Assembly: GCA_036630325.1 (NCBI GenBank)
Contig: CP142731.1
Location: 1,178,001-1,242,000, forward strand
Source: Vairimorpha necatrix
Lineage: Eukaryota
Length of the DNA: 64,000 nucleotides
Reading direction: 5' to 3'
Shown here: positions 1 to 64,000 of the stretch, piece by piece
How positions within the stretch are numbered: position 1 is the first letter of the stretch
Layout of the letters: every line of letters begins with the position of its first letter
Position numbers and translations under genes: made by a program
Notes under the pieces: generated by a model
What the model was told of the DNA's origin: nothing
Database searches by the model: none
The model's input: only the letters and a program-made list of their open reading frames with translations

Positions 1-1
1 A

Positions 2-2707
2 TCAAGAATAGTAGAAGCACATGTAGTAGCAAACTTACCAGAAGACCTTATTATTGGCCTCGCAGATGTTCTAAATCTGAACTTACTCAAAATTCTTGAT
101 AAGATGAGAAATGCGTTAATAACGAAATCAGTCTGCACAACAACTCCCGAAGTACTCGAAACTCAAACTGTAGACGTCGGAGAAGAAGACACGGCACAGG
201 AGGACAAAGAAAAATTTAATAAACTTATCTCAAAGTATCCAGCTGTTTTCTACAATAATGATTTAAAATCAAGCTTAGATATTGAACACGCCATAGAAAT
301 AACAAATGACTTTTCGGAAGTAAGAAATATTCAATACAGAAGATCTCCAGAACAAAACGAGATTATTGAAAGTAAGATTCAAGAGTTTTTGAGTAAAGGA
401 TTTATTGAGAACAGTGAATCAGACTATACTTCCCCGGTGGTTCTTGTCAAGAAACCTAATGGTGATATTAGATTTTGCATAGACTATAGAAGGTTGAATA
501 AAATCACAAAGAAGATGATCTATCCTATTCCACTTGTAGAAGAAACTATAGAAGAATTACAAGGAGCATCTATATTTACAGTATTGGACTTGGAATCTGG
601 GTACCATCAAATAAGAATTCGGGAAAAAGATAGATATCTTACAGCTTTTAGGAGTAGGACAGGAACGTTTCAATGGGTTAGGATGCCATTTGGACTCGTG
701 AATGCACCCTTTACATTCCAGAAGATAATGAATTCTATACTGTCTCCGTACCTACATAAATTTGTACAAGTATATCTAGACGACATTATGATATACTCTA
801 GATCGATTGAAGAGCACGTAAAGCACATTGAAGCAGTTTTTGAAATTTTAAACAAATTGAAATTGAAAGTTAATCACAAAAAATGTAAAATCGGAAAGAA
901 TACGGTAAATTTTTTGGGATATACGATAAATAAGAATGGAGTAAGTATACCACTTGAGCAACAGACGAAATGTCTTAATTTAAAAATCCCAGCCACTCTT
1001 AAAGAAACTAGAGCCTTTATTGGGTTCATAAACTATTTTAGAAAATTTATAAGGAATTATACAGATATAATGGCTCCTATCTATGACTGCTTGAAGAAAG
1101 GTAAATTTAAATTTTCTGAAGAAGCAAAACAAAGTGTAGGGAAAATAAAAGAAATTATTACGAGCTCTCCCGTTCTCAAGTTACCGGACTTCAATAAGAG
1201 ATTTATCTTATACACAGATGCATCCAACCTTTACATAGGAGCAACACTGATGCAAAGATACGAGGAGACTGAAATGCCCGTATATTTTATCTCAAGGAAA
1301 TTAAATACTGCTGAAATTAATTACACCGTAACCGAAAAGGAATGCTTGGCAATAATATGGAGCATATCCCAGTTCCGGATTTACCTAACAAATACTTTTA
1401 CAATTCGAACAGATCATCAAGCCCTCAAATGGCTGCTGAGTTATAAAGAGAGCACTGGTAGATTAATGAGATGGATTCTCACACTCGAAAACTACTCATA
1501 TGACATCGAATATATTAAAGGCAAAGAGAACATTATAGCGGACGGACTAACGAGATTTGTTCATGTAGTAAATTATGAAGATGAACTAGAATTATCGGCC
1601 GAGAGTCGTAAAGAAATGATTTTAAAATGTCACGAAGAGTGTGGACATGGCAGTATTTATCCAACATATGCTTTAGTTCTCGATAAAACAAAATGGAAAG
1701 GTATGTACGCAGATATTAAACAGGAACTCGAAAAATGTCAGGTGTGTCTAAAATTTAATTTAAAAAGAACACCAAAGCAACATCATAGAATTCGACTCAA
1801 GGACCCATTTTCACTGATAGGAATTGATATGGTAGGTCCTCTACCTAAGTCGGAAAATGGGAAAACATATTTAATAGTCGCCACGGATTATCTAACAAGA
1901 TGGTGCGAAGCAAAAGCCGTAAGAAATAAATCGGCTAAGACGGTAGCTAAATTTATTTTTGAAGAAATAGTATGTAGACATGGTCCGCCCAACGAATTAC
2001 TATCAGATAGAGGACTGGAATTTTTGAACAACACGGTCAAGGAATTATGTGGAATATTTAAAATAAAGAAATCTTTTACGTCAGCTTACCACCCACAATG
2101 CAATGGCACGGTAGAGAGAACCAACCAATCATTAGTAGCAAAACTGGCTAAAATGATAAATGGAAGGTGGAAAGACTGGGATGAATATTTGGAACTGGCT
2201 CTGTACGCATACAGAATTTCTCCAAGGAAGAAGACAGGATTTTCTCCTTTTGAATTATTATACGGACGGAAACCCTTATTATGGGAGCATCCCGAAAGAG
2301 AACTCTTATGTTTAGAAGATAATTTTTTAATATTTGAAAGATTGAAGCAAACCCGTGATACTATGTTACAAGCCGAAAGAGAGGCCAGAGAAAGGGAAAT
2401 AGTAGAGGGGAAAGAATTTGCACTTCAAGTAGGTGATGTGGTATTAAGAAGAAAACCACCTATAAGCATTAGAAATAAACTGGACAGCAAATTTGAAGGC
2501 CCATACACTATAACGAAAGTCGGGAGGAAAGGTGCATACGAGATAATAAATCCCAATAATGACGTGTTTAAGGTAAATGGGAAAGACTTAAAAAAAATGG
2601 ACTTTGAGCTGGAAACATGGGAGCCAATAAAGAAGGGGGGAGTGTCAAGGAACAGTTCTCCAGTGGTCCTAAGATTGCCCTGGAGACCAGAGAATACTAT
2701 TCTATAA
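2..2707 (+). CDS. pol: Gypsy Pol polyprotein, 5'-partial: end of protease, RT, RNase H, integrase
   Basis: Frame is open from nt 2 (SRIVEAHVVANLPEDLIIG, matching element B). Motifs: RFCIDYRRLN, LDLESGYHQ, MPFGLVNAP, YLDD, TDAS, TDHQAL; integrase HHCC, D(GIDMVGP)-D(SDRG)-E(NGTVER) and GPY. The stop lies inside the 3' LTR. Confidence 0.95.
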   Translation, partial: SRIVEAHVVANLPEDLIIGLADVLNLNLLKILDKMRNALITKSVCTTTPEVLETQTVDVGEEDTAQEDKEKFNKLISKYPAVFYNNDLKSSLDIEHAIEITNDFSEVRNIQYRRSPEQNEIIESKIQEFLSKGFIENSESDYTSPVVLVKKPNGDIRFCIDYRRLNKITKKMIYPIPLVEETIEELQGASIFTVLDLESGYHQIRIREKDRYLTAFRSRTGTFQWVRMPFGLVNAPFTFQKIMNSILSPYLHKFVQVYLDDIMIYSRSIEEHVKHIEAVFEILNKLKLKVNHKKCKIGKNTVNFLGYTINKNGVSIPLEQQTKCLNLKIPATLKETRAFIGFINYFRKFIRNYTDIMAPIYDCLKKGKFKFSEEAKQSVGKIKEIITSSPVLKLPDFNKRFILYTDASNLYIGATLMQRYEETEMPVYFISRKLNTAEINYTVTEKECLAIIWSISQFRIYLTNTFTIRTDHQALKWLLSYKESTGRLMRWILTLENYSYDIEYIKGKENIIADGLTRFVHVVNYEDELELSAESRKEMILKCHEECGHGSIYPTYALVLDKTKWKGMYADIKQELEKCQVCLKFNLKRTPKQHHRIRLKDPFSLIGIDMVGPLPKSENGKTYLIVATDYLTRWCEAKAVRNKSAKTVAKFIFEEIVCRHGPPNELLSDRGLEFLNNTVKELCGIFKIKKSFTSAYHPQCNGTVERTNQSLVAKLAKMINGRWKDWDEYLELALYAYRISPRKKTGFSPFELLYGRKPLLWEHPERELLCLEDNFLIFERLKQTRDTMLQAEREAREREIVEGKEFALQVGDVVLRRKPPISIRNKLDSKFEGPYTITKVGRKGAYEIINPNNDVFKVNGKDLKKMDFELETWEPIKKGGVSRNSSPVVLRLPWRPENTIL

Positions 2708-2869
2708 GTATTCTCTTCCTCTTCCCAATAATGTTTTTTGGAGGGAAAATATTGTATATTTTCCCTCCGACAAACATAAAAGAAATTCATGCCCAGAAGG
2801 GTATGAAGGATAATAAAAAATATGGTTTAAAACATTCTTCTCGGTCTGTTGGGAAACCAACAGACCACA
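2643..2869 (+). repeat. 3' LTR of Gypsy element A (227 bp)
   Basis: Begins TGTCAAGG right after the PPT, ends CCACA, and is colinear with 60139-60364. Confidence 0.9.
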
Positions 2870-4285
2870 ATCTGTGATAATACTTATCTTAATGTATGGT
2901 TTTTTGATCTTGTAAAAGCAATTCATTACATATTTCATACCAGACAATCTTTGATTTTTTATTTCGGTAGATACTACGGCATTGTTGTCAACAGATGCTT
3001 AGAGTTTTTGTATTATTAAAACAAAAAATATCATTAATAACAACATTTTATGGGGTTATATAAAATTTTTCATCTATAGAAAACCAAAAAATTAATTTGT
3101 CGATTTATATCTAAAACAAAAATTATTGTTCAATTTTTTAACTTTTTTTTCTATACTTTACATATTTCACTAAATGAATTTACGTGAATAGATTATGGAT
3201 GACATTATTATAAACAATTTTTTTTGAATATTTAAATGTTGTATATTTTTTCAAGTTAATATTTTATGAGGATAATTCATTTCTTATAAATTGGTGTAAC
3301 TAGATGTGTCAGTAGTATTAATTATTACTTTGTTTTTCGATCTTGTTACTTAGTGTATTTTACTTACATTTTATAAGTAAACATCATAAGTTTCATTAAA
3401 ATTGCAATAGATTATAATTAGGTATTACGCATTTTAAATTTATTAAACGTGATTTGACAAAAATTCACTAATACAGCTATTAATATGAAAAGATATAAAA
3501 CATTAAGAAATATTAAATTAGAATAAGGTTTGCTGCTCCAAAATAAATGAATATTCGTTTTTAATGGAATTTGCATAATTATTAAAAATTATTAGTACAA
3601 TTTTTGATATTTTTTCAATCATTAAATTGCATATTTTTATTTTTAGCAAATTTTTTTTAAAAATTATAGTCTTTTTGTAACATTAACTATTCGTATATTT
3701 TAAAAAAGGATGGAGCTTTTTTAATATGTAATAAAGTATTGTCGATTTTGTTTTATGCAATACAATTACTTTTTTACATAAATCTAGTATGTATAGATAT
3801 GATGAGAAATAACAAGCAAAGTTAGTTTAATTTTTTTATTTTGTAAATTAACTTATTGTATATAAATAATAAATGTAATCACATTTCGGAATCTCATTTT
3901 ATTTCAAATAGAAAATCATACAATATTCTTATCTTAGCAAATTCAGAATAATTTAATCTAAGAAATGTAAATGATCATGATATAAAAATAATAGAACTAT
4001 TGACATAATTTCTACTCATGAATTTATATGAAAAACATATACTTCTTATTAATAAATTCATTATTTTATAATAAAGATAGCTATACATTAATCTTTGTGC
4101 GATTTATGTATCCGTCAATACCTAAATTACATGCTTTATTGTAAATACCTAGCGAAACTGAGCTCGTCAGCCGTAGGAATTCTTTGAAATCAGTTTTGAT
4201 AAATAAATATTTTTTGTGCAGACAACTATGAAAATTTTTATTAAATTATATTTTTGAAAGTATCTGCTATAAATTTATAAATACA

Positions 4286-5773
4286 GCCTTAATTTAAATA
4301 AAAGGGCATCTATTAAAATTTTATGTCATTATTTGGACATTCATATGCCTCTCTTTGTGAGTAGAGATGATTAAAGTCTGCGTTTCTTGTCTTTTCTCAT
4401 CACTTTTATACTCTTTGATCTTCTATATTCTAAAGTGATTTTTTGAAGTTTTTTGAAGAACAAAAGATTGGATATACACCATAGCGAATGTTGATTGATC
4501 AAGCTTTCTTCGGTCCACTCCATGGTATTTGGCAACCACGCCAGACCATGTTAATATATAAGTGAAAACATTACATTCAAATCGCTACATCAGTAACTTT
4601 TCGTTAGTAAGAATATCATAATTTTTTAAGTTTTAAAATTTCACCTGTTTGAGATTATCAATTGAGGAGACCCGATTTTGATTATGAATATTTCTGTATT
4701 CTTTATGTCTAAAAATCGAAAATCTGGTCTATTGTATTTAATCTATAACTTTTATAATAAACGTGTTTACCCGTTTTGTTAGTATTTTTTTAATACTTCC
4801 TAAACAGATTGACTCTGGAGTTTCTTTGTCGGTTTCATATTGTATTCTTTGGGCAGTAACAGGCAAATGCACTTAAAGACTTCATTGTGTCTTCTAATGT
4901 AATCTGATCCTAATATTTTTTCGGATCTAGATGCCAGGCGTTCAACTGTTTTATGGGCTTCTCCACAATTTGGGCATTTCATTCCGTCTCCAAAGAACAT
5001 GTTTCTATCTTGCAAATAACAGATGGAAGCTTCCCGTATTGCTAATGGTTTTGTGTAAAAGCCATATTTCCGAGTCTATATAGAACGGCTTCGTCTTGAA
5101 CTTTTCATTACAACCTTTAATGTAAGGTTACTATTTTATCTTGTTGTACAGGCTTAGCTTTTGTGTTTTTTTTGAGCGTCTTCTTTAATATGTCCTCTTG
5201 TTTTAAATTATATTTGCACGTAAGGAAATATTTATAAACAAAATTTGTCACTTATCGTTTTTAGTACCTTCAAAATTGCTGCCTTTTTTCTGATTGTATT
5301 TTGCGTATTTTTAAAACTCTATATAAGGCTGTATAGCATTGCTTCGCTGCGGATTTTATTTTTTCCCATGAATCTTACCAGTTATTTCCTTGGCAGGTAT
5401 TAGCATTGTTTATTTGCTGTTGTAGGTGGGTTATGTTTTGTTTTAATTGCTGCCTGGTTGTGTCATCTGATTCGCTTAGAATTTCTGATTCAAAATTAAA
5501 TAACCCAATGTAGTAGTTTATAGTAAAAGTCCAAACTCTTTTATTCCTTTTTCGTGTTTTTCCGGATAGCTTTGTTCTTGCTAGCTTTACCACTCTGTTA
5601 TTTTATTCCTGGTTAATTCTTTCATTCGTTTCTTTCGTGGGTTTACTATAGCTATTTTAGTTATACCAAAGTACTTGTAAGCACTTGTTTTGTCTAATTT
5701 TACCATATTAGTAGTAATTAATAATCATTTGTTGCTGATTTCTTGAGATTGATCTCTAGGTTGACTGTCCGCT
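4286..5773 (-). mobile_element. Degenerate, 5'-truncated non-LTR retrotransposon of the restriction-like endonuclease type (R4/Dong-like)
   Basis: Minus-strand fragments: RT C-terminus (EINLKKS...YKYFGI), Zn-knuckle-like CPNCGE...YIRRHNEV, NRPD endonuclease motif, TYILTWSGVV; many stops and frameshifts. Candidate 13-bp TSD ATTTATAAATACA at 4273-4285 and 5774-5786. Confidence 0.8.
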
Positions 5774-6717
5774 ATTTATAAATACACAAAAAATTTACAA
5801 TGTTTTTTATACATATTGTGCTTACACGCTATAGCATTATCTTTTTAACTTTTCTAAACAGATTTAATCAACAATCATAACCAAATAATAAATATAACAA
5901 TGCAGATTTGAAGATTTCGACGAAAGAATTCTTAGATGCTTTGAAAAATAATTTTTTATATTATAATAATCTGAATTTTACAAATAAAAATCAAAATAAT
6001 ATTTTGTACTTTCCAATTAAACATTGTCGATATATGGATACTTATGTAATGTTTTACTTTTGAACAATTGTGGGAAGTATAGTAAATAAAGACACCAAAA
6101 CACACTAAAGCAGGCTAATATGCAGCAACATTGGAAAGAAATCAATCTACAATTCAAAAATCTAACAATTAAATATATCTTTCGTGAACAAAAGATATTT
6201 TAGAAAGAAAAAAAACTTGAGACATAGAATCCCTTATCAATAATTAAACAGGTCAAGTTTTAAACTGAATGATGTATTAATAAATTTGAACTATTTTTAA
6301 TTTTTTTCTTTTTTAAAAAATCAAAATTCTTTTTTTTGAAAATTTAATTTCTTAATATATTATGAAAATAAAAACAGATCATTAGATTTCTAAACATGCA
6401 AATTATAACAAGTTTGTTTTATAAGAGATAGTTTATTACATTACTATCTGAAGATTGGTGAATATAGAAATTGAATAATATGCAAAAAAATCGTAAAGCA
6501 ATTTATAATTGTTTGAATGATGCATCACATTAAAAACATATTAATTTATAAATAAAATTGTATTTATGCAAGTATAATGTCGTTATACAATGCATCATAA
6601 TAGAGTTATGTGAAAAATATAGTAACTCAGAAATTGTTCTCTAGAAAATAGCCACCCAACGTGTTGTAGCTTTATTTCGCTCAAAAAAGTTTTTAGAATT
6701 TTTGAAATCGCCCATAC

Positions 6718-7719
6718 ATGATTTTTATTTTAGTATTTTTACATTGTACAGAATTTAATCATCATGAAAACATAGAAATAGATGCTGAAAAACATGAATC
6801 TGATAATTTTATGATTAATAATTATGAACCCGATCTCCAAGAATTATACAAATATAATGTGTTCTACAGTGAAAAAAAAAATAAAAAAATTGAGTCTTCT
6901 GATTTTGACGATGTTGAATCAATAGTTTTAAAAAATGATGTATTTTTAAGTCAAAAGATTACGTTCGACTTTACAAAACATGAAATCCCTAGATATGGTA
7001 GCAATGAAATAATAAAAAATGTTGATTTAGAATTTGAAAAGTTAGAGGAACTTTTTAATTTTGAGATAAATACAAATCAGAATCAAGAGAATGATATTTT
7101 AACAAATGTTGACACAATAACTGAAAGATCAGATTTGCTAACAATATGCAAAAACAAAATAAAAAATTTTATTGATCAAAAAAAATTAGATGTAGACGGC
7201 AAATCTAAGCTTTACATTGAGAACAAGTTGACTAAAGAAAATGAAAAAATATTTATAGAATGTCACACAAAAATTGTTTCTTTTAGTAAAAATTACATCT
7301 ATAGAATAAATAATAGATATTTGCCTAAATTAAGTAAAGACATTATTGACTTAGAAGTATCTGAAAAAATTAAAAAAGTTCTTTTGGAGATCATAATTCT
7401 AGTTGAATCGTTTGTAACAGTATTTTACAAGAAAGAATCTATTAGAAATTACAGATTAATAACTATTAAAACAATGCTAAGGGTGCTTCGCTACAATATA
7501 GATATAATGTCTGTATTTGATCATATACCAATATTTAAAACTATTTATAAAATAGAAGTAGATATGATGCTAAAAGATTATAAAAATGACTCGACAAAAA
7601 TGAAAGTACAAGCTTTTTTTACTTCTATCACAAGAAATTTGAGTAGTTTATATAAAAAATCAACCGAAATTATTGAGCATTATGAAGAGTGCATCAAAAT
7701 AATTAATGCTTTATATTAA
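6718..7719 (+). CDS. Lineage-specific hypothetical protein, putatively secreted (family X, member 1)
   Basis: 333-aa ORF, CCC motif before the ATG, hydrophobic start MIFILVFLHC, paralogous to the loci at 12086 and 13669. Confidence 0.8.
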   Translation: MIFILVFLHCTEFNHHENIEIDAEKHESDNFMINNYEPDLQELYKYNVFYSEKKNKKIESSDFDDVESIVLKNDVFLSQKITFDFTKHEIPRYGSNEIIKNVDLEFEKLEELFNFEINTNQNQENDILTNVDTITERSDLLTICKNKIKNFIDQKKLDVDGKSKLYIENKLTKENEKIFIECHTKIVSFSKNYIYRINNRYLPKLSKDIIDLEVSEKIKKVLLEIIILVESFVTVFYKKESIRNYRLITIKTMLRVLRYNIDIMSVFDHIPIFKTIYKIEVDMMLKDYKNDSTKMKVQAFFTSITRNLSSLYKKSTEIIEHYEECIKIINALY

Positions 7720-10700
7720 TTCTTCAATAAAACATAGTTTGTTTATAATATAGATAGTCTTTAACAATTCATAAACAAGCTATTTATTCATTGTTTTTTT
7801 TTTTTGAAAAAATATAATAAACAATTTAAATTTATTTGAAAATATGTTGAATGATATTTGTAGATCTAAAACGATCTATGTTACTAGAACATCTTTCTAT
7901 TAGCAAACTTGATCATAAGTAAAAAAACATTGTAACTTAACGAACTAAGTTTTGTCGCTAAATATTTTTAGATGATATTAATATTATCTAAATTGATTTA
8001 TAACGAATTTACATCGCTATGCGTGCCCCCAGACAACCACTTATACACTCGTCTGTTTACACTGCCTTCCTGGGGGCGATTTATGTTGGAAATCTCCATT
8101 TAGTGCTTCTTATACTTTATGATAGTACAGCGATTTTTTCTAGATAAAATGCTGGTAAAAATAATTAACATAAACTTTTATCGTTAAAGTTTACGAAATA
8201 TTTAGTGTTAGTAATAATTATCGAATAATGCAAAATTACTGAAATTTCTAATTCTATAATTCATATTGTATGTTTAAAACCTCGCCACTATATATAATGA
8301 TTTCAACAGTAAATATTGTCCTTAAAAATTTCTTTATATATTTATGCTATAATTAAGTCTTATCCTCAAATTTCAATGTTCTTTCATCATAGTTTCAGCA
8401 TGTAGTAAAGTCTAAATAAACAAAGATATAATTTAACAAATTAAAACATAGTTTTCATCGAAATTAAGACACTTGTACTTGAACAGACAAAAATAACATA
8501 AAATACATAGATGTAATGATATATTTGATCTTAAATATTCTTTAAAAAGTCTTTTTTTATTATGTAAGCCTAAACAGAATATTTTCTATATTTTTATAAC
8601 AATCTCGGTGCCTATAAGCAAAGCGTCAAAAAACATTGGAACTTTTGTATATATAGCATAATCTGAACGTTTACAAAATTATTTTGATGTATAATTTGTT
8701 CTTTATTTGGTTATGTTATTTGCACCATACAAAAAAAAATTTAATCTTACTGTAAGGAGTTACACGAAAAACAACCTCAGAATTGAACAATAATCTCAAA
8801 AATTCGCTATATTTGCATCAAATGTCTCAGAACTATTGGAACACGTCGCTTCTTGAATACATGCTAAATAAAACAATTAATGGTATCAAACAATATTCTA
8901 GACAAAAAATAAGATTTTAGATGCAAGTATGGAGTTATACTTGCCCAGCATCTGCCAACAAGAAAATGGTTTTATTTTTCAGTCTCAGGATTAACTATGT
9001 TTTATAAGAATGCTCATTATTAATTAATAATTTAGAAACTAATTGGTCAGAATTCGACCTTAAAAATAAAACTTACATAAAAATAAACAAATAAAAAGCA
9101 AAATCTCCAAGAAATTTGCTTAAACCATAATCTATGTCTGCAACAAATGCACCTTTACATCGACCTAATTAAAAATGAATATCATATGATTAAAGAAACA
9201 GACTATTTATTTTGAACTTATAGATTTTTGAAATAAGACACAAAGTCTATTTAGGCGTTTAATAGTCTGATATTTATATTTACAAATATGTGATTCTTTA
9301 AAAAATTGGTTCGCCTTGTTACCAGGGCTTCAGATTTTAGTCTGTAAATTCTAAAATTTCGCATGTAAAGTATGCTATTTTTAATGTATTAGTTCAAATT
9401 TAATTCCAAAGATCTAATGAACAATATTACTTTTAAATTAAAGAGTCTTTTTCTGATCTTTATATTATTGTTTGAGCATTACTAATTTAAAAAGGTTAAA
9501 AATAAATTCAAAGAATCTGAACATACAGCATCATCATCAGATAAACTAATTTGAGCAATCCAAACATTAATAAGTATAGCGCATCTTAATAATTTATTTT
9601 AGGAAACACTGTTGTATTTCATAATATCCTCTATTTTTATTTATTTCTTTAAAAGTATTGCTAATATTCTTAATATATGAACATATTGCATTGTACTTTT
9701 TTTGTTAAAAAGAATTATAGTACGTTCTCAAATAATTTCACTTTAGTTGTATTTTTTGATAACTTGTTTAAATATTGATAATGCTTAGCTATTTCATTTT
9801 TGTTGTATATATTGCGAACACCATAAATTATCTGCTTATACTTTTGTCATTTTTAAAGAATTTTAGATACTTCTTCATTTGACAAGCGACTAATTATTTT
9901 AGCTATCGACATTTTTATACTAACCAATGTTATAAATTAAAGAAATGAATTGCCTTGTTATAAGCTTACTGTGCATTTCGTAAATTATTCTATGTGCTCC
10001 TTAGTTTAATGTAATATATCACTATTAATTTGATAGAGAAAATTGTTGCGTTCATTGGTCTTTTCTACTTGAGCCTATATGTTAAATTCTATATATGTTT
10101 CTTTTTTGAGATTCCACTATCTTTCATAGAAGTGAAATGATTGTGTTTTCAACTTTTTTTTTAAGGCTATATATTACATCGATGTTAAAATCTTTTGTAC
10201 CTCAAAGGTTACTATAGCTAAAAACTAAATGTTTTCGGTAATACTTACCCAAAGATTTTTTTGTTTTTGTGTTTAGTTTCATTGTCATGATTATTAGATA
10301 TATTATTTGAACATGTAAATAGAATAAAAAAATTAAAAACATAAGATAATATAATCGATTTATTTTCAATTGATTAAAAAAAAAGATTTTGTGAGAATGT
10401 TAATTGTTTTTATTAAGGTAATGTAAAATAGGACCCTACGACATTGAAATTATTAGTACTAGTGTAATTTTAGATTTTACGTATGTTATCACTCGCTTTG
10501 CTTGTAATTCTATGTCTAAAATTAGTAATTATATTTTATAATAAGGTATTTAAATTTTTTTTCATATGTAAAAATTCATACTTCCCAAACCTTTATGATG
10601 CTGGTTATGTAAGTCTTCGCTCACTGAGATTTTTTCCTTTCTATATGTGTTCTGTCTTCTTTAGTTTATAATTTTACGGCATATTACTATTATAATTCAC

Positions 10701-12085
10701 AAAATTACAATTTCAAACTCATAACTTAACTCTAGTTGAATCCTTTGGTTCTTCTATGAAAGATTCTAACTCTTTAGATCATATTAGATTAGGTGATCTT
10801 GGAAAGTTGTGCATAATTAATGCATCCAGTACTTAAGGCACTATTTATAAATATTATGTGTATAAACTACATTTTATTCTTTCAGTCGCGGCTTGTATCC
10901 ATGCTTATTCTGTGTGTATCGCATAAATTAAAAAATATCTAATTTGTGCATTAACAGTGCTGATATATCATATTTATACGAGTATTCCCTTGGTAAATAA
11001 AGTTTCTACTCTTACAAAAGACATAAAAGGTGACACTGTAAAGAAGCTAAAAAGGCGTGGTACTATAAAAAGTCCTTCTAAAATGTTATATGTGTATATT
11101 GGGCCTACTATATTCCCTCTTCAAATCGATGAGGTCATGTCGCTTTATTATTTAAAACATGATGACTTTCTAATATACTTATCAATACAAGCTTTTCACA
11201 GCTGAGCAGTTTTACTTGAATACTTATTATTAGTATGCCTTCTTATAATTTTAAACAAGTTTCAGATTTTAATTTACACATAAAAACTTATTATACGGCT
11301 GTGTGTTTATTATGTTTTGGAATTGTATCAGTAATCGTTGAATTTTTATTTAAATAGTAGTGTTTGTGTGTCTCCAATGGAATATCAATACTATCAGGCC
11401 TCACATTACTGTATTACATGTCCGATTAAATTTTTTTAAAGTTGTTAAATAACTGAATTTTTTATGGATCGTATAAAACAATCAAATATCATTCTTAAAA
11501 GAATATAGACAGTGGATAACCAGGCAATGTAAAAATCGTTTTAGTATTATTATTTGGTAAACCTTTTGGACACTAAAATAGCAAGTTGTCTTGGTCAGAT
11601 ATAATCTCTACATATATTCAAAATTACCTCAATTGCTTATAAACGCCAAATAACAGGTGTAAACGTTTTAATTTATTGTTTACGTATCACTTTTACACTA
11701 AAATTTGATTCATTTTATATAATTCTATTTATAAATGTACTTAAACTATTTTTTTTAATTAAAATTAGCACAAACTAAAAAAATACCATTCGATGCTACT
11801 ATTTTATTATCGCTTAATTGAAACACTATGTATCATTTCGAATGCACATATCTCACTTGAAGATCTTCATTAGTGCATTTCATACATTCACACAATAAAA
11901 TCCTTTTCTTAATTAAATAAATACTATGAAAAAGGAGAAAAATGTAATTTTTAACAAATCTGCTATGTTTTTTTATAATATTATTTTACAGTGATCTAAA
12001 ATCAAACACAATGGCATTCATAACTCGTGAACGCTGAAGCGTAATTCAACAAATAATATTATAAAATTTTTTAAAACCCTCTAAA

Positions 12086-13097
12086 ATGTTTTTTATTTTG
12101 GAATTTTTATGTTGTTCACAATTAAATTTCAGCGAATATACGAGAAATAATGAAAAAAAAAGAATATGATGAATTGATAACTGAAATTCCAGCAATTGAA
12201 CGCCTATATAAATCTTTAATTTGTGAAGATCAAATTAAAAAATATTCTATCAAAAATATTGAGCCTTCTAGCTTCAATGATAATTGTGATAGTTCAATTT
12301 TTTTAACAAATGATATTGATATATTCATGGGACATACAAAAAAAGTTGTGTTTAAGAACAAGGATCTAAATACATGTGATTTTGGCGACTGGGGAAAAAG
12401 TTTTAATCTAGATTCGTTAAAAAAAGAAAAAAATGATCATTTTGATATGATGATAGATCAATCACAAGAGATTAATATTTTAACTAATAAGAATAGCATG
12501 ATTGATAAGTGGAAATTATTAAGAATATGTAACAATAAATTAAAAACTTATATCGAACGAAGAAAATCAAAATTGAATACAGATTTTGAATACTTTAGCA
12601 AAAATACTTACGATAACGTCCAAGATAAGCTTATTAAGAATTATAATATGATACTTTTTTATTTTAGAGATGGGGTTTTTAATCGCTTGAATAAATTTGA
12701 ATTGACCAGATTAAGTAATTTGATAATGAGCATGGATGTATCTACAAATTTGAAAAGGATAATTATAGAGATTATACATATATTGAAATATTTTATGATA
12801 ATATACGATGAAAGAGAATCGAAAAGACATTTTAAAATTAGAAATGCTATAAACATAGTAAAAGTGATTCATTATAATATCGAAATAATGTATATATTTA
12901 ATTATATGCCTATCATTGAAACTTTAAATATAATTGAGGCGGATTTGATGCTAGAAGAATTCGTAAACGACACAATTAGAAACAAAGTAAGAAAAAATTT
13001 TGAATCTATCATTACTGATATACAAAAAATTTTATTTGCATCAAACAAAATTATAAAAATTTATATTAAAAATATTGAGATATTTAAGAAAAAATAA
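12086..13097 (+). CDS. Family X member 2, one frameshift in an A9 run (pseudogene or sequencing error)
   Basis: CCC motif then ATG at 12086 (MFFILEFLCCSQ). Removing one A from 12153-12161 joins it to the 315-aa ORF, which shares IFLTNDI, ICNNKLK, YNIEIMYIF and IEADLML blocks with member 1. Confidence 0.7.
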
Positions 13098-13668
13098 TAT
13101 TATAAAAATAAAAAATTATTAAACTATTCTATTCTTTTCTATTTTTTATATCATCTTAATATTTGATATTTAATGTTTGATATCGTTATCAATCAAATTT
13201 TTTTTAAGACATATACGGAAATAAAATACTTTGGGAATGTTAATAACATTAAATATATAAGTTTCTGCTATTGAAATAAATCTTACCACATAAAATCATT
13301 TGTAAATTTTGATAAACAATATTGTATTTTATAAAATAAACAGCTCTATTAAAAAAATAAAGGTAACACCAAAATGCTTTCATATCCATTTTTTAGGCAA
13401 GATTAGTGCCGATTTATATCATTCAATTCTTTAAAAAAATAAATAAAATTGACTTCAATCAAATTACAGGAAAATTAATAATTTAGACACAAAAAAAGAA
13501 GTTGAAATTCTGGTTGAATTACATGAAAGGTTCAATGATAAGCAGAAATTTTTCAAATATGCAATATTTTTAATATTAAATACAAATAAAAACACAAAAA
13601 TATATATATACCTGTAAAATATAAATATTAAGGTAGGATACCTATTTTTTTACATATTTTTACCCAAA

Positions 13669-14651
13669 ATGTTTTTTATTATCTTTTATGCGTTATACTC
13701 AATTATATAGTAAATACAAGCAAGATACTAGTAATAGAATCAATATATTAGCAAGAATGATATTTTAACGAATAAATACTTCGATAACTTCACATGCAAT
13801 TTGTGTCATTATGAAAATTCATCAAATAAAAGTACATGTTACAACAATTTCACCGATGACTTGTATAATTCAATTATCTTAAATAATGATGTATTTTTGG
13901 GCAAAAAAATGAATTTGATTCTACAATCAAAAATCAAATAAAAAATGATGACGATTTAGTTCGAAGTATTTATATAGGAACAAATAAATTAGAAGAGCTT
14001 TTCTGTTTTGAGATGGATGACGACAAACTGTTGATAAGTTTTATTACAACCAATGAAGGTAATGTTTCACACAGCATACTATTAAACGAGTTTAAAAAAC
14101 AGATAAAAGCTTTTTTTAAACGGAGAAAACCAATATTTGACAACGACTCAGGTCTCTACGAATTAAATACGTTGCATTGGAAAACAGACAAAACTATAAA
14201 GATTGTAATTATTTGTTCTATCTTTTTAAAAATGATTTTATTCGTAATCTTAAGAAAAAACAATTATGTAAAATATATACTTAGATAGATAATATAAAAA
14301 TATCTATTAATATTGAGGATTTAAAGTTAAGAAAAGTAGAAGCATTTAAACTATTAATTGTTATTTTGCAATATAAAAGATCACTAAATACAAGTTTTTT
14401 CTATCAAAGATGATATTAAATTATTCCAGGTTGATATAGTAGAAATGTCTGCAATTAAATATGTCCCAATAGTTGATAAACTTAATAAATTTAAACTAAT
14501 TTGATGATAAAAAAATATAGATTTGAGTCAAAAAAGAATGTGTAATATTAGTACTGGAATTGATAGATGCCAATTTACATCAATTATATAAAAATCTAAT
14601 GAGATTATAGATTCTTGTAGTAAATTTATCGATCTACTTACACATTATTAA
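13669..14651 (+). pseudogene. Family X member 3, pseudogene
   Basis: CCC-ATG start. Fragments IILNNDVFLGKK, NKLEELFCFEM and LYKKSNEIID match member 1 (IVLKNDVFLSQK, EKLEELFNFEI, LYKKSTEIIE); multiple stops and frameshifts. Confidence 0.75.
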
Positions 14652-15803
14652 ATCAAGTGTAGAAAGATTCAATTTTAATTGACTATGTGAAAAATAATAA
14701 ATTTAATCAAAATGTACCAAAGTCAAAACAATAAACTCTTCAAATAAAAATCTAATTTAAGCTTACACACACTATCCGACTTTTAAGTGACTTCGCAAAG
14801 TCGTAGTTCATAAACAATGAATTAGCATTGATAGATAAACTATGTAAAACAGAAAAAAAAAATTTTGACTTATGAACAGAAACGGGCAGAGTGGGAACAA
14901 ATTTATAGAAAAAATTGGCCCAGATGTTTATACAAAATGATTATTTAAATGTATAATTTATAAAAAACAAAATTAAATTTGTTTGACTATAATAGTTAAT
15001 GACTCTTTGACAATTAATAAATGAGAATGAAAAATATTTTACCTAGTTTATATGAAATTAATATTCAACACATCGAAAGAATTTTAATAAAAATTTGTAT
15101 TTTCATTAATTTCTGGACTATTTATCTCTATTTAAAATATTTTAGTTTGAAATGCAGTCTCAAATTTTACCCAATATGTAAAATCACACAGTATGCCCTC
15201 TCAGAACTATGGTTTACATAATGACACTTACATGAGTTGCTTTCTAACTGATCTTTTCGGGTCGTCATTATACTTGTAATAAAAAATATGTAGCATAGAG
15301 CGTAATTTTTACAACACAAGCAAAATGGCTAGTCGTTTTTCATCATGTTTTTTTTTATAAATTAATTTACTAAACAGCCTAAATCTTTATCGTGTATATA
15401 CTAAATTCTCCATTTTAAAATATTTCAGATATAATTTTCGGCCAAATTTATCCCGACTGACTTATATATGACATTTTAGGTTAATATTTCTTTGATGGCT
15501 ACTCTTGTTTCGATTTCGTCCGCGTATCTTTTGTAAAGTCTTACATTAAAATCCATTTAGCACTATGATTTATAACACTGAAATTAGTACTATAATTTCC
15601 ATGTTGTTATTTGGTTTGATTGAAATAAAAATGTCTTGTCATAGTTATAAGAAGTTATCTTAGATGCTAAAAAATCTTCAGAAGTTAAATTTTAATATTC
15701 ATTATGCATGCTTCAGAAAATTTATCAATTAAAAATATTTTTTTTTTAGAATATTAAAAAGGGGCTATAAAATTTTTTTATTTCATTTTTTTTTAGTTAC
15801 CCC

Positions 15804-16283
15804 ATGGTAAAAGATGTAAATACAAAATCTTTACTAGAAATAGAAAAAGAACTCATAAAGAAAAAAGACTGGAAATATCTTGGCGAAGTTGATAAAAAGA
15901 AAAGACCTTTAAATTCTCTACTAACAAAAAATGATTTTTCTTACGATGTCACAGAACAAATCGAATCAATTTCCCAGAAACAAAATGTTGAAATTATGAA
16001 AATGGCTCTTTTAAGAGTCAGAGAAGGAACTTTTGACAATTATGATTTTACAGTTGTAGAAAAACAAGAAGAAGAAATTGAGTATAACGAGGAAGAGAAT
16101 AAAGATGTAGTAGAATTGTATAATGAAATAGAAAGTGAGTTATTAAAAATTAGTGATTTTGGTAGTTTTGGGTTTATGCCGGATGTAGAAATTAAAAATT
16201 ATGTTAAAAATGAGATTAAAGATAAAAGAAGAAAGAATGTCAAATCTCTTGGAAATATCAAAAATGTTACAGTTTTAAAATGA
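15804..16283 (+). CDS. MPP10: U3 snoRNP protein Mpp10, C-terminal portion
   Basis: EKELIKKKDWKYLGEVDKKKRPLNSLL matches the Mpp10 core motif (LEKE..EKKPWQL.GEV...KRPENSLL); also RVREGTFD and LLKISDF. CCCC directly precedes the ATG. Confidence 0.88.
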   Translation: MVKDVNTKSLLEIEKELIKKKDWKYLGEVDKKKRPLNSLLTKNDFSYDVTEQIESISQKQNVEIMKMALLRVREGTFDNYDFTVVEKQEEEIEYNEEENKDVVELYNEIESELLKISDFGSFGFMPDVEIKNYVKNEIKDKRRKNVKSLGNIKNVTVLK

Positions 16284-16290
16284 ATAAATT

Positions 16291-16827
16291 TTATTTTTTT
16301 AAATTTTTATCAAGTTTTTTAAATAGTTCTGAGGCTGGCCTGTCTTTAAGTTCGTCGATGTCTTCTAAAGAGTCTGAGTCTGAGAATGTGTCTTCATCTT
16401 CTTCTGAGTCATTTTCGCTTATGTCTTCGTTTTCCAAATCTTTTTTAAGTTTTTCGAATTCTTCTGAGTCGTCGTCATAATGTACTTCTGAATTTTCATT
16501 CAAAACTTCTTTTTCTGTATTATCTTCTTCTGAGTCGTCGTCATAATGTACTTCTTCTGTATTATCTTCTTTTATGTCTTCATCATTGACATCTTCATTA
16601 TAAATGTTTTCTTCATCATTTTTGACATCTTCTTTGTTGTTTGTTTGACTTTCTTTCAATTTTGTTTTTTTTAATATTTTCTCTTGATTTTCTTTTATTA
16701 CTTTCTTACAGAGTTCTTCAATTTGATAATAGATTTGTTCATCTGTAAATCCTTCTATAAAAATTTCTCTACATTTATATTTCTGATTTAGTGTCTTATA
16801 AATTTCTTCTATTTTTTCTTTTTCCAT
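16291..16827 (-). CDS. Acidic protein resembling the Mpp10 N-terminal portion
   Basis: EIFIEGFTDEQIYYQIEE resembles the Mpp10 N-terminal motif (as recalled: human LVIENFDDEQIWQQLE, yeast EITVDGLDANQVWWQV), followed by a D/E-rich tract containing a duplicated EVHYDDDSEE. Confidence 0.65.
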   Translation of the reverse strand: MEKEKIEEIYKTLNQKYKCREIFIEGFTDEQIYYQIEELCKKVIKENQEKILKKTKLKESQTNNKEDVKNDEENIYNEDVNDEDIKEDNTEEVHYDDDSEEDNTEKEVLNENSEVHYDDDSEEFEKLKKDLENEDISENDSEEDEDTFSDSDSLEDIDELKDRPASELFKKLDKNLKK

Positions 16828-16852
16828 TTAATTTTTTTTAAGCCCCTTTTTA
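16828..16852. promoter_or_regulatory. 25-bp bidirectional intergenic/promoter element
   Basis: Only 25 bp separate the divergent ATGs. One CCCC run reads as a CCC motif for RPL8 and as a GGG motif for the minus-strand gene. Confidence 0.6.
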
Positions 16853-17566
16853 ATGGGTAAAGTTACTAGAAAAATCAGAGAAGAGACTAAGAAACTTAGA
16901 AATCCAAGGAAACTTAGTTCTCCTAAGTATCCTAATTTCCCAGAGACTACCCAGGGGACTGTGGTGGATTTAGTCCATGAGAGGGGAAGAGGCGTGCCTC
17001 TTGCCCATGTCAAGTTTAATGACGAGATTTATTCTCTTATTGCCACTGAAGGGCTTTACACTGGCCAGACTATTTTTATAGGAGATAATGCGCCCATTTC
17101 TATAGGAAATATTACTAAGCTTAAGAATGTGCCTGGAGGTATGGCAGTCCACTCTATTGAGTATGATTATGAAGATGGCGGCTGCGTGGGGATGACAGGA
17201 GGAGCTTATTCTACTGTAGTAACCCACAGGGAAGAGACCAATGAGACAGTCTTGGGCCTACCAAGCGGGCAGAAGAAGATCTTCAGTAGTGAAGTCAGGT
17301 GTATTGTGGGAGTCCCTTCTGCGGGTGGTATCAAAGAGAAGCCTTTTCTTAAGGCTTCTGTGGCTCATTACTTCAATAAAGCCCACTGTAAGAAATGGCC
17401 TAGAGTTCGGTGTGTGGCTATGAACCCAGTAGAACATAAATTTGGAGGAGGTAATCATCAACATGTAGGAAGACCGACTACTATTTCTAAGAGAAGACCA
17501 CATGCTCAACTTATGGGATTAATAGGAGCAAGAAGAACTGGTAGAGTAAAAGGAAGTAAGAAATAA
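16853..17566 (+). CDS. RPL8: 60S ribosomal protein L8 (uL2)
   Basis: [54 protein letters not shown]. Confidence 0.97.
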
Positions 17567-17917
17567 ATTATTAACATTTTTATACAAAAATATCTAAAAA
17601 ACAAATATTATATAATTTTAAAATATTATTTAAGATATACTATAAAATTATTTAAGATATACTATATTAATTAAGATAATTTTCTATAATTAAATCTGTA
17701 AATTCATAACAAGCAAATATATAATGTTATATTCAATTGTATAGATTATATTGTATAGATTATATTGTATAGATTCAATTGTATATATTATATTGTAAAT
17801 GTTTTTAAGTTATTATTTTAATTTTTTATATAAAATAGAGTTTGTTGTATTTAACAAACAAACTCACTGAAAAAAGTATAAATAGGAATTTTTCTGCATA
17901 ATTATCAATTTTTTATT

Positions 17918-18196
17918 TTATGAAAACACGAATAAAATCAAAAACAGAAAAAGTATCAGCAATGTCCCACCAATGTAATACAACCATGTCTTGAAGTACT
18001 GTGGTTTGATATTCTTAATCAGTTTTACATTAGACAATATTTGATATAGTTTGTTTTCAAATCCGGGTTGTAGATTTTGTAGATCTTTGTTTTGGGTTCT
18101 TAGTACATCTGAGATTTCTAGTGCTACGTGTTTTAGAGAATTTACACGTGATCTGAGGACTAAGCCTTCGTCCTCTGATTCTTGATCTTCATACAT
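17918..18196 (-). CDS. Small Qc-SNARE, Bet1-like
   Basis: Heptad LRSRVNSLKHVALEISDVLRTQNKDL with a central Q and a C-terminal transmembrane anchor; CCCCC upstream of the ATG. Confidence 0.75.
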   Translation of the reverse strand: MYEDQESEDEGLVLRSRVNSLKHVALEISDVLRTQNKDLQNLQPGFENKLYQILSNVKLIKNIKPQYFKTWLYYIGGTLLILFLFLILFVFS

Positions 18197-18494
18197 AAAA
18201 GGGGGTGTTAATAAAGGATTTCTTTATTTGAGAATGGATAGATAATGAGTGTAGATTTGTAATATCGAAGAAAACATGTAGCAGCCCGCCTGAGTCTTAT
18301 TTATAGAAATTGACAATTTAGGCAATTTCTATCACAGAGCATAATATTTGCATGAATCGCAGTACATAAATTTCTTAAGCTATAACAAATGAAGATCGAC
18401 TGTTTTATATGTCGCTGTTCTACATAAATCATCTCTAGATCTGTAAATTGAATAAGATAAATCTATAAGAAAATATCTTAATTTATCCCATATT

Positions 18495-18968
18495 ATGGTA
18501 TTCTGTATATTCTGTGGTAGATCTTACAAGACTAAGAAGGCGTACAAGTCCCACTCTGAAAGTCAGTCACATAAAGAAAAAGAGACAGATTTAAAAAGAG
18601 ACATGAAGAAGTTCAGGAAATTATTCTTAACAAATCTGTGTTCTTTTATACACAGATATGATGATTATAAAGATCTAGAAGAGTGTTATAAGTCGTATAT
18701 TAAGAATAATACAGTAAGTTTTAGAGACGTGGGATACAATAGTGTCATATCCATGGTCAAAGATCTTAGAGATTTAGTGGATATTAAAGAGACAGATAGT
18801 AAATATTTTGTAAAGGCCTATGATAGATTTGTACAGAAGAAAGAAGTAAAGAAAATCAATGATAGTGACAGTGAAGAGATGAGTGTAGAAGATATTAGTG
18901 AATATGAGACATATTCTGGAGATCAAGAAGGCTTATTAGACTGTATAAGAAACAAGACAAATTTGTAG
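18495..18968 (+). CDS. C2H2 zinc-finger protein, Kin17/Rts2-like
   Basis: FCIFCGR...YKSHSESQSH finger like Kin17 (WYCQMC...FKCH..SESH), followed by a helical F..LF...YKSYI segment. Confidence 0.6.
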   Translation: MVFCIFCGRSYKTKKAYKSHSESQSHKEKETDLKRDMKKFRKLFLTNLCSFIHRYDDYKDLEECYKSYIKNNTVSFRDVGYNSVISMVKDLRDLVDIKETDSKYFVKAYDRFVQKKEVKKINDSDSEEMSVEDISEYETYSGDQEGLLDCIRNKTNL

Positions 18969-19116
18969 ATCTACATAACTTTATTTATTAGATTTACAAA
19001 AGATTACAACTCGACTTTATTTTAAATTTGAGTCAAATTTCAAATGTCAAATATTTTAGTGTTTTAAATTTGAAATAAGTATGCAACTCGACTTATCTAA
19101 TTTTCTTGACCCCTGT

Positions 19117-21873
19117 ATGAATGATGATGAATTACTTAAGAAGTTGAAAACCGAGTCTAAATCCCATATTTCTTTTTGGAGTGACTCCAATAAAGACACC
19201 TTCGAAGTAGAAATCCCCATTGCGGACAGCGAATTCTCATTCACCTCTGCCGAAATATCCGACCAATCAAATATGAAGACTTCTAATAATAATAAGATTT
19301 CTAATATAAAGTTCATTATTCGAGATATTATCAAGACACAAGATACTACTAAATTATACGGGGATGATGTGATTTGTAATATCAGAGGAGAATGGCGTAC
19401 TATAAATTTCGAGATTAATACAAAGTTGACAGTCATGACTTGCTTATGCTGCGACAAAGATTTATCTAAAGAGTATAAAGACGGGTTTATTATAGTAGAG
19501 GTAGATGATGAGACTAATTATCTCTTTATTGAGGATGATCTGATGACTATCACTAATTTCGTCTCTAGTATTAGATGTATAAATAATCCTTATTTAAGTA
19601 GTAAAGTGGCAGATATAAATTTCAATTTCTCGGATAAATGTTTAGTAAATGGGATTATCCTCCATGAGATCATGGAAGAGTGTATTATAAATGATAATTA
19701 TAAATTATCATTTATAATTAATAAGATGAATGAGAGTATAAAAGAGAATATAGTGAATATTTATATTTGTGACTCAGATGAGAAGACTGTAAGGAATGAC
19801 TGTATGATGATCACTAAGAATATTATTTCATTTACAAGTACTAATGATTATAAATTTGAGGAATCTGAAAAACAAGTCTCTTCTTTACTAATGAATCTTA
19901 AAGGGAATTGTGACGCAGTAGGTCAGAATGTTGTACTAGAAATTAAGTCTGGTAAATATTTAGATGTCTCCCATAAGGCCCAAGTCTTGTTATACAGTCT
20001 ACTTCTCAGAGAGAAGTATAAGAAGACATTCTTCCCTTGTCTCTTTTATATTTCTGGTAATAACTTCTTGAATTTGACTCTCAGACACAGTGAAATTAAG
20101 AGTCTCATGATTTTGAGGAATAAGTTGACTCTTATAAATGAGATAGAAGATTGTTCATGTAGTGAATTCGAGTCCTGTAGAATATTACAGAAGATTTCTA
20201 AGTTTAGAGACACACACTGGTTAAAAAAGATGTATCTCAGTATAAATCAAGAAGAGAAATACAGACAGAAAGAGACATGGCACTTAGTCAAGTTTAAGAA
20301 GCAAGAAGACATGACAGTAGTCTTTATAAATAATGATATCCCAGTAGAAGATGTATTTATAAATATTTACACAGTAGATCTAGTGAAGATATGTAAAGGG
20401 ATAATTAGTAAAGTGGATTTATATTTGTATGTATCTCTAAGTGAGAATATAAATTTAGAGAAGGATAGGGATTATTATATAAGCTTCGGGAATAATGACA
20501 TATTCTTCAAGTATATGAGATGGTCACTAATTAATATAGCATATTTCAAGTATATAAATAAATCAGAGACATCTCATGGATTCCAATTACCAGATGAAGA
20601 TATTGAGAATGAAGGATTATTAGATTTTAGTATTGACGACATAGAGGTCACTGAAATAAAAGGCAACAACACAAAAATAAATTTAAAAGATGACATAAAT
20701 ATTAAAGACAGTCTAGATGATGCAATACATTCATCCTTAGATAGACAAATATCTCAGACAATAAAATCAAATACTACTAGTACTGGAAGTACAGAAAATA
20801 TGCCATCCTCTGCTTTATCAGACACTTCTTCATTCGTGTACTTCACTCCTCTACCAGAAATACCCCGCTTTAAATATAAAATCCCTGAGATTTACTTGTC
20901 TCAATTCTTAAGTCTCAATAATGACCAGAAATCCGCCCTATACTCCGCTCTACACTGCGAGAATTATAAAATAGTCCATGGGATGCCCGGCACAGGGAAG
21001 AGTAGTGTGATAGTCTTACTGATCAAGATACTAGTGTATCTTAATAAGAAGGTCTTACTAGTCTGTTATACAAATCTGGCCCTTACTAATATCCTGGATA
21101 AACTTAAGACTATTAGAAGTTACAGAGCCAAGAAAGAGTCCTGTAATTTCTCTAGTGTCTCAGATCTCAAGAGATATTTCAAGAATATAGATCTAGTGGC
21201 GAGTACATGCTTCGGATTTAGAGACCCCATATTTCTAAATAGATCTTTTGATTTCTGCATTATAGACGAGGGGTCTCAGCAGCATCTCCTCCTGACTCTT
21301 ATCCCCATTTCTCTATGTACTAGATTTATAATATTCGGGGATCATTTACAGCTCAAGCCCCTTAGTAAGTCCAATTCTCTCCTGAGTCTAAGTCTATTTG
21401 AGTACTTACTTGACAGTGATCACTCAGAGTTGACTATACAGTACAGAATGGGACCAAATATAATGAGATTAAGTAATGAATTATTCTATAATAATAAACT
21501 GAAACTTAGTACAGAGAAGATGAAGACTGAGGACACTGTATCATTTGTAGATTCAAATACTATAAATTATAATAAGTTTATTACTAGAGTAAAGGACTCT
21601 ACAATCCTCTGCTATTTTAATTCACAAGTCAAAAAGACCAGGGACTTGACGAAGTGTCAAGTGGAGACAGTGGACAGATTCCAGGGATCAGAGGCGGATA
21701 ATATAATAGTGGTATTTGACCCTATAGTCAAGTGTGGGGTACTTGAGTCAAGGGAGAGACTCAATGTGGCACTTACACGGGCGAGGAAGAATTTGATATT
21801 AGTGGGGGATATAAACAAAATGAAGGATATACAAATACTCCAAGATCTCCTAGCAATCATGAACATAGACTAG
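19117..21873 (+). CDS. DNA2: DNA2 nuclease/helicase
   Basis: Nuclease GIILHE, KGNCD, LEIKSG, QVLLY and Fe-S-type cysteines; SF1 helicase GMPGTGKS, IIDEGSQ, GDHLQL, QYRM, TVDRFQG, RLNVALTRAR. ATG 19117 follows CCCC (the ORF is open from 19081). Confidence 0.93.
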   Translation: MNDDELLKKLKTESKSHISFWSDSNKDTFEVEIPIADSEFSFTSAEISDQSNMKTSNNNKISNIKFIIRDIIKTQDTTKLYGDDVICNIRGEWRTINFEINTKLTVMTCLCCDKDLSKEYKDGFIIVEVDDETNYLFIEDDLMTITNFVSSIRCINNPYLSSKVADINFNFSDKCLVNGIILHEIMEECIINDNYKLSFIINKMNESIKENIVNIYICDSDEKTVRNDCMMITKNIISFTSTNDYKFEESEKQVSSLLMNLKGNCDAVGQNVVLEIKSGKYLDVSHKAQVLLYSLLLREKYKKTFFPCLFYISGNNFLNLTLRHSEIKSLMILRNKLTLINEIEDCSCSEFESCRILQKISKFRDTHWLKKMYLSINQEEKYRQKETWHLVKFKKQEDMTVVFINNDIPVEDVFINIYTVDLVKICKGIISKVDLYLYVSLSENINLEKDRDYYISFGNNDIFFKYMRWSLINIAYFKYINKSETSHGFQLPDEDIENEGLLDFSIDDIEVTEIKGNNTKINLKDDINIKDSLDDAIHSSLDRQISQTIKSNTTSTGSTENMPSSALSDTSSFVYFTPLPEIPRFKYKIPEIYLSQFLSLNNDQKSALYSALHCENYKIVHGMPGTGKSSVIVLLIKILVYLNKKVLLVCYTNLALTNILDKLKTIRSYRAKKESCNFSSVSDLKRYFKNIDLVASTCFGFRDPIFLNRSFDFCIIDEGSQQHLLLTLIPISLCTRFIIFGDHLQLKPLSKSNSLLSLSLFEYLLDSDHSELTIQYRMGPNIMRLSNELFYNNKLKLSTEKMKTEDTVSFVDSNTINYNKFITRVKDSTILCYFNSQVKKTRDLTKCQVETVDRFQGSEADNIIVVFDPIVKCGVLESRERLNVALTRARKNLILVGDINKMKDIQILQDLLAIMNID

Positions 21874-22010
21874 ATTAGATATATTAGAGTCTATATAGAT
21901 TAGATATATCAGCTTAGATATATTAGAATTTATATAGATTAGATATATTAGATTAGACATATTAGATTAGACATATTAGATTAGATATATTAGAATTTAT
22001 ATATAGATTA
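21871..22010. repeat. Degenerate short tandem repeat (TAGATTAGATATAT-like)
   Basis: Repeated tagattagatatatta units after the DNA2 stop. Similar simple repeats occur at ~17630-17790 and ~26885-27070. Confidence 0.7.
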
Positions 22011-22091
22011 TATAAATTATAAATGTGTTTTTTTTGTGGGTGAAACATTGTTTCATATTTTATTTATAAAAAAAGGCCTCAATAAAAAGAC

Positions 22092-22403
22092 ATGGCAAAG
22101 ATCGAAGAAGAAAAGTCAAAGATTGAAGAAGAAGTAAAATTTAGTGATAACAGGGATTTTCCTGAAGAAATAAAGAAGAAGATAATCTCAGAATTAAAAG
22201 GGAAGACTCGGAATTTAGAGCCCACCAAAGTGGGCTCGTGTCTCAAGATGATGCTAGACAGGAATTTTGGGTCAGGGTGGTGTGTCATAATAGGGGGTCA
22301 TTTCTCAGGGGCCTTTACATATGTGGGGTCACTGTACATAGAAATAACAGTCAGAGAGATAGTGATAGTAATATTCAAGACATATAAACCCGACAAGAAC
22401 TGA
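22092..22403 (+). CDS. Dynein light chain, LC8 family
   Basis: LDRNFGSGWCVIIGGHFSGAFTY...IVIFK matches LC8 D..YGPTWHCIVG..FGS.VT...LFK. Confidence 0.85.
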   Translation: MAKIEEEKSKIEEEVKFSDNRDFPEEIKKKIISELKGKTRNLEPTKVGSCLKMMLDRNFGSGWCVIIGGHFSGAFTYVGSLYIEITVREIVIVIFKTYKPDKN

Positions 22404-22546
22404 AAAGTAAAGATCATATTTCATATATTTGTTTAGTACTATATTAATTTATATTTGTACTATATTAATTTATAATTAAATATAACATATTTTAAATTTA
22501 TAAATAGTACTATATTAAAGTTTATACATTTTTTAGGTGCACATTT

Positions 22547-23053
22547 TTATTTGACTCGTCTTATTTCTAATTCATAGTTTATTATTGAATAAGTCTTATT
22601 ATTCCCATACACTTCTGCAAGGGATCTCTTCTCATCTACCACTTTCTCATTAAAAAGTCTCAAATCATCTGTCAAAATATTCAAAGGGACATTCTTAATT
22701 TCTCTTATTTCTCCACCACTACACTCAAGAATAGAAAGAAGACACTCATTCTTATTCACAGGATTATACGAGACAAGTACATCATCCTCATATCTATCCT
22801 TAATATTCACAGTACTAAGAGAAGGGGACTTGTAAATAGACACTTTAATGTCATTTTTACATGAGTGACATTTCATCTCCCAGTTACATTTGTAGACATT
22901 GGGCTCTTTAATGGTACTCTCACTGGTTAAGATGACTACCTTGGGATGGACGAAGGAACAAGCAGTGCATGATAAAATGGCGGGGTAAGTTTGGTCACAA
23001 GAAAGGCCTTTGATATTGTCGAAATCAGCTTTGGCAATTAACTCGTATTTCAT
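22547..23053 (-). CDS. DUF866/UPF0587 CXXC zinc-binding protein
   Basis: 168 aa with CTAC...[14 protein letters not shown] and LECSG, the layout of DUF866. Confidence 0.75.
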
Positions 23054-23336
23054 ATTTAAGGGCTAAAGAAACAAGTACATAAATAAAAAAACATTAAAAA
23101 TTAGAAATGAAACTTAATATTGAAAGAATGTAGTATTAGAAAAGCAAATAGTGCCTGAATAAAAGAGCATTATTATTCATATGTGAAGAAGACACACTCA
23201 ATAAAAATAGGACTCAAGTAAAGAATACTTATAAATTAAACACAAACATAACATAATAAATATAATATAATATTATATATTATATAACATAACAAATATA
23301 TAATATATAATGTAATATATTATATATTATGGTTTA

Positions 23337-23669
23337 TTAGTTTAATTTGCCATTCTCATTAATATATATACTCAATATCTCTGAAGATGATATCTTCTTA
23401 ATTTCTAGACTACTACTCTTAACACACTTCCGCATTTTCTTAAACCAAATATCAACTGACTCAAACGACATGCCCAACAAATACCCAAGATCCTTTTTAT
23501 TCTTAACAGATGGGAAAAAAGATACTGTAAAAACAGAATATAAAACATTCTTCTGTAACAAAGACAACTTAGAATGTCTAGTGTACATGTGACGAGATGT
23601 GTGTCTGTGTATCTTGACGAGACCGATGATGGCATCGGCCTCGTCTTCGAGGCGGGAGAAATGAGGCAT
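23337..23669 (-). CDS. Homeodomain protein HD-A (atypical helix 3)
   Basis: Q...L...F.....P.......L...L......V..WF spacing of a typical homeodomain; N-terminal EADAIIGL. Start taken at MPHFSRL after a CCC motif (the ORF is open from 23771). Confidence 0.8.
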   Translation of the reverse strand: MPHFSRLEDEADAIIGLVKIHRHTSRHMYTRHSKLSLLQKNVLYSVFTVSFFPSVKNKKDLGYLLGMSFESVDIWFKKMRKCVKSSSLEIKKISSSEILSIYINENGKLN

Positions 23670-24574
23670 GAGATGAAATAAAATGATTATGCGGGAAAAA
23701 AAACGAGTATTTATAGTTTTAGAAATGAGTTTGTTTGTCAAATAAACAAAATCATAAAAAGAAATATGCATGAATAAAGAAAAATATAATTTTATAAAAA
23801 TTTACATTTATTGAGTCATCACATTCATCTTATTAATTTGATCAGTCTTCATATCTTTTTATGTCTCTATTTCATTCATATTCATCTCTTTATGAGTAAT
23901 ATTTTGACTCTTTGTTTCTAATCATCACTTTCGAGATCTTCTTAAGATACTTTCAAGAGTCTTCTTGGATATACGCCTCGACGAATGTTGGTATAAAGAG
24001 CTTTTTTTGTGGATTTCATGGTATCGTACACTTTTTAAAATATAGTGTTAATTTTATTAAATTAAAAAAAAATGTTCATCTTTTTATGTCAGTATATTTG
24101 TATTAGTTTATTTTCTTAATTATTGCTATAAAATTTTTAAGAAACATTATAAGATCAGTATAGTTGTATAGTACTTTAGAGATCTATTAAATAATTTGAT
24201 TTAGTAGAAATTATAATCTTTATACTATTGAAATATATAAATAAATATCATTATATGTGCGAAACATTATTTTATATAAAACACTTAATAACTTTTTTTG
24301 AATTTAATGTATTAAAAAAATATAAAACTAATTTGGTACATAAACAGTATAAATAACAAAAATCCATCATATTATTAAAGATTTAAGATTAAAATCGATT
24401 ATCTTATTCTTCTCTAATGACAGAGTAAGAAAATAAAACTAAATTAGAAATATTATTCCATATTATAAAATAATATTTATTAAAGCAAATATAATTAAAT
24501 TTACATATAGCATATTATGTAACCTTGGTTTTTTAAAAAATGAAAGCAAGAAGTTTGAACTTTTTAAATGTTGT

Positions 24575-25780
24575 TAAAAAATGCCTGAACCTGGAGTTGT
24601 AACTAAAAAATACATTCGACCGCGAATACTATGCGTTAAAACCTTTATTTTTATATGAAAATGATAATAAAAAATGCCAAAGCAAGAAAACCTACTAAAT
24701 ATACATGTGGACTGCATATTACAATGCGTTTTAGAACCTTTATTTTTTTTTATGTTGTTAAAAAATGCCAGAACCTGGAAATATATCTAAATATAATTCG
24801 ACTGCAAATACTATGCGTTTTAAACCTTAATTTTTTTTATGTTGTTAAAAAATGCCAAAGCAAGAAAATCTTACTAAATTTACATATTTAAAAAATTGCC
24901 ACGGCAAGAAGTTATACCTAAAATTTTTATGTGGACTATGAATACAATGCAATCTCGTGCGGCTTTATTATTTTTAAAACGTTGTTTAAAAATGCCAAAG
25001 CAAGAAAACCTACTAAATTTACATGTGGACTGCATATTACAATGCGTTTTAGAACCTTTATTTTTTTTAAAAAGTTGTTTAAAAATGCCAAAGCAAGAAA
25101 ACCTATTAAATATACAAAGAACTATGAATACAATGCAATCTTGTAAATAAATATAATTTATTTGGGTATAATATTCGGCTTATTGATTACTTTTCACAAG
25201 ATACGCTTACAGTCTCATCTGGCAGTTCCAGGACTTCCTTCTGAGATTCACTCATTGGGCTCTCGAAGACCCCTTCCTGATCTGTATCAAGCCCATGTCT
25301 GGCTGACATAGTTAGGCATTCTAAAGTCATTTTAAGGACTCTTGACTGTATATATGCTTCCGTTCTGGGTTCTAAGCTGAGCACTTTGATATGCGTACGG
25401 TGAAAATTAGTTACTATTCCATCCCACGTCATCACATAAGGAATAATTTTCGGCTTGTATTTGTAGAGAGAAGCCACATGATTTGCGAGCAAGTCGTATT
25501 TATGTTTCTTTTCTGTTTCTACTGCAGTGAGTTGTTAAAACTTGTGATTCCAACTTCTACAACGATCACTTCTTTCCTCAACTTGTCTACAATTAGTATA
25601 TCAGGCTTGTTATACTTTATTTTAATACTTGAATGTATCCTACTGTCGACTCGTACAATGCAATCTTGTAAAGCTTTATTTTTTTTTTTGAAAAGTTGTT
25701 TAAAAGTGCCAAGGCAAGAAGTTTAAACTAAATGTACATTCGACTGCAAATACTATGCGTTTTATTACCTTTATTTTTAT
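24575..25780. repeat. Tandem array of ~8 units of ~90 bp, interrupted by a LINE fragment
   Basis: Units begin AAAAATGCC and contain GACTGCA/GACTATGA and TACAATGC/TACTATGC, at ~24577, 24670, 24760, 24848, 24891, 24988, 25081 and 25702. Confidence 0.85.
25148..25653 (-). mobile_element. 5'-truncated RLE-type non-LTR retrotransposon (endonuclease + 3' UTR)
   Basis: NKPDILIVDK..EVIVVEVGIT and KYDLLAN..IIPYVMTWDGIV. Perfect 19-bp TSD TACAATGCAATCTTGTAAA at 25129-25147 and 25654-25672. Confidence 0.9.
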
Positions 25781-26514
25781 ATAATTAAGCTTGAGTAAAA
25801 AAGAAATTGAACGTACTACAGAAATATACTTTTTAATAAACAGAAGTATATAGATGCTCTATTGTGTTTATATATGTTTTACAAAAAAACATTAATTATA
25901 TATATTAAAAAATGTCATATTTTAAAAAAAAGAAATCTATTTTTTTTAGGACAAAACAAGCTGGAATATTTGATTTATATTGGTTTTCGTACTAAACATT
26001 TATAAAAAAAATTATAGTTCCATTTAAATTATTTTTTTTAAATCTTAGAAATAATTAAAAAAATATGAATAACTATAAATTTAGGAATATTGGTTTTCGT
26101 ATTAATATGTTTTTTAAAAAATCTTACATTATAAGAAAATCTTTTATATCTTATAAATATAATACGGAAATCTCAAAAACTATTTGTAATATTATATTTT
26201 TAAAAAAATATTAATTATATTTATTGACTAATGCCATGTCTCAAAACAATAAGCTATTTTTATTTTAGATGAAACAAACAAATTTTAACCTAATTTATTG
26301 TCAAAAAATCGTTTTTTATATTAAAATATTAATCATCTATATTAAAAAATGCCATGCTATTCTAGACATAAATTTTATACTTAAATAAACATAACAAATA
26401 AATCTATTACTTCATATTTTTTAAAATTGTTCTTTTTGATATTAAAATACTAATTAATTTTATTAACTAGTGCCAGGTTAATATATAAAAAAAAATATTT
26501 TATAAATACTCATT

Positions 26515-26871
26515 ATGGACTACACTTTCCAGGAATCTGAAGCAATATGTGACTTATTATTTTTTAAATACGCTAACAAAAAAAAAATAATAAAAAAAGA
26601 CAAATTCCACAATATCAAATCTCAGGCACAGATAAATCTATTGAATTCTGTGTTTGATAAAGATCCGTATCCTAATAAGAATGTTAAGATATTGATATCT
26701 GACTTGTTCGAATATGAAAAATATGATCCAATACAGAACTGGTTTCAGAATAAAAGGCAGATGAGTAAAGTGAAAGGGAAAAGGTATATGAGACGAGGAA
26801 TAAGTAATAAGAGATTGGTGGAGATATGTGTGGAATATTTAAGAGAAGTGAATAAAACAAGAAGGTATTAA
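26515..26871 (+). CDS. Homeodomain protein HD-B
   Basis: SQAQINLLNSVFDKDPYP...IQNWFQNKR; N-terminal ESEAICDL. Confidence 0.9.
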   Translation: MDYTFQESEAICDLLFFKYANKKKIIKKDKFHNIKSQAQINLLNSVFDKDPYPNKNVKILISDLFEYEKYDPIQNWFQNKRQMSKVKGKRYMRRGISNKRLVEICVEYLREVNKTRRY

Positions 26872-27326
26872 GAATAAAAAAAATTTTAAAGAATTTAAAA
26901 ATTTATAAAGAAATTTATATTTATAAAGAATTTTATATTCATAATTTAAAAATTTATAAAGAATTTTTTATTCAAAATTTATAAAGAATTTTATATTGTT
27001 AATTTAAAAATTTATAAAGAATTTTTTATTCAAAATTTATTAAGAATTTTATATTCATAATTTAAAAATTTCTTCTATTATATACAAATTTGATATATTA
27101 AAGAAAAATCATATATAGAAACTATTTTTTAAAAATAGTTTCCAAATTTCTAACAAATCAATACATATAAAATATTTTACATACCAATATAAAATATTTA
27201 GTAAATATTTAACAAATTAGATATCTGTTTTGACGTCTTTGATTTGTAGACCAATGAATATTCATATTGGTTCCTGAATTTCATTTGTCAATTAAATATA
27301 TAAAAAAAACAATATACAACTTCTTA

Positions 27327-28331
27327 ATGGACAAAAATTCAGATAATTTGCTCAAACTTGGTGCAAATGCCAAACGCATTCTTGAAAATTATAAAGGCAT
27401 TCTCGCCGTAGACGAATCTCCAAATTCGATAGGCGAAAAATTCAAAAAATTTAATATTGAAAATACAGAAGAAAATAGAAAAAACTTCAGAGAACTTCTT
27501 TTCACTTCAGATCATCTTGAAAAATACATTGGTGGCGTCATTCTCAATGAAGAAACTTTTTCTCAAAAAACTAATAAAGACGAGTCATTGGTAGATATTT
27601 TATTAAATAAGAATATTGATGTCGGTATCAAATTAGATAAAGGATTACAAGATTTTGAAGATAATGAAAAGATTTCTGTTGGTTTAGAAGATTTAGAGAA
27701 TAGGATACAGAATCCTTTATTTGAAAAAGCTACTTTTGCTAAATGGAGGTCGCTATTTTTAGCCAGTAAAGATTTACCAACTATTAGTTGTATAGATGAG
27801 AATTGTCAAACATTAGCCAAATACGCTAGTATTTGTCAGAAATATGGGAAAGTACCAATAGTAGAACCAGAATTATATTTTAATGGGAATTATCATATTG
27901 ATGACGCCAAGAGACATACTAAGAGTATTTTAAGTCATTTATTGAGATATTTAAATGATGCAGATGTTTATATACCTGGAATTTTAATCAAGATGGGATA
28001 TGTTACACAAGGAACAGATTCAGAAGTTAAAAATTCTTATAATGAAATAGGTATGGCTACGTTAGAAGGGATGATAAGTACGATTCCTTGTGGAGTGCCA
28101 GGGATAGTCTTTTTATCTGGAGGACATACAGAAGAAGATGCTATTGGATATTTGAGATCAGTAAACAGTCTGCGGGCGTTTAAGACGTGGGATATTAGTT
28201 TTAGTTATGGGCGTACTTTGACAGATAGGCCTATGGAGATATGGAATGGTAAAGAGACTAATAAGATGAAAGCGCAGAGTACATTTATTGAGATAGCAGA
28301 GAAGTGTTATTTGGCCAATCAAGGGAAATAA
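27327..28331 (+). CDS. Fructose-bisphosphate aldolase, class I
   Basis: KGILAVDES, IGGVIL, GIKLDKG, FAKWR, VPIVEPE, PGIVFLSGG, SFSYGR. First ATG is at 27327. Confidence 0.95.
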   Translation: MDKNSDNLLKLGANAKRILENYKGILAVDESPNSIGEKFKKFNIENTEENRKNFRELLFTSDHLEKYIGGVILNEETFSQKTNKDESLVDILLNKNIDVGIKLDKGLQDFEDNEKISVGLEDLENRIQNPLFEKATFAKWRSLFLASKDLPTISCIDENCQTLAKYASICQKYGKVPIVEPELYFNGNYHIDDAKRHTKSILSHLLRYLNDADVYIPGILIKMGYVTQGTDSEVKNSYNEIGMATLEGMISTIPCGVPGIVFLSGGHTEEDAIGYLRSVNSLRAFKTWDISFSYGRTLTDRPMEIWNGKETNKMKAQSTFIEIAEKCYLANQGK

Positions 28332-28761
28332 AATGAAACAAATCACAAATCTAATTGTATAATAACTTTTTTATTATTTTTTTAAAAAAATCAATAAGTC
28401 AAAATATTATACAAATCTAATCTGTATAATATTTATTGTATTTAAAAAACATAGTTAAACCAATATTTAAAAGACAATCATATACATAGAATATATTACA
28501 AATAAAATAATATTATATAGATTATATAAGTCAATAAAATATTAACATTTTATCTATATAAAGATAAAAATTTACTAAAATTTAATATTTTAACAAATAA
28601 TTTTTGTAAGGTAAATAAAATATCAAGTTTACATTTTGTTTATAAATCTACAAAATTACAATACAAAATTATTTCATAAAATAATAAAATAAATGTATTA
28701 TAATATTTATTTGTACTGTTTATAATATTAAATATCTCAGATATCTTCTTGCCCTTTTTCT

Positions 28762-29340
28762 ATGAGTGACAATAAACAAAAAGACAAAGAAATAATTGAT
28801 TTCTTGACTGCCTCGGGATATGATGAAGATATCATCAAGAAAGCTTTATCCTTGACAGAATCAAGAGATCTAGACGACATAGTTGATGTCATCATGGATA
28901 TTGAGAATAATAAATCCACCTGTAAAGTAGAACAAGTCACAAAAGAGATGCCTAAAATACAGAACGAAGATTTTACAAAAGTACTAGAGCAGAACAAGAA
29001 GGCTATTCTGGTTGATAGAATGTACAGGGAAGAATTAATAAGAAGATATCAAGAAGAAAAAAAGAGACGAGAAGAAGAAGAACAAATTCCAGAAGAAAAA
29101 GTTGCGGAAATAAAAGGCGACTGCGTTTTTAATGTTCGATTTCCAGACTCAAAATCTATAAAACTGTGTTTTATGAAGGGCGACACACACAATGACTTGT
29201 TTAATAAAATCGCAGAAATTTACGGGAGCTCGAATTTTTCACTTTACAAAATGCGAGATAGCGAAGCTATTAAGAAATCTAGTGAGAAATTAGAAAATAA
29301 TAAGAAAATATACCCCAAAGCAGCTTTATACATTGAATAA
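28762..29340 (+). CDS. UBA-UBX domain protein (p97/Cdc48 adaptor)
   Basis: UBA-like LTASGYDEDIIKKAL, a charged coiled coil, then UBX-like CVFNVRFPD...F...L...YPKAALYI. Confidence 0.8.
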   Translation: MSDNKQKDKEIIDFLTASGYDEDIIKKALSLTESRDLDDIVDVIMDIENNKSTCKVEQVTKEMPKIQNEDFTKVLEQNKKAILVDRMYREELIRRYQEEKKRREEEEQIPEEKVAEIKGDCVFNVRFPDSKSIKLCFMKGDTHNDLFNKIAEIYGSSNFSLYKMRDSEAIKKSSEKLENNKKIYPKAALYIE

Positions 29341-29512
29341 ACTATTTCTATAAAATCAAATTTGTAAATTCCCAAAATATCTCTTGTTTTCTTCATGACT
29401 CATAAAACTGTTTCATTTGTGCAAAATATAAATTTGAATTTTTTTTTTTCTAAAATTTGCTAACTAAACAAATTTCTATATTTTGATTTCTTTGTTTTTC
29501 TTTACCCTTGAA

Positions 29513-30448
29513 ATGACGCAGGTTTCAAAAGACAGAGAATTTTTAAGAAAATTTTCATACACAGAAAAAGAAATGAAAAAAAATTTAAATGATAAATTTT
29601 CATACATAGAAACTTTTATAAAACATAAACCAAAAATCCAAGAATCAAGATTAAAAAGGAAAATTAGAAATTTATCAACTATCAACATTTTATATTCAGT
29701 TTATTTATCTTTTAAAAAAATTGATAAAGATTTTATAAACAAAATTGAAAAAATTAAAACAGAATTAGAAAAAAGAGAAGATTTATTTCCTTCTGTCTTA
29801 GATTTCTTAGACAACAATGAAATAATTTATGACGATTTATATTTTTGGCATCCTGGTTTGAAATTTACAGACATTTTTGCTTTAATAATTCATTTATTGC
29901 CTAATATTGTAAATGATTATAAAAAATATTTAATAAGACAATTAATCTTGGGATTGGAACCTAAAACAGGAATCTTAAACATTTTTAAAAAAAGATTAAG
30001 TAAAAATATGGGAGATTTTGAAGTTATAAAAAAAGATTTATTAATTTTTAAAATTTATCAAGATTCCTCATTTTGCGCAGAATATGAAGAAATTAATTCT
30101 GTGGGAATTAAAAGAAAAGAAATTAGTAAAAATTCTAAAAAAAAAATTTTTAAAAAAGAAAAAATTTTTAAAATTGTAACTTCGGCTTATTGGAAAGATG
30201 AAGAAAAAGAAGAAGAAAATTGTGAAGAAATTATAAATATGATAGGAGGGGTAGAAATAAATAAGAATTATAGTAAAGATATAGAATTAGTATTGTGTCC
30301 GTCTTTGAGTTTTGTAGATGTGGAAATACAAGGGAAGAATATTGTGGTAGAAATGAATGTTTTGAATGATTTGATAACTAAAAATGAAAGGTCTAAGGAA
30401 TATTGGATTAGTGAAGGGATAATAAATGAAAAATGGGAATTTATATAA
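29513..30448 (+). CDS. Hypothetical protein with a possible C-terminal BRCT domain
   Basis: CCC-preceded ATG at 29513. IINMIGG...ELVLC...VVEMNVLNDLI resembles BRCT (I...GG...V...W..DCI) but lacks the Trp. Confidence 0.6.
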   Translation: MTQVSKDREFLRKFSYTEKEMKKNLNDKFSYIETFIKHKPKIQESRLKRKIRNLSTINILYSVYLSFKKIDKDFINKIEKIKTELEKREDLFPSVLDFLDNNEIIYDDLYFWHPGLKFTDIFALIIHLLPNIVNDYKKYLIRQLILGLEPKTGILNIFKKRLSKNMGDFEVIKKDLLIFKIYQDSSFCAEYEEINSVGIKRKEISKNSKKKIFKKEKIFKIVTSAYWKDEEKEEENCEEIINMIGGVEINKNYSKDIELVLCPSLSFVDVEIQGKNIVVEMNVLNDLITKNERSKEYWISEGIINEKWEFI

Positions 30449-31208
30449 AAAAAGAAAAAATAAAATCTCATAATTAATAAAAAAGCGCACAAAAATTAAG
30501 GTAAATATGTTTAAAGTTTTGCATAGAAAATGTAGCGAAATAAATGTAAACCATACTGAATTCCTATAGAACTTTTGTAAAATTTTAGGTCCATATAAAA
30601 AAAATTAAGCGAAGATTTGGCGCACCGAAATTCTGAATAGCCAAAGTAAAATTCAAGATCCAAATATATAAAAATATGCAAATTTAAATTCAAGGTTAAA
30701 AACATAAAATTATGAGCAATATAAGGTTCGGCGAAAAACATAACCAATAGAAAAAATATATTAAAATATCATTCTGCAGAGCATGTAAAACACGCATTCA
30801 AATTTTAACTATATAAAATATTAATCGACATTCTTTTTTGCCACATTTACGTAGTTTATTTTGACAATTCAACATATAAATATTTTATATAAAATTAGAC
30901 ATTTGATGATTTTTTTTATTTCAATATTTTTTCATCTCTCAAAATTTGACATTTAATTTAACTCAACGAATTTGTAGATTAAAAACGGTCATTTTATAGA
31001 AATACACAATTTTTTGTAAAAATCGTCATGATTTTAATATAATGAGAATCGTTGACATGTTTTTTTATTAAATTTTCATTCAAAAATTTTGACAAACAAA
31101 CAAATTTATAACTAATTTTTTCTTTTCTCAAAACTTTTGACATTTTCATTGACAAAAATTTAATTTCAATTTTTTGAATATAAAAAATAAAAATTCTTAA
31201 CCCCACTT

Positions 31209-31481
31209 ATGAATAATAATAACGAAGAAAGATTCTATAAAGCAGTTACTTGCTTGTTACTTGGTATTGATTATTTACCTAATCTTAAAAATTTACGACA
31301 TGTGCCGATAAAAAATCATAAGAGACATACGTACAGGGAAAGAGTTAATTTTATGGGAGATCGAGTTATAAGTCTGTATCATAAAGATTTAGAACCAAAA
31401 AGACCACATAAAATGTCATTGAAATATTCCAACGTGAATATGACATTCATGAATAATTTACGAAAAAATCAACAAAAATGA
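31209..31481 (+). CDS. Small hypothetical protein (90 aa)
   Basis: CCCC motif before the ATG and AATAAA right after the stop. Confidence 0.65.
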   Translation: MNNNNEERFYKAVTCLLLGIDYLPNLKNLRHVPIKNHKRHTYRERVNFMGDRVISLYHKDLEPKRPHKMSLKYSNVNMTFMNNLRKNQQK

Positions 31482-33015
31482 ATAATAAAACGTTTTTTAT
31501 TTATTTTTAATTTGTTATTATTTATTGCTGATTTCAATTTAATGCTCATTTTTAAATTAAAATATGTATATCGTCTCATAAACAAATACAATTATGCGAA
31601 GTCTTAATGATTATAAGACATTTTATCGTTTAGATTGAAGCAAGCGCGGAACTTGTTTATTTAGTATGTTGGCATATTAAAAAAAGAAATTTTTATTTTT
31701 TCATTATGAGGCGCAAAAGAGTTTGAAGATTCATTCACTGCTCGGAAAACCACATTTAAACTCTAAAAAGGATTGTTTCTTTTAGAGAAGCGAAAATTTT
31801 TGTTTTTGTATAATAAAAATAAATTTCGTATTCTTTTACAAATTATTTATTTAATAATACATTAGACAATATCTAAGAATCTACACGGTAAATTAGAACA
31901 CTTATATCATTTAGTGTGACGTGTAGATTTTTTTTATAGACATTGCATAAAATCTTACTGTAAAAAATAAAATGATTTTCTGAGAACGATGACTCAGTAA
32001 TAAAATGATATGTTGATAAATGACAGGCGTGCAAATAAAATATAACATAGAAGAACTCAAACTATAGAATATAAACAACAGTTAAATTTGTTTAAATGGC
32101 GGGGGTCGACATATAAAAGTTCTGCACAAGTTATGCTTACTTTGATCTTTTTATGAATCGAGTTTAATTTTTACTCAAAAAATTAGAATATGAGTCATTC
32201 ATTTATTATCTAAAAAAGAAACGATCAATTTTGATCGTTAAACAATCAGGATATAGACAACGAATTTCTATATAAAACATGAAAAAAATTGGATCGAACA
32301 AGATATATATTATAACACATAAAACAATGCAGAAATAAATAGTAGTAATTTCCTATAAGCACAAAAATATGCTTTATTTTTACAACTCTATAATATCATG
32401 AAATCATTTAACATTTTTGCTCAATTGACCAGTATAAAATGAAAGTTATTAAATAGAAACTCTAATATGGCGTTGATTGGCAATGAAAGAATGTTGACGC
32501 ATTAAAGCTTATTTTTGTTATATCAAAAAACAAATTATCTGCTTTTATGTATTAACCCCTAGTAAAATAAATAAGTATATAAAAAACTTGTAGTCTAAAT
32601 TTTTTTGCCTTTTAGACATATACGCATCGATCATCAGGAAAACCAGTTTGCAAGTTATGCTACAAATTAAACCGAGCAGTACCATAAAAAAATTAGCATG
32701 TAGAAAAAAAATATTAAAATTTATCTGGAGATAATAATAATAATAAAAAAATTATGTGAACTCTAATTACAGAAACTAACAATTAAAACAACACTTAGAA
32801 ATGTAAAAGAGAATCAAAAAAAAAATTTCTTATATAGTAAATGAAAAAATCTCAATTTTGTTGTTTTTTTTTTCATAATTTTATTGTTCATTTTATGTTT
32901 TTGCATTTAACTTAAAATTTCAGTTTTTAATTTTTAAAACTATTTGATTGCTTTTATTAACGGTTAGAAATTAATAACGGTATTAAAAAATTGAAACAAT
33001 TTTTTTTTTACCCCT

Positions 33016-34626
33016 ATGGAAGCAAAAACAAAAATCTTAAAATATCTAGAAATTATAAACCATTCTTCTATATCATTAGATTATATTTCCAAGCTTAATA
33101 AAATATCTGATGTTTACGATATAGAAACTATAAGTATATTTTATTATTCATATAGACAAATAACGGAAGATCTTAAAATTAATAATAAATCCAGTGTCAG
33201 TATAAATTATGTATTAGCAAGAAATTTCATTTTATTAGAAAAAATTAATAATAAATTTTTCGTGCAAATTTTATTGGATAATGAAGATATTATGGAATTG
33301 CCCGATAATTTAGAGTTAAGACTTGTCGAGTTAATTAATACTTCACATTTAGATGCACATTTGTTCAAATATATTAATTTGCATCGCAATAAATTGAAAA
33401 TTTCAGAAAAGACTATAAAACATATTTTTAATAATCCGTCATTCTTTATGAAGTATTTAGATTCGGATGTTAAAGTTATCAGACAAATTCTATTAAAAAA
33501 TCGAGATCAAAAGTACAAACAAGATCTTATAAAATATATTGAGACACAAGGGTGTATAAATAATATTATATTATATAACTGTATAGTATCAAAAGAATAT
33601 AAAATTCAGTATATAAATAATATAAATGTAAATGAACTAAAAAATAATGTGTGTTATAATCATCTGATGGCATATTTAGAAAAATGTAAAATATTACAAA
33701 AATACCTAATAAGTAAAGAAGATTTAGATGTGATGCTAAAATATCCGGAATATTGTGATATAATGGATCTAATGAACATTATAAAACATGATGTTTATAA
33801 AGAAGAAATTTTATTAATTTATTTAATTAATAAAAAAAATATAAGTAGTTATGAATTAGAAAAGATTATAAACGAGTTAGGAGAAGACAACCATTATATT
33901 AAGGAATATTGTAAAGTAAACAAAAAGATAGAAAACAAAAGAAAAAAAATAAAAACTAATGACTACAACACAGGCAGTGAGACCAGTAAAAAACTAGAAG
34001 CATCGTATAGGGATCTAAATGACAAAATGACGGAGTGTATTGGAATGCAAGAAAACAAACAAACTTCCACTAACTTTTTTTGCAAAGAAACAAATTTTAT
34101 AAATACAAAAAATATGACACATATAACTAATGATCAAAAAAGTAACAACATTGATCGAAATACACAAAATCTTGATCAAAATTACAAAGATCAAACTATC
34201 ATCTATCCAAATAAGATTAATGATTTTAGTATTAACAAGGTAATCACTACAGATATGTCATTTAATGACATATTAGCAAATGATTCGTCTTTAAATCTTA
34301 CTGAAGTCAATAGTTTTTTAGATTCTCTGTTTAATACATATGACTTTAAATATAATTACAACATAATTATCGGTATATTAAAAAAATACGAGAAACCAGT
34401 AACTAGTAAAATTCAAGAATATTTAATGAAAATCTTGGAAGAAGGATTTTTTGAGGAATGTTACTTTGATATGATAAGGAATTTATATAATAGATTACTG
34501 AAATATTGTACTAATACAAAAACACGAAAAAATAATGATATGATACTTATAGGACTTTCAAAATATTGTAAATATTTCAATAAGGAAGTGAGTTTAGGAA
34601 ATGTAAAGAATAATAAAAAGAAATAA
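33016..34626 (+). CDS. Hypothetical protein (536 aa)
   Basis: Long ORF, CCCC-T-ATG start, AATAAA overlapping the stop. No motif recognised. Confidence 0.8.
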   Translation: MEAKTKILKYLEIINHSSISLDYISKLNKISDVYDIETISIFYYSYRQITEDLKINNKSSVSINYVLARNFILLEKINNKFFVQILLDNEDIMELPDNLELRLVELINTSHLDAHLFKYINLHRNKLKISEKTIKHIFNNPSFFMKYLDSDVKVIRQILLKNRDQKYKQDLIKYIETQGCINNIILYNCIVSKEYKIQYINNINVNELKNNVCYNHLMAYLEKCKILQKYLISKEDLDVMLKYPEYCDIMDLMNIIKHDVYKEEILLIYLINKKNISSYELEKIINELGEDNHYIKEYCKVNKKIENKRKKIKTNDYNTGSETSKKLEASYRDLNDKMTECIGMQENKQTSTNFFCKETNFINTKNMTHITNDQKSNNIDRNTQNLDQNYKDQTIIYPNKINDFSINKVITTDMSFNDILANDSSLNLTEVNSFLDSLFNTYDFKYNYNIIIGILKKYEKPVTSKIQEYLMKILEEGFFEECYFDMIRNLYNRLLKYCTNTKTRKNNDMILIGLSKYCKYFNKEVSLGNVKNNKKK

Positions 34627-34873
34627 ATGCATTTATAATATAGACGTCCTGTTTTGTGAAACTTTTACTAGTTGACGGGGAGCCGCGATATATTTTCCAG
34701 ATAAAATATATGAAGAATTACAATAACGATCATAATTTTACCGTTGATAAATTTGTCTATATTAAATGTGTACTTTTGATTTAGTTAACATGTTTTTATG
34801 CGATACAATTGCTAGATGAGATATGATTTTACGCTTACAAATTTTTAATACACATTTAAAAATATAATAAAGT

Positions 34874-35344
34874 TTAATTATTATGATTTTTATAATGACT
34901 ATCTGCTACATGTTTTACTAAAGTACTCTTATTTTTATATCTTCTACTACACCCACAAAAATTACAAGCATAAGGCTTATTAACATCAAGATTATCAGGC
35001 GTGTGTCCCTTCTCAACATGATACTTAAGAGAATATTTACTCATATACTTCTTAAAACATCCAGGATAATCGCAATAATAAACATTATACATCCTTCCAT
35101 CCCTGTTATAATAACTCTGCCCATTGATTGTTATAACATTCTGTATTCTTTCCCTTTTAACTTTATCTACTTCATACTTCATCAAATATTTCTCATTAAA
35201 TCCAAAAGGAGCTGTTTGATACAAGCCAAAGTTAAATACTGCTGGTTTATAAGAAAATCCTGGAGATTGATGAATATCATAATTCTTTTGATATTTCTTA
35301 TTTAGATATTGTTCATACTCTTCTCTCATTTTTTTATAGTTCAT
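34874..35344 (-). CDS. Two-finger C2H2 zinc-finger protein
   Basis: YYCDYPGCFKKYMSKYSLKYHVEKGH and KPYACNFCGCSRRYKNKSTLVKHVADSH. Confidence 0.88.
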   Translation of the reverse strand: MNYKKMREEYEQYLNKKYQKNYDIHQSPGFSYKPAVFNFGLYQTAPFGFNEKYLMKYEVDKVKRERIQNVITINGQSYYNRDGRMYNVYYCDYPGCFKKYMSKYSLKYHVEKGHTPDNLDVNKPYACNFCGCSRRYKNKSTLVKHVADSHYKNHNN

Positions 35345-36774
35345 ATGGTGTCTAATAAATAGTTATTTACATTTAAACTTGATACCATCATAATTTTAAT
35401 AAATTATGATATTTAGTATTAGAAAGTATAACCGACAAATAAACTCAATCCTATATCTATAATTGTGATATTTAGCATTTTAAAGTGTAACTGTCAAAAA
35501 TGAATCTTGTAATTTTAATATTGATGAAAAGGTCTAATCTTGTATTTTTAATTTAAACTTAGATCTGTAAAATATAAAAAAAATTAGAACTCTCGAGATA
35601 TAAAAATTAAAAGGGGGAATTGATATTTTTGACACCAAAAAAATATTGTAGAAATATTTTTTAGATTTGGGAATTTCATTAATCAATTAATATTTTCTAA
35701 TTAAAATGTGTTAATTAATACATATATAAAATATTGTAAACACAAAATATTTGATATATGTCAAAATACTTGAGATTTTTGAATTAAATACATTTTCTAT
35801 GTCCAGTGTAAACATTAACAAATATATTTATTCTCGTCATAAAAAAGAAAGAAAGATTGAAAGAATAAAATACAAACTTAAACCTGTAAATTAAAACCGA
35901 CAGTATACTCATGACTACTGTATACATAAGACATGTAAACATTAGTCATGAAGCGAATTTTTTCGTCACAGAAAAAAGAGTTCAAACTAGATACAAAATT
36001 CAAATGATTTTGTTTTGGAAGAAAAAATAATTCACAAATACAAGTTTAAAAAAACAATTGTCAGTATATTGGCATTTTACAGAGGTCATTATATTCATTA
36101 AGGGAGGTTTTTTAGCCATCCAAGAAACATTATTACAAACAACACGCTCTAGCATAAAAATCATCTATCAATTAAAATAATTGTTTTATGACATATGACT
36201 TCAATAAACAAAAGACATTGTTGATAATACACAAAATCAAAATCAAAAAAAATAATTCTCTCTTTATATTTCGTGTTGCAAGAAGCACTAAAAACCAAAT
36301 TTCTTGAAAAAAAGACAACTAAAAAGTAAACGTTATGCTACTTATTAAAACTTATTTGTTTAAATAAGAAATCCAAAAAAAAATAATACGAATTAAATTT
36401 TTTGAAATCGAACATTGTAAAAAAATTTTTTAAAATACAAAAAATAAACCAGAAACAGGCAAAGACCAGGAGACATAAAGATTTTTTTTCATGACAAAGA
36501 ACTTTGTGGAATACATAATTAAACCTATCAATTGAGGGTACAATAGTAAAGAACATATGTTTAGTGATTCGTTTGAAGATTGCTTAGTTTTTATTTTTTA
36601 TTAAAACTATGATCGATTATGGTTAAAAAAACTCTAATTTATAAAATAAAAATTTGTTCGAGAAATCAAGCGTGCTACGATATTACAAAAACAAAAAGAA
36701 ACCTTGAACAGAAGTCATCAAACTTGCTATGCTTTTTATTTACTTATATATTTGTACTCATCTTTTATAGAATG

Positions 36775-37561
36775 TTTTTTTTTCTTTGCAAGTAAGAGGT
36801 AGGGAGAACCCTTACATAATTACCCAAGGGATTTGGGTGTGATCCTCATCCAACTGGTACTGTGAGATTCTATCCATCCAAAACTCCCTCCATACACTTG
36901 CCGGTGCAGCAAGCTCCTCCGTATCCATTGGACTTTAGCACCGGGAGAACACTTTTTATTTATGCCTCAATTGCGTCCAGAGTGACCTCACAGCGGATAT
37001 ACTTAACGGGCATGGTTATCTATAACCCGAGGAGAGACATCATCGTACTGACTCAAAGGTCCCTACAATCATCTGTATTGCACACACGGCTCCTTACACG
37101 ACCACATCACCAACCGGTCATTTTTATTGGGCTGCGTTGACCACCATTTACCCACTATGTTCGGCCACCGTGTTAAAGAATTTTGTAAGATAGGGTCCAC
37201 GAGATCTTCTATTGCCCTACCTCGTCTAGTCTCTTAGTTAGCTCCTAAATCCCACTCTATAGTGCACCAGCCATGGGCTTTAACTAGGTCGTACCTATTA
37301 GATACTTTTATGTATCATTAAATCACCACAAAGGGAATACTTTTTTGGCTTTGAGGTGCGTTTCTGCACTAGATGCCAATTCCCTTATGGCTGGACACAC
37401 AAATTCCATTGAATCAACTTAATGATTATCGTGGACATTTTCATCATCTGAGTTGTTCCAACTGCATCATAGAAAGTAGAAACAATTTTGGTGCTCTTGG
37501 GAATCGAACCCAGTCAATGCTCAATGGAAGAATTGCCTTCTACCACTGGGCCAAGGGCACC
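36775..37561 (-). mobile_element. tRNA-headed SINE-like element, copy 1 (~790 nt)
   Basis: Minus strand: A-box TGGCCCAGTGG, B-box GGTTCGATTCC, A tail. TSD TTTTATAGAAT at 36763-36773 and 37562-37572. Colinear with 49126-49931. Confidence 0.9.
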
Positions 37562-39198
37562 TTTTATAGAATATTCCTGTCGTTCTAAACGCTACATGAA
37601 CGCTTTAGCTCGATGTTTCTGTCTTCGTCAGCACTCTTAAAGCGGCATTTTAAGAAAAGATCCAAAATTTATGTCTTGGTCGTAATGTCTCTAAGAACAT
37701 TTTTCTATGCCAATCGACCTATTGATAAATTTTTTATATAAAACCACTAAAACTATTAAGGTGCCGTTATACAAGCATGTATCATGTTTTTAAGATCTAC
37801 TTATAATTAAAGAGAAAATTAATTTTTTTTTTGTTAGTTTGATCTTATTTATTTTAATTTTTTAGATTTTGCAAATAATATTATCTACTGTATCGACTTG
37901 AAAAACTACTTTTGCTATAATTACAATATAAAAGTGCTTAACGAGTTTTTTGTACTCCGTTATCCAGACTTATTTGTTTCGCCCAATTTCAACTAACAGA
38001 GATAAAAAATTTAAATTATTTTTTTATCAAATTGGCTTCACCGAAAAATAGTTATTCTAATCGTCAAAATAAAGTAAAAAAATACATCCTTGATATTGTA
38101 ATTTCTGTTTCACAAAATCTATATTTTACTTATTGCTTTAGAAAATATAACAATCAAAAAAAGGTTGTAATTTGCAAATTTTTTCTAAAAAACAAAGTTA
38201 ATCTCGCAATGTTTGAACTATTTCGTTGTCTAGAGCAGCTAGATCATTTTTTTATGAAAATATTTAGAATATGATGAACAAAGGATACCGATATCATTTG
38301 AAATTTAATACAAAAAATTTCATTTGGTTTCTATATTTTGAATAAAATATGTTTTTTCCACATCAATCTGCAAAATTTTAGAAATTTCATATAAGTAATT
38401 TTTTAAAAATAGTAGTCAATAATATAAATTAAATGCAATATTATTAAAATTTATCGTTTTTATAATTTACTTATCAACCGATCTGATATGCTAAGAGAAG
38501 CTTATATTTAAAATCAAAAAATTTTCTATTGGTATTTAATTCGAAGTTGTTTTTGCAATTGGTTTAGTAGTAAGTAATTCAAATAATCGAAAACATTCAT
38601 AAAACCCAGCTTTCAGTTTATATATGTTAAATTATAGAGTTTGCAAACAAATTAAACGGAATCGCATAGCATGTTATGGGTTTTTGATTGAGAATTTGGC
38701 ATCAAAAATATTCTTTCTTTTATATTATTTTGTTTCATATAAATAGACAATCTTTTTTCTCATTTTCACTATTAGAATAGTTACTTAATGTTGTGTGTGT
38801 CAAACGTGAACGTAAAGTGCTACACACGTCAAATATATCATGTCAGATTTTGATATCTTTGACATATTTTATTTAAAATTCAAATAACAAACACAGTCGT
38901 GTTTTTTCATCAAAGATTTTCTATATTTTTTGGTTTATCCAAATCAGTACAATATTCTAACTTACGATAAATGTTCCACATGACTTTAGAGACAAAATTT
39001 TGCCTAAGTTTTGTGAGCGTAATAGAGAATGCTGTATTTTTCTATTATAAAGTCTATAAAGCTATATATGTGTAGCCTTGTATAAAAATTGACATAATAC
39101 AACGATTTTGGCTGTTTTGAACATGATCAAAAAATTACAGTTTTTAATTTATTTTTACTTGTCATTAAAACGATAGAAGAATTTCAATAAAATAATAT

Positions 39199-39723
39199 TT
39201 ATTCTCTTGTGAATAAAACACTTAATCCTATAAGACTCAATACAGTGAATTTTACAGCAGGTATGGTATTTATCCAAATGGTCATCATACCGAAATAGGG
39301 AATATAAGCAGCAACACAAGATTTCACATCTTGTGGGGCCAAGTAATATTGATTAGGCCTATATAAGCCGACATCATCAAGTCTATTATTGTCACCCTTA
39401 GTAAGAGTTCGTGTACCAAATTTCTTAATACAACGATGAACTATAGGAATCGTATTTTTGTATAATTGAAATACGGTCATGTCTCCTACACCATAAGATT
39501 TTGGCCTTAGCCATAAAATATCTCCTCTCTCAAACCCAGGACTCATGCTCTCACTAAGCACTACGACTATAGGACTGTCATTATTTAGAATGAGAGAAAA
39601 CAATTTCCACATCATATAAGTTCCAATGATTGAATAACTAGCATTTACAAATTGTTTAAGCATTTGTCTAGGTCCCATTCTAGTAAACGCTGCGACATCC
39701 TTTGTACTGAAGAGTAAATCCAT
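39199..39723 (-). CDS. SEC11: Signal peptidase complex catalytic subunit Sec11, copy 1
   Basis: SPIVVVLSESMSPGFERGD, IPIVHR, TKGDNN..DD. CCCC precedes the ATG at 39723. Confidence 0.93.
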   Translation of the reverse strand: MDLLFSTKDVAAFTRMGPRQMLKQFVNASYSIIGTYMMWKLFSLILNNDSPIVVVLSESMSPGFERGDILWLRPKSYGVGDMTVFQLYKNTIPIVHRCIKKFGTRTLTKGDNNRLDDVGLYRPNQYYLAPQDVKSCVAAYIPYFGMMTIWINTIPAVKFTVLSLIGLSVLFTRE

Positions 39724-40352
39724 GAAGGGGTAAAAAAGGAACAAAATAAAAAACGAGAGACAGATAAAATTATGTATGTGTTTCAAACAATAAAAAACAT
39801 CATCTATACAAATTAAAATCAAAGATGTTTTCTTTATCAATATCACATATTATAAAATTATCCTCAGATAATTTTATATTTTGACAATTAAGCCCAAATT
39901 TATAACTTGTTTGTATAATGAATTTAGTTATTTAATTTTTTTTTGTTTAATCGTAGCAAAAAGGTCGGTCAAAAAACATTTAAGTAGTTTAAAATAATAT
40001 TCAGATAAAGTCATATTTTACATCTAAATAATGTATTCAGTACAGTTGATTAAGATAAAACTCTTTTTTTAGCATTTGTCAAACCAAAATCGTCATGTTA
40101 CATTTTGCTAGATTTTTATTTAAAAATAAATTTTTAAATGTACAGTTTACGTCTTTAAATATAATATAATTTGTCTAATGTTTAGTATTAAAAACTCAAT
40201 ATGGTCCTCTTTAATAAGTAAAGCGTCTCTAATACTTGTTTAAAAGAAAAGGTTTTTTTGAAGCACTATTTGTCATATTGTATGCTGATAACATTAATGT
40301 TACCAGAAGGAGAGCTGGTTATTGAAGAAGGCTTTTTATTAGAAGAAGAACT

Positions 40353-41370
40353 GGCTAAAGTGCGCTATAGGAATATTTTTTGAACTAGGGTTTTTTTGTT
40401 TTTTTTTGCCCCTTTTTTTGAAAAAATGGAGGAAGGAAGATGGAGAGGAAGAAAGAAAATTAACAAGTAGAATAAAAGTTTTAATAAAGCAGCAAAGACT
40501 GAAGTAGAAGAATTTCTTTGAAGCATATACCTAAACAGATATAGTTTTGCACTATTGGCTGATCTGTTTCTATTAGGTATAGAATTTTTTAGAGAACGCC
40601 AATTACCTTCTATGGTATTGTTATGGACTCCCGTGATTGGGTCTCTAAAGTGTAATGTATGGTTAACCATATGGTGTTGGCTAAATAAAGTACCTAAAGA
40701 ATTATAGGCTCTCGCATATCACTATGTATGATACTTTTTGTGCTTACATATTTTAATAAAAGTGCTGTTAGAGTTTCTTTATCCCTTTTTTATGTGTACT
40801 AGTATTATTTTACGTTCCAATGTACGTTCGGTCATTCCAAAACACCAAAATCCTTTCACTAGCTTGCCTCGGTGGTTTTTATTTTTTCCTATCTTCGTCT
40901 CATCAATTTCTACTATTATGTCCTCTCCTCCAATAATGGTCATTGATGACAAATACTTATCGTAAATGTTCATTTCTTTTAGTTTTTTTAATACTGTAGA
41001 TATAGTTTTTTTCGAACAATGTAAAATTTGACAAATATACTTACTGGGATACCCAAGAATCCACAGATTAAGTATTTGTAATGTTAGTAAATGACAAAGT
41101 TTAGAATTACTAAAGAAAGTGTCATTCCAAATAGAAATTGTCTTTCGACATCCCTTCCAAGTACAAGTTAATAAATACTCCTTCTTACTTACTTTACGTA
41201 TTTTACCTCCACATTGATCACAAATATTTATTGTTTTTTCTCTTATCAGTTCATTATATATAAATTCTAATTCTTCCTCTCCATCTTCCTTCCTCCATTT
41301 TTTCAAAAAAAGGGGCAAAAAAAAACAAAAAACCCTAGTTCAAAAAATATTCCTATAGTGCACTTTAGCC
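40353..41370 (-). mobile_element. Merlin (IS1595/ISXO2-like) DNA transposon 1, frameshifted transposase, ~100-bp TIRs
   Basis: Near-perfect TIRs GGCTAAAGTG... at 40353-40453 and 41271-41370. Transposase CxxC..C, IGG...VEIDETK, HSD, VNH, HNNTIEGNW with at least three frameshifts. No TSD visible. Confidence 0.9.
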
Positions 41371-42058
41371 CTGCCACGTAATATGATATTTTATAAAAAA
41401 ACAAATCGCAATCAAGCAATCAAAATGTATTTCTTTAATGGATAAATTGCAGTTATTTAGGGCTGAAATGAAAAGTTATTGAATTCTTAATTCAAAGTAA
41501 ATCTAGATGTAATTTATGATAAAATCAATAATATAATTTAAAATGATAAATATTAAAAAAATTTAGTCAGTTAGATTTTGTTTAATATAGGAAAATGAAT
41601 TTGACGAGAGAATCCAAACATACAAGTATAATCTCCATCGCCATTATAAGTTTGTAAATCGCTTTTTATTTCGAGGACAAGCAAAAAACCTCTATTGTTT
41701 TATTACTGGTATCGATTGGATATAAGCAAAGTAACAATATACATATTATATAATGGGAACATAATGCATTTATGTTCAGTAAAAAATAAGAATTTAGAAA
41801 TATGATGAAAATTTATGCCTGAGACGCTACAAGAATCGCTACACGACGCATAACAATATTCGAAAAATTCATTTTTTGTATAAATAGAAATAACATAATA
41901 TTACGATAATCTACTTATTTTAGATAGGTCGATCAGGATTTATATCTATTCAAATTAAACTTGATGTAAAATTTAATTCTAATAAAAATATAAAATTATT
42001 TGGAAAAATGAAACGTACATTTTCATTATACTTAAATTGATTTTTATTCTTTTCGATT

Positions 42059-42801
42059 TTAGTCACATCTTGGTCTAGTACAAATTTTACTAATTCTTTC
42101 ATTAATGTCCTTTTTAGTAGATTCAGTCGTTAAGGTCAAATTATAATCATTGCCATGCTCATTATTCAAAGGATTAATTGTTAGTGTTGGATTGGATGCA
42201 TAAAATGATTTCTTATTATTATATATTTCATTATACAAGTTTTCTTTAAATACTTGTGTAATTTTTTCTTCACATTCAATATTTACCTTTAACTCAATAT
42301 TATTTCTTAAACTATATTCAAGTATGGCCATATCTACCTTTTTTTCAAGTATGTATGACGAACTTAAATGATATATCAATTTATAACTGTTAAATGCTAA
42401 AGCCTGTATAAATTTATTGATTTCTCTTAATCTTAATTTAGGTTTTGTCTTGATTAAGAACAAAATAACGTTTAGTTGAAATTTTCGTTTCAAATTTTTC
42501 ATTTGTTTAATATTTATCGTTTTTTCTACGTAAAAAAATGAATTCCTGATTTCATCAACTAAAGAGTCGTACATTAATATTTTGAATACTATATTAGATA
42601 CTACAGATAGCTTATTAATGTCAATGTCGTCGTATTGTATAGTTTCTGTATTTTTTATTAATATTTTAAACATTTTGTTTTGTTTGGATTTTCATCATAA
42701 AATTTCGTCAAGTTTTTAGCAGTTGCATATATTTCATGTGAATTAAAATCATCTTCCAATTTATCTGAAGTGTAAATCTGATAAAACATTACAAAAAACA
42801 T
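42059..42801 (-). pseudogene. Hypothetical, putatively secreted protein with one frameshift (or sequencing error)
   Basis: CCC motif then ATG at 42801 (MFFVMFYQIYT), which needs a frame change near 42670-42690 to join the 204-aa ORF. Confidence 0.55.
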
Positions 42802-44707
42802 AGTAACTAGGGTATCTAAAAATTTATTTATAAAACCGAAAAAAAGATTTTTAGTTCTTATTATTTTTTTTAATAACTGGCTAGGCAAATGTACAACCAA
42901 AGAAATAATCATGAAAAATCGATATTTTTTTTGAAATTATCAGAAGAGTTTTTTACTAACTATGAATACAAATAAGCAACAAAGCATTTATTATGATAAT
43001 TACATTTATCAACAATCATGACTCAATACGGCGTGTAACATAACAAAATAAAATTAATTTTTTAGTATTATATTTTGATAATAATAGAGATAATACATTG
43101 ATGCTCAAAATTTTATTATCGACAGCACTACAAAGAATTCTTTTAGATAGGAACGTTATATTTAATAATATAAACTTTATAAATAAAATTTAATCTATAT
43201 TGCAATAAATCGGCAGAAATCCCGATGTATTTTTTGCATAATAAGAGTTGTTTAATTGTATAAGTTCAAATATAAGTAATCAACGAAATAACAACACAAA
43301 TAAGTTTAATGTAAAAGTAGAGTTATTTAGAATATATTAATTGTATTAACAAGCTGATATGCATAGCAAAACATTACTAACACATAAATATAAATTGTAA
43401 TGAGCAAAATTTCCTTGAAATAGGTGTCAGTATCAATAATCACAATATAATTTTGAAATATCATATTTTTGATATATTATAAGCAGACGCTAGAATTTAT
43501 CTTATAAATCATGAACCCGTCCCAAAATAGCATGGTATTAAAATGAAAATATAATTTTTTTTTCAAAAACAAATTACAGCATTAAAATTATACGCCTTAA
43601 ACTAAGTGAACGTAAAAACAAAACTATAGTAACAAATGAAAATCATGCTTTAATTATATGAGCAATTTCAAATTAAAATTAGCATAGAAAAGTGATAAAT
43701 TAAATTACAATATTTTTTAAATTTATGTGTTGTAATACTAGTTAGTGTTTTTTATATAAGGTAAAGTATTTATTTTTAAGACCTATATTCAAAACAAGCA
43801 ATCACAAAGTACCATTTTGTGAATATATTTACACTTATTCTTTAAATTTCTATAAAAAATAATTATTCGGTTCAGAAAACAAAAAGATTATGATACAATA
43901 AAATTCTTTGTATGACTTTATGTTGCTGCATTTTTAGATGTAAGGGTTTTATATCTGTAGATTGTTTTCTATAAATAATAAATTTGCAGAAATTTAAACA
44001 ACCCTTTCAATGTTGGCTACCGCATAAGAATTAATTTTTTAAGAAAAATAAAGTGACGTTTATATCAATATCTTTCATTAATATAGGTATTTAACCAAAA
44101 AACAACAAATTCCATGTTTTTAAATATCAAGTTTGTTTATACGTAAGTATAAATTTAATAACGACGATTTATACGTCATATACATTAAGATCAAATATTA
44201 AAAAAATACAAATTATATCCTTCAAAAAAGAAATTTCATATTCTAATCCAATATTTCCCCCAAATTTATATGTACCGGCCGTATTTTTTTTAAAATTGTA
44301 ATATTAAATGAAGATCCATTTAACTACTAGTATAGATGAAGTATTAAAACCGTTACATATTATAGAATTAGATATATTCTCGCAATAATCTTTTTTTCGA
44401 CGAAGAAAGAACTTCTTTGTATAAAATAGTGTGTAAGTCTGAGTTGTACTGTGTCGGGCATGATTATAGCCCCGATTATAATTTTGACAGCCTTGATCTG
44501 TAAATAAGAGATATTCGAGTTGACACAACAATTGTCAATTATAATAGGCTACAATTTCGATTCCCAAGTTCATGTATTAGTCTCATCAAATTTAAATTTT
44601 TAAACATTTGTAGGCATAAAAATCTAATGTCGGCATTTTATATTTTTGTATCCGTGAAAGCATATGCTAGGCCTATTAGTATACCTCGTTTAAAAAAACA
44701 ATACCTG

Positions 44708-44709
<2 letters not shown>

Positions 44710-44739
<30 letters not shown>
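44710..44739. repeat. (AT)n microsatellite
   Basis: About 15 AT units, directly visible. Confidence 0.9.
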
Positions 44740-44742
<3 letters not shown>

Positions 44743-46730
44743 AGAATGAAGTAGAGTATATAAGCACTCCGCTGCGGATATTTAACAAAATTTTGCCCCG
44801 GCCATCGGACTTTTATTGCATATACCATACTAATAGTGGCAAAACGACGTTTTAGTAGCATCTTCTCACATTAATAGCGCTTGTACATATAATAATATTC
44901 AAATAAATAATCCATAATTATAAAAAACGAATTTTTTGAGGATTCTGGTATAGATAATGAAAAAATTGTTATAACTAGGATAGGGAATTTATTAATAAAA
45001 TGGAAATTAATTAAGTTGGTTTTGAATTCGATAGGCACTTTAAATATTACCATGACGCAATATGATCATTGTTGTATAATAGATGTATCTTAAGTACTGC
45101 TATTTCCTTAATAATAACCAAAAATTAACACTAAGATTATTTTTCAAAGCATTAAACCTTAAAATTAAAAGTTACTTGTGGCAATTTTAGAGTCACAGTG
45201 TGAATTTTGAAGGACCCTGTTACTAAGTGATCAAAAGCAATATGTTGATTCGTAAATGAGTGTTTAGATTTACACAATATAATATTTTTTTCTGATTACT
45301 GTGATTGATATCTTGACAAATGAAATCATGCACGGGAAATTTTTCAGTTGATTCATGAATCTTATGTGATGTACAGACATTAGAGGATTTATTTTAGCTG
45401 ATAAACTTAACGGGTCGGAAATAATGCTAATGCTACTTAAATGTACGTATAGTACTATAATAGAAAAAACAATGATTAAACTTGAATGAGAATCTAAAGG
45501 CTTATTATGGACCTTCCAAACGAAGCAGGACGGCTCTATACTTAATTATAAATAATGATGTAATTTTTTTTTATTGTTATATGGGAGCCAAGTGGTCAAA
45601 GCAACCTATGCAATCCTGGGAGATTATTGAAGCAATATGAAGAGAAATGTGTGAGATGCAGACGAAAGTCGGGGCTTTCGTGTTTGTATGACGACGTCCC
45701 TCTTTGTGTTATTCGAACTGTGCTCTTTAGTCATATTCGCTATAAATCATTAACGCGATATGACCATAGAAGGTTGAGATTCTACTGGAGCCAATGTCCA
45801 ATTTATACAAAGTTGATTACCACATAATGGGTTATATTGTGGCGTTTTTGGAGATAATAATCTTACAGCAATAGTGGAATATAAGTACTGTCATATGTCC
45901 ATCTTGTCCTTTATGAGTGATTCTTTAATTTCTTACTTATGAAAAAAATGTATCGACAAACCCTTTTGAGGGTTTTTTTACGAAGGACGATAGTTCAGAA
46001 CTTTTGGTACAAACATTTTGAAATTTATTCTAAAACCAGATGTTTTGTTTGGTGCGCAATTATGATTATTTTTTACGACTACCCATTAATTTTAATGTAC
46101 TTGTTTGGCTATCATTTTGTTTTTTGACATTTTTTTGTTTAAGTATAAATGGGAAAACAATCTTTTAATTTTGATATTGTCAAAACAGTTATTACAGATC
46201 ATAATTTTATTAAAACAATTTTTTTTTATTTTTTTAACATAAAAACTCTGTAGCATCAACAGAAGTCATTATTTATAGTTTAAGCTTGTTTATTCGAAAT
46301 CTCGAATAATTAGAGAGCAAATTAGAGGTTGACCGTAAAAACTACTAAGATAAACTTAATTTCGTCGATTTGAAAATCGCTTTAAGGCATACTTTGCAGC
46401 TTATTTAATATGATATCCATGGTATTTTAAGTATTTAAATTTGAATTTTCAAATTAAAGATCAATATATAAAAAGCTAAAGCAATGTCTGTTCAACTTTA
46501 TAAAGTACAAAACAAAAAATATAAAATTTTAAAATTATTCTTAACAGTTTTTTATGTTAAAAGTCAAATTTGGTGGAGCTATTTTTGATTTTGTTATGTA
46601 AAAATTTTTTTTCGCAACCTACAATTCATTTTGTTTATATGAAGGTCAAGCAAACTTTTATTTTTCATATATATAACCGCTATGTCTGCTTAAGGTTAAT
46701 AAATGTTAATTTAATTGGTATTTTTTTATT

Positions 46731-47255
46731 TTATTCTCTCGTAAATAAAACACTTAAGCCTATAATACTTGACATAATATATTTTAAAGCGGGTATTGTA
46801 CTAGCCCATATGGACATCATACCAAAATACGGAACAAAAGCAACAACACAGGATTTCACGTCTTCTGGGGCCAAGTAATACTGATTAGGCCTATACAGCC
46901 CCACATCATCAACTAAATTATTATCTCCTTTTGTAAGAGTTCGTGTCCCAATTTTTTTTATACAACGATGAACTATAGGTATTGCGTTTTTGTACAACTG
47001 AAATACAGTTATGTCTCCTACACCATGGGTTTTTTTTCTTAGCCATATAATATCCCCTCTTTCAAACCCCGGACTCATACTTTCACTAATTACAACGGCA
47101 ATATGATAATCATTATTTAGTATAAGAGACAACAATTTGAAAATCATATAATATCCAATGACTGAATAGCTAGCATTTACAAATTGTTTAAGCATTTGTC
47201 TTGGTCCCATTCTAGTGAATGCTCTGATATCTTTTGTACTGAAAGGTAAATCCAT
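46731..47255 (-). CDS. SEC11: Signal peptidase subunit Sec11, copy 2
   Basis: 174 aa, colinear with copy 1. SESM, IVHR and GDNN..DD are retained; CCCC precedes the ATG. Confidence 0.92.
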   Translation of the reverse strand: MDLPFSTKDIRAFTRMGPRQMLKQFVNASYSVIGYYMIFKLLSLILNNDYHIAVVISESMSPGFERGDIIWLRKKTHGVGDITVFQLYKNAIPIVHRCIKKIGTRTLTKGDNNLVDDVGLYRPNQYYLAPEDVKSCVVAFVPYFGMMSIWASTIPALKYIMSSIIGLSVLFTRE

Positions 47256-47604
47256 TAAGGGGTATTGAGTGTACTAATTAATATATAGGAGGAAAAAATA
47301 AAAACTATCCACAAAAGATATTAAATTAACCTTTAAATATGGAAAATTAAAACGATTTGAAGCATTAAATATGTATTTTTTTACATGTATTAAAATTGCT
47401 GTCAAATAATTTCTAATTTCCAACCCACTGTCAAATATATCAGAGACTTGACACCGAACAAAAATTGTGGATGGTGTATTTATCTTCTTTATTCTAAATT
47501 TTAAAAGAAAACGCCTTCTTTTACAAAAAGCATAACACTAAAAGAACCAACTACAATATCAAACGATCCTTCTTAAGACTAGCGCGTAACACATAATATA
47601 TTAA

Positions 47605-47815
47605 AAAATACTTTACTGGGGTATAATATAATAACTTACTTACTAATTACTTTTCACAAGCTATATTTACAATTTCTTCTGACAGTTTCCGGAGTTCCTC
47701 CTGAAATCCACATATTGGGTCCTCGAATACACCTTCATGTTCAGTATCAAGCCCATGTCTGATTGACATATTTAGGCTTTCTAAAGTCATTTTAAGGACT
47801 CTTGTCTGTATATAT
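47605..47815 (-). mobile_element. Short 3'-end fragment of the RLE non-LTR family seen at 25148
   Basis: Shares CTTTTCACAAG, GTATCAAGCCCATGTCT and TCTAAAGTCATTTTAAGGACTCTTG with 25190-25355. Confidence 0.85.
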
Positions 47816-48295
47816 AAAATATACAATGCACTTATTTATATTAAATTCTGTCGTTTCTTCTTAGTTTTATCTTAAGATTAACTGTCTTTATTTTATTGTG
47901 CACTATTTAAATTTATTCTATTGATGACAATCACCTCGTTTAGTGTCTGTTTTTTAAATCAAGTTTCTCTGAGAAACTTGCCTATGATATTTTATTAGTG
48001 TTTTTTATGGGTTTAATTTTTAAATTTTATATTGGGCATTTTAAGCCTAATTGTCGATATATGTTGTAGAGCGAGAAGCGGGTTTGCATCAGAATTGTCT
48101 TAAATCTTTTTTATATAGATTCCACAGCTTTTTTGACATTTTAGCATAAATTGCAACTTTTTCCGATCCAGAATATTTATAGTAAACTTATCATTGTTTG
48201 TTGAATGCGAGGAGCAAGGTTGTTTACAAAACATCATATTCTTCATTGTTATTCAGTAACCAGCACAATTTTTTTTTATTTTGTATAGGAATAAT

Positions 48296-48854
48296 GGTTA
48301 TAGTAATTTTTAGCCAATTATTTTCGATATAGGGTTTTTGTATTTTACCTCCCGATTTTAAAAAACGGAGGAAAAAGTCTGGACAAGAGAAGAATTAGAA
48401 ATACTTACAAATAATTGTTTACTAAAACGTAATATATGTGTACAATATTTGTTTTTAAAATTGATAATTACACGTTCTATTGAGGTTTATGATCATATAA
48501 ACAGAATTTACAAACACCTGAAATTTTGACTGGTTTATCACTTTTAATAGTTGTGAAATAAACAGAATTCTAATATTACAGCGATTTATGTTAATTTTCT
48601 TTTCTAATCGAATAAGATATTTTACTAACGTTATAAATAGTTGAACTAAGAACTACCTTTGTCGTAGTAAAAGATAAAAGAAAATTTATATAGTATATGG
48701 TGTTTTTTATATTTTTTTTACCTTTTGTTGTATTAATACATTTTTATTTATTTTTGTTTTTTCCTCAACATTTTCTTTACTCCGTTTTTAAAAACGTGCA
48801 AAAATCTACAAAAAACCCTATATCGAAAATTATTAGCTATTGGTTGCTTTGGCA
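48296..48854. mobile_element. Old non-autonomous Merlin-like element
   Basis: Imperfect TIRs (TTTTCGATATAGGGTTTTT...AAAAACGGAG) with the same layout as the Merlin 1 TIR. The left end reads (M)EEKVWTREELEIL, like the Merlin 1 N-terminus. TSD is not clean. Confidence 0.65.
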
Positions 48855-49125
48855 AAAAAAATGTTATTCATTTTTGAATTAAGAAAAGGACGGATCGTAG
48901 CAAACAACTCCAATTAGAAGGTCTATACTTTGTTTTAAACAAAATAAAGTAAATGCAAAAAAGAACAAGAAGGAGACAAAAATATCGATCGTTTCTAATA
49001 TAAAATTACAAAATTAATAAAAATATATTCAAAAGTAAATTTAAATTCTTTTATATTATAATAATAATTATATTGCATTTTAAAATTTTTTGATAAGAGT
49101 TTATACATATGCTTTAATTTTTAGA

Positions 49126-49931
49126 GGTGCCCTTGGCCGAGTGGTCGAAGGGATGTTCTCATTGACCAATGGGCTGGGTTCGAGTCCCAGGGGCACCAAA
49201 TTGTTTCTACTTTCTATGATGCAGTTGGAACAACTCAGATGATGAAAATGTCCACGGTAATCATTAAGTTGATTCAATGAAACTTGTGTGTGTCCAGCCA
49301 CAAGGGGATTAGCATCTAGTGTAGAAACGCACCTCAAGGCCAAAAAGCAGTATCGCCCTTTGGTGACTTAATGATACATAAAAGTATCTAATGGGTACGG
49401 CCTAGTTGGAGCCCATGGCTGGTGCACTCTAGAGTGGGATCCTAGAGCTAACTAAGAGACTAGACGAAGTAGGGCAATAGAAGGTCTCGTGGACCCTATC
49501 CTACATGATTCTGTAACACGGTGGCCGAAACTAGTGGGAGACTGGTGGTCAACGCAGTCCAATAAAAATGCCGGGCTGGGGACGTGGTCGTGTAAGGAGC
49601 CGTGTGTGCAATACAGACGATTGTAGGGACCTTTGAGTAAGTACGATGATGTCTCTCCTCGGGTTATAGATAACCATGCCCGTTAAGTATATCCGCTGTG
49701 AGGTCACTCTGGACGCGATTTGAGGTATAAATGGAAAGTGTTCTCCTGGAGCCAAAGTCCAATGGATACGGCGGAGCTTGCTGCACCGGCAAGTTATACG
49801 GAGGGAGTTTTAGTGAGTAAGAATCTCACAGTACCAGTTGGAAAAGGATCACACCCAAATCCCTCTGGTCCCTATGTAAGGTTTCTCCCTACCTCTTACT
49901 TGCAAAGAAAAAAAAAAAAAAAAAAAAAAAA
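49126..49931 (+). mobile_element. tRNA-headed SINE-like element, copy 2
   Basis: A-box TGGCCGAGTGG, B-box GGTTCGAGTCC, acceptor stem GGTGCCC/GGGCACC, A24 tail at 49908-49931. TSD TTTAATTTTTA at 49113-49123 and 49932-49942. Confidence 0.92.
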
Positions 49932-50880
49932 TTTAATTTTTATATAGAAGAATTATTTCAAAAATCTTCTTCCATAATGACTTGTCTGTTAAAAATATAA
50001 ATCTGGCCAGATAGAAAGTAATAAGCATATACTCTACATTCTAAAATCGAATGTATAATAAAATGAGATTTGACATACAAATCAGGTCGATTTGGATAAA
50101 GATATATTTGAATGTAAAAAAATAGTTTATAATTTAATTCTCTATAAATATTCTATTTGGTATGATTAATATTAAAAGATGTAGGTAATTTGACTCCTCT
50201 TGCTCATCCCTTTTAGCACTTCATTTGTGAAGTTATAAAAATAGAATAAATGTCCTTTGAGTTATAATGTTTAAGCATCTTCGATCGATCAATTAAGTAC
50301 TTCTTAAAGGATGTACTTTTTTACTTAATAAATTATAAATAATTGATATCTTAAAATATACTTTTATAATCCTAAAAATAAATAACGTTAAATACAAAAA
50401 TTAGATTTGATTACTAAATATGTCCACAAAGAATATTATATACGTTGCAAATGTTGAACGTTTAATGATAAGTACATGATTTACTTTAGAGAAATTTGAT
50501 ATTTATATTTTGTTATATTGCATTTAGACAATTTTAGGCATCCTTAAATACAGCAATCTTGGTTTGAAAGTTTACTCTTGTAAATTTGACTTGAGATTGG
50601 ATTTAATTGACACATATCGAGAAACCTAATATTTATATTTTTTAGAAAACATACAATAAGATTACATAAACACTAAATATAAAATTTCTATAAATAAAAC
50701 ACCTGTTTGCATTTTTTTAGTTGATTTTTTTTGACATGCAAAAAAAAAAATATATCCATAACTTTATTTTGAATTGAATCATAATTCACCAAAAAATTTT
50801 TAGTGTATGTTTTTATTAAGTTTTTTTGTGATTTGTTTATATTATTTTTCATCTTTAAAAAAACATTTTGTTTAGGTCAT

Positions 50881-53082
50881 ATGTATTTCGCTAAAATCTT
50901 GTCTCTTATTTTAGTTATTCGGGGATGTAAACACGTATATGATAAGCTTAATGAGGTGATAATAAACAAGATAGAGAATAAAGACTATGGAATAATAAAA
51001 CGTAGGAATTTTTTTTTTGAAGTTTTATTAGGATTTGATGAAAATGATAATATTTTAAGCATAAAGCTATCAATACAATTGAGCAACATAGACATTCGGC
51101 CAAAGTTCAAAAATATAAAAGTTAACTGTAATTATAAATCCATTGATGATATAGTGAAAGAAATCGAACATATTTTATTTGAAGCCTACAAAGAAAAAGT
51201 AGTTGATTCCATAATTTTAATTTATAATCTAAAATTTAATGAATCTAATTATATTTTGAAAAAAATAATTAATAATATAAAAAAAGAAAATATAGTTAGG
51301 AAAAAACGACCCTTTCATTCAGATATCTGTTATGTAAACATCATTGAAAATAATGCTTTGATAGCTATTACTAGTTCAAAAACAAAGAGATATTTTTATT
51401 ATATAGAAAATAAAATTTATGATCAATGTATACAACGGGAAAATATTAAAAACAGCAATATTAATTCTATATGGATTTGTATATATATAGACCAAATATA
51501 TTATTTTTTTGAGTTAGACATTAAAGAATTGGGGTTAGAAAATCTTTATTTTTCAAATATAACAAAAAAGGTATATGATAATGAAAATGATGACAAAGTA
51601 TTTCAGTATCTTTACGAATTGTATTTATATGCTAATATTGAAAACTTTGATACCTGTATCGGCACTTTCCTACCACTTTGTACTATAAATGATGTATTAA
51701 TCATAGGTAATAATTTTACAATTGAATTAAAAAATCAAGAAATAGTTTTTTTACTTGATTCAGGCGATTATTATTATTCTTTTAAAGAAAAAACTGCAAA
51801 AAATATAAAAATATTGTTTGAATTTCAAGAATTATTGGTAAAAATCTCCATGATATTGAAAGCTGAAGAGAAATTTAAGTGTGTTGAATTATTTTTTCGA
51901 ATAACAGAAAACAACATATATTTGAAGCTGCTTGTAGATAGAATTTTATTTTATTCGAGAACGTCTTTGAGGATCATCTTTACACACCTTTTGTTAATTG
52001 AGAAAATTTTAGATGAAACTGAGTTAAAAAAAATAATTGCCAATGAAGCATTATCTGAAAAAAGAAAAATTCAAATTCTAAAAGATACATTGAGGATTTT
52101 ATTAAAGTATGAATGTTTATCTAGCACGTACACAATGAAAATCTGTTTATTTCTAGAGGCCGAAATTTCTATGAACGAAGATGATGTTATTAGTAATTCT
52201 TTGTTTGGAACTTTAAAAAAAATTGCAAAAATCATAGCAGATAAAAAAACGCAGAAAAACAATTTTAATGAGCTGATTGAAACATCTGACAAAGTCCAAG
52301 TTGATTTATTGACAATATACGAAGAAATTTATATTTTACATATAGATAATATTAAAAACATGAAGGAGATAGTTTCTGAGTATGTATTCCAAGTAATATT
52401 ATTGTTTACAGAATCTGTCCATAATATAGGTGTAAATTTATCTAACAAAACAGACAAAGTGTTTACACGTTCATGGATTAATGAAAATGAAATAGAAAAA
52501 AATAATGACATAATAAGAAAAAAATTAATAGATAAATCACATGAAGATAAAAACATTGAGAAAATAAAAAAGATACTTGAAATAGAATCTGAAAAAAAAT
52601 TAAGGAAAGCTTTAAATACAATTCAATATCATGCATTGAATAAATTTGTAAAAAACTTATATGATGATAAAATATATATGAATTTTGAAAATAACTATAA
52701 AACACAAGGGTATAATTTGATTGACAATGTACTTATTTACGATGATAAAACGAGAAAATTACTCAATTATTCAAAAATTAATGTAGAGAATCTGATTAAT
52801 AGTTTTAAGAATTGTGAGAAAGAAAAGTTTTACAAAAGATTAAAATATTATATGAAAGAAAATTTGAGAAGAAATGTTAAACCCCATTTTTTTTACGCAA
52901 TGATGGAATTTTTTGAAAGTGAAATTAACAATGAAATATGTAATAATGCCAGACATAAAATCAACATAGAAAATATAAAATCTAAATTTAGTGAATATGA
53001 TGTTTTGGAGCTACTTAACATGGATTTTGGGATAAAAATACATGAAGTTTTGATAAAAAGCTTAGAGAATAAAAATCAATAA
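50881..53082 (+). CDS. Large lineage-specific hypothetical protein, putative signal peptide
   Basis: ORF of ~730 aa from ATG 50881 (MYFAKILSLILVIRG). No domain recognised. Confidence 0.8.
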   Translation: MYFAKILSLILVIRGCKHVYDKLNEVIINKIENKDYGIIKRRNFFFEVLLGFDENDNILSIKLSIQLSNIDIRPKFKNIKVNCNYKSIDDIVKEIEHILFEAYKEKVVDSIILIYNLKFNESNYILKKIINNIKKENIVRKKRPFHSDICYVNIIENNALIAITSSKTKRYFYYIENKIYDQCIQRENIKNSNINSIWICIYIDQIYYFFELDIKELGLENLYFSNITKKVYDNENDDKVFQYLYELYLYANIENFDTCIGTFLPLCTINDVLIIGNNFTIELKNQEIVFLLDSGDYYYSFKEKTAKNIKILFEFQELLVKISMILKAEEKFKCVELFFRITENNIYLKLLVDRILFYSRTSLRIIFTHLLLIEKILDETELKKIIANEALSEKRKIQILKDTLRILLKYECLSSTYTMKICLFLEAEISMNEDDVISNSLFGTLKKIAKIIADKKTQKNNFNELIETSDKVQVDLLTIYEEIYILHIDNIKNMKEIVSEYVFQVILLFTESVHNIGVNLSNKTDKVFTRSWINENEIEKNNDIIRKKLIDKSHEDKNIEKIKKILEIESEKKLRKALNTIQYHALNKFVKNLYDDKIYMNFENNYKTQGYNLIDNVLIYDDKTRKLLNYSKINVENLINSFKNCEKEKFYKRLKYYMKENLRRNVKPHFFYAMMEFFESEINNEICNNARHKINIENIKSKFSEYDVLELLNMDFGIKIHEVLIKSLENKNQ

Positions 53083-54500
53083 CTTTTAAGCTGTTTATAT
53101 TGCCAAATTATATTTTTTTTAGAAATATAAAATGCAAATCTAGGCCAGAATTCGTTAGCGAATTTTATAATACTTAATATTTAATTACAAAAAAAATATT
53201 TGCATTTTAATAATAAATTTATCGAATAACGCCAATAAAAGTAAAAAGCTGCTGATATATGTATTTGTTATATTACTATCTCTTAAAAATCATAATTTGT
53301 AAAATATATACTAATTCCCGTTCCTATATATCAATTTTTTTGATTATACATATTACAATGAGATGTACTTCGCTGAACTTGACATCATACCTTCTTTTCA
53401 TTACTGTAGCATTATAATTTATTTTTTTTGTGCAGTAGTTAATAGGAAACACTATTATATATAATAATTGCAAAATGCAAGAAAATACAATCTCACATTC
53501 TTATATCTTGTTTATGCAAATAACTTGATGTAAAATTAATTTAATGATTCGTTCAATGCTCTTATATAGATATAATTATATACATGAATTTGTTTTAATT
53601 GTGAAATTCTTTTAGACGATATTTATTGTGATATTTAAATGCAAATAATTAGAAAATTTGCCAATGTAATATTTACAACATCAATTAATAATTAATCTTA
53701 TATTTAAAATATTTTTAATATGTTTTTGAGATAATCATTTAGTTTGTTTTTGTGTTGTACTTTAAACATAAATACATTGAATTTTAAATGCTTTACAAAA
53801 AAGCTTTTTTTGACATTAATATATGAGATTTTTTAATAAAATATAAAAAAATATAATGGTAAAGATTTATAAACATAACATTACCTGAATTAAAATAAAA
53901 CTAGTAGAACTTTTATTGTTATTTAGAAAAGCCACCAAGCATATAAAACTTCAACAGCCAATAACTTATGATACACAGCAGCATTCCATAAAGGCCTTGC
54001 TTGTAGGCTAAAAATTATCGCTTAGGATTAGAACCACAGAGAAGAATGCCTGTGATCTGTGTTTAGCAGGATTTTAAGAGAATAGCACGTCTGACGTACT
54101 CGTCAGTTAAGAACCTAACTCTTCCAACTTAAATAATACGGCATCAGCTGCTTGCCATATTTATCTCAGGTAAAAATTTACAACATTACTTGTATTTTTT
54201 TATTGACTTTAGATTGATATTATTAAATGTAGTTCAACTAGTACAATTTCCATACAATTTTAGAAATATTCTCGTAAAAAAAAGTAAAATTCAATAATAA
54301 TACATACAAAGAGGTAAAGTTATGACCTCTAAAAATATGGTAATTAAATATTTATTCAAGAAACAAAAATAACCTATGTTAAAATACTCTAATAAAAGCA
54401 AATTGTATTTTCTTTAAAAATAAAAAATGTTAATTCTATACATATACAATTTTATAAATAAGTATATTTAATTAATATTAAAATACCCATAAGACCTTTA

Positions 54501-55838
54501 TTACGCGATATCAAATTCTTTCTCGGGCCATTCGAGCGCAATTAAGAGATTTTTTCGTAAAACTTCCTCAGAAGAAAAGTTTGAAAGATATAGTCTATTC
54601 ATGCATGTTCTTGCCCATGGCAGTTTATCAATTTTTTCTTTACCATCAGGCAAAATGTTAAACAATTCTTTTCTATTTCCAATGCAAAGATTTTTAAATC
54701 CTCCTACTGGTGGTTTACGAGATCCAGTTACATAATATAAAACTTTACTTCTCTCTTCTTGTGTTAAACTTTCCATAACATTCCAAAACCAAATAATTTC
54801 TTGAGAATCTTCTGTAAATTTTTCGCCCCCACTTACATAACTTTCATCCGTATACTTAGTATTTGCTTTCCAATCTTCAATATCGATGAAACTTTCTCCA
54901 CAAATTAATTTCTGGAAGGAAGATTGAGATAATTTCCCTAACAACATATCTTTAGGTATTACTTTATGCAAACCTTCTTTTATTAAATCACATTCTTCAC
55001 TTATATTCTTACTGTATTTATGTTTTAATAAGGTATCAATATATTCATCAACGTTTGTTTCGTCTACGACAATGTTTTTTCCATCTGTTTTCAATTCAAT
55101 TCCATCTTCATCTACAAAAGTAAGTTCTGAATCTTCAAGCAAGTCTTTATTTTCTTTTAAACTCATTAAATTTCTGTAGTAATTTTTATCAATATTTTCA
55201 AAATCTTCCGTTGTGATATCAATTTCTAAAATTTTTTTCCACACGATTGGATCAAATCTAACATCAGCTATAATTGATTTTCGCAACATTAAAGCCATGA
55301 TTATACCTAAAGTTTTATAGGCCAAATTTCTTATTTGTGGATTAGTTCCAGAGCAATATTTCATAGGAATAATCCCAGAAGTATCTCCACTTGGTGAATA
55401 GAACAATTTTCTTTCGGGTTTGAAAATTTCTTGAATGAACAAAGTGAAATATTCTTTACTGAGACCACCTCCATCTTGTCCTATTTCATCGATGAATTTC
55501 ACACTATAATTATACTTTAATAACTCGACTTTTTCCAAGACGAAAAGATATGCAATCGCTGAATAAAAAATTGTCTCACGCCTACAATAAATTATGACAG
55601 TATCATTTGATTTTGTTAGTTTATTAAAATAAATTTTCAATTCTTCTTTAAATCGGGCTATTTCATCTTCATAGGCAGCCTCAGTCAATTGAACAATATC
55701 TTCATTACTACTTTCCACGTCCATATTATTATCAGCATGAGCCATTTCAATATCCATATCTACGTTATCCTCTAATGAACAGAAATAACACGATAAATAT
55801 ATTAAAACAATATAATTATTTTTTCCCCAGAAAATCAT
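54501..55838 (-). CDS. HECT-domain E3 ubiquitin ligase with a signal-peptide-like N-terminus
   Basis: VKFIDEIGQDGGGLSKEYF, IDIEDWKANTKY, IIWFW, YVTGS..PPVGGF, LPWARTCMNRLYL (catalytic Cys) and Phe at -4. CCC motif before the ATG. Confidence 0.92.
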   Translation of the reverse strand: MIFWGKNNYIVLIYLSCYFCSLEDNVDMDIEMAHADNNMDVESSNEDIVQLTEAAYEDEIARFKEELKIYFNKLTKSNDTVIIYCRRETIFYSAIAYLFVLEKVELLKYNYSVKFIDEIGQDGGGLSKEYFTLFIQEIFKPERKLFYSPSGDTSGIIPMKYCSGTNPQIRNLAYKTLGIIMALMLRKSIIADVRFDPIVWKKILEIDITTEDFENIDKNYYRNLMSLKENKDLLEDSELTFVDEDGIELKTDGKNIVVDETNVDEYIDTLLKHKYSKNISEECDLIKEGLHKVIPKDMLLGKLSQSSFQKLICGESFIDIEDWKANTKYTDESYVSGGEKFTEDSQEIIWFWNVMESLTQEERSKVLYYVTGSRKPPVGGFKNLCIGNRKELFNILPDGKEKIDKLPWARTCMNRLYLSNFSSEEVLRKNLLIALEWPEKEFDIA

Positions 55839-56828
55839 AATGGGTAAAATAAATCTTGTATTTATAGTTTTTTTTTTGTGCAGAAAATATAAATTAAAAA
55901 GAATTTGCTTTGTTTAATATTGAAGAACAACGAAATTATTGTCTCTAGATAGAATTTATAAAATTTTGACAGGCGTTTTGATAAGAAACAATAAAAAACT
56001 GACAGATGACAGGTGCAAAATCAAAATACTAATTTTTATTGTACAAAAACGTGATATAATGCTAAATAATATTTTTTTAAGCATTTAATTTTTAAAAATT
56101 TATGCTCGTGTCAATCAAATCAAATCAAATATTTTAAAATTATTTTTTGGATGTTATAGTTGATCCTTTTCTAAAATCATTGGATAAAAAATCCTAGATT
56201 AATAATAAGTTGGTCTTGCTATTTTTTTTAAAATATTTTATATTTGACATTGCGAATCTTCATTTAGTATATATATGTATAAGTTTTAAATCATGCAAAG
56301 AATCAAATACTAATGAAATATAACAAAAACTATATTCAATGATAGTACTTGAAGCTGCATTGTAACATTTGATTACGCCATATATTACTTGAAAACAAAC
56401 ACGTTACTTGAATGAATGATTTTAAAATAAAGCCGTCTTTAGCCTTTTTTATTTTTTAGTAATTTTTATCAATTAAAACATAAAGAAAGACACTTAAAAG
56501 GCATTTTGTTAAAAAAATGTTATATATGATTGAATGAAAATTAAAGGATCTAACTGAAGCCTTTGATAGTTAATAAGCAACAATGTTTTGTCTGATGTAC
56601 TAATAGTGAAGAATTAAATCCATAAATTTGATTCGAAGTTGATAAATCAATAAAAATAATCATATTTTATGAGCTAAATCGATGTTTTAAAAAAGTACAA
56701 TAAAAATTTTCTTAAAAATAGAAACATGTAAAATTGGTTTATTTATATTAGTTACACCTTAAATATAATTTTGGGGCCATCTTTGTCTTCGTATGATTTT
56801 CTATCTTAAATTTATTATACCAATATTG

Positions 56829-57425
56829 GGAGCAGGGATACTTACAGCCCTTGCATTAGAGGGTTTTACTTTATTTTTTCGAAACCAAAAAATGAAGTGG
56901 AAAAAAAAAGAGAAGTAAACATTAGCACTCATATACTTACAACTGTAATATTAAAAATACTTTTTAAAAATGTTATTTTAATATTAAATTTAATCTAAAA
57001 AACGAATGTCTCTATTGAACTATATATTTTAAATTAGGGCAACGCATTTATAATACAAGTTTTGATTAAAAAAATCTTTCTAGATTTTAGAATATGTATT
57101 AAAATTTTCTATATCTAAATCATATTTTTTAATTGTTGGTTTATAACTAAAGAAGATTTTCATAAAAATTCTCGTTTTATACAAACCAAGAATTTTAAAA
57201 TATTTAAAAATCGGAAGTGTAAAAAATGCACCTCAATAAACAATACAATGAGTTACTTGTAAATCAATTTTTGTATCATAGTATATACTTATTTAGTTTT
57301 TATAATATCGTAATTGCTTAATAATTTTTGTCTCTTCTCTGCTCCTTTTATTTTGCACTTCGTTTTGGGGGTCAAAAGAAAATTTGTACACCCTCAAATG
57401 CGGGGGTCATTAGTTCTCTTTGGCC
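56829..57425. mobile_element. Merlin-family MITE (597 bp)
   Basis: GG...CC ends, imperfect TIRs (GCATTAGAGGGT / ACCCTCAAATGC), 9-bp TSD CCAATATTG at 56820-56828 and 57426-57434, no ORF. Confidence 0.8.
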
Positions 57426-57974
57426 CCAATATTGATATTTATATTTTTAGTGTATATAAATTCTTGTGTCATCTTTAATTGATGTTTTTTTTCATAAACA
57501 TGCATCATAAATTGGTTTAAGGATCTATTAGTCTTTCATATCTTTTTTATATTTACAACTTGATAAGTTTTTGAACGATTATCATATTCAAACACCCTCA
57601 ATTTTTTTTGCCATTGAGATGTTTTTTTTTGACAGGTTTATTTTTTCAAATTTAAGAATATATCCAGAACTGGCAATAATATTTTCTAATTTATATTAAA
57701 ACTAATATTTAATTATTATTTAGAAGTTACCCTTCTAATAAAATAATCATACTAGGATAAAGATAGACTATATGGTTCAATCAAGCAATCCGATTTGATT
57801 TCTCATAAATACTACTTATTCTGATCATATTCTACTATAATAAGAGAATTTGTACATATAATTTGTGTATATTTAATAAGGATTTATTTTAAACACTGCT
57901 TTTCATTTTAGTAAACTCTTTAATGTCTAAAGTTTTTTTTTTAAGTTTGTCATTTATTATTGTCGGGGTCATTG

Positions 57975-58948
57975 GGTTAAAGGGCCCACTTTGGTCAAAA
58001 AAATGGTATAAATATTTTTTTTTAAAAAAAGACCCTTTTTTGGAAAGTCAAAACGGCAAAAAAGGAAGAAAAAATAAATTTAATAATATTCGTAAATAAA
58101 TCACCTTCAAAGTTCCTTCTTAACATATATCTTATCAACGATTTAGTAATCAATGTTCTGGTTCTGTGTCTTGCCGAAGTCTCATTTTTTAATCCACTCC
58201 AATTTCCTTCAATTGTGTTAGTATGACATCTATTGGAATTATTTACAAACTCCAATGAATGATTAACAGTTTTGTGTTCAGCAAAATAGTTTTTTTTCTT
58301 AAAATAAAACTTGAAGCAGTAACTGTGCATAATTGATTCAAAGTGAACATAATTTTTAATTATTTCTTCTAGTGTTTTGGCTTTCCTATCGTTGACTGGA
58401 ATCATAACTATCTTTCTTTGAACGGTTCTTTCAACCATCCCCAAAACCCATACACCTTCAACCCGATGTCCTCTGTGGTATTTTACTTTACCAAATTTGC
58501 TTTCATCTTTTTCTATTATTCCTGGTCCACCGATTTTACCAGTTCGTTCGTATACTTTATTTTCAATTGTAGAAATTGTTTTTTATGATATGTCGAATAC
58601 ATCTTTTACCAATATCAAGAAATTCTCCTATAGCAGTCTGGTTAACCTTACAAGACCATAATTTTATTATTAACAAAACATCTAAAATATTTGTTATTTT
58701 GTAATAAAATGGAGAGTCTTTTAATAATGACACTTTCCTCCGACATGCTTTCCAAACACATTTAGTCATTAATTTATTTTTATTACTTACTTTACAGTAA
58801 GCATCGCATTTTGGACACTTTACAGTCTTATTTTGAATTGCTGATGTAAAGATGTTCAAGAGTTCTTCCATTCGACTTTTCATTTTTGGGGTAAAAAAAA
58901 CAAATTCGCTTAAATACCATTTTTTTGACCAAAGTGGCCCCCTGCTCC
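57975..58948 (-). mobile_element. Merlin DNA transposon 2, inactivated transposase
   Basis: ~35-bp TIRs (CCACTTTGGTCAAAAAAATGGTAT), 9-bp TSD GGGTCATTG at 57966-57974 and 58949-58957. Transposase from ATG 58883 with a frameshift near 58580; IGGPG..DESKFG, VNHS, HTNTIEGNW; the HSD Asp is replaced by Tyr. Confidence 0.92.
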
Positions 58949-60138
58949 GGGTCATTGTAATTTTGAGTGTAAGTGCGAGATACGTATTGTAATTTATATT
59001 ACTTTTTGCTAGAACAAATATACTTGTGGTATTTGCAAAAAAGTCGACGCTTCTTTGAATTATTATCTACTTTTGCATTTCTAAACACTTAACTAAGAAA
59101 CTTGTAATAAATGATTCTCCCGATTTTTTACCTGTATGTACATGCACTCGATACTATAAACTTTAGTTTTAGAAAATTATGCATTTTTTTGTATTTAACA
59201 TAATTATTTGTTGTTTTTTATTCAAAACGATAGTAATTATTGTGTAAATTTAAATTATTTTTTTGATTTCATTAACGGTGATAAATTTTTATCAAAATTT
59301 CTATATTTTAATTATATTTTTTTTACTTTTGGCCCGTTTTCTTTTACTCCAATTTTGTAACATGCATTTAGAAAGCTTTATTTCGCTTATAAATTGCTAT
59401 AATGAGAATTTATTTATTCCAACTTCAATGCGTCTAAGATACAAAAATCTACATATTAAATTGAGCGTATAGTATTTTTCTAACGGGGTGTATTTGTTAT
59501 AATTATTCATTGTTATTTATAACTTATAAATATTTTACTATGTGATTCAGGATATAAAACATAAAATTGAGTCAAAAAGTTGTCATTTGTCTATTAATCA
59601 ATTTGTATATGTAAATTGCATTATTAGAAATTTTACAAAGGTGGATGAAATTTATTTTTTCCATTTTAAATCTATTTTAAGATATTTCACTTTAGTTTTA
59701 GTTATGCAAAGTATGATATTATAAGACTTTTTTGAGTTAATAGAAACTTGTTTTAAATGAAGTTACAAATAAATCTAAAAATTTATATTTTTTCCTAAAT
59801 TCTTTCATACATCGAGTTTTGATTTTTCGTTTTTATAATCTTTCACCACACAGTCCATACGAAAAAACATTATAAAGTTATTTTTCTAGAAAAATTGCCA
59901 AGGCTTTAGCCCAATAATCCTTTTATTATTAGTGAATTTTTTCCTCGCATATTAAGCACTTTTAAATTGTTTTATCTTTAGCTATATTGAAGTCTTGCAT
60001 AGATAAAGTGTAAAAAATAAAGTATTATAACAGAATTAAATATCTCTCCATGCCTATATATATATTTTTTCTTTAAGTGTTAGTGAACGGAGAGCAATTG
60101 GATCATTTGCACTTAACAATTTTTCTTGAGATGGTATA

Positions 60139-60364
60139 TGTCAAGGGACAGATCTCCAGTGGTCCTAAGATTGCCCTGGAGACCAGAGAATACCATACTA
60201 TAGGTATTCTTCTTCTTCTCTCCAATTATGTTTTGGAGGGAAATACTTTATTTTCCCTCCCACAAACATAAAAGAAAATCATACCCAGAAGGGTATGAAG
60301 AAGTTAAATAAAACATTAAGTAAAACTAACTCTTCTCGGACTGCTGGGCAACCAGTAGTCCACA
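60139..60364 (+). repeat. 5' LTR of Gypsy element B (226 bp)
   Basis: TGTCAAGG...CCACA, homologous to 2643-2869. Confidence 0.9.
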
Positions 60365-63300
60365 ATGGTGGTAACGGTGAAGAGGATATGAAAGATGAAA
60401 TCGATGAAATCTGTTCCTATGTGAAAAAACTGAGTCTACAAAACAGATGGACAGAATTTACCGGCGAAGATCTAAGTAAAGCCGAAGACTTTCTCTCCCA
60501 GTTTAGAGAAGTAGAAGATATCTATGAGCAAGCCAAGACGCTGGATATCGTAAAGTCCAAACTAAAAGGAAAAGCGTTGCGATGGTATAAGGCCTTCGAA
60601 GGTGAGGAGATAACAGATTTCGATACATTCAAATCCCAATTTCATAAGAAATACATAAAAGAAAAACTACTTGAAGATGTAACTGATAAGTTTATGCACT
60701 TGTACGTACAAGGTCCAAAGGAAAGCGATATCATGAGTTACGCTTACGACCTCAAGAGTTGTGCAAAGAAAAGCACTGAATACTTTAACCGATCAAAGAT
60801 TGCGATAGGAAGAAACTCCCCAGATACGTTGAAGGAATCTATATTAGACACCAAGGACTGGATAGAGTTATTAGATCTGGTAGAAGAAAAGGAAACTTTT
60901 ATGAATAATTATCTAAAAAAGAAAACCAAGTGGCCCAAAATTCCACGTAACGAAGCACCCTTGCAGGAAAAGAAAGTGATTAAAACTTTCACAAAGAAGG
61001 CAGAAGAAGGAAATACTGCATTACTCCTGAAGGTAGGAAGAGTGGATAAATCGAAAACTAAAGACATGCGACCAAGAATTAAACTATATTCCGAAAAAGA
61101 AATTATTTCCGCACTAATCGACACAGGTGCCCAAATTAACCTGATTAGTAAAAACACTATCCAACGCCTGGGCCTAGAAACAACAAATGTCAGTCTAAAC
61201 ATTGAAGGAGTAGGAGGAAGTGTAAGATCAGAAAAAAAGGTGGAATTCATGATTAAAAAACCTAAAAACAAGAAGAGCAACAGAGTGGAGGCTTATGTAG
61301 TTGAGAACTTGCCAGAAGACCTCATTATAGGTATTGGAGATGCCGTTTCACTAAACTTGTTAAAGATGCTTAATAAAATGGAAAGCGCTGTTATAACGAA
61401 ATCAGTATGTACAACAACGTCAGTTAATAATGAAACACTTATAACTGATGTCGGAGATGAAACATTACTACAAGTTGAAAAAGAAAAGTTCAATAAACTT
61501 ATTACGGAGTATTCAGAAATTTTTTTAAATGGAGATCAACAATCAAGTCTAGACATTGAACATGCTATAGAAATAACAAATGACGTCTCTGAAATAAAAA
61601 ATATTCAATATAGAAGGTCTCCGGACCAAAATATGATCATAGAAGAAAAAGTTCAGGAGTTTTTGAAGAAAGGAGTTATCGAAAGCAGCGATTCAGATTA
61701 TACATCCCCAGTTGTATTAGTCAAGAAACCGGACGGCGATCTAAGATTTTGCATTGATTATAGGAGACTGAACAAAATCACTAAGAAAATGATTTACCCC
61801 ATACCTCTTATAGAAGAAACTATTGAAGAGCTACAAGGAGCGTCTATATTTACTGTATTAGATTTAGAATCGGGATATCATCAAATAAGAATCCGACAAA
61901 AAGATAGATATCTTACATCTTTTAGAAGCAGATCAGGGACTTTTCAGTGGGTTAGGATGCCATTCGGGCTTGTAAATGCGCCCTTTACTTTCCAAAAGAT
62001 AATGAATTCAATACTATCTCCTCATTTACATAAATTTGTACAAGTATACTTAGATGATATAATGATATATTCAAGATCGGTTAAAGAACATCTAGAACAC
62101 ACGGAAGCAGTGTTTAAAATATTAGACAAATTAAAACTGAAAGTCAATCAAAAAAAATGCAAGATTGCTAAAAATTCAGTAAAATTCTTAGGTTATATGA
62201 TAAACAAAGATGGAATAAGCATACCATTAGAACAACAAACCAAATGTTTACGACTTAAAGTTCCGAAAACTCTCAAAGAAACTAGGGCCTTTATCGGATT
62301 TATTAATTACTTTAGGAAATTTATAAAAAACTACACAGATATAATGGCCCCGATTTATGAATGCTTGAAAAAAGGAAAATTTGAGTTTTCTGAAAGCGCT
62401 AAACAAAGTGTAACCAAAATAAAAGAGATTATCACGAGCTCTCCAGTCCTTAAACTACCAGATTTTAACAGAAAGTTTATTTTATATACAGATGCATCTA
62501 ATTTATACATAGGAGCAACACTAATGCAGGAATACGAGGGAATAGAAATGCCAGTATATTTTATATCAAGGAAATTAAATACGGCAGAAATCAACTATAC
62601 AGTAACCGAAAAAGAGTGTCTTGCTATAATATGGAGCATAACACAATTCAGAATATATCTTACAAATACATTTATAATCCGTACAGACCACCAAGCGCTT
62701 AAATGGCTACTGAGTTTTAAAGAGAGTACAGGGAGATTAATGAGATGGATTCTAACTTTAGAAAATTACTCTTACGAAATTGAGTATATTAAAGGAAAAG
62801 ATAATGTAATTGCAGATGGATTAACCAGATTTGTCCATACAGTAAATAAGGACCAGGCTGATGAACTATCCGTTTCAGAAAAAAAAGAACTTATTCTAAA
62901 GTGTCACGAAGAATGTGGGCATGGGAGTATATTTCCAACATACACGCTAATCCTCCAGAAAGCGCAATGGAAAGGTATTTACGCAGATATAAGAAAAGAA
63001 ATAGAAAATTGCCAAGTATGTCTGAAATTTAATCCTAAAAGAATACCCAAAGAGTATCATAGGATTCAACTGAAAGAACCATTTTCTCTAGTTGGTATCG
63101 ACATAGTAGGCCCATTGCCTAAGTCAGAAAATGGAAAGATTTATATAATTGTAGCTACCGATTACATTACTAGATGGTGTGAAGCTAAGGCCGTGAAGAA
63201 TAAAACAGCCAAAACAGTAGCCAAATTTATTTTTGAAGAGATCATATGCAGACATGGTCCACCGAACGAACTACTTTCAGATAGGGGACTCGAATTTTTG

Positions 63301-63378
63301 AACTCTACAGTAAAAGAATTATGTAGAATTTTTGGATCTAGTTTGTTATACGCCCTATCCGGGCGTATAACAAACTAG
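60295..63378 (+). CDS. Gag-Pol polyprotein (single ORF), truncated within integrase
   Basis: Gag-like KLKGKALRWY, protease LIDTGA, RT YLDD, RNase H, integrase HHCC and first two Asp. The final GSSLLYALSGRITN* is read from the inserted Merlin end. Alternative start at 60388. Confidence 0.9.
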   Translation: MKKLNKTLSKTNSSRTAGQPVVHNGGNGEEDMKDEIDEICSYVKKLSLQNRWTEFTGEDLSKAEDFLSQFREVEDIYEQAKTLDIVKSKLKGKALRWYKAFEGEEITDFDTFKSQFHKKYIKEKLLEDVTDKFMHLYVQGPKESDIMSYAYDLKSCAKKSTEYFNRSKIAIGRNSPDTLKESILDTKDWIELLDLVEEKETFMNNYLKKKTKWPKIPRNEAPLQEKKVIKTFTKKAEEGNTALLLKVGRVDKSKTKDMRPRIKLYSEKEIISALIDTGAQINLISKNTIQRLGLETTNVSLNIEGVGGSVRSEKKVEFMIKKPKNKKSNRVEAYVVENLPEDLIIGIGDAVSLNLLKMLNKMESAVITKSVCTTTSVNNETLITDVGDETLLQVEKEKFNKLITEYSEIFLNGDQQSSLDIEHAIEITNDVSEIKNIQYRRSPDQNMIIEEKVQEFLKKGVIESSDSDYTSPVVLVKKPDGDLRFCIDYRRLNKITKKMIYPIPLIEETIEELQGASIFTVLDLESGYHQIRIRQKDRYLTSFRSRSGTFQWVRMPFGLVNAPFTFQKIMNSILSPHLHKFVQVYLDDIMIYSRSVKEHLEHTEAVFKILDKLKLKVNQKKCKIAKNSVKFLGYMINKDGISIPLEQQTKCLRLKVPKTLKETRAFIGFINYFRKFIKNYTDIMAPIYECLKKGKFEFSESAKQSVTKIKEIITSSPVLKLPDFNRKFILYTDASNLYIGATLMQEYEGIEMPVYFISRKLNTAEINYTVTEKECLAIIWSITQFRIYLTNTFIIRTDHQALKWLLSFKESTGRLMRWILTLENYSYEIEYIKGKDNVIADGLTRFVHTVNKDQADELSVSEKKELILKCHEECGHGSIFPTYTLILQKAQWKGIYADIRKEIENCQVCLKFNPKRIPKEYHRIQLKEPFSLVGIDIVGPLPKSENGKIYIIVATDYITRWCEAKAVKNKTAKTVAKFIFEEIICRHGPPNELLSDRGLEFLNSTVKELCRIFGSSLLYALSGRITN
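60366..60379 (+). promoter_or_regulatory. Primer-binding site, probably tRNA-Leu
   Basis: TGGTGGTAACGGTG lies 1 nt after the LTR and resembles the complement of the eukaryotic tRNA-Leu 3' end (TGGTGGCAGCGGTG). Confidence 0.7.
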
Positions 63379-64000
63379 GTTTTTAAAAATTTACCCTCAT
63401 GAGAACGGGTGTGTCGCAGTTTGAAAGTTACGTACAAATCCGTAGAATGCCACCTAGAGAGATGATTTCTGTTCTGCGAGAACAAAACCTTCTTTTGACC
63501 AGTATGTCCTGTTCTGAGTGTTCATCTGGCATGGTTGAGAGATCAAAGAAAGGCCCGGACCTCATATGCTGGACTTGTGATAATAAAGTGTGCAGGCTCT
63601 ACAGAAGCACAAAGAGCATTAGAACTGGATCGTTTTTTGAGGGATTTAAATTGCCATTGTCCGAGATCTACGCTATGATTATGCTTTGGAGCAAGGGAAA
63701 ACAGATTAAAGAGATCATTTCTGAGCATGGATTTAGAAGAAACAGCATCGTGGCAATTATAAACAAGTTGAGAACTATTCTTAAAGGATACTTCGAGGCT
63801 GATTCTATGAGATTGGGAGGTCCAGGTATTGTTTGCCAGATCGACGAAAGCCAGTTCGTCCACAAGATCAAACATCATCATGGCAGAGCACCATCAAGTG
63901 ATGTGTGGGTTTTTGGGATCGCAGACACCTCTTTCTCTCCTGCGAAGTGCTATATGGAGATTGTTCCCAATCGAACAGCTGCTGTTTTACTTCCGATCAT
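63334..64000 (+). mobile_element. Merlin DNA transposon 3, left part (runs off the window)
   Basis: Starts GGATCTAG at the point where pol homology ends; terminal 18-bp hairpin, then a transposase ORF. Confidence 0.88.
63399..64000 (+). CDS. Merlin/IS1595-like transposase, 3'-partial (absent from the ORF track)
   Basis: CCCTC-ATG, then open to the window end: CSEC...WTC...SIRTGSFFE, LGGPGIVCQIDES, HHHGRAP...WVFG, EIVPNRTAAVLLPI. Confidence 0.9.
   Translation, partial: MRTGVSQFESYVQIRRMPPREMISVLREQNLLLTSMSCSECSSGMVERSKKGPDLICWTCDNKVCRLYRSTKSIRTGSFFEGFKLPLSEIYAMIMLWSKGKQIKEIISEHGFRRNSIVAIINKLRTILKGYFEADSMRLGGPGIVCQIDESQFVHKIKHHHGRAPSSDVWVFGIADTSFSPAKCYMEIVPNRTAAVLLPI

Follow-up and report, generated by a model that had tools for sequence, protein, structure and literature searches.

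Mpp10 is a ribosome-assembly scaffold that is normally made as one long polypeptide with an N-terminal motif, an acidic region and an Imp3/Imp4-binding core, and it is thought to hold several partners on one chain. In a 64,000-nucleotide stretch of the genome of Vairimorpha necatrix, a microsporidian that infects insects (contig CP142731.1, positions 1,178,001 to 1,242,000; herein referred to as the window), features of the two ends of this scaffold fall on neighboring genes of opposite strands. The locus raises the question of whether Mpp10 has been divided here, how old such a division would be and what the two products would do once apart. Gene fission is a known event in reduced genomes, where one ancestral multidomain protein comes to be encoded as two genes; unlike the general case, Mpp10 is a largely disordered, partner-tethering scaffold and the two halves are convergent. 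We consider it likely that Mpp10 underwent an old fission into an essential core and a separate acidic adaptor, with the N-terminal half kept as a gene of its own at least in the Vairimorpha group.

Two Convergent Genes beside uL2

Both open reading frames lie where a sequence-only reading of the window had placed them, and their coordinates and stop-to-stop spacing were reproduced (table 1). That reading had also described AATAAA as covering both stop codons, which is the case for each gene on its own strand: the signal begins at 16283 on the plus strand, where the TGA of the core gene occupies 16281–16283, and at 16295 on the minus strand, where the TAA of the N-terminal gene occupies 16293–16291. 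A separate CCC/GGG start context had been assigned to each gene; the core gene has CCCC before its ATG, and the GGGG found 15 nt 5′ of the N-terminal gene's ATG doubles as the CCCC motif of the head-to-head uL2 gene, 25 nt away. Motifs of the CCC/GGG type are described as marks of microsporidian starts (PMC2803860, in part), and CCC or GGG is present in 11% of 20-mers across the window. In-frame stops lie shortly 5′ of the core-gene ATG and directly 3′ of the N-terminal ORF, so neither reading frame extends further.

The 1.4-kb stretch that contains both Mpp10 genes is single copy in the genome (12 contigs, 15.0 Mb), and the adjacent uL2 differs by one residue from the V. necatrix uL2 of PDB 6RM3. 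An inverted repeat (15753–15772 and 16835–16854; 20 nt at 90%, 14 nt exact) brackets the two genes, and the exact 14-mer occurs at only these two sites genome-wide. The right arm of the repeat is also the uL2 start motif.

Table 1. Features of the candidate Mpp10 locus, in window coordinates. Domain limits of the core gene were taken from PMC5558966 (in part) and placed by alignment.
Feature	Position	Strand	Description
Mpp10 core gene (assigned by homology)	15804–16283	+	159 aa; Imp4-binding stretch ~8–80, putative Imp3-binding helix ~96–125, short basic tail ending in a KNVTV-type motif
Mpp10 N-terminal gene (assigned by homology)	16827–16291	−	178 aa, 35% D+E; helix, EGFT.EQI.YQ motif (21–37), long helix, disordered acidic middle, conserved C-terminal block ~116–178
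N-terminal motif codons (residues 21–37)	16717–16767	−	Aligns with Utp3/Sas10-binding site 2 of Chaetomium Mpp10 (125–157)
Stop-to-stop junction	16281–16295		Stops 7 nt apart, AATAAA over each stop on its own strand
Divergent start region of N-terminal gene and uL2	16828–16852		25 nt, single CCCC/GGGG motif
14-mer 5′ of core gene	15753–15766	+	Equals 16854–16841 5′ of N-terminal gene, same coding sense
uL2 (RPL8) gene, synteny anchor	16853–17566	+	Pfam L2_C, E 2.5e-32

Elsewhere in the window stand two similar 174-aa genes 7 kb apart (39199–39723 and 46731–47255), which from their motifs we take to encode signal peptidase subunit-like proteins, together with what are, again from motifs, presumably Ty3/gypsy-like pol reading frames (104–2707 and 60295–63378) and short transposase-like frames (near 40365–40670 and 58022–58955). 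Two related-looking genes of about 320 aa (6718–7719 and 12150–13097; the second without a Pfam family) and, after uL2, a short tandem array of 14-nt units (17728–17797; scant coverage in sequencing run X1) were also seen.

The Core Gene Product

The plus-strand ORF had been read as the Mpp10 core without its N-terminal half, and profile searches bear this out: residues 12–96 match Pfam PF04006 (E 1.5e-9; 37.7 bits against a cut-off of 29.9), and the match lies within positions 303–386 of the 529-position profile. All five matches of a PDB sequence search are MPP10 chains, and residues 8–96 align with human MPP10 369–456. Further along, residues 94–129 pair in order with human MPP10 485–520, a stretch corresponding to the Imp3 site (ct 612–643), in a weak match of 6.1 bits; a helix is predicted at residues 96–116, and the region of the Imp3 site is conserved among the short forms described below. 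A Foldseek search with a model of the core (pLDDT 69, pTM 0.34) returned 90S/SSU-processome chains at ranks 1–6 of 12 (E 0.11–4) and no match at E ≤ 0.001. The core protein is without the N-terminal motif, which sits in the minus-strand ORF. On the strength of its homology, we assign the plus-strand ORF to the Imp4/Imp3-binding core of Mpp10. Short entries named "U3 snoRNP component Mpp10" in NCBI/UniRef (V. ceranae, N. granulosis, E. hellem, S. lophii and others) are its orthologues; their names are silent on the missing half, and the N-terminal neighbor is labeled hypothetical.

Core-Only Mpp10 across Microsporidia

A profile search of 1.84 billion representatives recovered many proteins of 123–214 aa whose match begins close to the N-terminus; among the best 150, no long protein with a similar score over the entire short profile was seen. 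Core-only proteins likewise account for 11 of 11 matches in a homologue search that covered lengths of 87–279 (V. ceranae and N. granulosis included). The short forms that can be named belong to Encephalitozoon hellem (161 aa), Astathelohania (170), Conglomerata (156), Spraguea (171), Hamiltosporidium (178), Edhazardia (183) and Nematocida parisii (159), and these come from genome annotations; short forms from other sources could be contig-end cuts. A conserved tryptophan lies at residue 3–31 in 30 of 32 short forms, none of which carries the N-terminal motif above 6.2 bits.

In a tree built on about 86 residues, all 28 short forms (27 of the 32 plus the core protein of a further microsporidian contig, L002) form one clade apart from 24 long forms (of 25 chosen, P0085 being without a pattern match), with a support of 0.84 and with Nematocida branching first; the aligned sequence is fast-evolving, and long branches may contribute to this clade. 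Because a core-only gene is shared by microsporidia from Nematocida to Vairimorpha, the split is old rather than local. The earlier proposal of gene fission combined with a local inversion survives in its first part, loses its local event and retains the inversion as one of two candidate routes that fit the geometry. Judged from these comparisons, the split looks real, old and conserved.

Yeast is viable with Mpp10(299–593) (PMC5558966, in part). The conserved tryptophan is residue 26 of that construct and residue 23 of the window core, and the natural cut lies, as aligned, where yeast tolerates truncation. Like the engineered protein, the microsporidian core starts within a few residues of this point and is without the Utp3 and Rps5 sites; unlike in the engineered strain, where the N-terminal half is deleted, that half is here a separate, conserved, apparently transcribed gene, and the window core is far shorter.

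The split appears to be undescribed. Published full texts on Mpp10 and microsporidia (mostly open access) gave no description of it, the literature on microsporidian gene fission, truncated 90S factors and the locus tags gave nothing relevant, and one microsporidian survey scores Mpp10 as present, with no mention of a split in the excerpted portion.

The N-Terminal Gene Product

The identification of the minus-strand ORF with the Mpp10 N-terminus, also proposed from the letters alone, is upheld by profile comparisons. A motif-region profile was built from 55 long Mpp10 matches (430–800 aa; motif column filled in 48; some misaligned ones kept) and without the short microsporidian forms. When the window was translated in six frames and the resulting 1,747 pieces were compared with this full-length Mpp10 motif profile, the minus-strand ORF ranked first (17.8 bits, E 2.7e-4; runner-up E 0.86), and its score was reached by none of 5,000 shuffles, whether of residues 1–60 or of the whole protein. 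Of 475 candidates from a whole-protein search covering 97–312 aa, two proved to be relatives and are stand-alone within that range: P0188, with 179 aa, and P0189, with 151 aa. In a further comparison with the Mpp10 profile, the window protein scores 21.4 bits, P0188 27.4 and P0189 30.7 (0 of 3,000 shuffles each), and the motif followed by the acidic tract keeps the canonical order. Compared profile to profile with 32 full-length Mpp10 sequences, the three proteins match with a probability of 93 and an E of 2.8e-7 over 36 columns; the significant match spans only about 30–36 residues.

In Pfam, Mpp10 is the top family for the minus-strand ORF at an E of 0.15 (profile 36–204), which is below cut-off; P0189 matches positions 23–148 (E 2.5e-4), and for P0188 Mpp10 is not among the families listed. 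The two window ORFs cover separate parts of the Mpp10 profile, as the split had been predicted to show, with the minus-strand match remaining at this sub-cut-off level. The motif aligns to about residues 128–145 of Chaetomium Mpp10, inside the site (125–157) required for Utp3/Sas10 binding (PMC5558966, in part); in agreement, zebrafish Sas10 binds the Mpp10 N-terminus (PMC6451133, in part).

Identity of the window protein to its two relatives is 60 and 58% in residues 1–55, 28 and 8% in the acidic residues 56–115 and 67 and 57% in residues 116–178, a pattern of high identity at the ends and low identity between them that indicates selection at both ends. The C-terminal block was considered as the uS7/Rps5-binding stretch (D.FF...M / Y.DFF) and gained no statistical support in this role, the score against the canonical stretch being reached by 453, 17 and 927 of 2,000 shuffles in the three N proteins and thus beating shuffles in one of them only. 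Residues 1–62 used as a query gave no homologue among two candidates, a result of little weight as the exact N protein is absent from that collection. From the motif and profile alignments, we assign the minus-strand ORF to the N-terminal part of Mpp10.

Set against canonical Mpp10 as a reference (PF04006; yeast 593, human 681 and Chaetomium 785 aa; PDB 5WLC_NA, 7MQ8_NA, 5OQL_c and 5O9E_B), the gene pair retains the W..GE....RP.NSLL Imp4-binding stretch, a candidate Imp3-binding helix, the basic tail, the GF..EQI motif and the acidic tract, and the canonical order of these elements is kept inside either half. It departs from the reference in that these sites are spread over two opposite-strand genes (337 aa in total), which makes it a split form of the family, that the window core has lost long segments both between its two binding sites and beyond them, and that nothing in canonical Mpp10 significantly matches the conserved block at the end of the window N protein.

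The N-Terminal Gene in Other Genomes

The N-terminal gene was seen by sequence in Vairimorpha-like species only. On contig L002, there was no N-terminal match in 232 six-frame pieces covering 4 kb on each side of the core gene, whose neighbors we take from their motifs to be RuvB-like and XPB-like genes. The core of this contig (3977–4351) is shorter, at 124 aa, and ends just past the Imp3-site helix without the basic tail. P0189 and the uL2 protein P0022 have the same contig tally (9, longest 32,031), and the first 231 residues of P0022 equal a V. bombi record. In V. ceranae, exactly one accession stands between Mpp10 and RPL8 in each of three accession series, namely KAF5140996, KKO76277 and XP_024332019. 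In E. cuniculi, ECU01_0320 is head-to-head with RPL8, 17 nt apart around a shared GCCC, and the upstream signal of RPL8 is that of ECU01_0310 (PMC2803860, supplement). Read by hand, the first 11 residues of ECU01_0320 (MQVLKDEFKKI) are in register with MKTVKEIYDEI of P0189 (3 identical, 3 similar), which is only a hint that ECU01_0320 may be the N-gene orthologue in Encephalitozoon. ECU01_0330 is a candidate for the E. cuniculi Mpp10 core. Two Mpp10-family members are listed for T. hominis (PMC3879972 supplement, in part), and these may be the two halves or a duplicate.

Two further records from this survey concern ribosomal-protein genes. In P0023 (V. bombi KAK6090107.1; 396 aa), uL2 (231 aa) is fused to the zinc-finger protein encoded two genes downstream in the window (18495–18968), probably through an error in gene calling by which the small gene separating them was passed over. 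The locus scans gave L002 as their one locus, and a eukaryotic uS7 contig that they also yielded was dropped for a stop inside its frame.

Transcript Counts, Contigs and Copies

Spore RNA counts are given for adjacent loci in a published V. necatrix table (PMC10759460, supplement), which may share the assembly of the window and is independent for the counts and the ProtNLM guess only: 440,082 for VNE69_06224, named MPP10; 83,413 for VNE69_06225, a hypothetical protein for which ProtNLM guesses MPP10 at 0.045; 772,447 for VNE69_06226, uL2; and 10 for VNE69_06223. The counts of VNE69_06225 may include overlapping transcription, which is common among microsporidia (PMC2803860, in part).

Contigs from sequencing runs were also compared, runs X3 and X4 being left out for sparse coverage. 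In run X1, depth over the ORFs is much greater than in the spaces that separate them, and there is a loose end with an A-run at 17590; the pattern is RNA-like and was not counted, because the run is not recorded as RNA and contig depth cannot rank genes. A contig of the same run joins 15955 back to 15804 (the A of the core start codon) via an extra G, which could reflect a capped 5′ end almost without leader or a library chimera.

The sequence-only reading had named a local misassembly and a full-length copy elsewhere as findings that could undo it, and neither was encountered. In run X2, from a study other than that of X1, a 230-nt contig (16105–16333; depth 2.8; three differing letters and one gap) bridges the junction, reaching 179 letters on one side and 43 on the other; no single contig covers the whole two-gene stretch. 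No full-length MPP10 was found in the genome: the plus-strand ORF is the sole match of a Pfam Mpp10 search (two candidates scored), and a full-length Mpp10 query returned the core plus one weak match on contig C9 (E 0.45). The C9 match was rejected as a third Mpp10 fragment at 0.6 bits on the full-length profile.

A Model for the Divided Scaffold and Its Alternatives

We propose that the ancestor of the sampled microsporidia already had a core-only Mpp10 of about 125–185 aa, starting just before the Imp4-binding stretch, and that the upstream half survives, at least in the Vairimorpha group, as an opposite-strand neighbor with its own start and poly(A) signals. The core would perform the essential function, keeping Imp3 and Imp4 in place at the U3/pre-18S region within the 90S particle, as suggested by homology and by work in yeast, and the N-terminal product would be a separate acidic adaptor under selection at its two ends. 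The tail-to-tail order could have arisen through inversion of the 3′ half in place, which would give this order at once, or through duplication in inverted orientation followed by loss of a different half from each copy, a route that would also give the core a promoter. As a trace of the event, the 14-mer pair is a hint: it ranks only 2 of the 253 promoter pairs in the window and would hardly survive so long without selection. Counting against an old fission with a retained N-terminal gene are the shortness of the N-terminal match, its Pfam E of 0.15, the count of two N relatives, the L002 core without an N neighbor and the undetected Utp3/Sas10.

Imp3 and Imp4 are listed for V. necatrix (VNE69_03029 and VNE69_04173), and the same table has no entry for Utp3/Sas10 (PMC10759460, supplement). 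A search for Utp3/Sas10 gave no candidate, a weak result as its positive controls were silent, and Utp3 is scored absent in E. cuniculi and E. intestinalis (PMC3879963, in part). By analogy with the canonical scaffold, it is well founded that the core would act in the SSU processome; we infer from its sequence that the N-terminal product may act there as well. The chances are about evenly balanced that this protein still works in small-subunit assembly through the kept Utp3 site, its most likely partner being a protein of the Sas10/C1D type too diverged to recognize; that it binds uS7 is doubtful. Since Mpp10 is a series of linear binding sites, each independent of the others, the adaptor could do without direct contact with the core.

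A further-reaching version of the fission model would place the cut at the base of the microsporidia, with both halves kept ever since, one as the essential core within the 90S particle and the other as a separate N-terminal factor that gained a new C-terminal helix and links in trans to an unrecognized Utp3/C1D protein or to uS7. The N-terminal gene would then stand head-to-head with uL2 from Encephalitozoon (ECU01_0320) to Vairimorpha, hidden among "hypothetical proteins" phylum-wide. We offer this version tentatively and lean against it.

It is conceivable, if rather unlikely, that the fission is real and that the N-terminal product has left ribosome assembly (to serve, for example, as a general acidic chaperone) and stays beside uL2 through the shared promoter only. 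Such a departure would be in keeping with the undetected Utp3/Sas10, with a best-conserved C-terminal block that is without a significant counterpart in canonical Mpp10, with an N-terminal gene that is not adjacent in L002 and with the viability of yeast lacking the entire N-terminal half (PMC5558966, in part); however, the Utp3-site motif is retained in all three N proteins, and co-expression with uL2 would suit a ribosome role.

Rejoining of the halves into one scaffold, by trans-splicing or as a stable N–C heterodimer, is improbable. The halves do adjoin, and there must be some binding partner for the new, conserved helix at the C-terminus of the N protein, yet start and poly(A) signals are separate for the two genes, the L002 core gene has no adjacent partner, and contigs of four runs (which drop rare forms and come from no run recorded as RNA) contain no joint between the halves.

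Still less credible is a motif that arose by chance in a minus-strand ORF for some other acidic protein unrelated to Mpp10, the N-terminal half having simply been lost from microsporidia. The short match and its Pfam E of 0.15 would fit such a coincidence, as would a PDB search with the N alignment that matched no chain and ESM Atlas searches that gave no usable feature match (an Mpp10 cluster stood at row 5 of 10, below the bar, in one search and was absent in another). However, the E of 2.7e-4 over 1,747 pieces corresponds to a per-sequence chance of about 1.5e-7 for an immediate neighbor, the relatives outscore the window protein, and the motif precedes the acidic tract in the canonical order, which largely refutes a chance origin. 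That the locus was misassembled, or that an intact gene was disrupted by an inversion of recent, strain-level origin, can practically be dismissed: a 14–20 nt inverted repeat flanks the gene pair and the whole stretch is without a single covering contig, but the junction is bridged in another study, core-only proteins occur phylum-wide, and stand-alone N proteins are found in two further species-level clusters.

An old fission with a retained N-terminal gene would present a lineage in which the chain has been cut, the core is close in form to the smallest construct viable in yeast and the cut-off half is conserved, and the purpose of the tether could be judged there from a natural experiment. 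Such a fission would also provide a function lead for one unannotated microsporidian gene, and it predicts a hidden Utp3/Sas10-like partner of the kind that presence–absence surveys have scored as lost. Such surveys, in which Mpp10 is marked plainly present, overlook splits of this kind.

Follow-up and report, generated by a model that had tools for sequence, protein, structure and literature searches.

Large SINE-like elements have been described in fungi, namely mgsr1 of Magnaporthe grisea (800 bp), Egr1 (700 bp) and EGH24 (900 bp) of Erysiphe/Blumeria graminis and Foxy of Fusarium oxysporum, and the copy numbers quoted for such elements in the consulted section of the source lie between 40 and 160 (PMC5063351). 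For the microsporidian Nosema bombycis, Table 2 of PMC3614468 gives a SINE value of 0.18% and assigns 14% of the genome to 'unknown' repeats, and the accessible portion of PMC11585130 gives zero SINEs for Microsporidia sp. MB. In the available text of PMC13702014, SINEs are mentioned in the methods and in a legend; in that of PMC4202319, a protein-based survey of microsporidian transposable elements, the word SINE is absent, and the elements described include Ty3/gypsy elements with a single polyprotein and Merlin-type DDE transposases. A literature search covering repeat-class tables for Microsporidia, with Dfam, Repbase, SINEBase and supplementary files lying outside it, revealed no characterised SINE family, and three motifs of the element presented here were found in no paper when full texts were searched.

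The element was analysed in a window of 64 kb, a term used here for the whole stretch of DNA. It very probably represents an ordinary family of tRNA-derived SINEs, i.e. non-autonomous non-LTR retrotransposons of the RNA polymerase III (Pol III) type, for which we infer transcription by Pol III, spreading by a LINE partner and selection on the source copies. As in the tRNA-SINEs (SINE2/tRNA class, with poly(A) and mobilised by LINEs via target-primed reverse transcription), a 5' head with promoter boxes, a non-coding body, a poly(A) tail, target site duplications (TSDs) of 11-12 bp that vary in sequence, dispersed truncated copies and subfamily variants are found. The differences from the usual tRNA-SINEs concern the length (~785 nt here vs 100-600 nt), a body without recognisable origin and the microsporidian host. 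The size limit customary for tRNA-SINEs (below about 600 nt) is exceeded, and in the other SINE features tested the element agrees with the class.

A preliminary description of this locus had called the element unusually long, which is right in comparison with animal SINEs but not in comparison with the SINE-like elements of 700-900 bp described for fungi (PMC5063351), and the length consequently has a precedent in the wider fungal lineage. The element is of the same size class and of the same kind as mgsr1, Egr1, EGH24 and Foxy, as far as a comparison by description only can tell, whereas its abundance, with hundreds of contigs in one sequencing run, sets it apart from the 40-160 copies quoted for those fungal elements. 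Unlike the R2 element (RF00524), which inserts site-specifically in 28S rDNA, its copies sit in AT-rich intergenic DNA.

Anatomy of the copies

Three copies of the element, designated A, B and C, are present in the window, all of them within the repeat-rich and gene-poor region between 36 and 50 kb (Table 1). The locus had been reported to hold two copies, each with A and B boxes, an A tail and its own TSD of 11 bp. For copies A and B this anatomy was recovered at the positions given in Table 1, but the TSD of copy B can be read as 11 or 12 bp and the number of copies in the window has to be raised to three. Without its tail, copy A measures 782 nt, and two extra bases (GA) separate its left TSD from the head. 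The 5' ends of copies A and B lie at most 2 nt from the first base of the head. When the flanks of the two copies were compared, they proved to be unrelated, indicating that A and B are separate insertions. Neither target site begins with an A run, and base pairing of the primer end with the poly(A) tail, known from L1, would not take place here, which is a point against the LINE-driven scheme proposed below.

Copies A and B are 89.2% identical over 795 columns by blastn, and our own column count yielded 94 differences in 783 columns. The GC content of the body (46.6% in copy A) contrasts with the 22-24% measured in the flanks, in agreement with the earlier statement that the body is far richer in GC than its surroundings.

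Table 1. Positions of the SINE copies and of the other mobile elements in the 64-kb window.
Feature	Position	Strand	Basis or remark
Copy A, whole	49126-49931	+	
Copy A, left TSD TTTAATTTTTA	49113-49123	+	11-mer repeated after the A tail
Copy A, tRNA-like head, 73 nt	49126-49198	+	ARAGORN, box pattern
Copy A, A box TGGCCGAGTGG	49134-49144	+	
Copy A, B box GGTTCGAGTCC	49177-49187	+	
Copy A, non-coding body, 709 nt, 46.6% GC	49199-49907	+	no conserved ORF, no Rfam family
Copy A, poly(A) tail, A24	49908-49931	+	read directly
Copy A, right TSD TTTAATTTTTA	49932-49942	+	read directly
Copy B, whole	37561-36775	-	
Copy B, 5' TSD ATTCTATAAAA	37562-37572	-	twelfth base, G, ambiguous with the first G of the head
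Copy B, tRNA-like head, intact A and B boxes	37489-37561	-	ARAGORN, Rfam tRNA 26.8 bits, box pattern
Copy B, body	36784-37488	-	alignment; the one local hairpin of high stability is at 37323-37391
Copy B, poly(A) tail, A9, then one C	36775-36783	-	
Copy B, 3' TSD ATTCTATAAAAG	36762-36773	-	
Copy C, decayed full-length copy (degenerate head, body, A7 tail)	45212-45948 (about)	+	blastn, alignment
Two Ty3/gypsy elements, single gag-protease-RT-RNaseH-integrase polyprotein	2-2707, 60169-63378	+	72-76% DNA identity
Merlin-type DDE_Tnp_IS1595 fragment	58022-58582	-	

The tRNA-like heads

The head of copy A was identified by ARAGORN as tRNA-Met(CAT) and that of copy B as tRNA-Trp(CCA). The pattern AGTGG-N20-45-GGTTCGANNCC, which is based on the A-box/B-box consensus, matched twice in the 64 kb, at the two heads, and not once in 100 shuffled sequences. 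Both heads fold better than their shuffled counterparts (z = -4.27 for A and -2.45 for B), and both remain under the gathering score of the Rfam tRNA family (29), copy B reaching 26.8 bits. The heads are tRNA-derived promoters and not working tRNAs. Of the 74 head columns, 20 differ between A and B, most of them in the interval separating the two boxes, compared with 74 of 709 columns in the body (Fisher P = 2e-4). At the border between head and body (49198), 10 and 12 contigs from two of the public runs analysed below (X1 and X2, respectively) diverge into different tRNA-like sequence.

Coding content and T runs

No ORF is conserved between copies A and B, the longest sense ORF encodes 81 aa, and a six-frame Pfam scan of the element, with stops read as X, produced no match (best E 0.14); the body is accordingly as devoid of a conserved sense ORF as first described. 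An antisense ORF of 86 aa covering the conserved core had no relative among 5.8 billion proteins. The single internal T4 mentioned in the preliminary description was found again in the body, which contains no T5 or longer run and 5-7 runs of four or more A, against a genome value of 14 runs of T4 or longer per kb. Base composition accounts for most of this shortage of T runs (shuffle P 0.31 and 0.19).

An old third copy

Copy C first appeared as a weak, collinear hit (E = 2.9e-4) at 45648-45808 when copy A was compared with the window by blastn. The global alignment of copy C with copy A had a score of 288.5, against 44 ± 9 in 200 shuffles (z = 26.5), and a maximum of 63 was reached when copy A was aligned with 21 other stretches of the window. 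The two copies are identical at 463 of 716 positions (~65%) and share the same 3' end (…CTTACTT…); no TSD could be recognised when the region around copy C was read. The body of copy C has a GC content of 33%, versus 47% in A and 44% in B, and T runs of seven and nine bases occur in this copy. At the sites where A and B agree, 160 of the 296 G/C positions are changed to A/T in copy C, and 73 of the 346 A/T positions to G/C. Together with the GC content, these base changes indicate that inserted copies decay towards the 23% GC of the genome, while a high GC content was retained in the sources from which the young copies came.

Size and composition of the family

The region 48950-50100 was compared with the contigs of four public runs, X1, X2, X3 and X19, the last being an RNA run from another organism. 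Contigs lying on the element numbered 450 in X1, 272 in X2, 21 in X3 and 5 in X19. In X1, the summed contig depth, which is not a copy number, amounted to 46 in the left flank, to 768-6,162 over the head and to 7,396-335,394 over the body, where it climbed towards the 3' end. Many contig joints skip internal parts of the element, and several sequence variants are each common to many contigs. The family is large and includes 5'-truncated, internally deleted and head-variable members, a pattern that LINE-type target-primed reverse transcription should give. In the right flank of copy A (49964-50041), a summed X1 depth of 1,900-6,700 was recorded, against the 46 of the left flank, and copy A may have been inserted in or beside another repeat.

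The idea that the element spreads as a SINE is supported by its 5' tRNA-like head with boxes, its poly(A) tail, the TSDs that differ between A and B, the presence of three copies within 64 kb and the hundreds of contigs in public runs. The copies might instead be processed pseudogenes of one cellular lncRNA gene with a tRNA head, or products of Pol II read-through, which would make them something other than a self-propagating SINE family. Such a retro-copy origin would be compatible with a body whose source is not recognised, and with a Pol III transcription that we deduce from the anatomy. It does not agree with the hundreds of contigs on the element or with several variants each present in many contigs, nor with copies that differ greatly in age (identity of about 89% between A and B, about 65% for C) and whose 5' ends coincide with the promoter-bearing head. 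The many variants, the differing ages and the 5' ends at the head point to a family with several successive source copies, and we consider a retro-copy origin extremely improbable.

Words of the body are present in 20 of the 24 runs listed (18 studies), mostly in small shares; among these runs are metagenomes of bat-gut, bovine, freshwater, rhizosphere and root origin. The X19 contigs consist of short or diverged pieces of the element and are silent on expression, starts, ends and strand; within the 3' half of the body, some of their segments of 47-54 nt differ from the element at 0-2 positions. Exact-motif scans of metagenome, viral and genome contig collections returned 0 loci, and the body had no blastn match in phage and plasmid collections.

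Origin of the body

tRNA-SINEs are usually built from a tRNA head and the 3' part of the partner LINE. For SINEs, derivation of the 3' part from the partner non-LTR element is the usual case in the part of PMC7245038 consulted here. Following this usual build, the body would be the 3' part of the partner LINE (its UTR, possibly together with the end of ORF2) fused to the tRNA head, and its conserved blocks would be the sequence recognised by the reverse transcriptase and not a module in its own right. In favour of such an origin, conservation is strongest in the 3' half, and the X1 depth steps up from 133,825 to 335,394 in the last 40-60 nt of the element, as might be expected of a tail shared with another abundant element; no such step is visible at the tail in run X2. 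Against it, no trace of a reverse transcriptase or of another Pfam domain was detected in the six frames, and the element is inserted at scattered places in AT-rich DNA, unlike the site-specific R2. A low-scoring hit of the R2 3' UTR model in the tail of copy A (21.5 bits, E = 0.046) would also be in favour, but this value is far under the gathering score of 38, and the match is absent from copy B at E values up to 10. Derivation of the body from a LINE is a tentative proposal, which we hold to be possible and on the whole rather unlikely.

The R2 3' UTR (RF00524) was also considered as a candidate identity for the last 106 nt of copy A and was rejected as a chance match, its 21.5 bits falling below 38, its E value being valid only for a search of 851 nt and no counterpart being present in copy B.

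A scan of the 26 ORFs in the window that reach at least 150 aa revealed no LINE-type domain. The assertion that the 3' end of the element does not match the LINE tails of the window thus loses its object: no LINE is detectable there and there are no tails to compare.

Folding of the body

The body had been proposed to be a large folded functional Pol III RNA (an RNP scaffold, a ribosome-binding element or a ribozyme) spreading as a SINE. A search against the covariance models of Rfam gave no family at its gathering score in the whole window, ribozymes included, and when E values served as the cut-off for copies A and B, every hit obtained was sub-threshold. The folding energy of the whole element is close to that of shuffled sequences, with z = -1.45 for the sense strand and an equally good -1.68 for the antisense strand (20 shuffles each). 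In windows of 120 nt, z reached -2.2 only in the window holding the head, and the body windows lay between -1.7 and +1.7; the best-conserved stretch (49606-49765) folds worse than its shuffled versions (z = +1.2 to +1.7). Windows of 70 nt led to a mean z of +0.14 in the body of copy A (n = 64; minimum -1.94, none below -2) and of -0.15 in that of copy B (n = 63), where one window reached -4.38 and the other 62 stayed at or above -2.25.

The differences between the bodies of A and B are clustered between long invariant blocks, as had been noticed: the longest stretch free of differences measures 77 nt (P = 0.009), and the dispersion is significant (P = 0.008). This clustering is compatible with a folded RNA, as are the conservation and the GC richness of the body in the source copies and the presence, in the RNA library of another organism, of 3'-half segments of 47-54 nt that carry 0-2 differences. 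The most favourable region is the stem-loop at 37323-37391 in copy B, homologous to 49297-49365 in copy A, which is very stable in B (z = -4.33). It holds the pair AAGGGGAT/ATCGCCCTT versus AAGGGAAT/ATTCCCTT, which, with the indel correctly aligned, is a true two-sided change from G-C to A-U accompanied by the loss of a bulge. Two wobble-preserving changes lie in the same stem-loop. In copy A, however, its z value is 0.10, and at sites 49304 and 49307 the letters of copy B account for only 2.7-15% of the depth of the public contigs, suggesting that the strong hairpin of copy B is a minority variant and not a feature of the family. The variant table of the run contigs contains no linkage between sites and is unfit for covariation analysis.

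The helices named in the preliminary description do exist, but two of them (H1 and H5) share 3 nt and are mutually exclusive, and only one of the proposed pairings presents a true two-sided change. Four of the helices are invariant, one shows a change from G-C to G-U and one from U-G to C-G, and one lacks its terminal pair in copy B, in line with the caution, expressed at the outset, that some changes break pairs. With the two young copies, RNAalifold found 1 compensatory pair among 204 predicted pairs. In a simulation in which 69 substitutions (42 transitions and 27 transversions) were placed randomly in the body of copy A 2000 times, at least one compensatory pair was obtained in 42% of the cases in a helix of at least 8 bp and in 65% in a helix of at least 7 bp, so that the pair-preserving changes are at the level expected by chance. 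SINE copies drift neutrally after insertion, and a comparison between copies is for this reason a weak test of RNA structure in principle. Copy C was set aside as evidence on structure, given its identity of about 65% and its drift towards AT.

By the tests run here, a specially folded body is not supported. With no Rfam family, energies close to those of shuffled sequences and pair changes at chance level, we regard a large folded functional RNA as very unlikely.

Other features of the window

The class I aldolase encoded at 27258-28331 has its closest proteins at 63-72% identity, and its best named relatives are those of Nosema granulosis (57%) and of three Encephalitozoon species (53%), followed by further microsporidia; these relatives indicate that the host is a microsporidian. 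A comparison of the aldolase with a protein atlas yielded only clusters labelled as bacterial and was left out of this taxonomic assignment. The housekeeping genes in the window are intron-less. The Ty3/gypsy and Merlin-type genes of Table 1 match the description of microsporidian transposable elements in the available part of PMC4202319.

Several further repeats were observed. A repeat of about 190 nt occurs at 25166-25357 and 47625-47817; its two copies are 81% identical, exceed 40% GC and extend from GGGTATAATAT to CTGTATATAT. It has no match in Rfam and could represent a solo LTR or some other kind of small non-autonomous element. Just upstream of the copy at 25166, a loose array of 60-95-nt repeats with the core AAAAATGCC(A/T)(A/G)A(G/A)C… occupies 24551-25116. 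Inverted repeats of about 73-110 nt, 89-95% complementary, at 40353-40461 and 41263-41370 bracket an ORF on the minus strand (40779-41339) with a weak HTH match, and the whole looks like a small DNA transposon or a relic of one. Two related ORFs of 216 and 180 aa, at 39198-39849 and 46730-47273 (both on the minus strand), share 82% DNA identity over 300 nt and belong to no clear Pfam family; they are situated in the repeat-rich, gene-poor region (36-50 kb) of the three SINE copies.

Discussion

The anatomy of the copies and the composition of the family are compatible with the following scheme for an ordinary tRNA-derived SINE. Pol III would start just upstream of the tRNA-like head by means of the internal A and B boxes, would read through the body of about 710 nt, which is almost without T runs, and through the encoded A tail, and would stop at a T run in the AT-rich flank. 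The endonuclease and the reverse transcriptase of a LINE, encoded outside the window, would then nick an AT-rich target and copy the RNA from its poly(A) end, generating the TSDs of 11-12 bp and many 5'-truncated copies. The body would be a module specific to the family, possibly taken from the 3' region of the partner LINE, and the source copies would keep it GC-rich and conserved while the inserted copies decay towards AT.

The clustering of the differences and the retention of GC suggest that part of the divergence between copies A and B arose in source copies under constraint. The boxes would be subject to this constraint, as would blocks of the body, chiefly in the 3' half, which is the part of the body best kept in copy C and in the contigs of another organism. 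It could reflect recognition by the partner reverse transcriptase or simply the avoidance of Pol III terminators, and not necessarily folding.

Pieces of the 3' half recur nearly unchanged in the RNA library of another organism, and they are also present in gut, freshwater and root metagenomes. The conserved 3' half (~49450-49800) might be a new SINE central domain that occurs in several microsporidian species and may have passed between them and their hosts. It would be kept GC-rich against the strong AT mutation bias as an RNA element specifically recognised by the partner reverse transcriptase or by some other RNP. We judge this to be improbable; should it be true, the element would define a SINE superfamily that is the first to be characterised in Microsporidia and that includes a functional RNA module.

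As an ordinary tRNA-derived SINE, the element needs no new mechanism. Its heads are reported as tRNA genes by a standard finder, and a large family of this kind can inflate the tRNA gene counts of an assembly. GC-rich copies in DNA of 23% GC also constitute convenient insertion markers for strain typing and dating. Microsporidian genomes are models of genome reduction, and some are full of mobile elements; surveys based on proteins (PMC4202319) would miss a SINE of high copy number, and a SINE family may hide among the 'unknown' repeats of these genomes, such as the 14% given for Nosema bombycis in Table 2 of PMC3614468.
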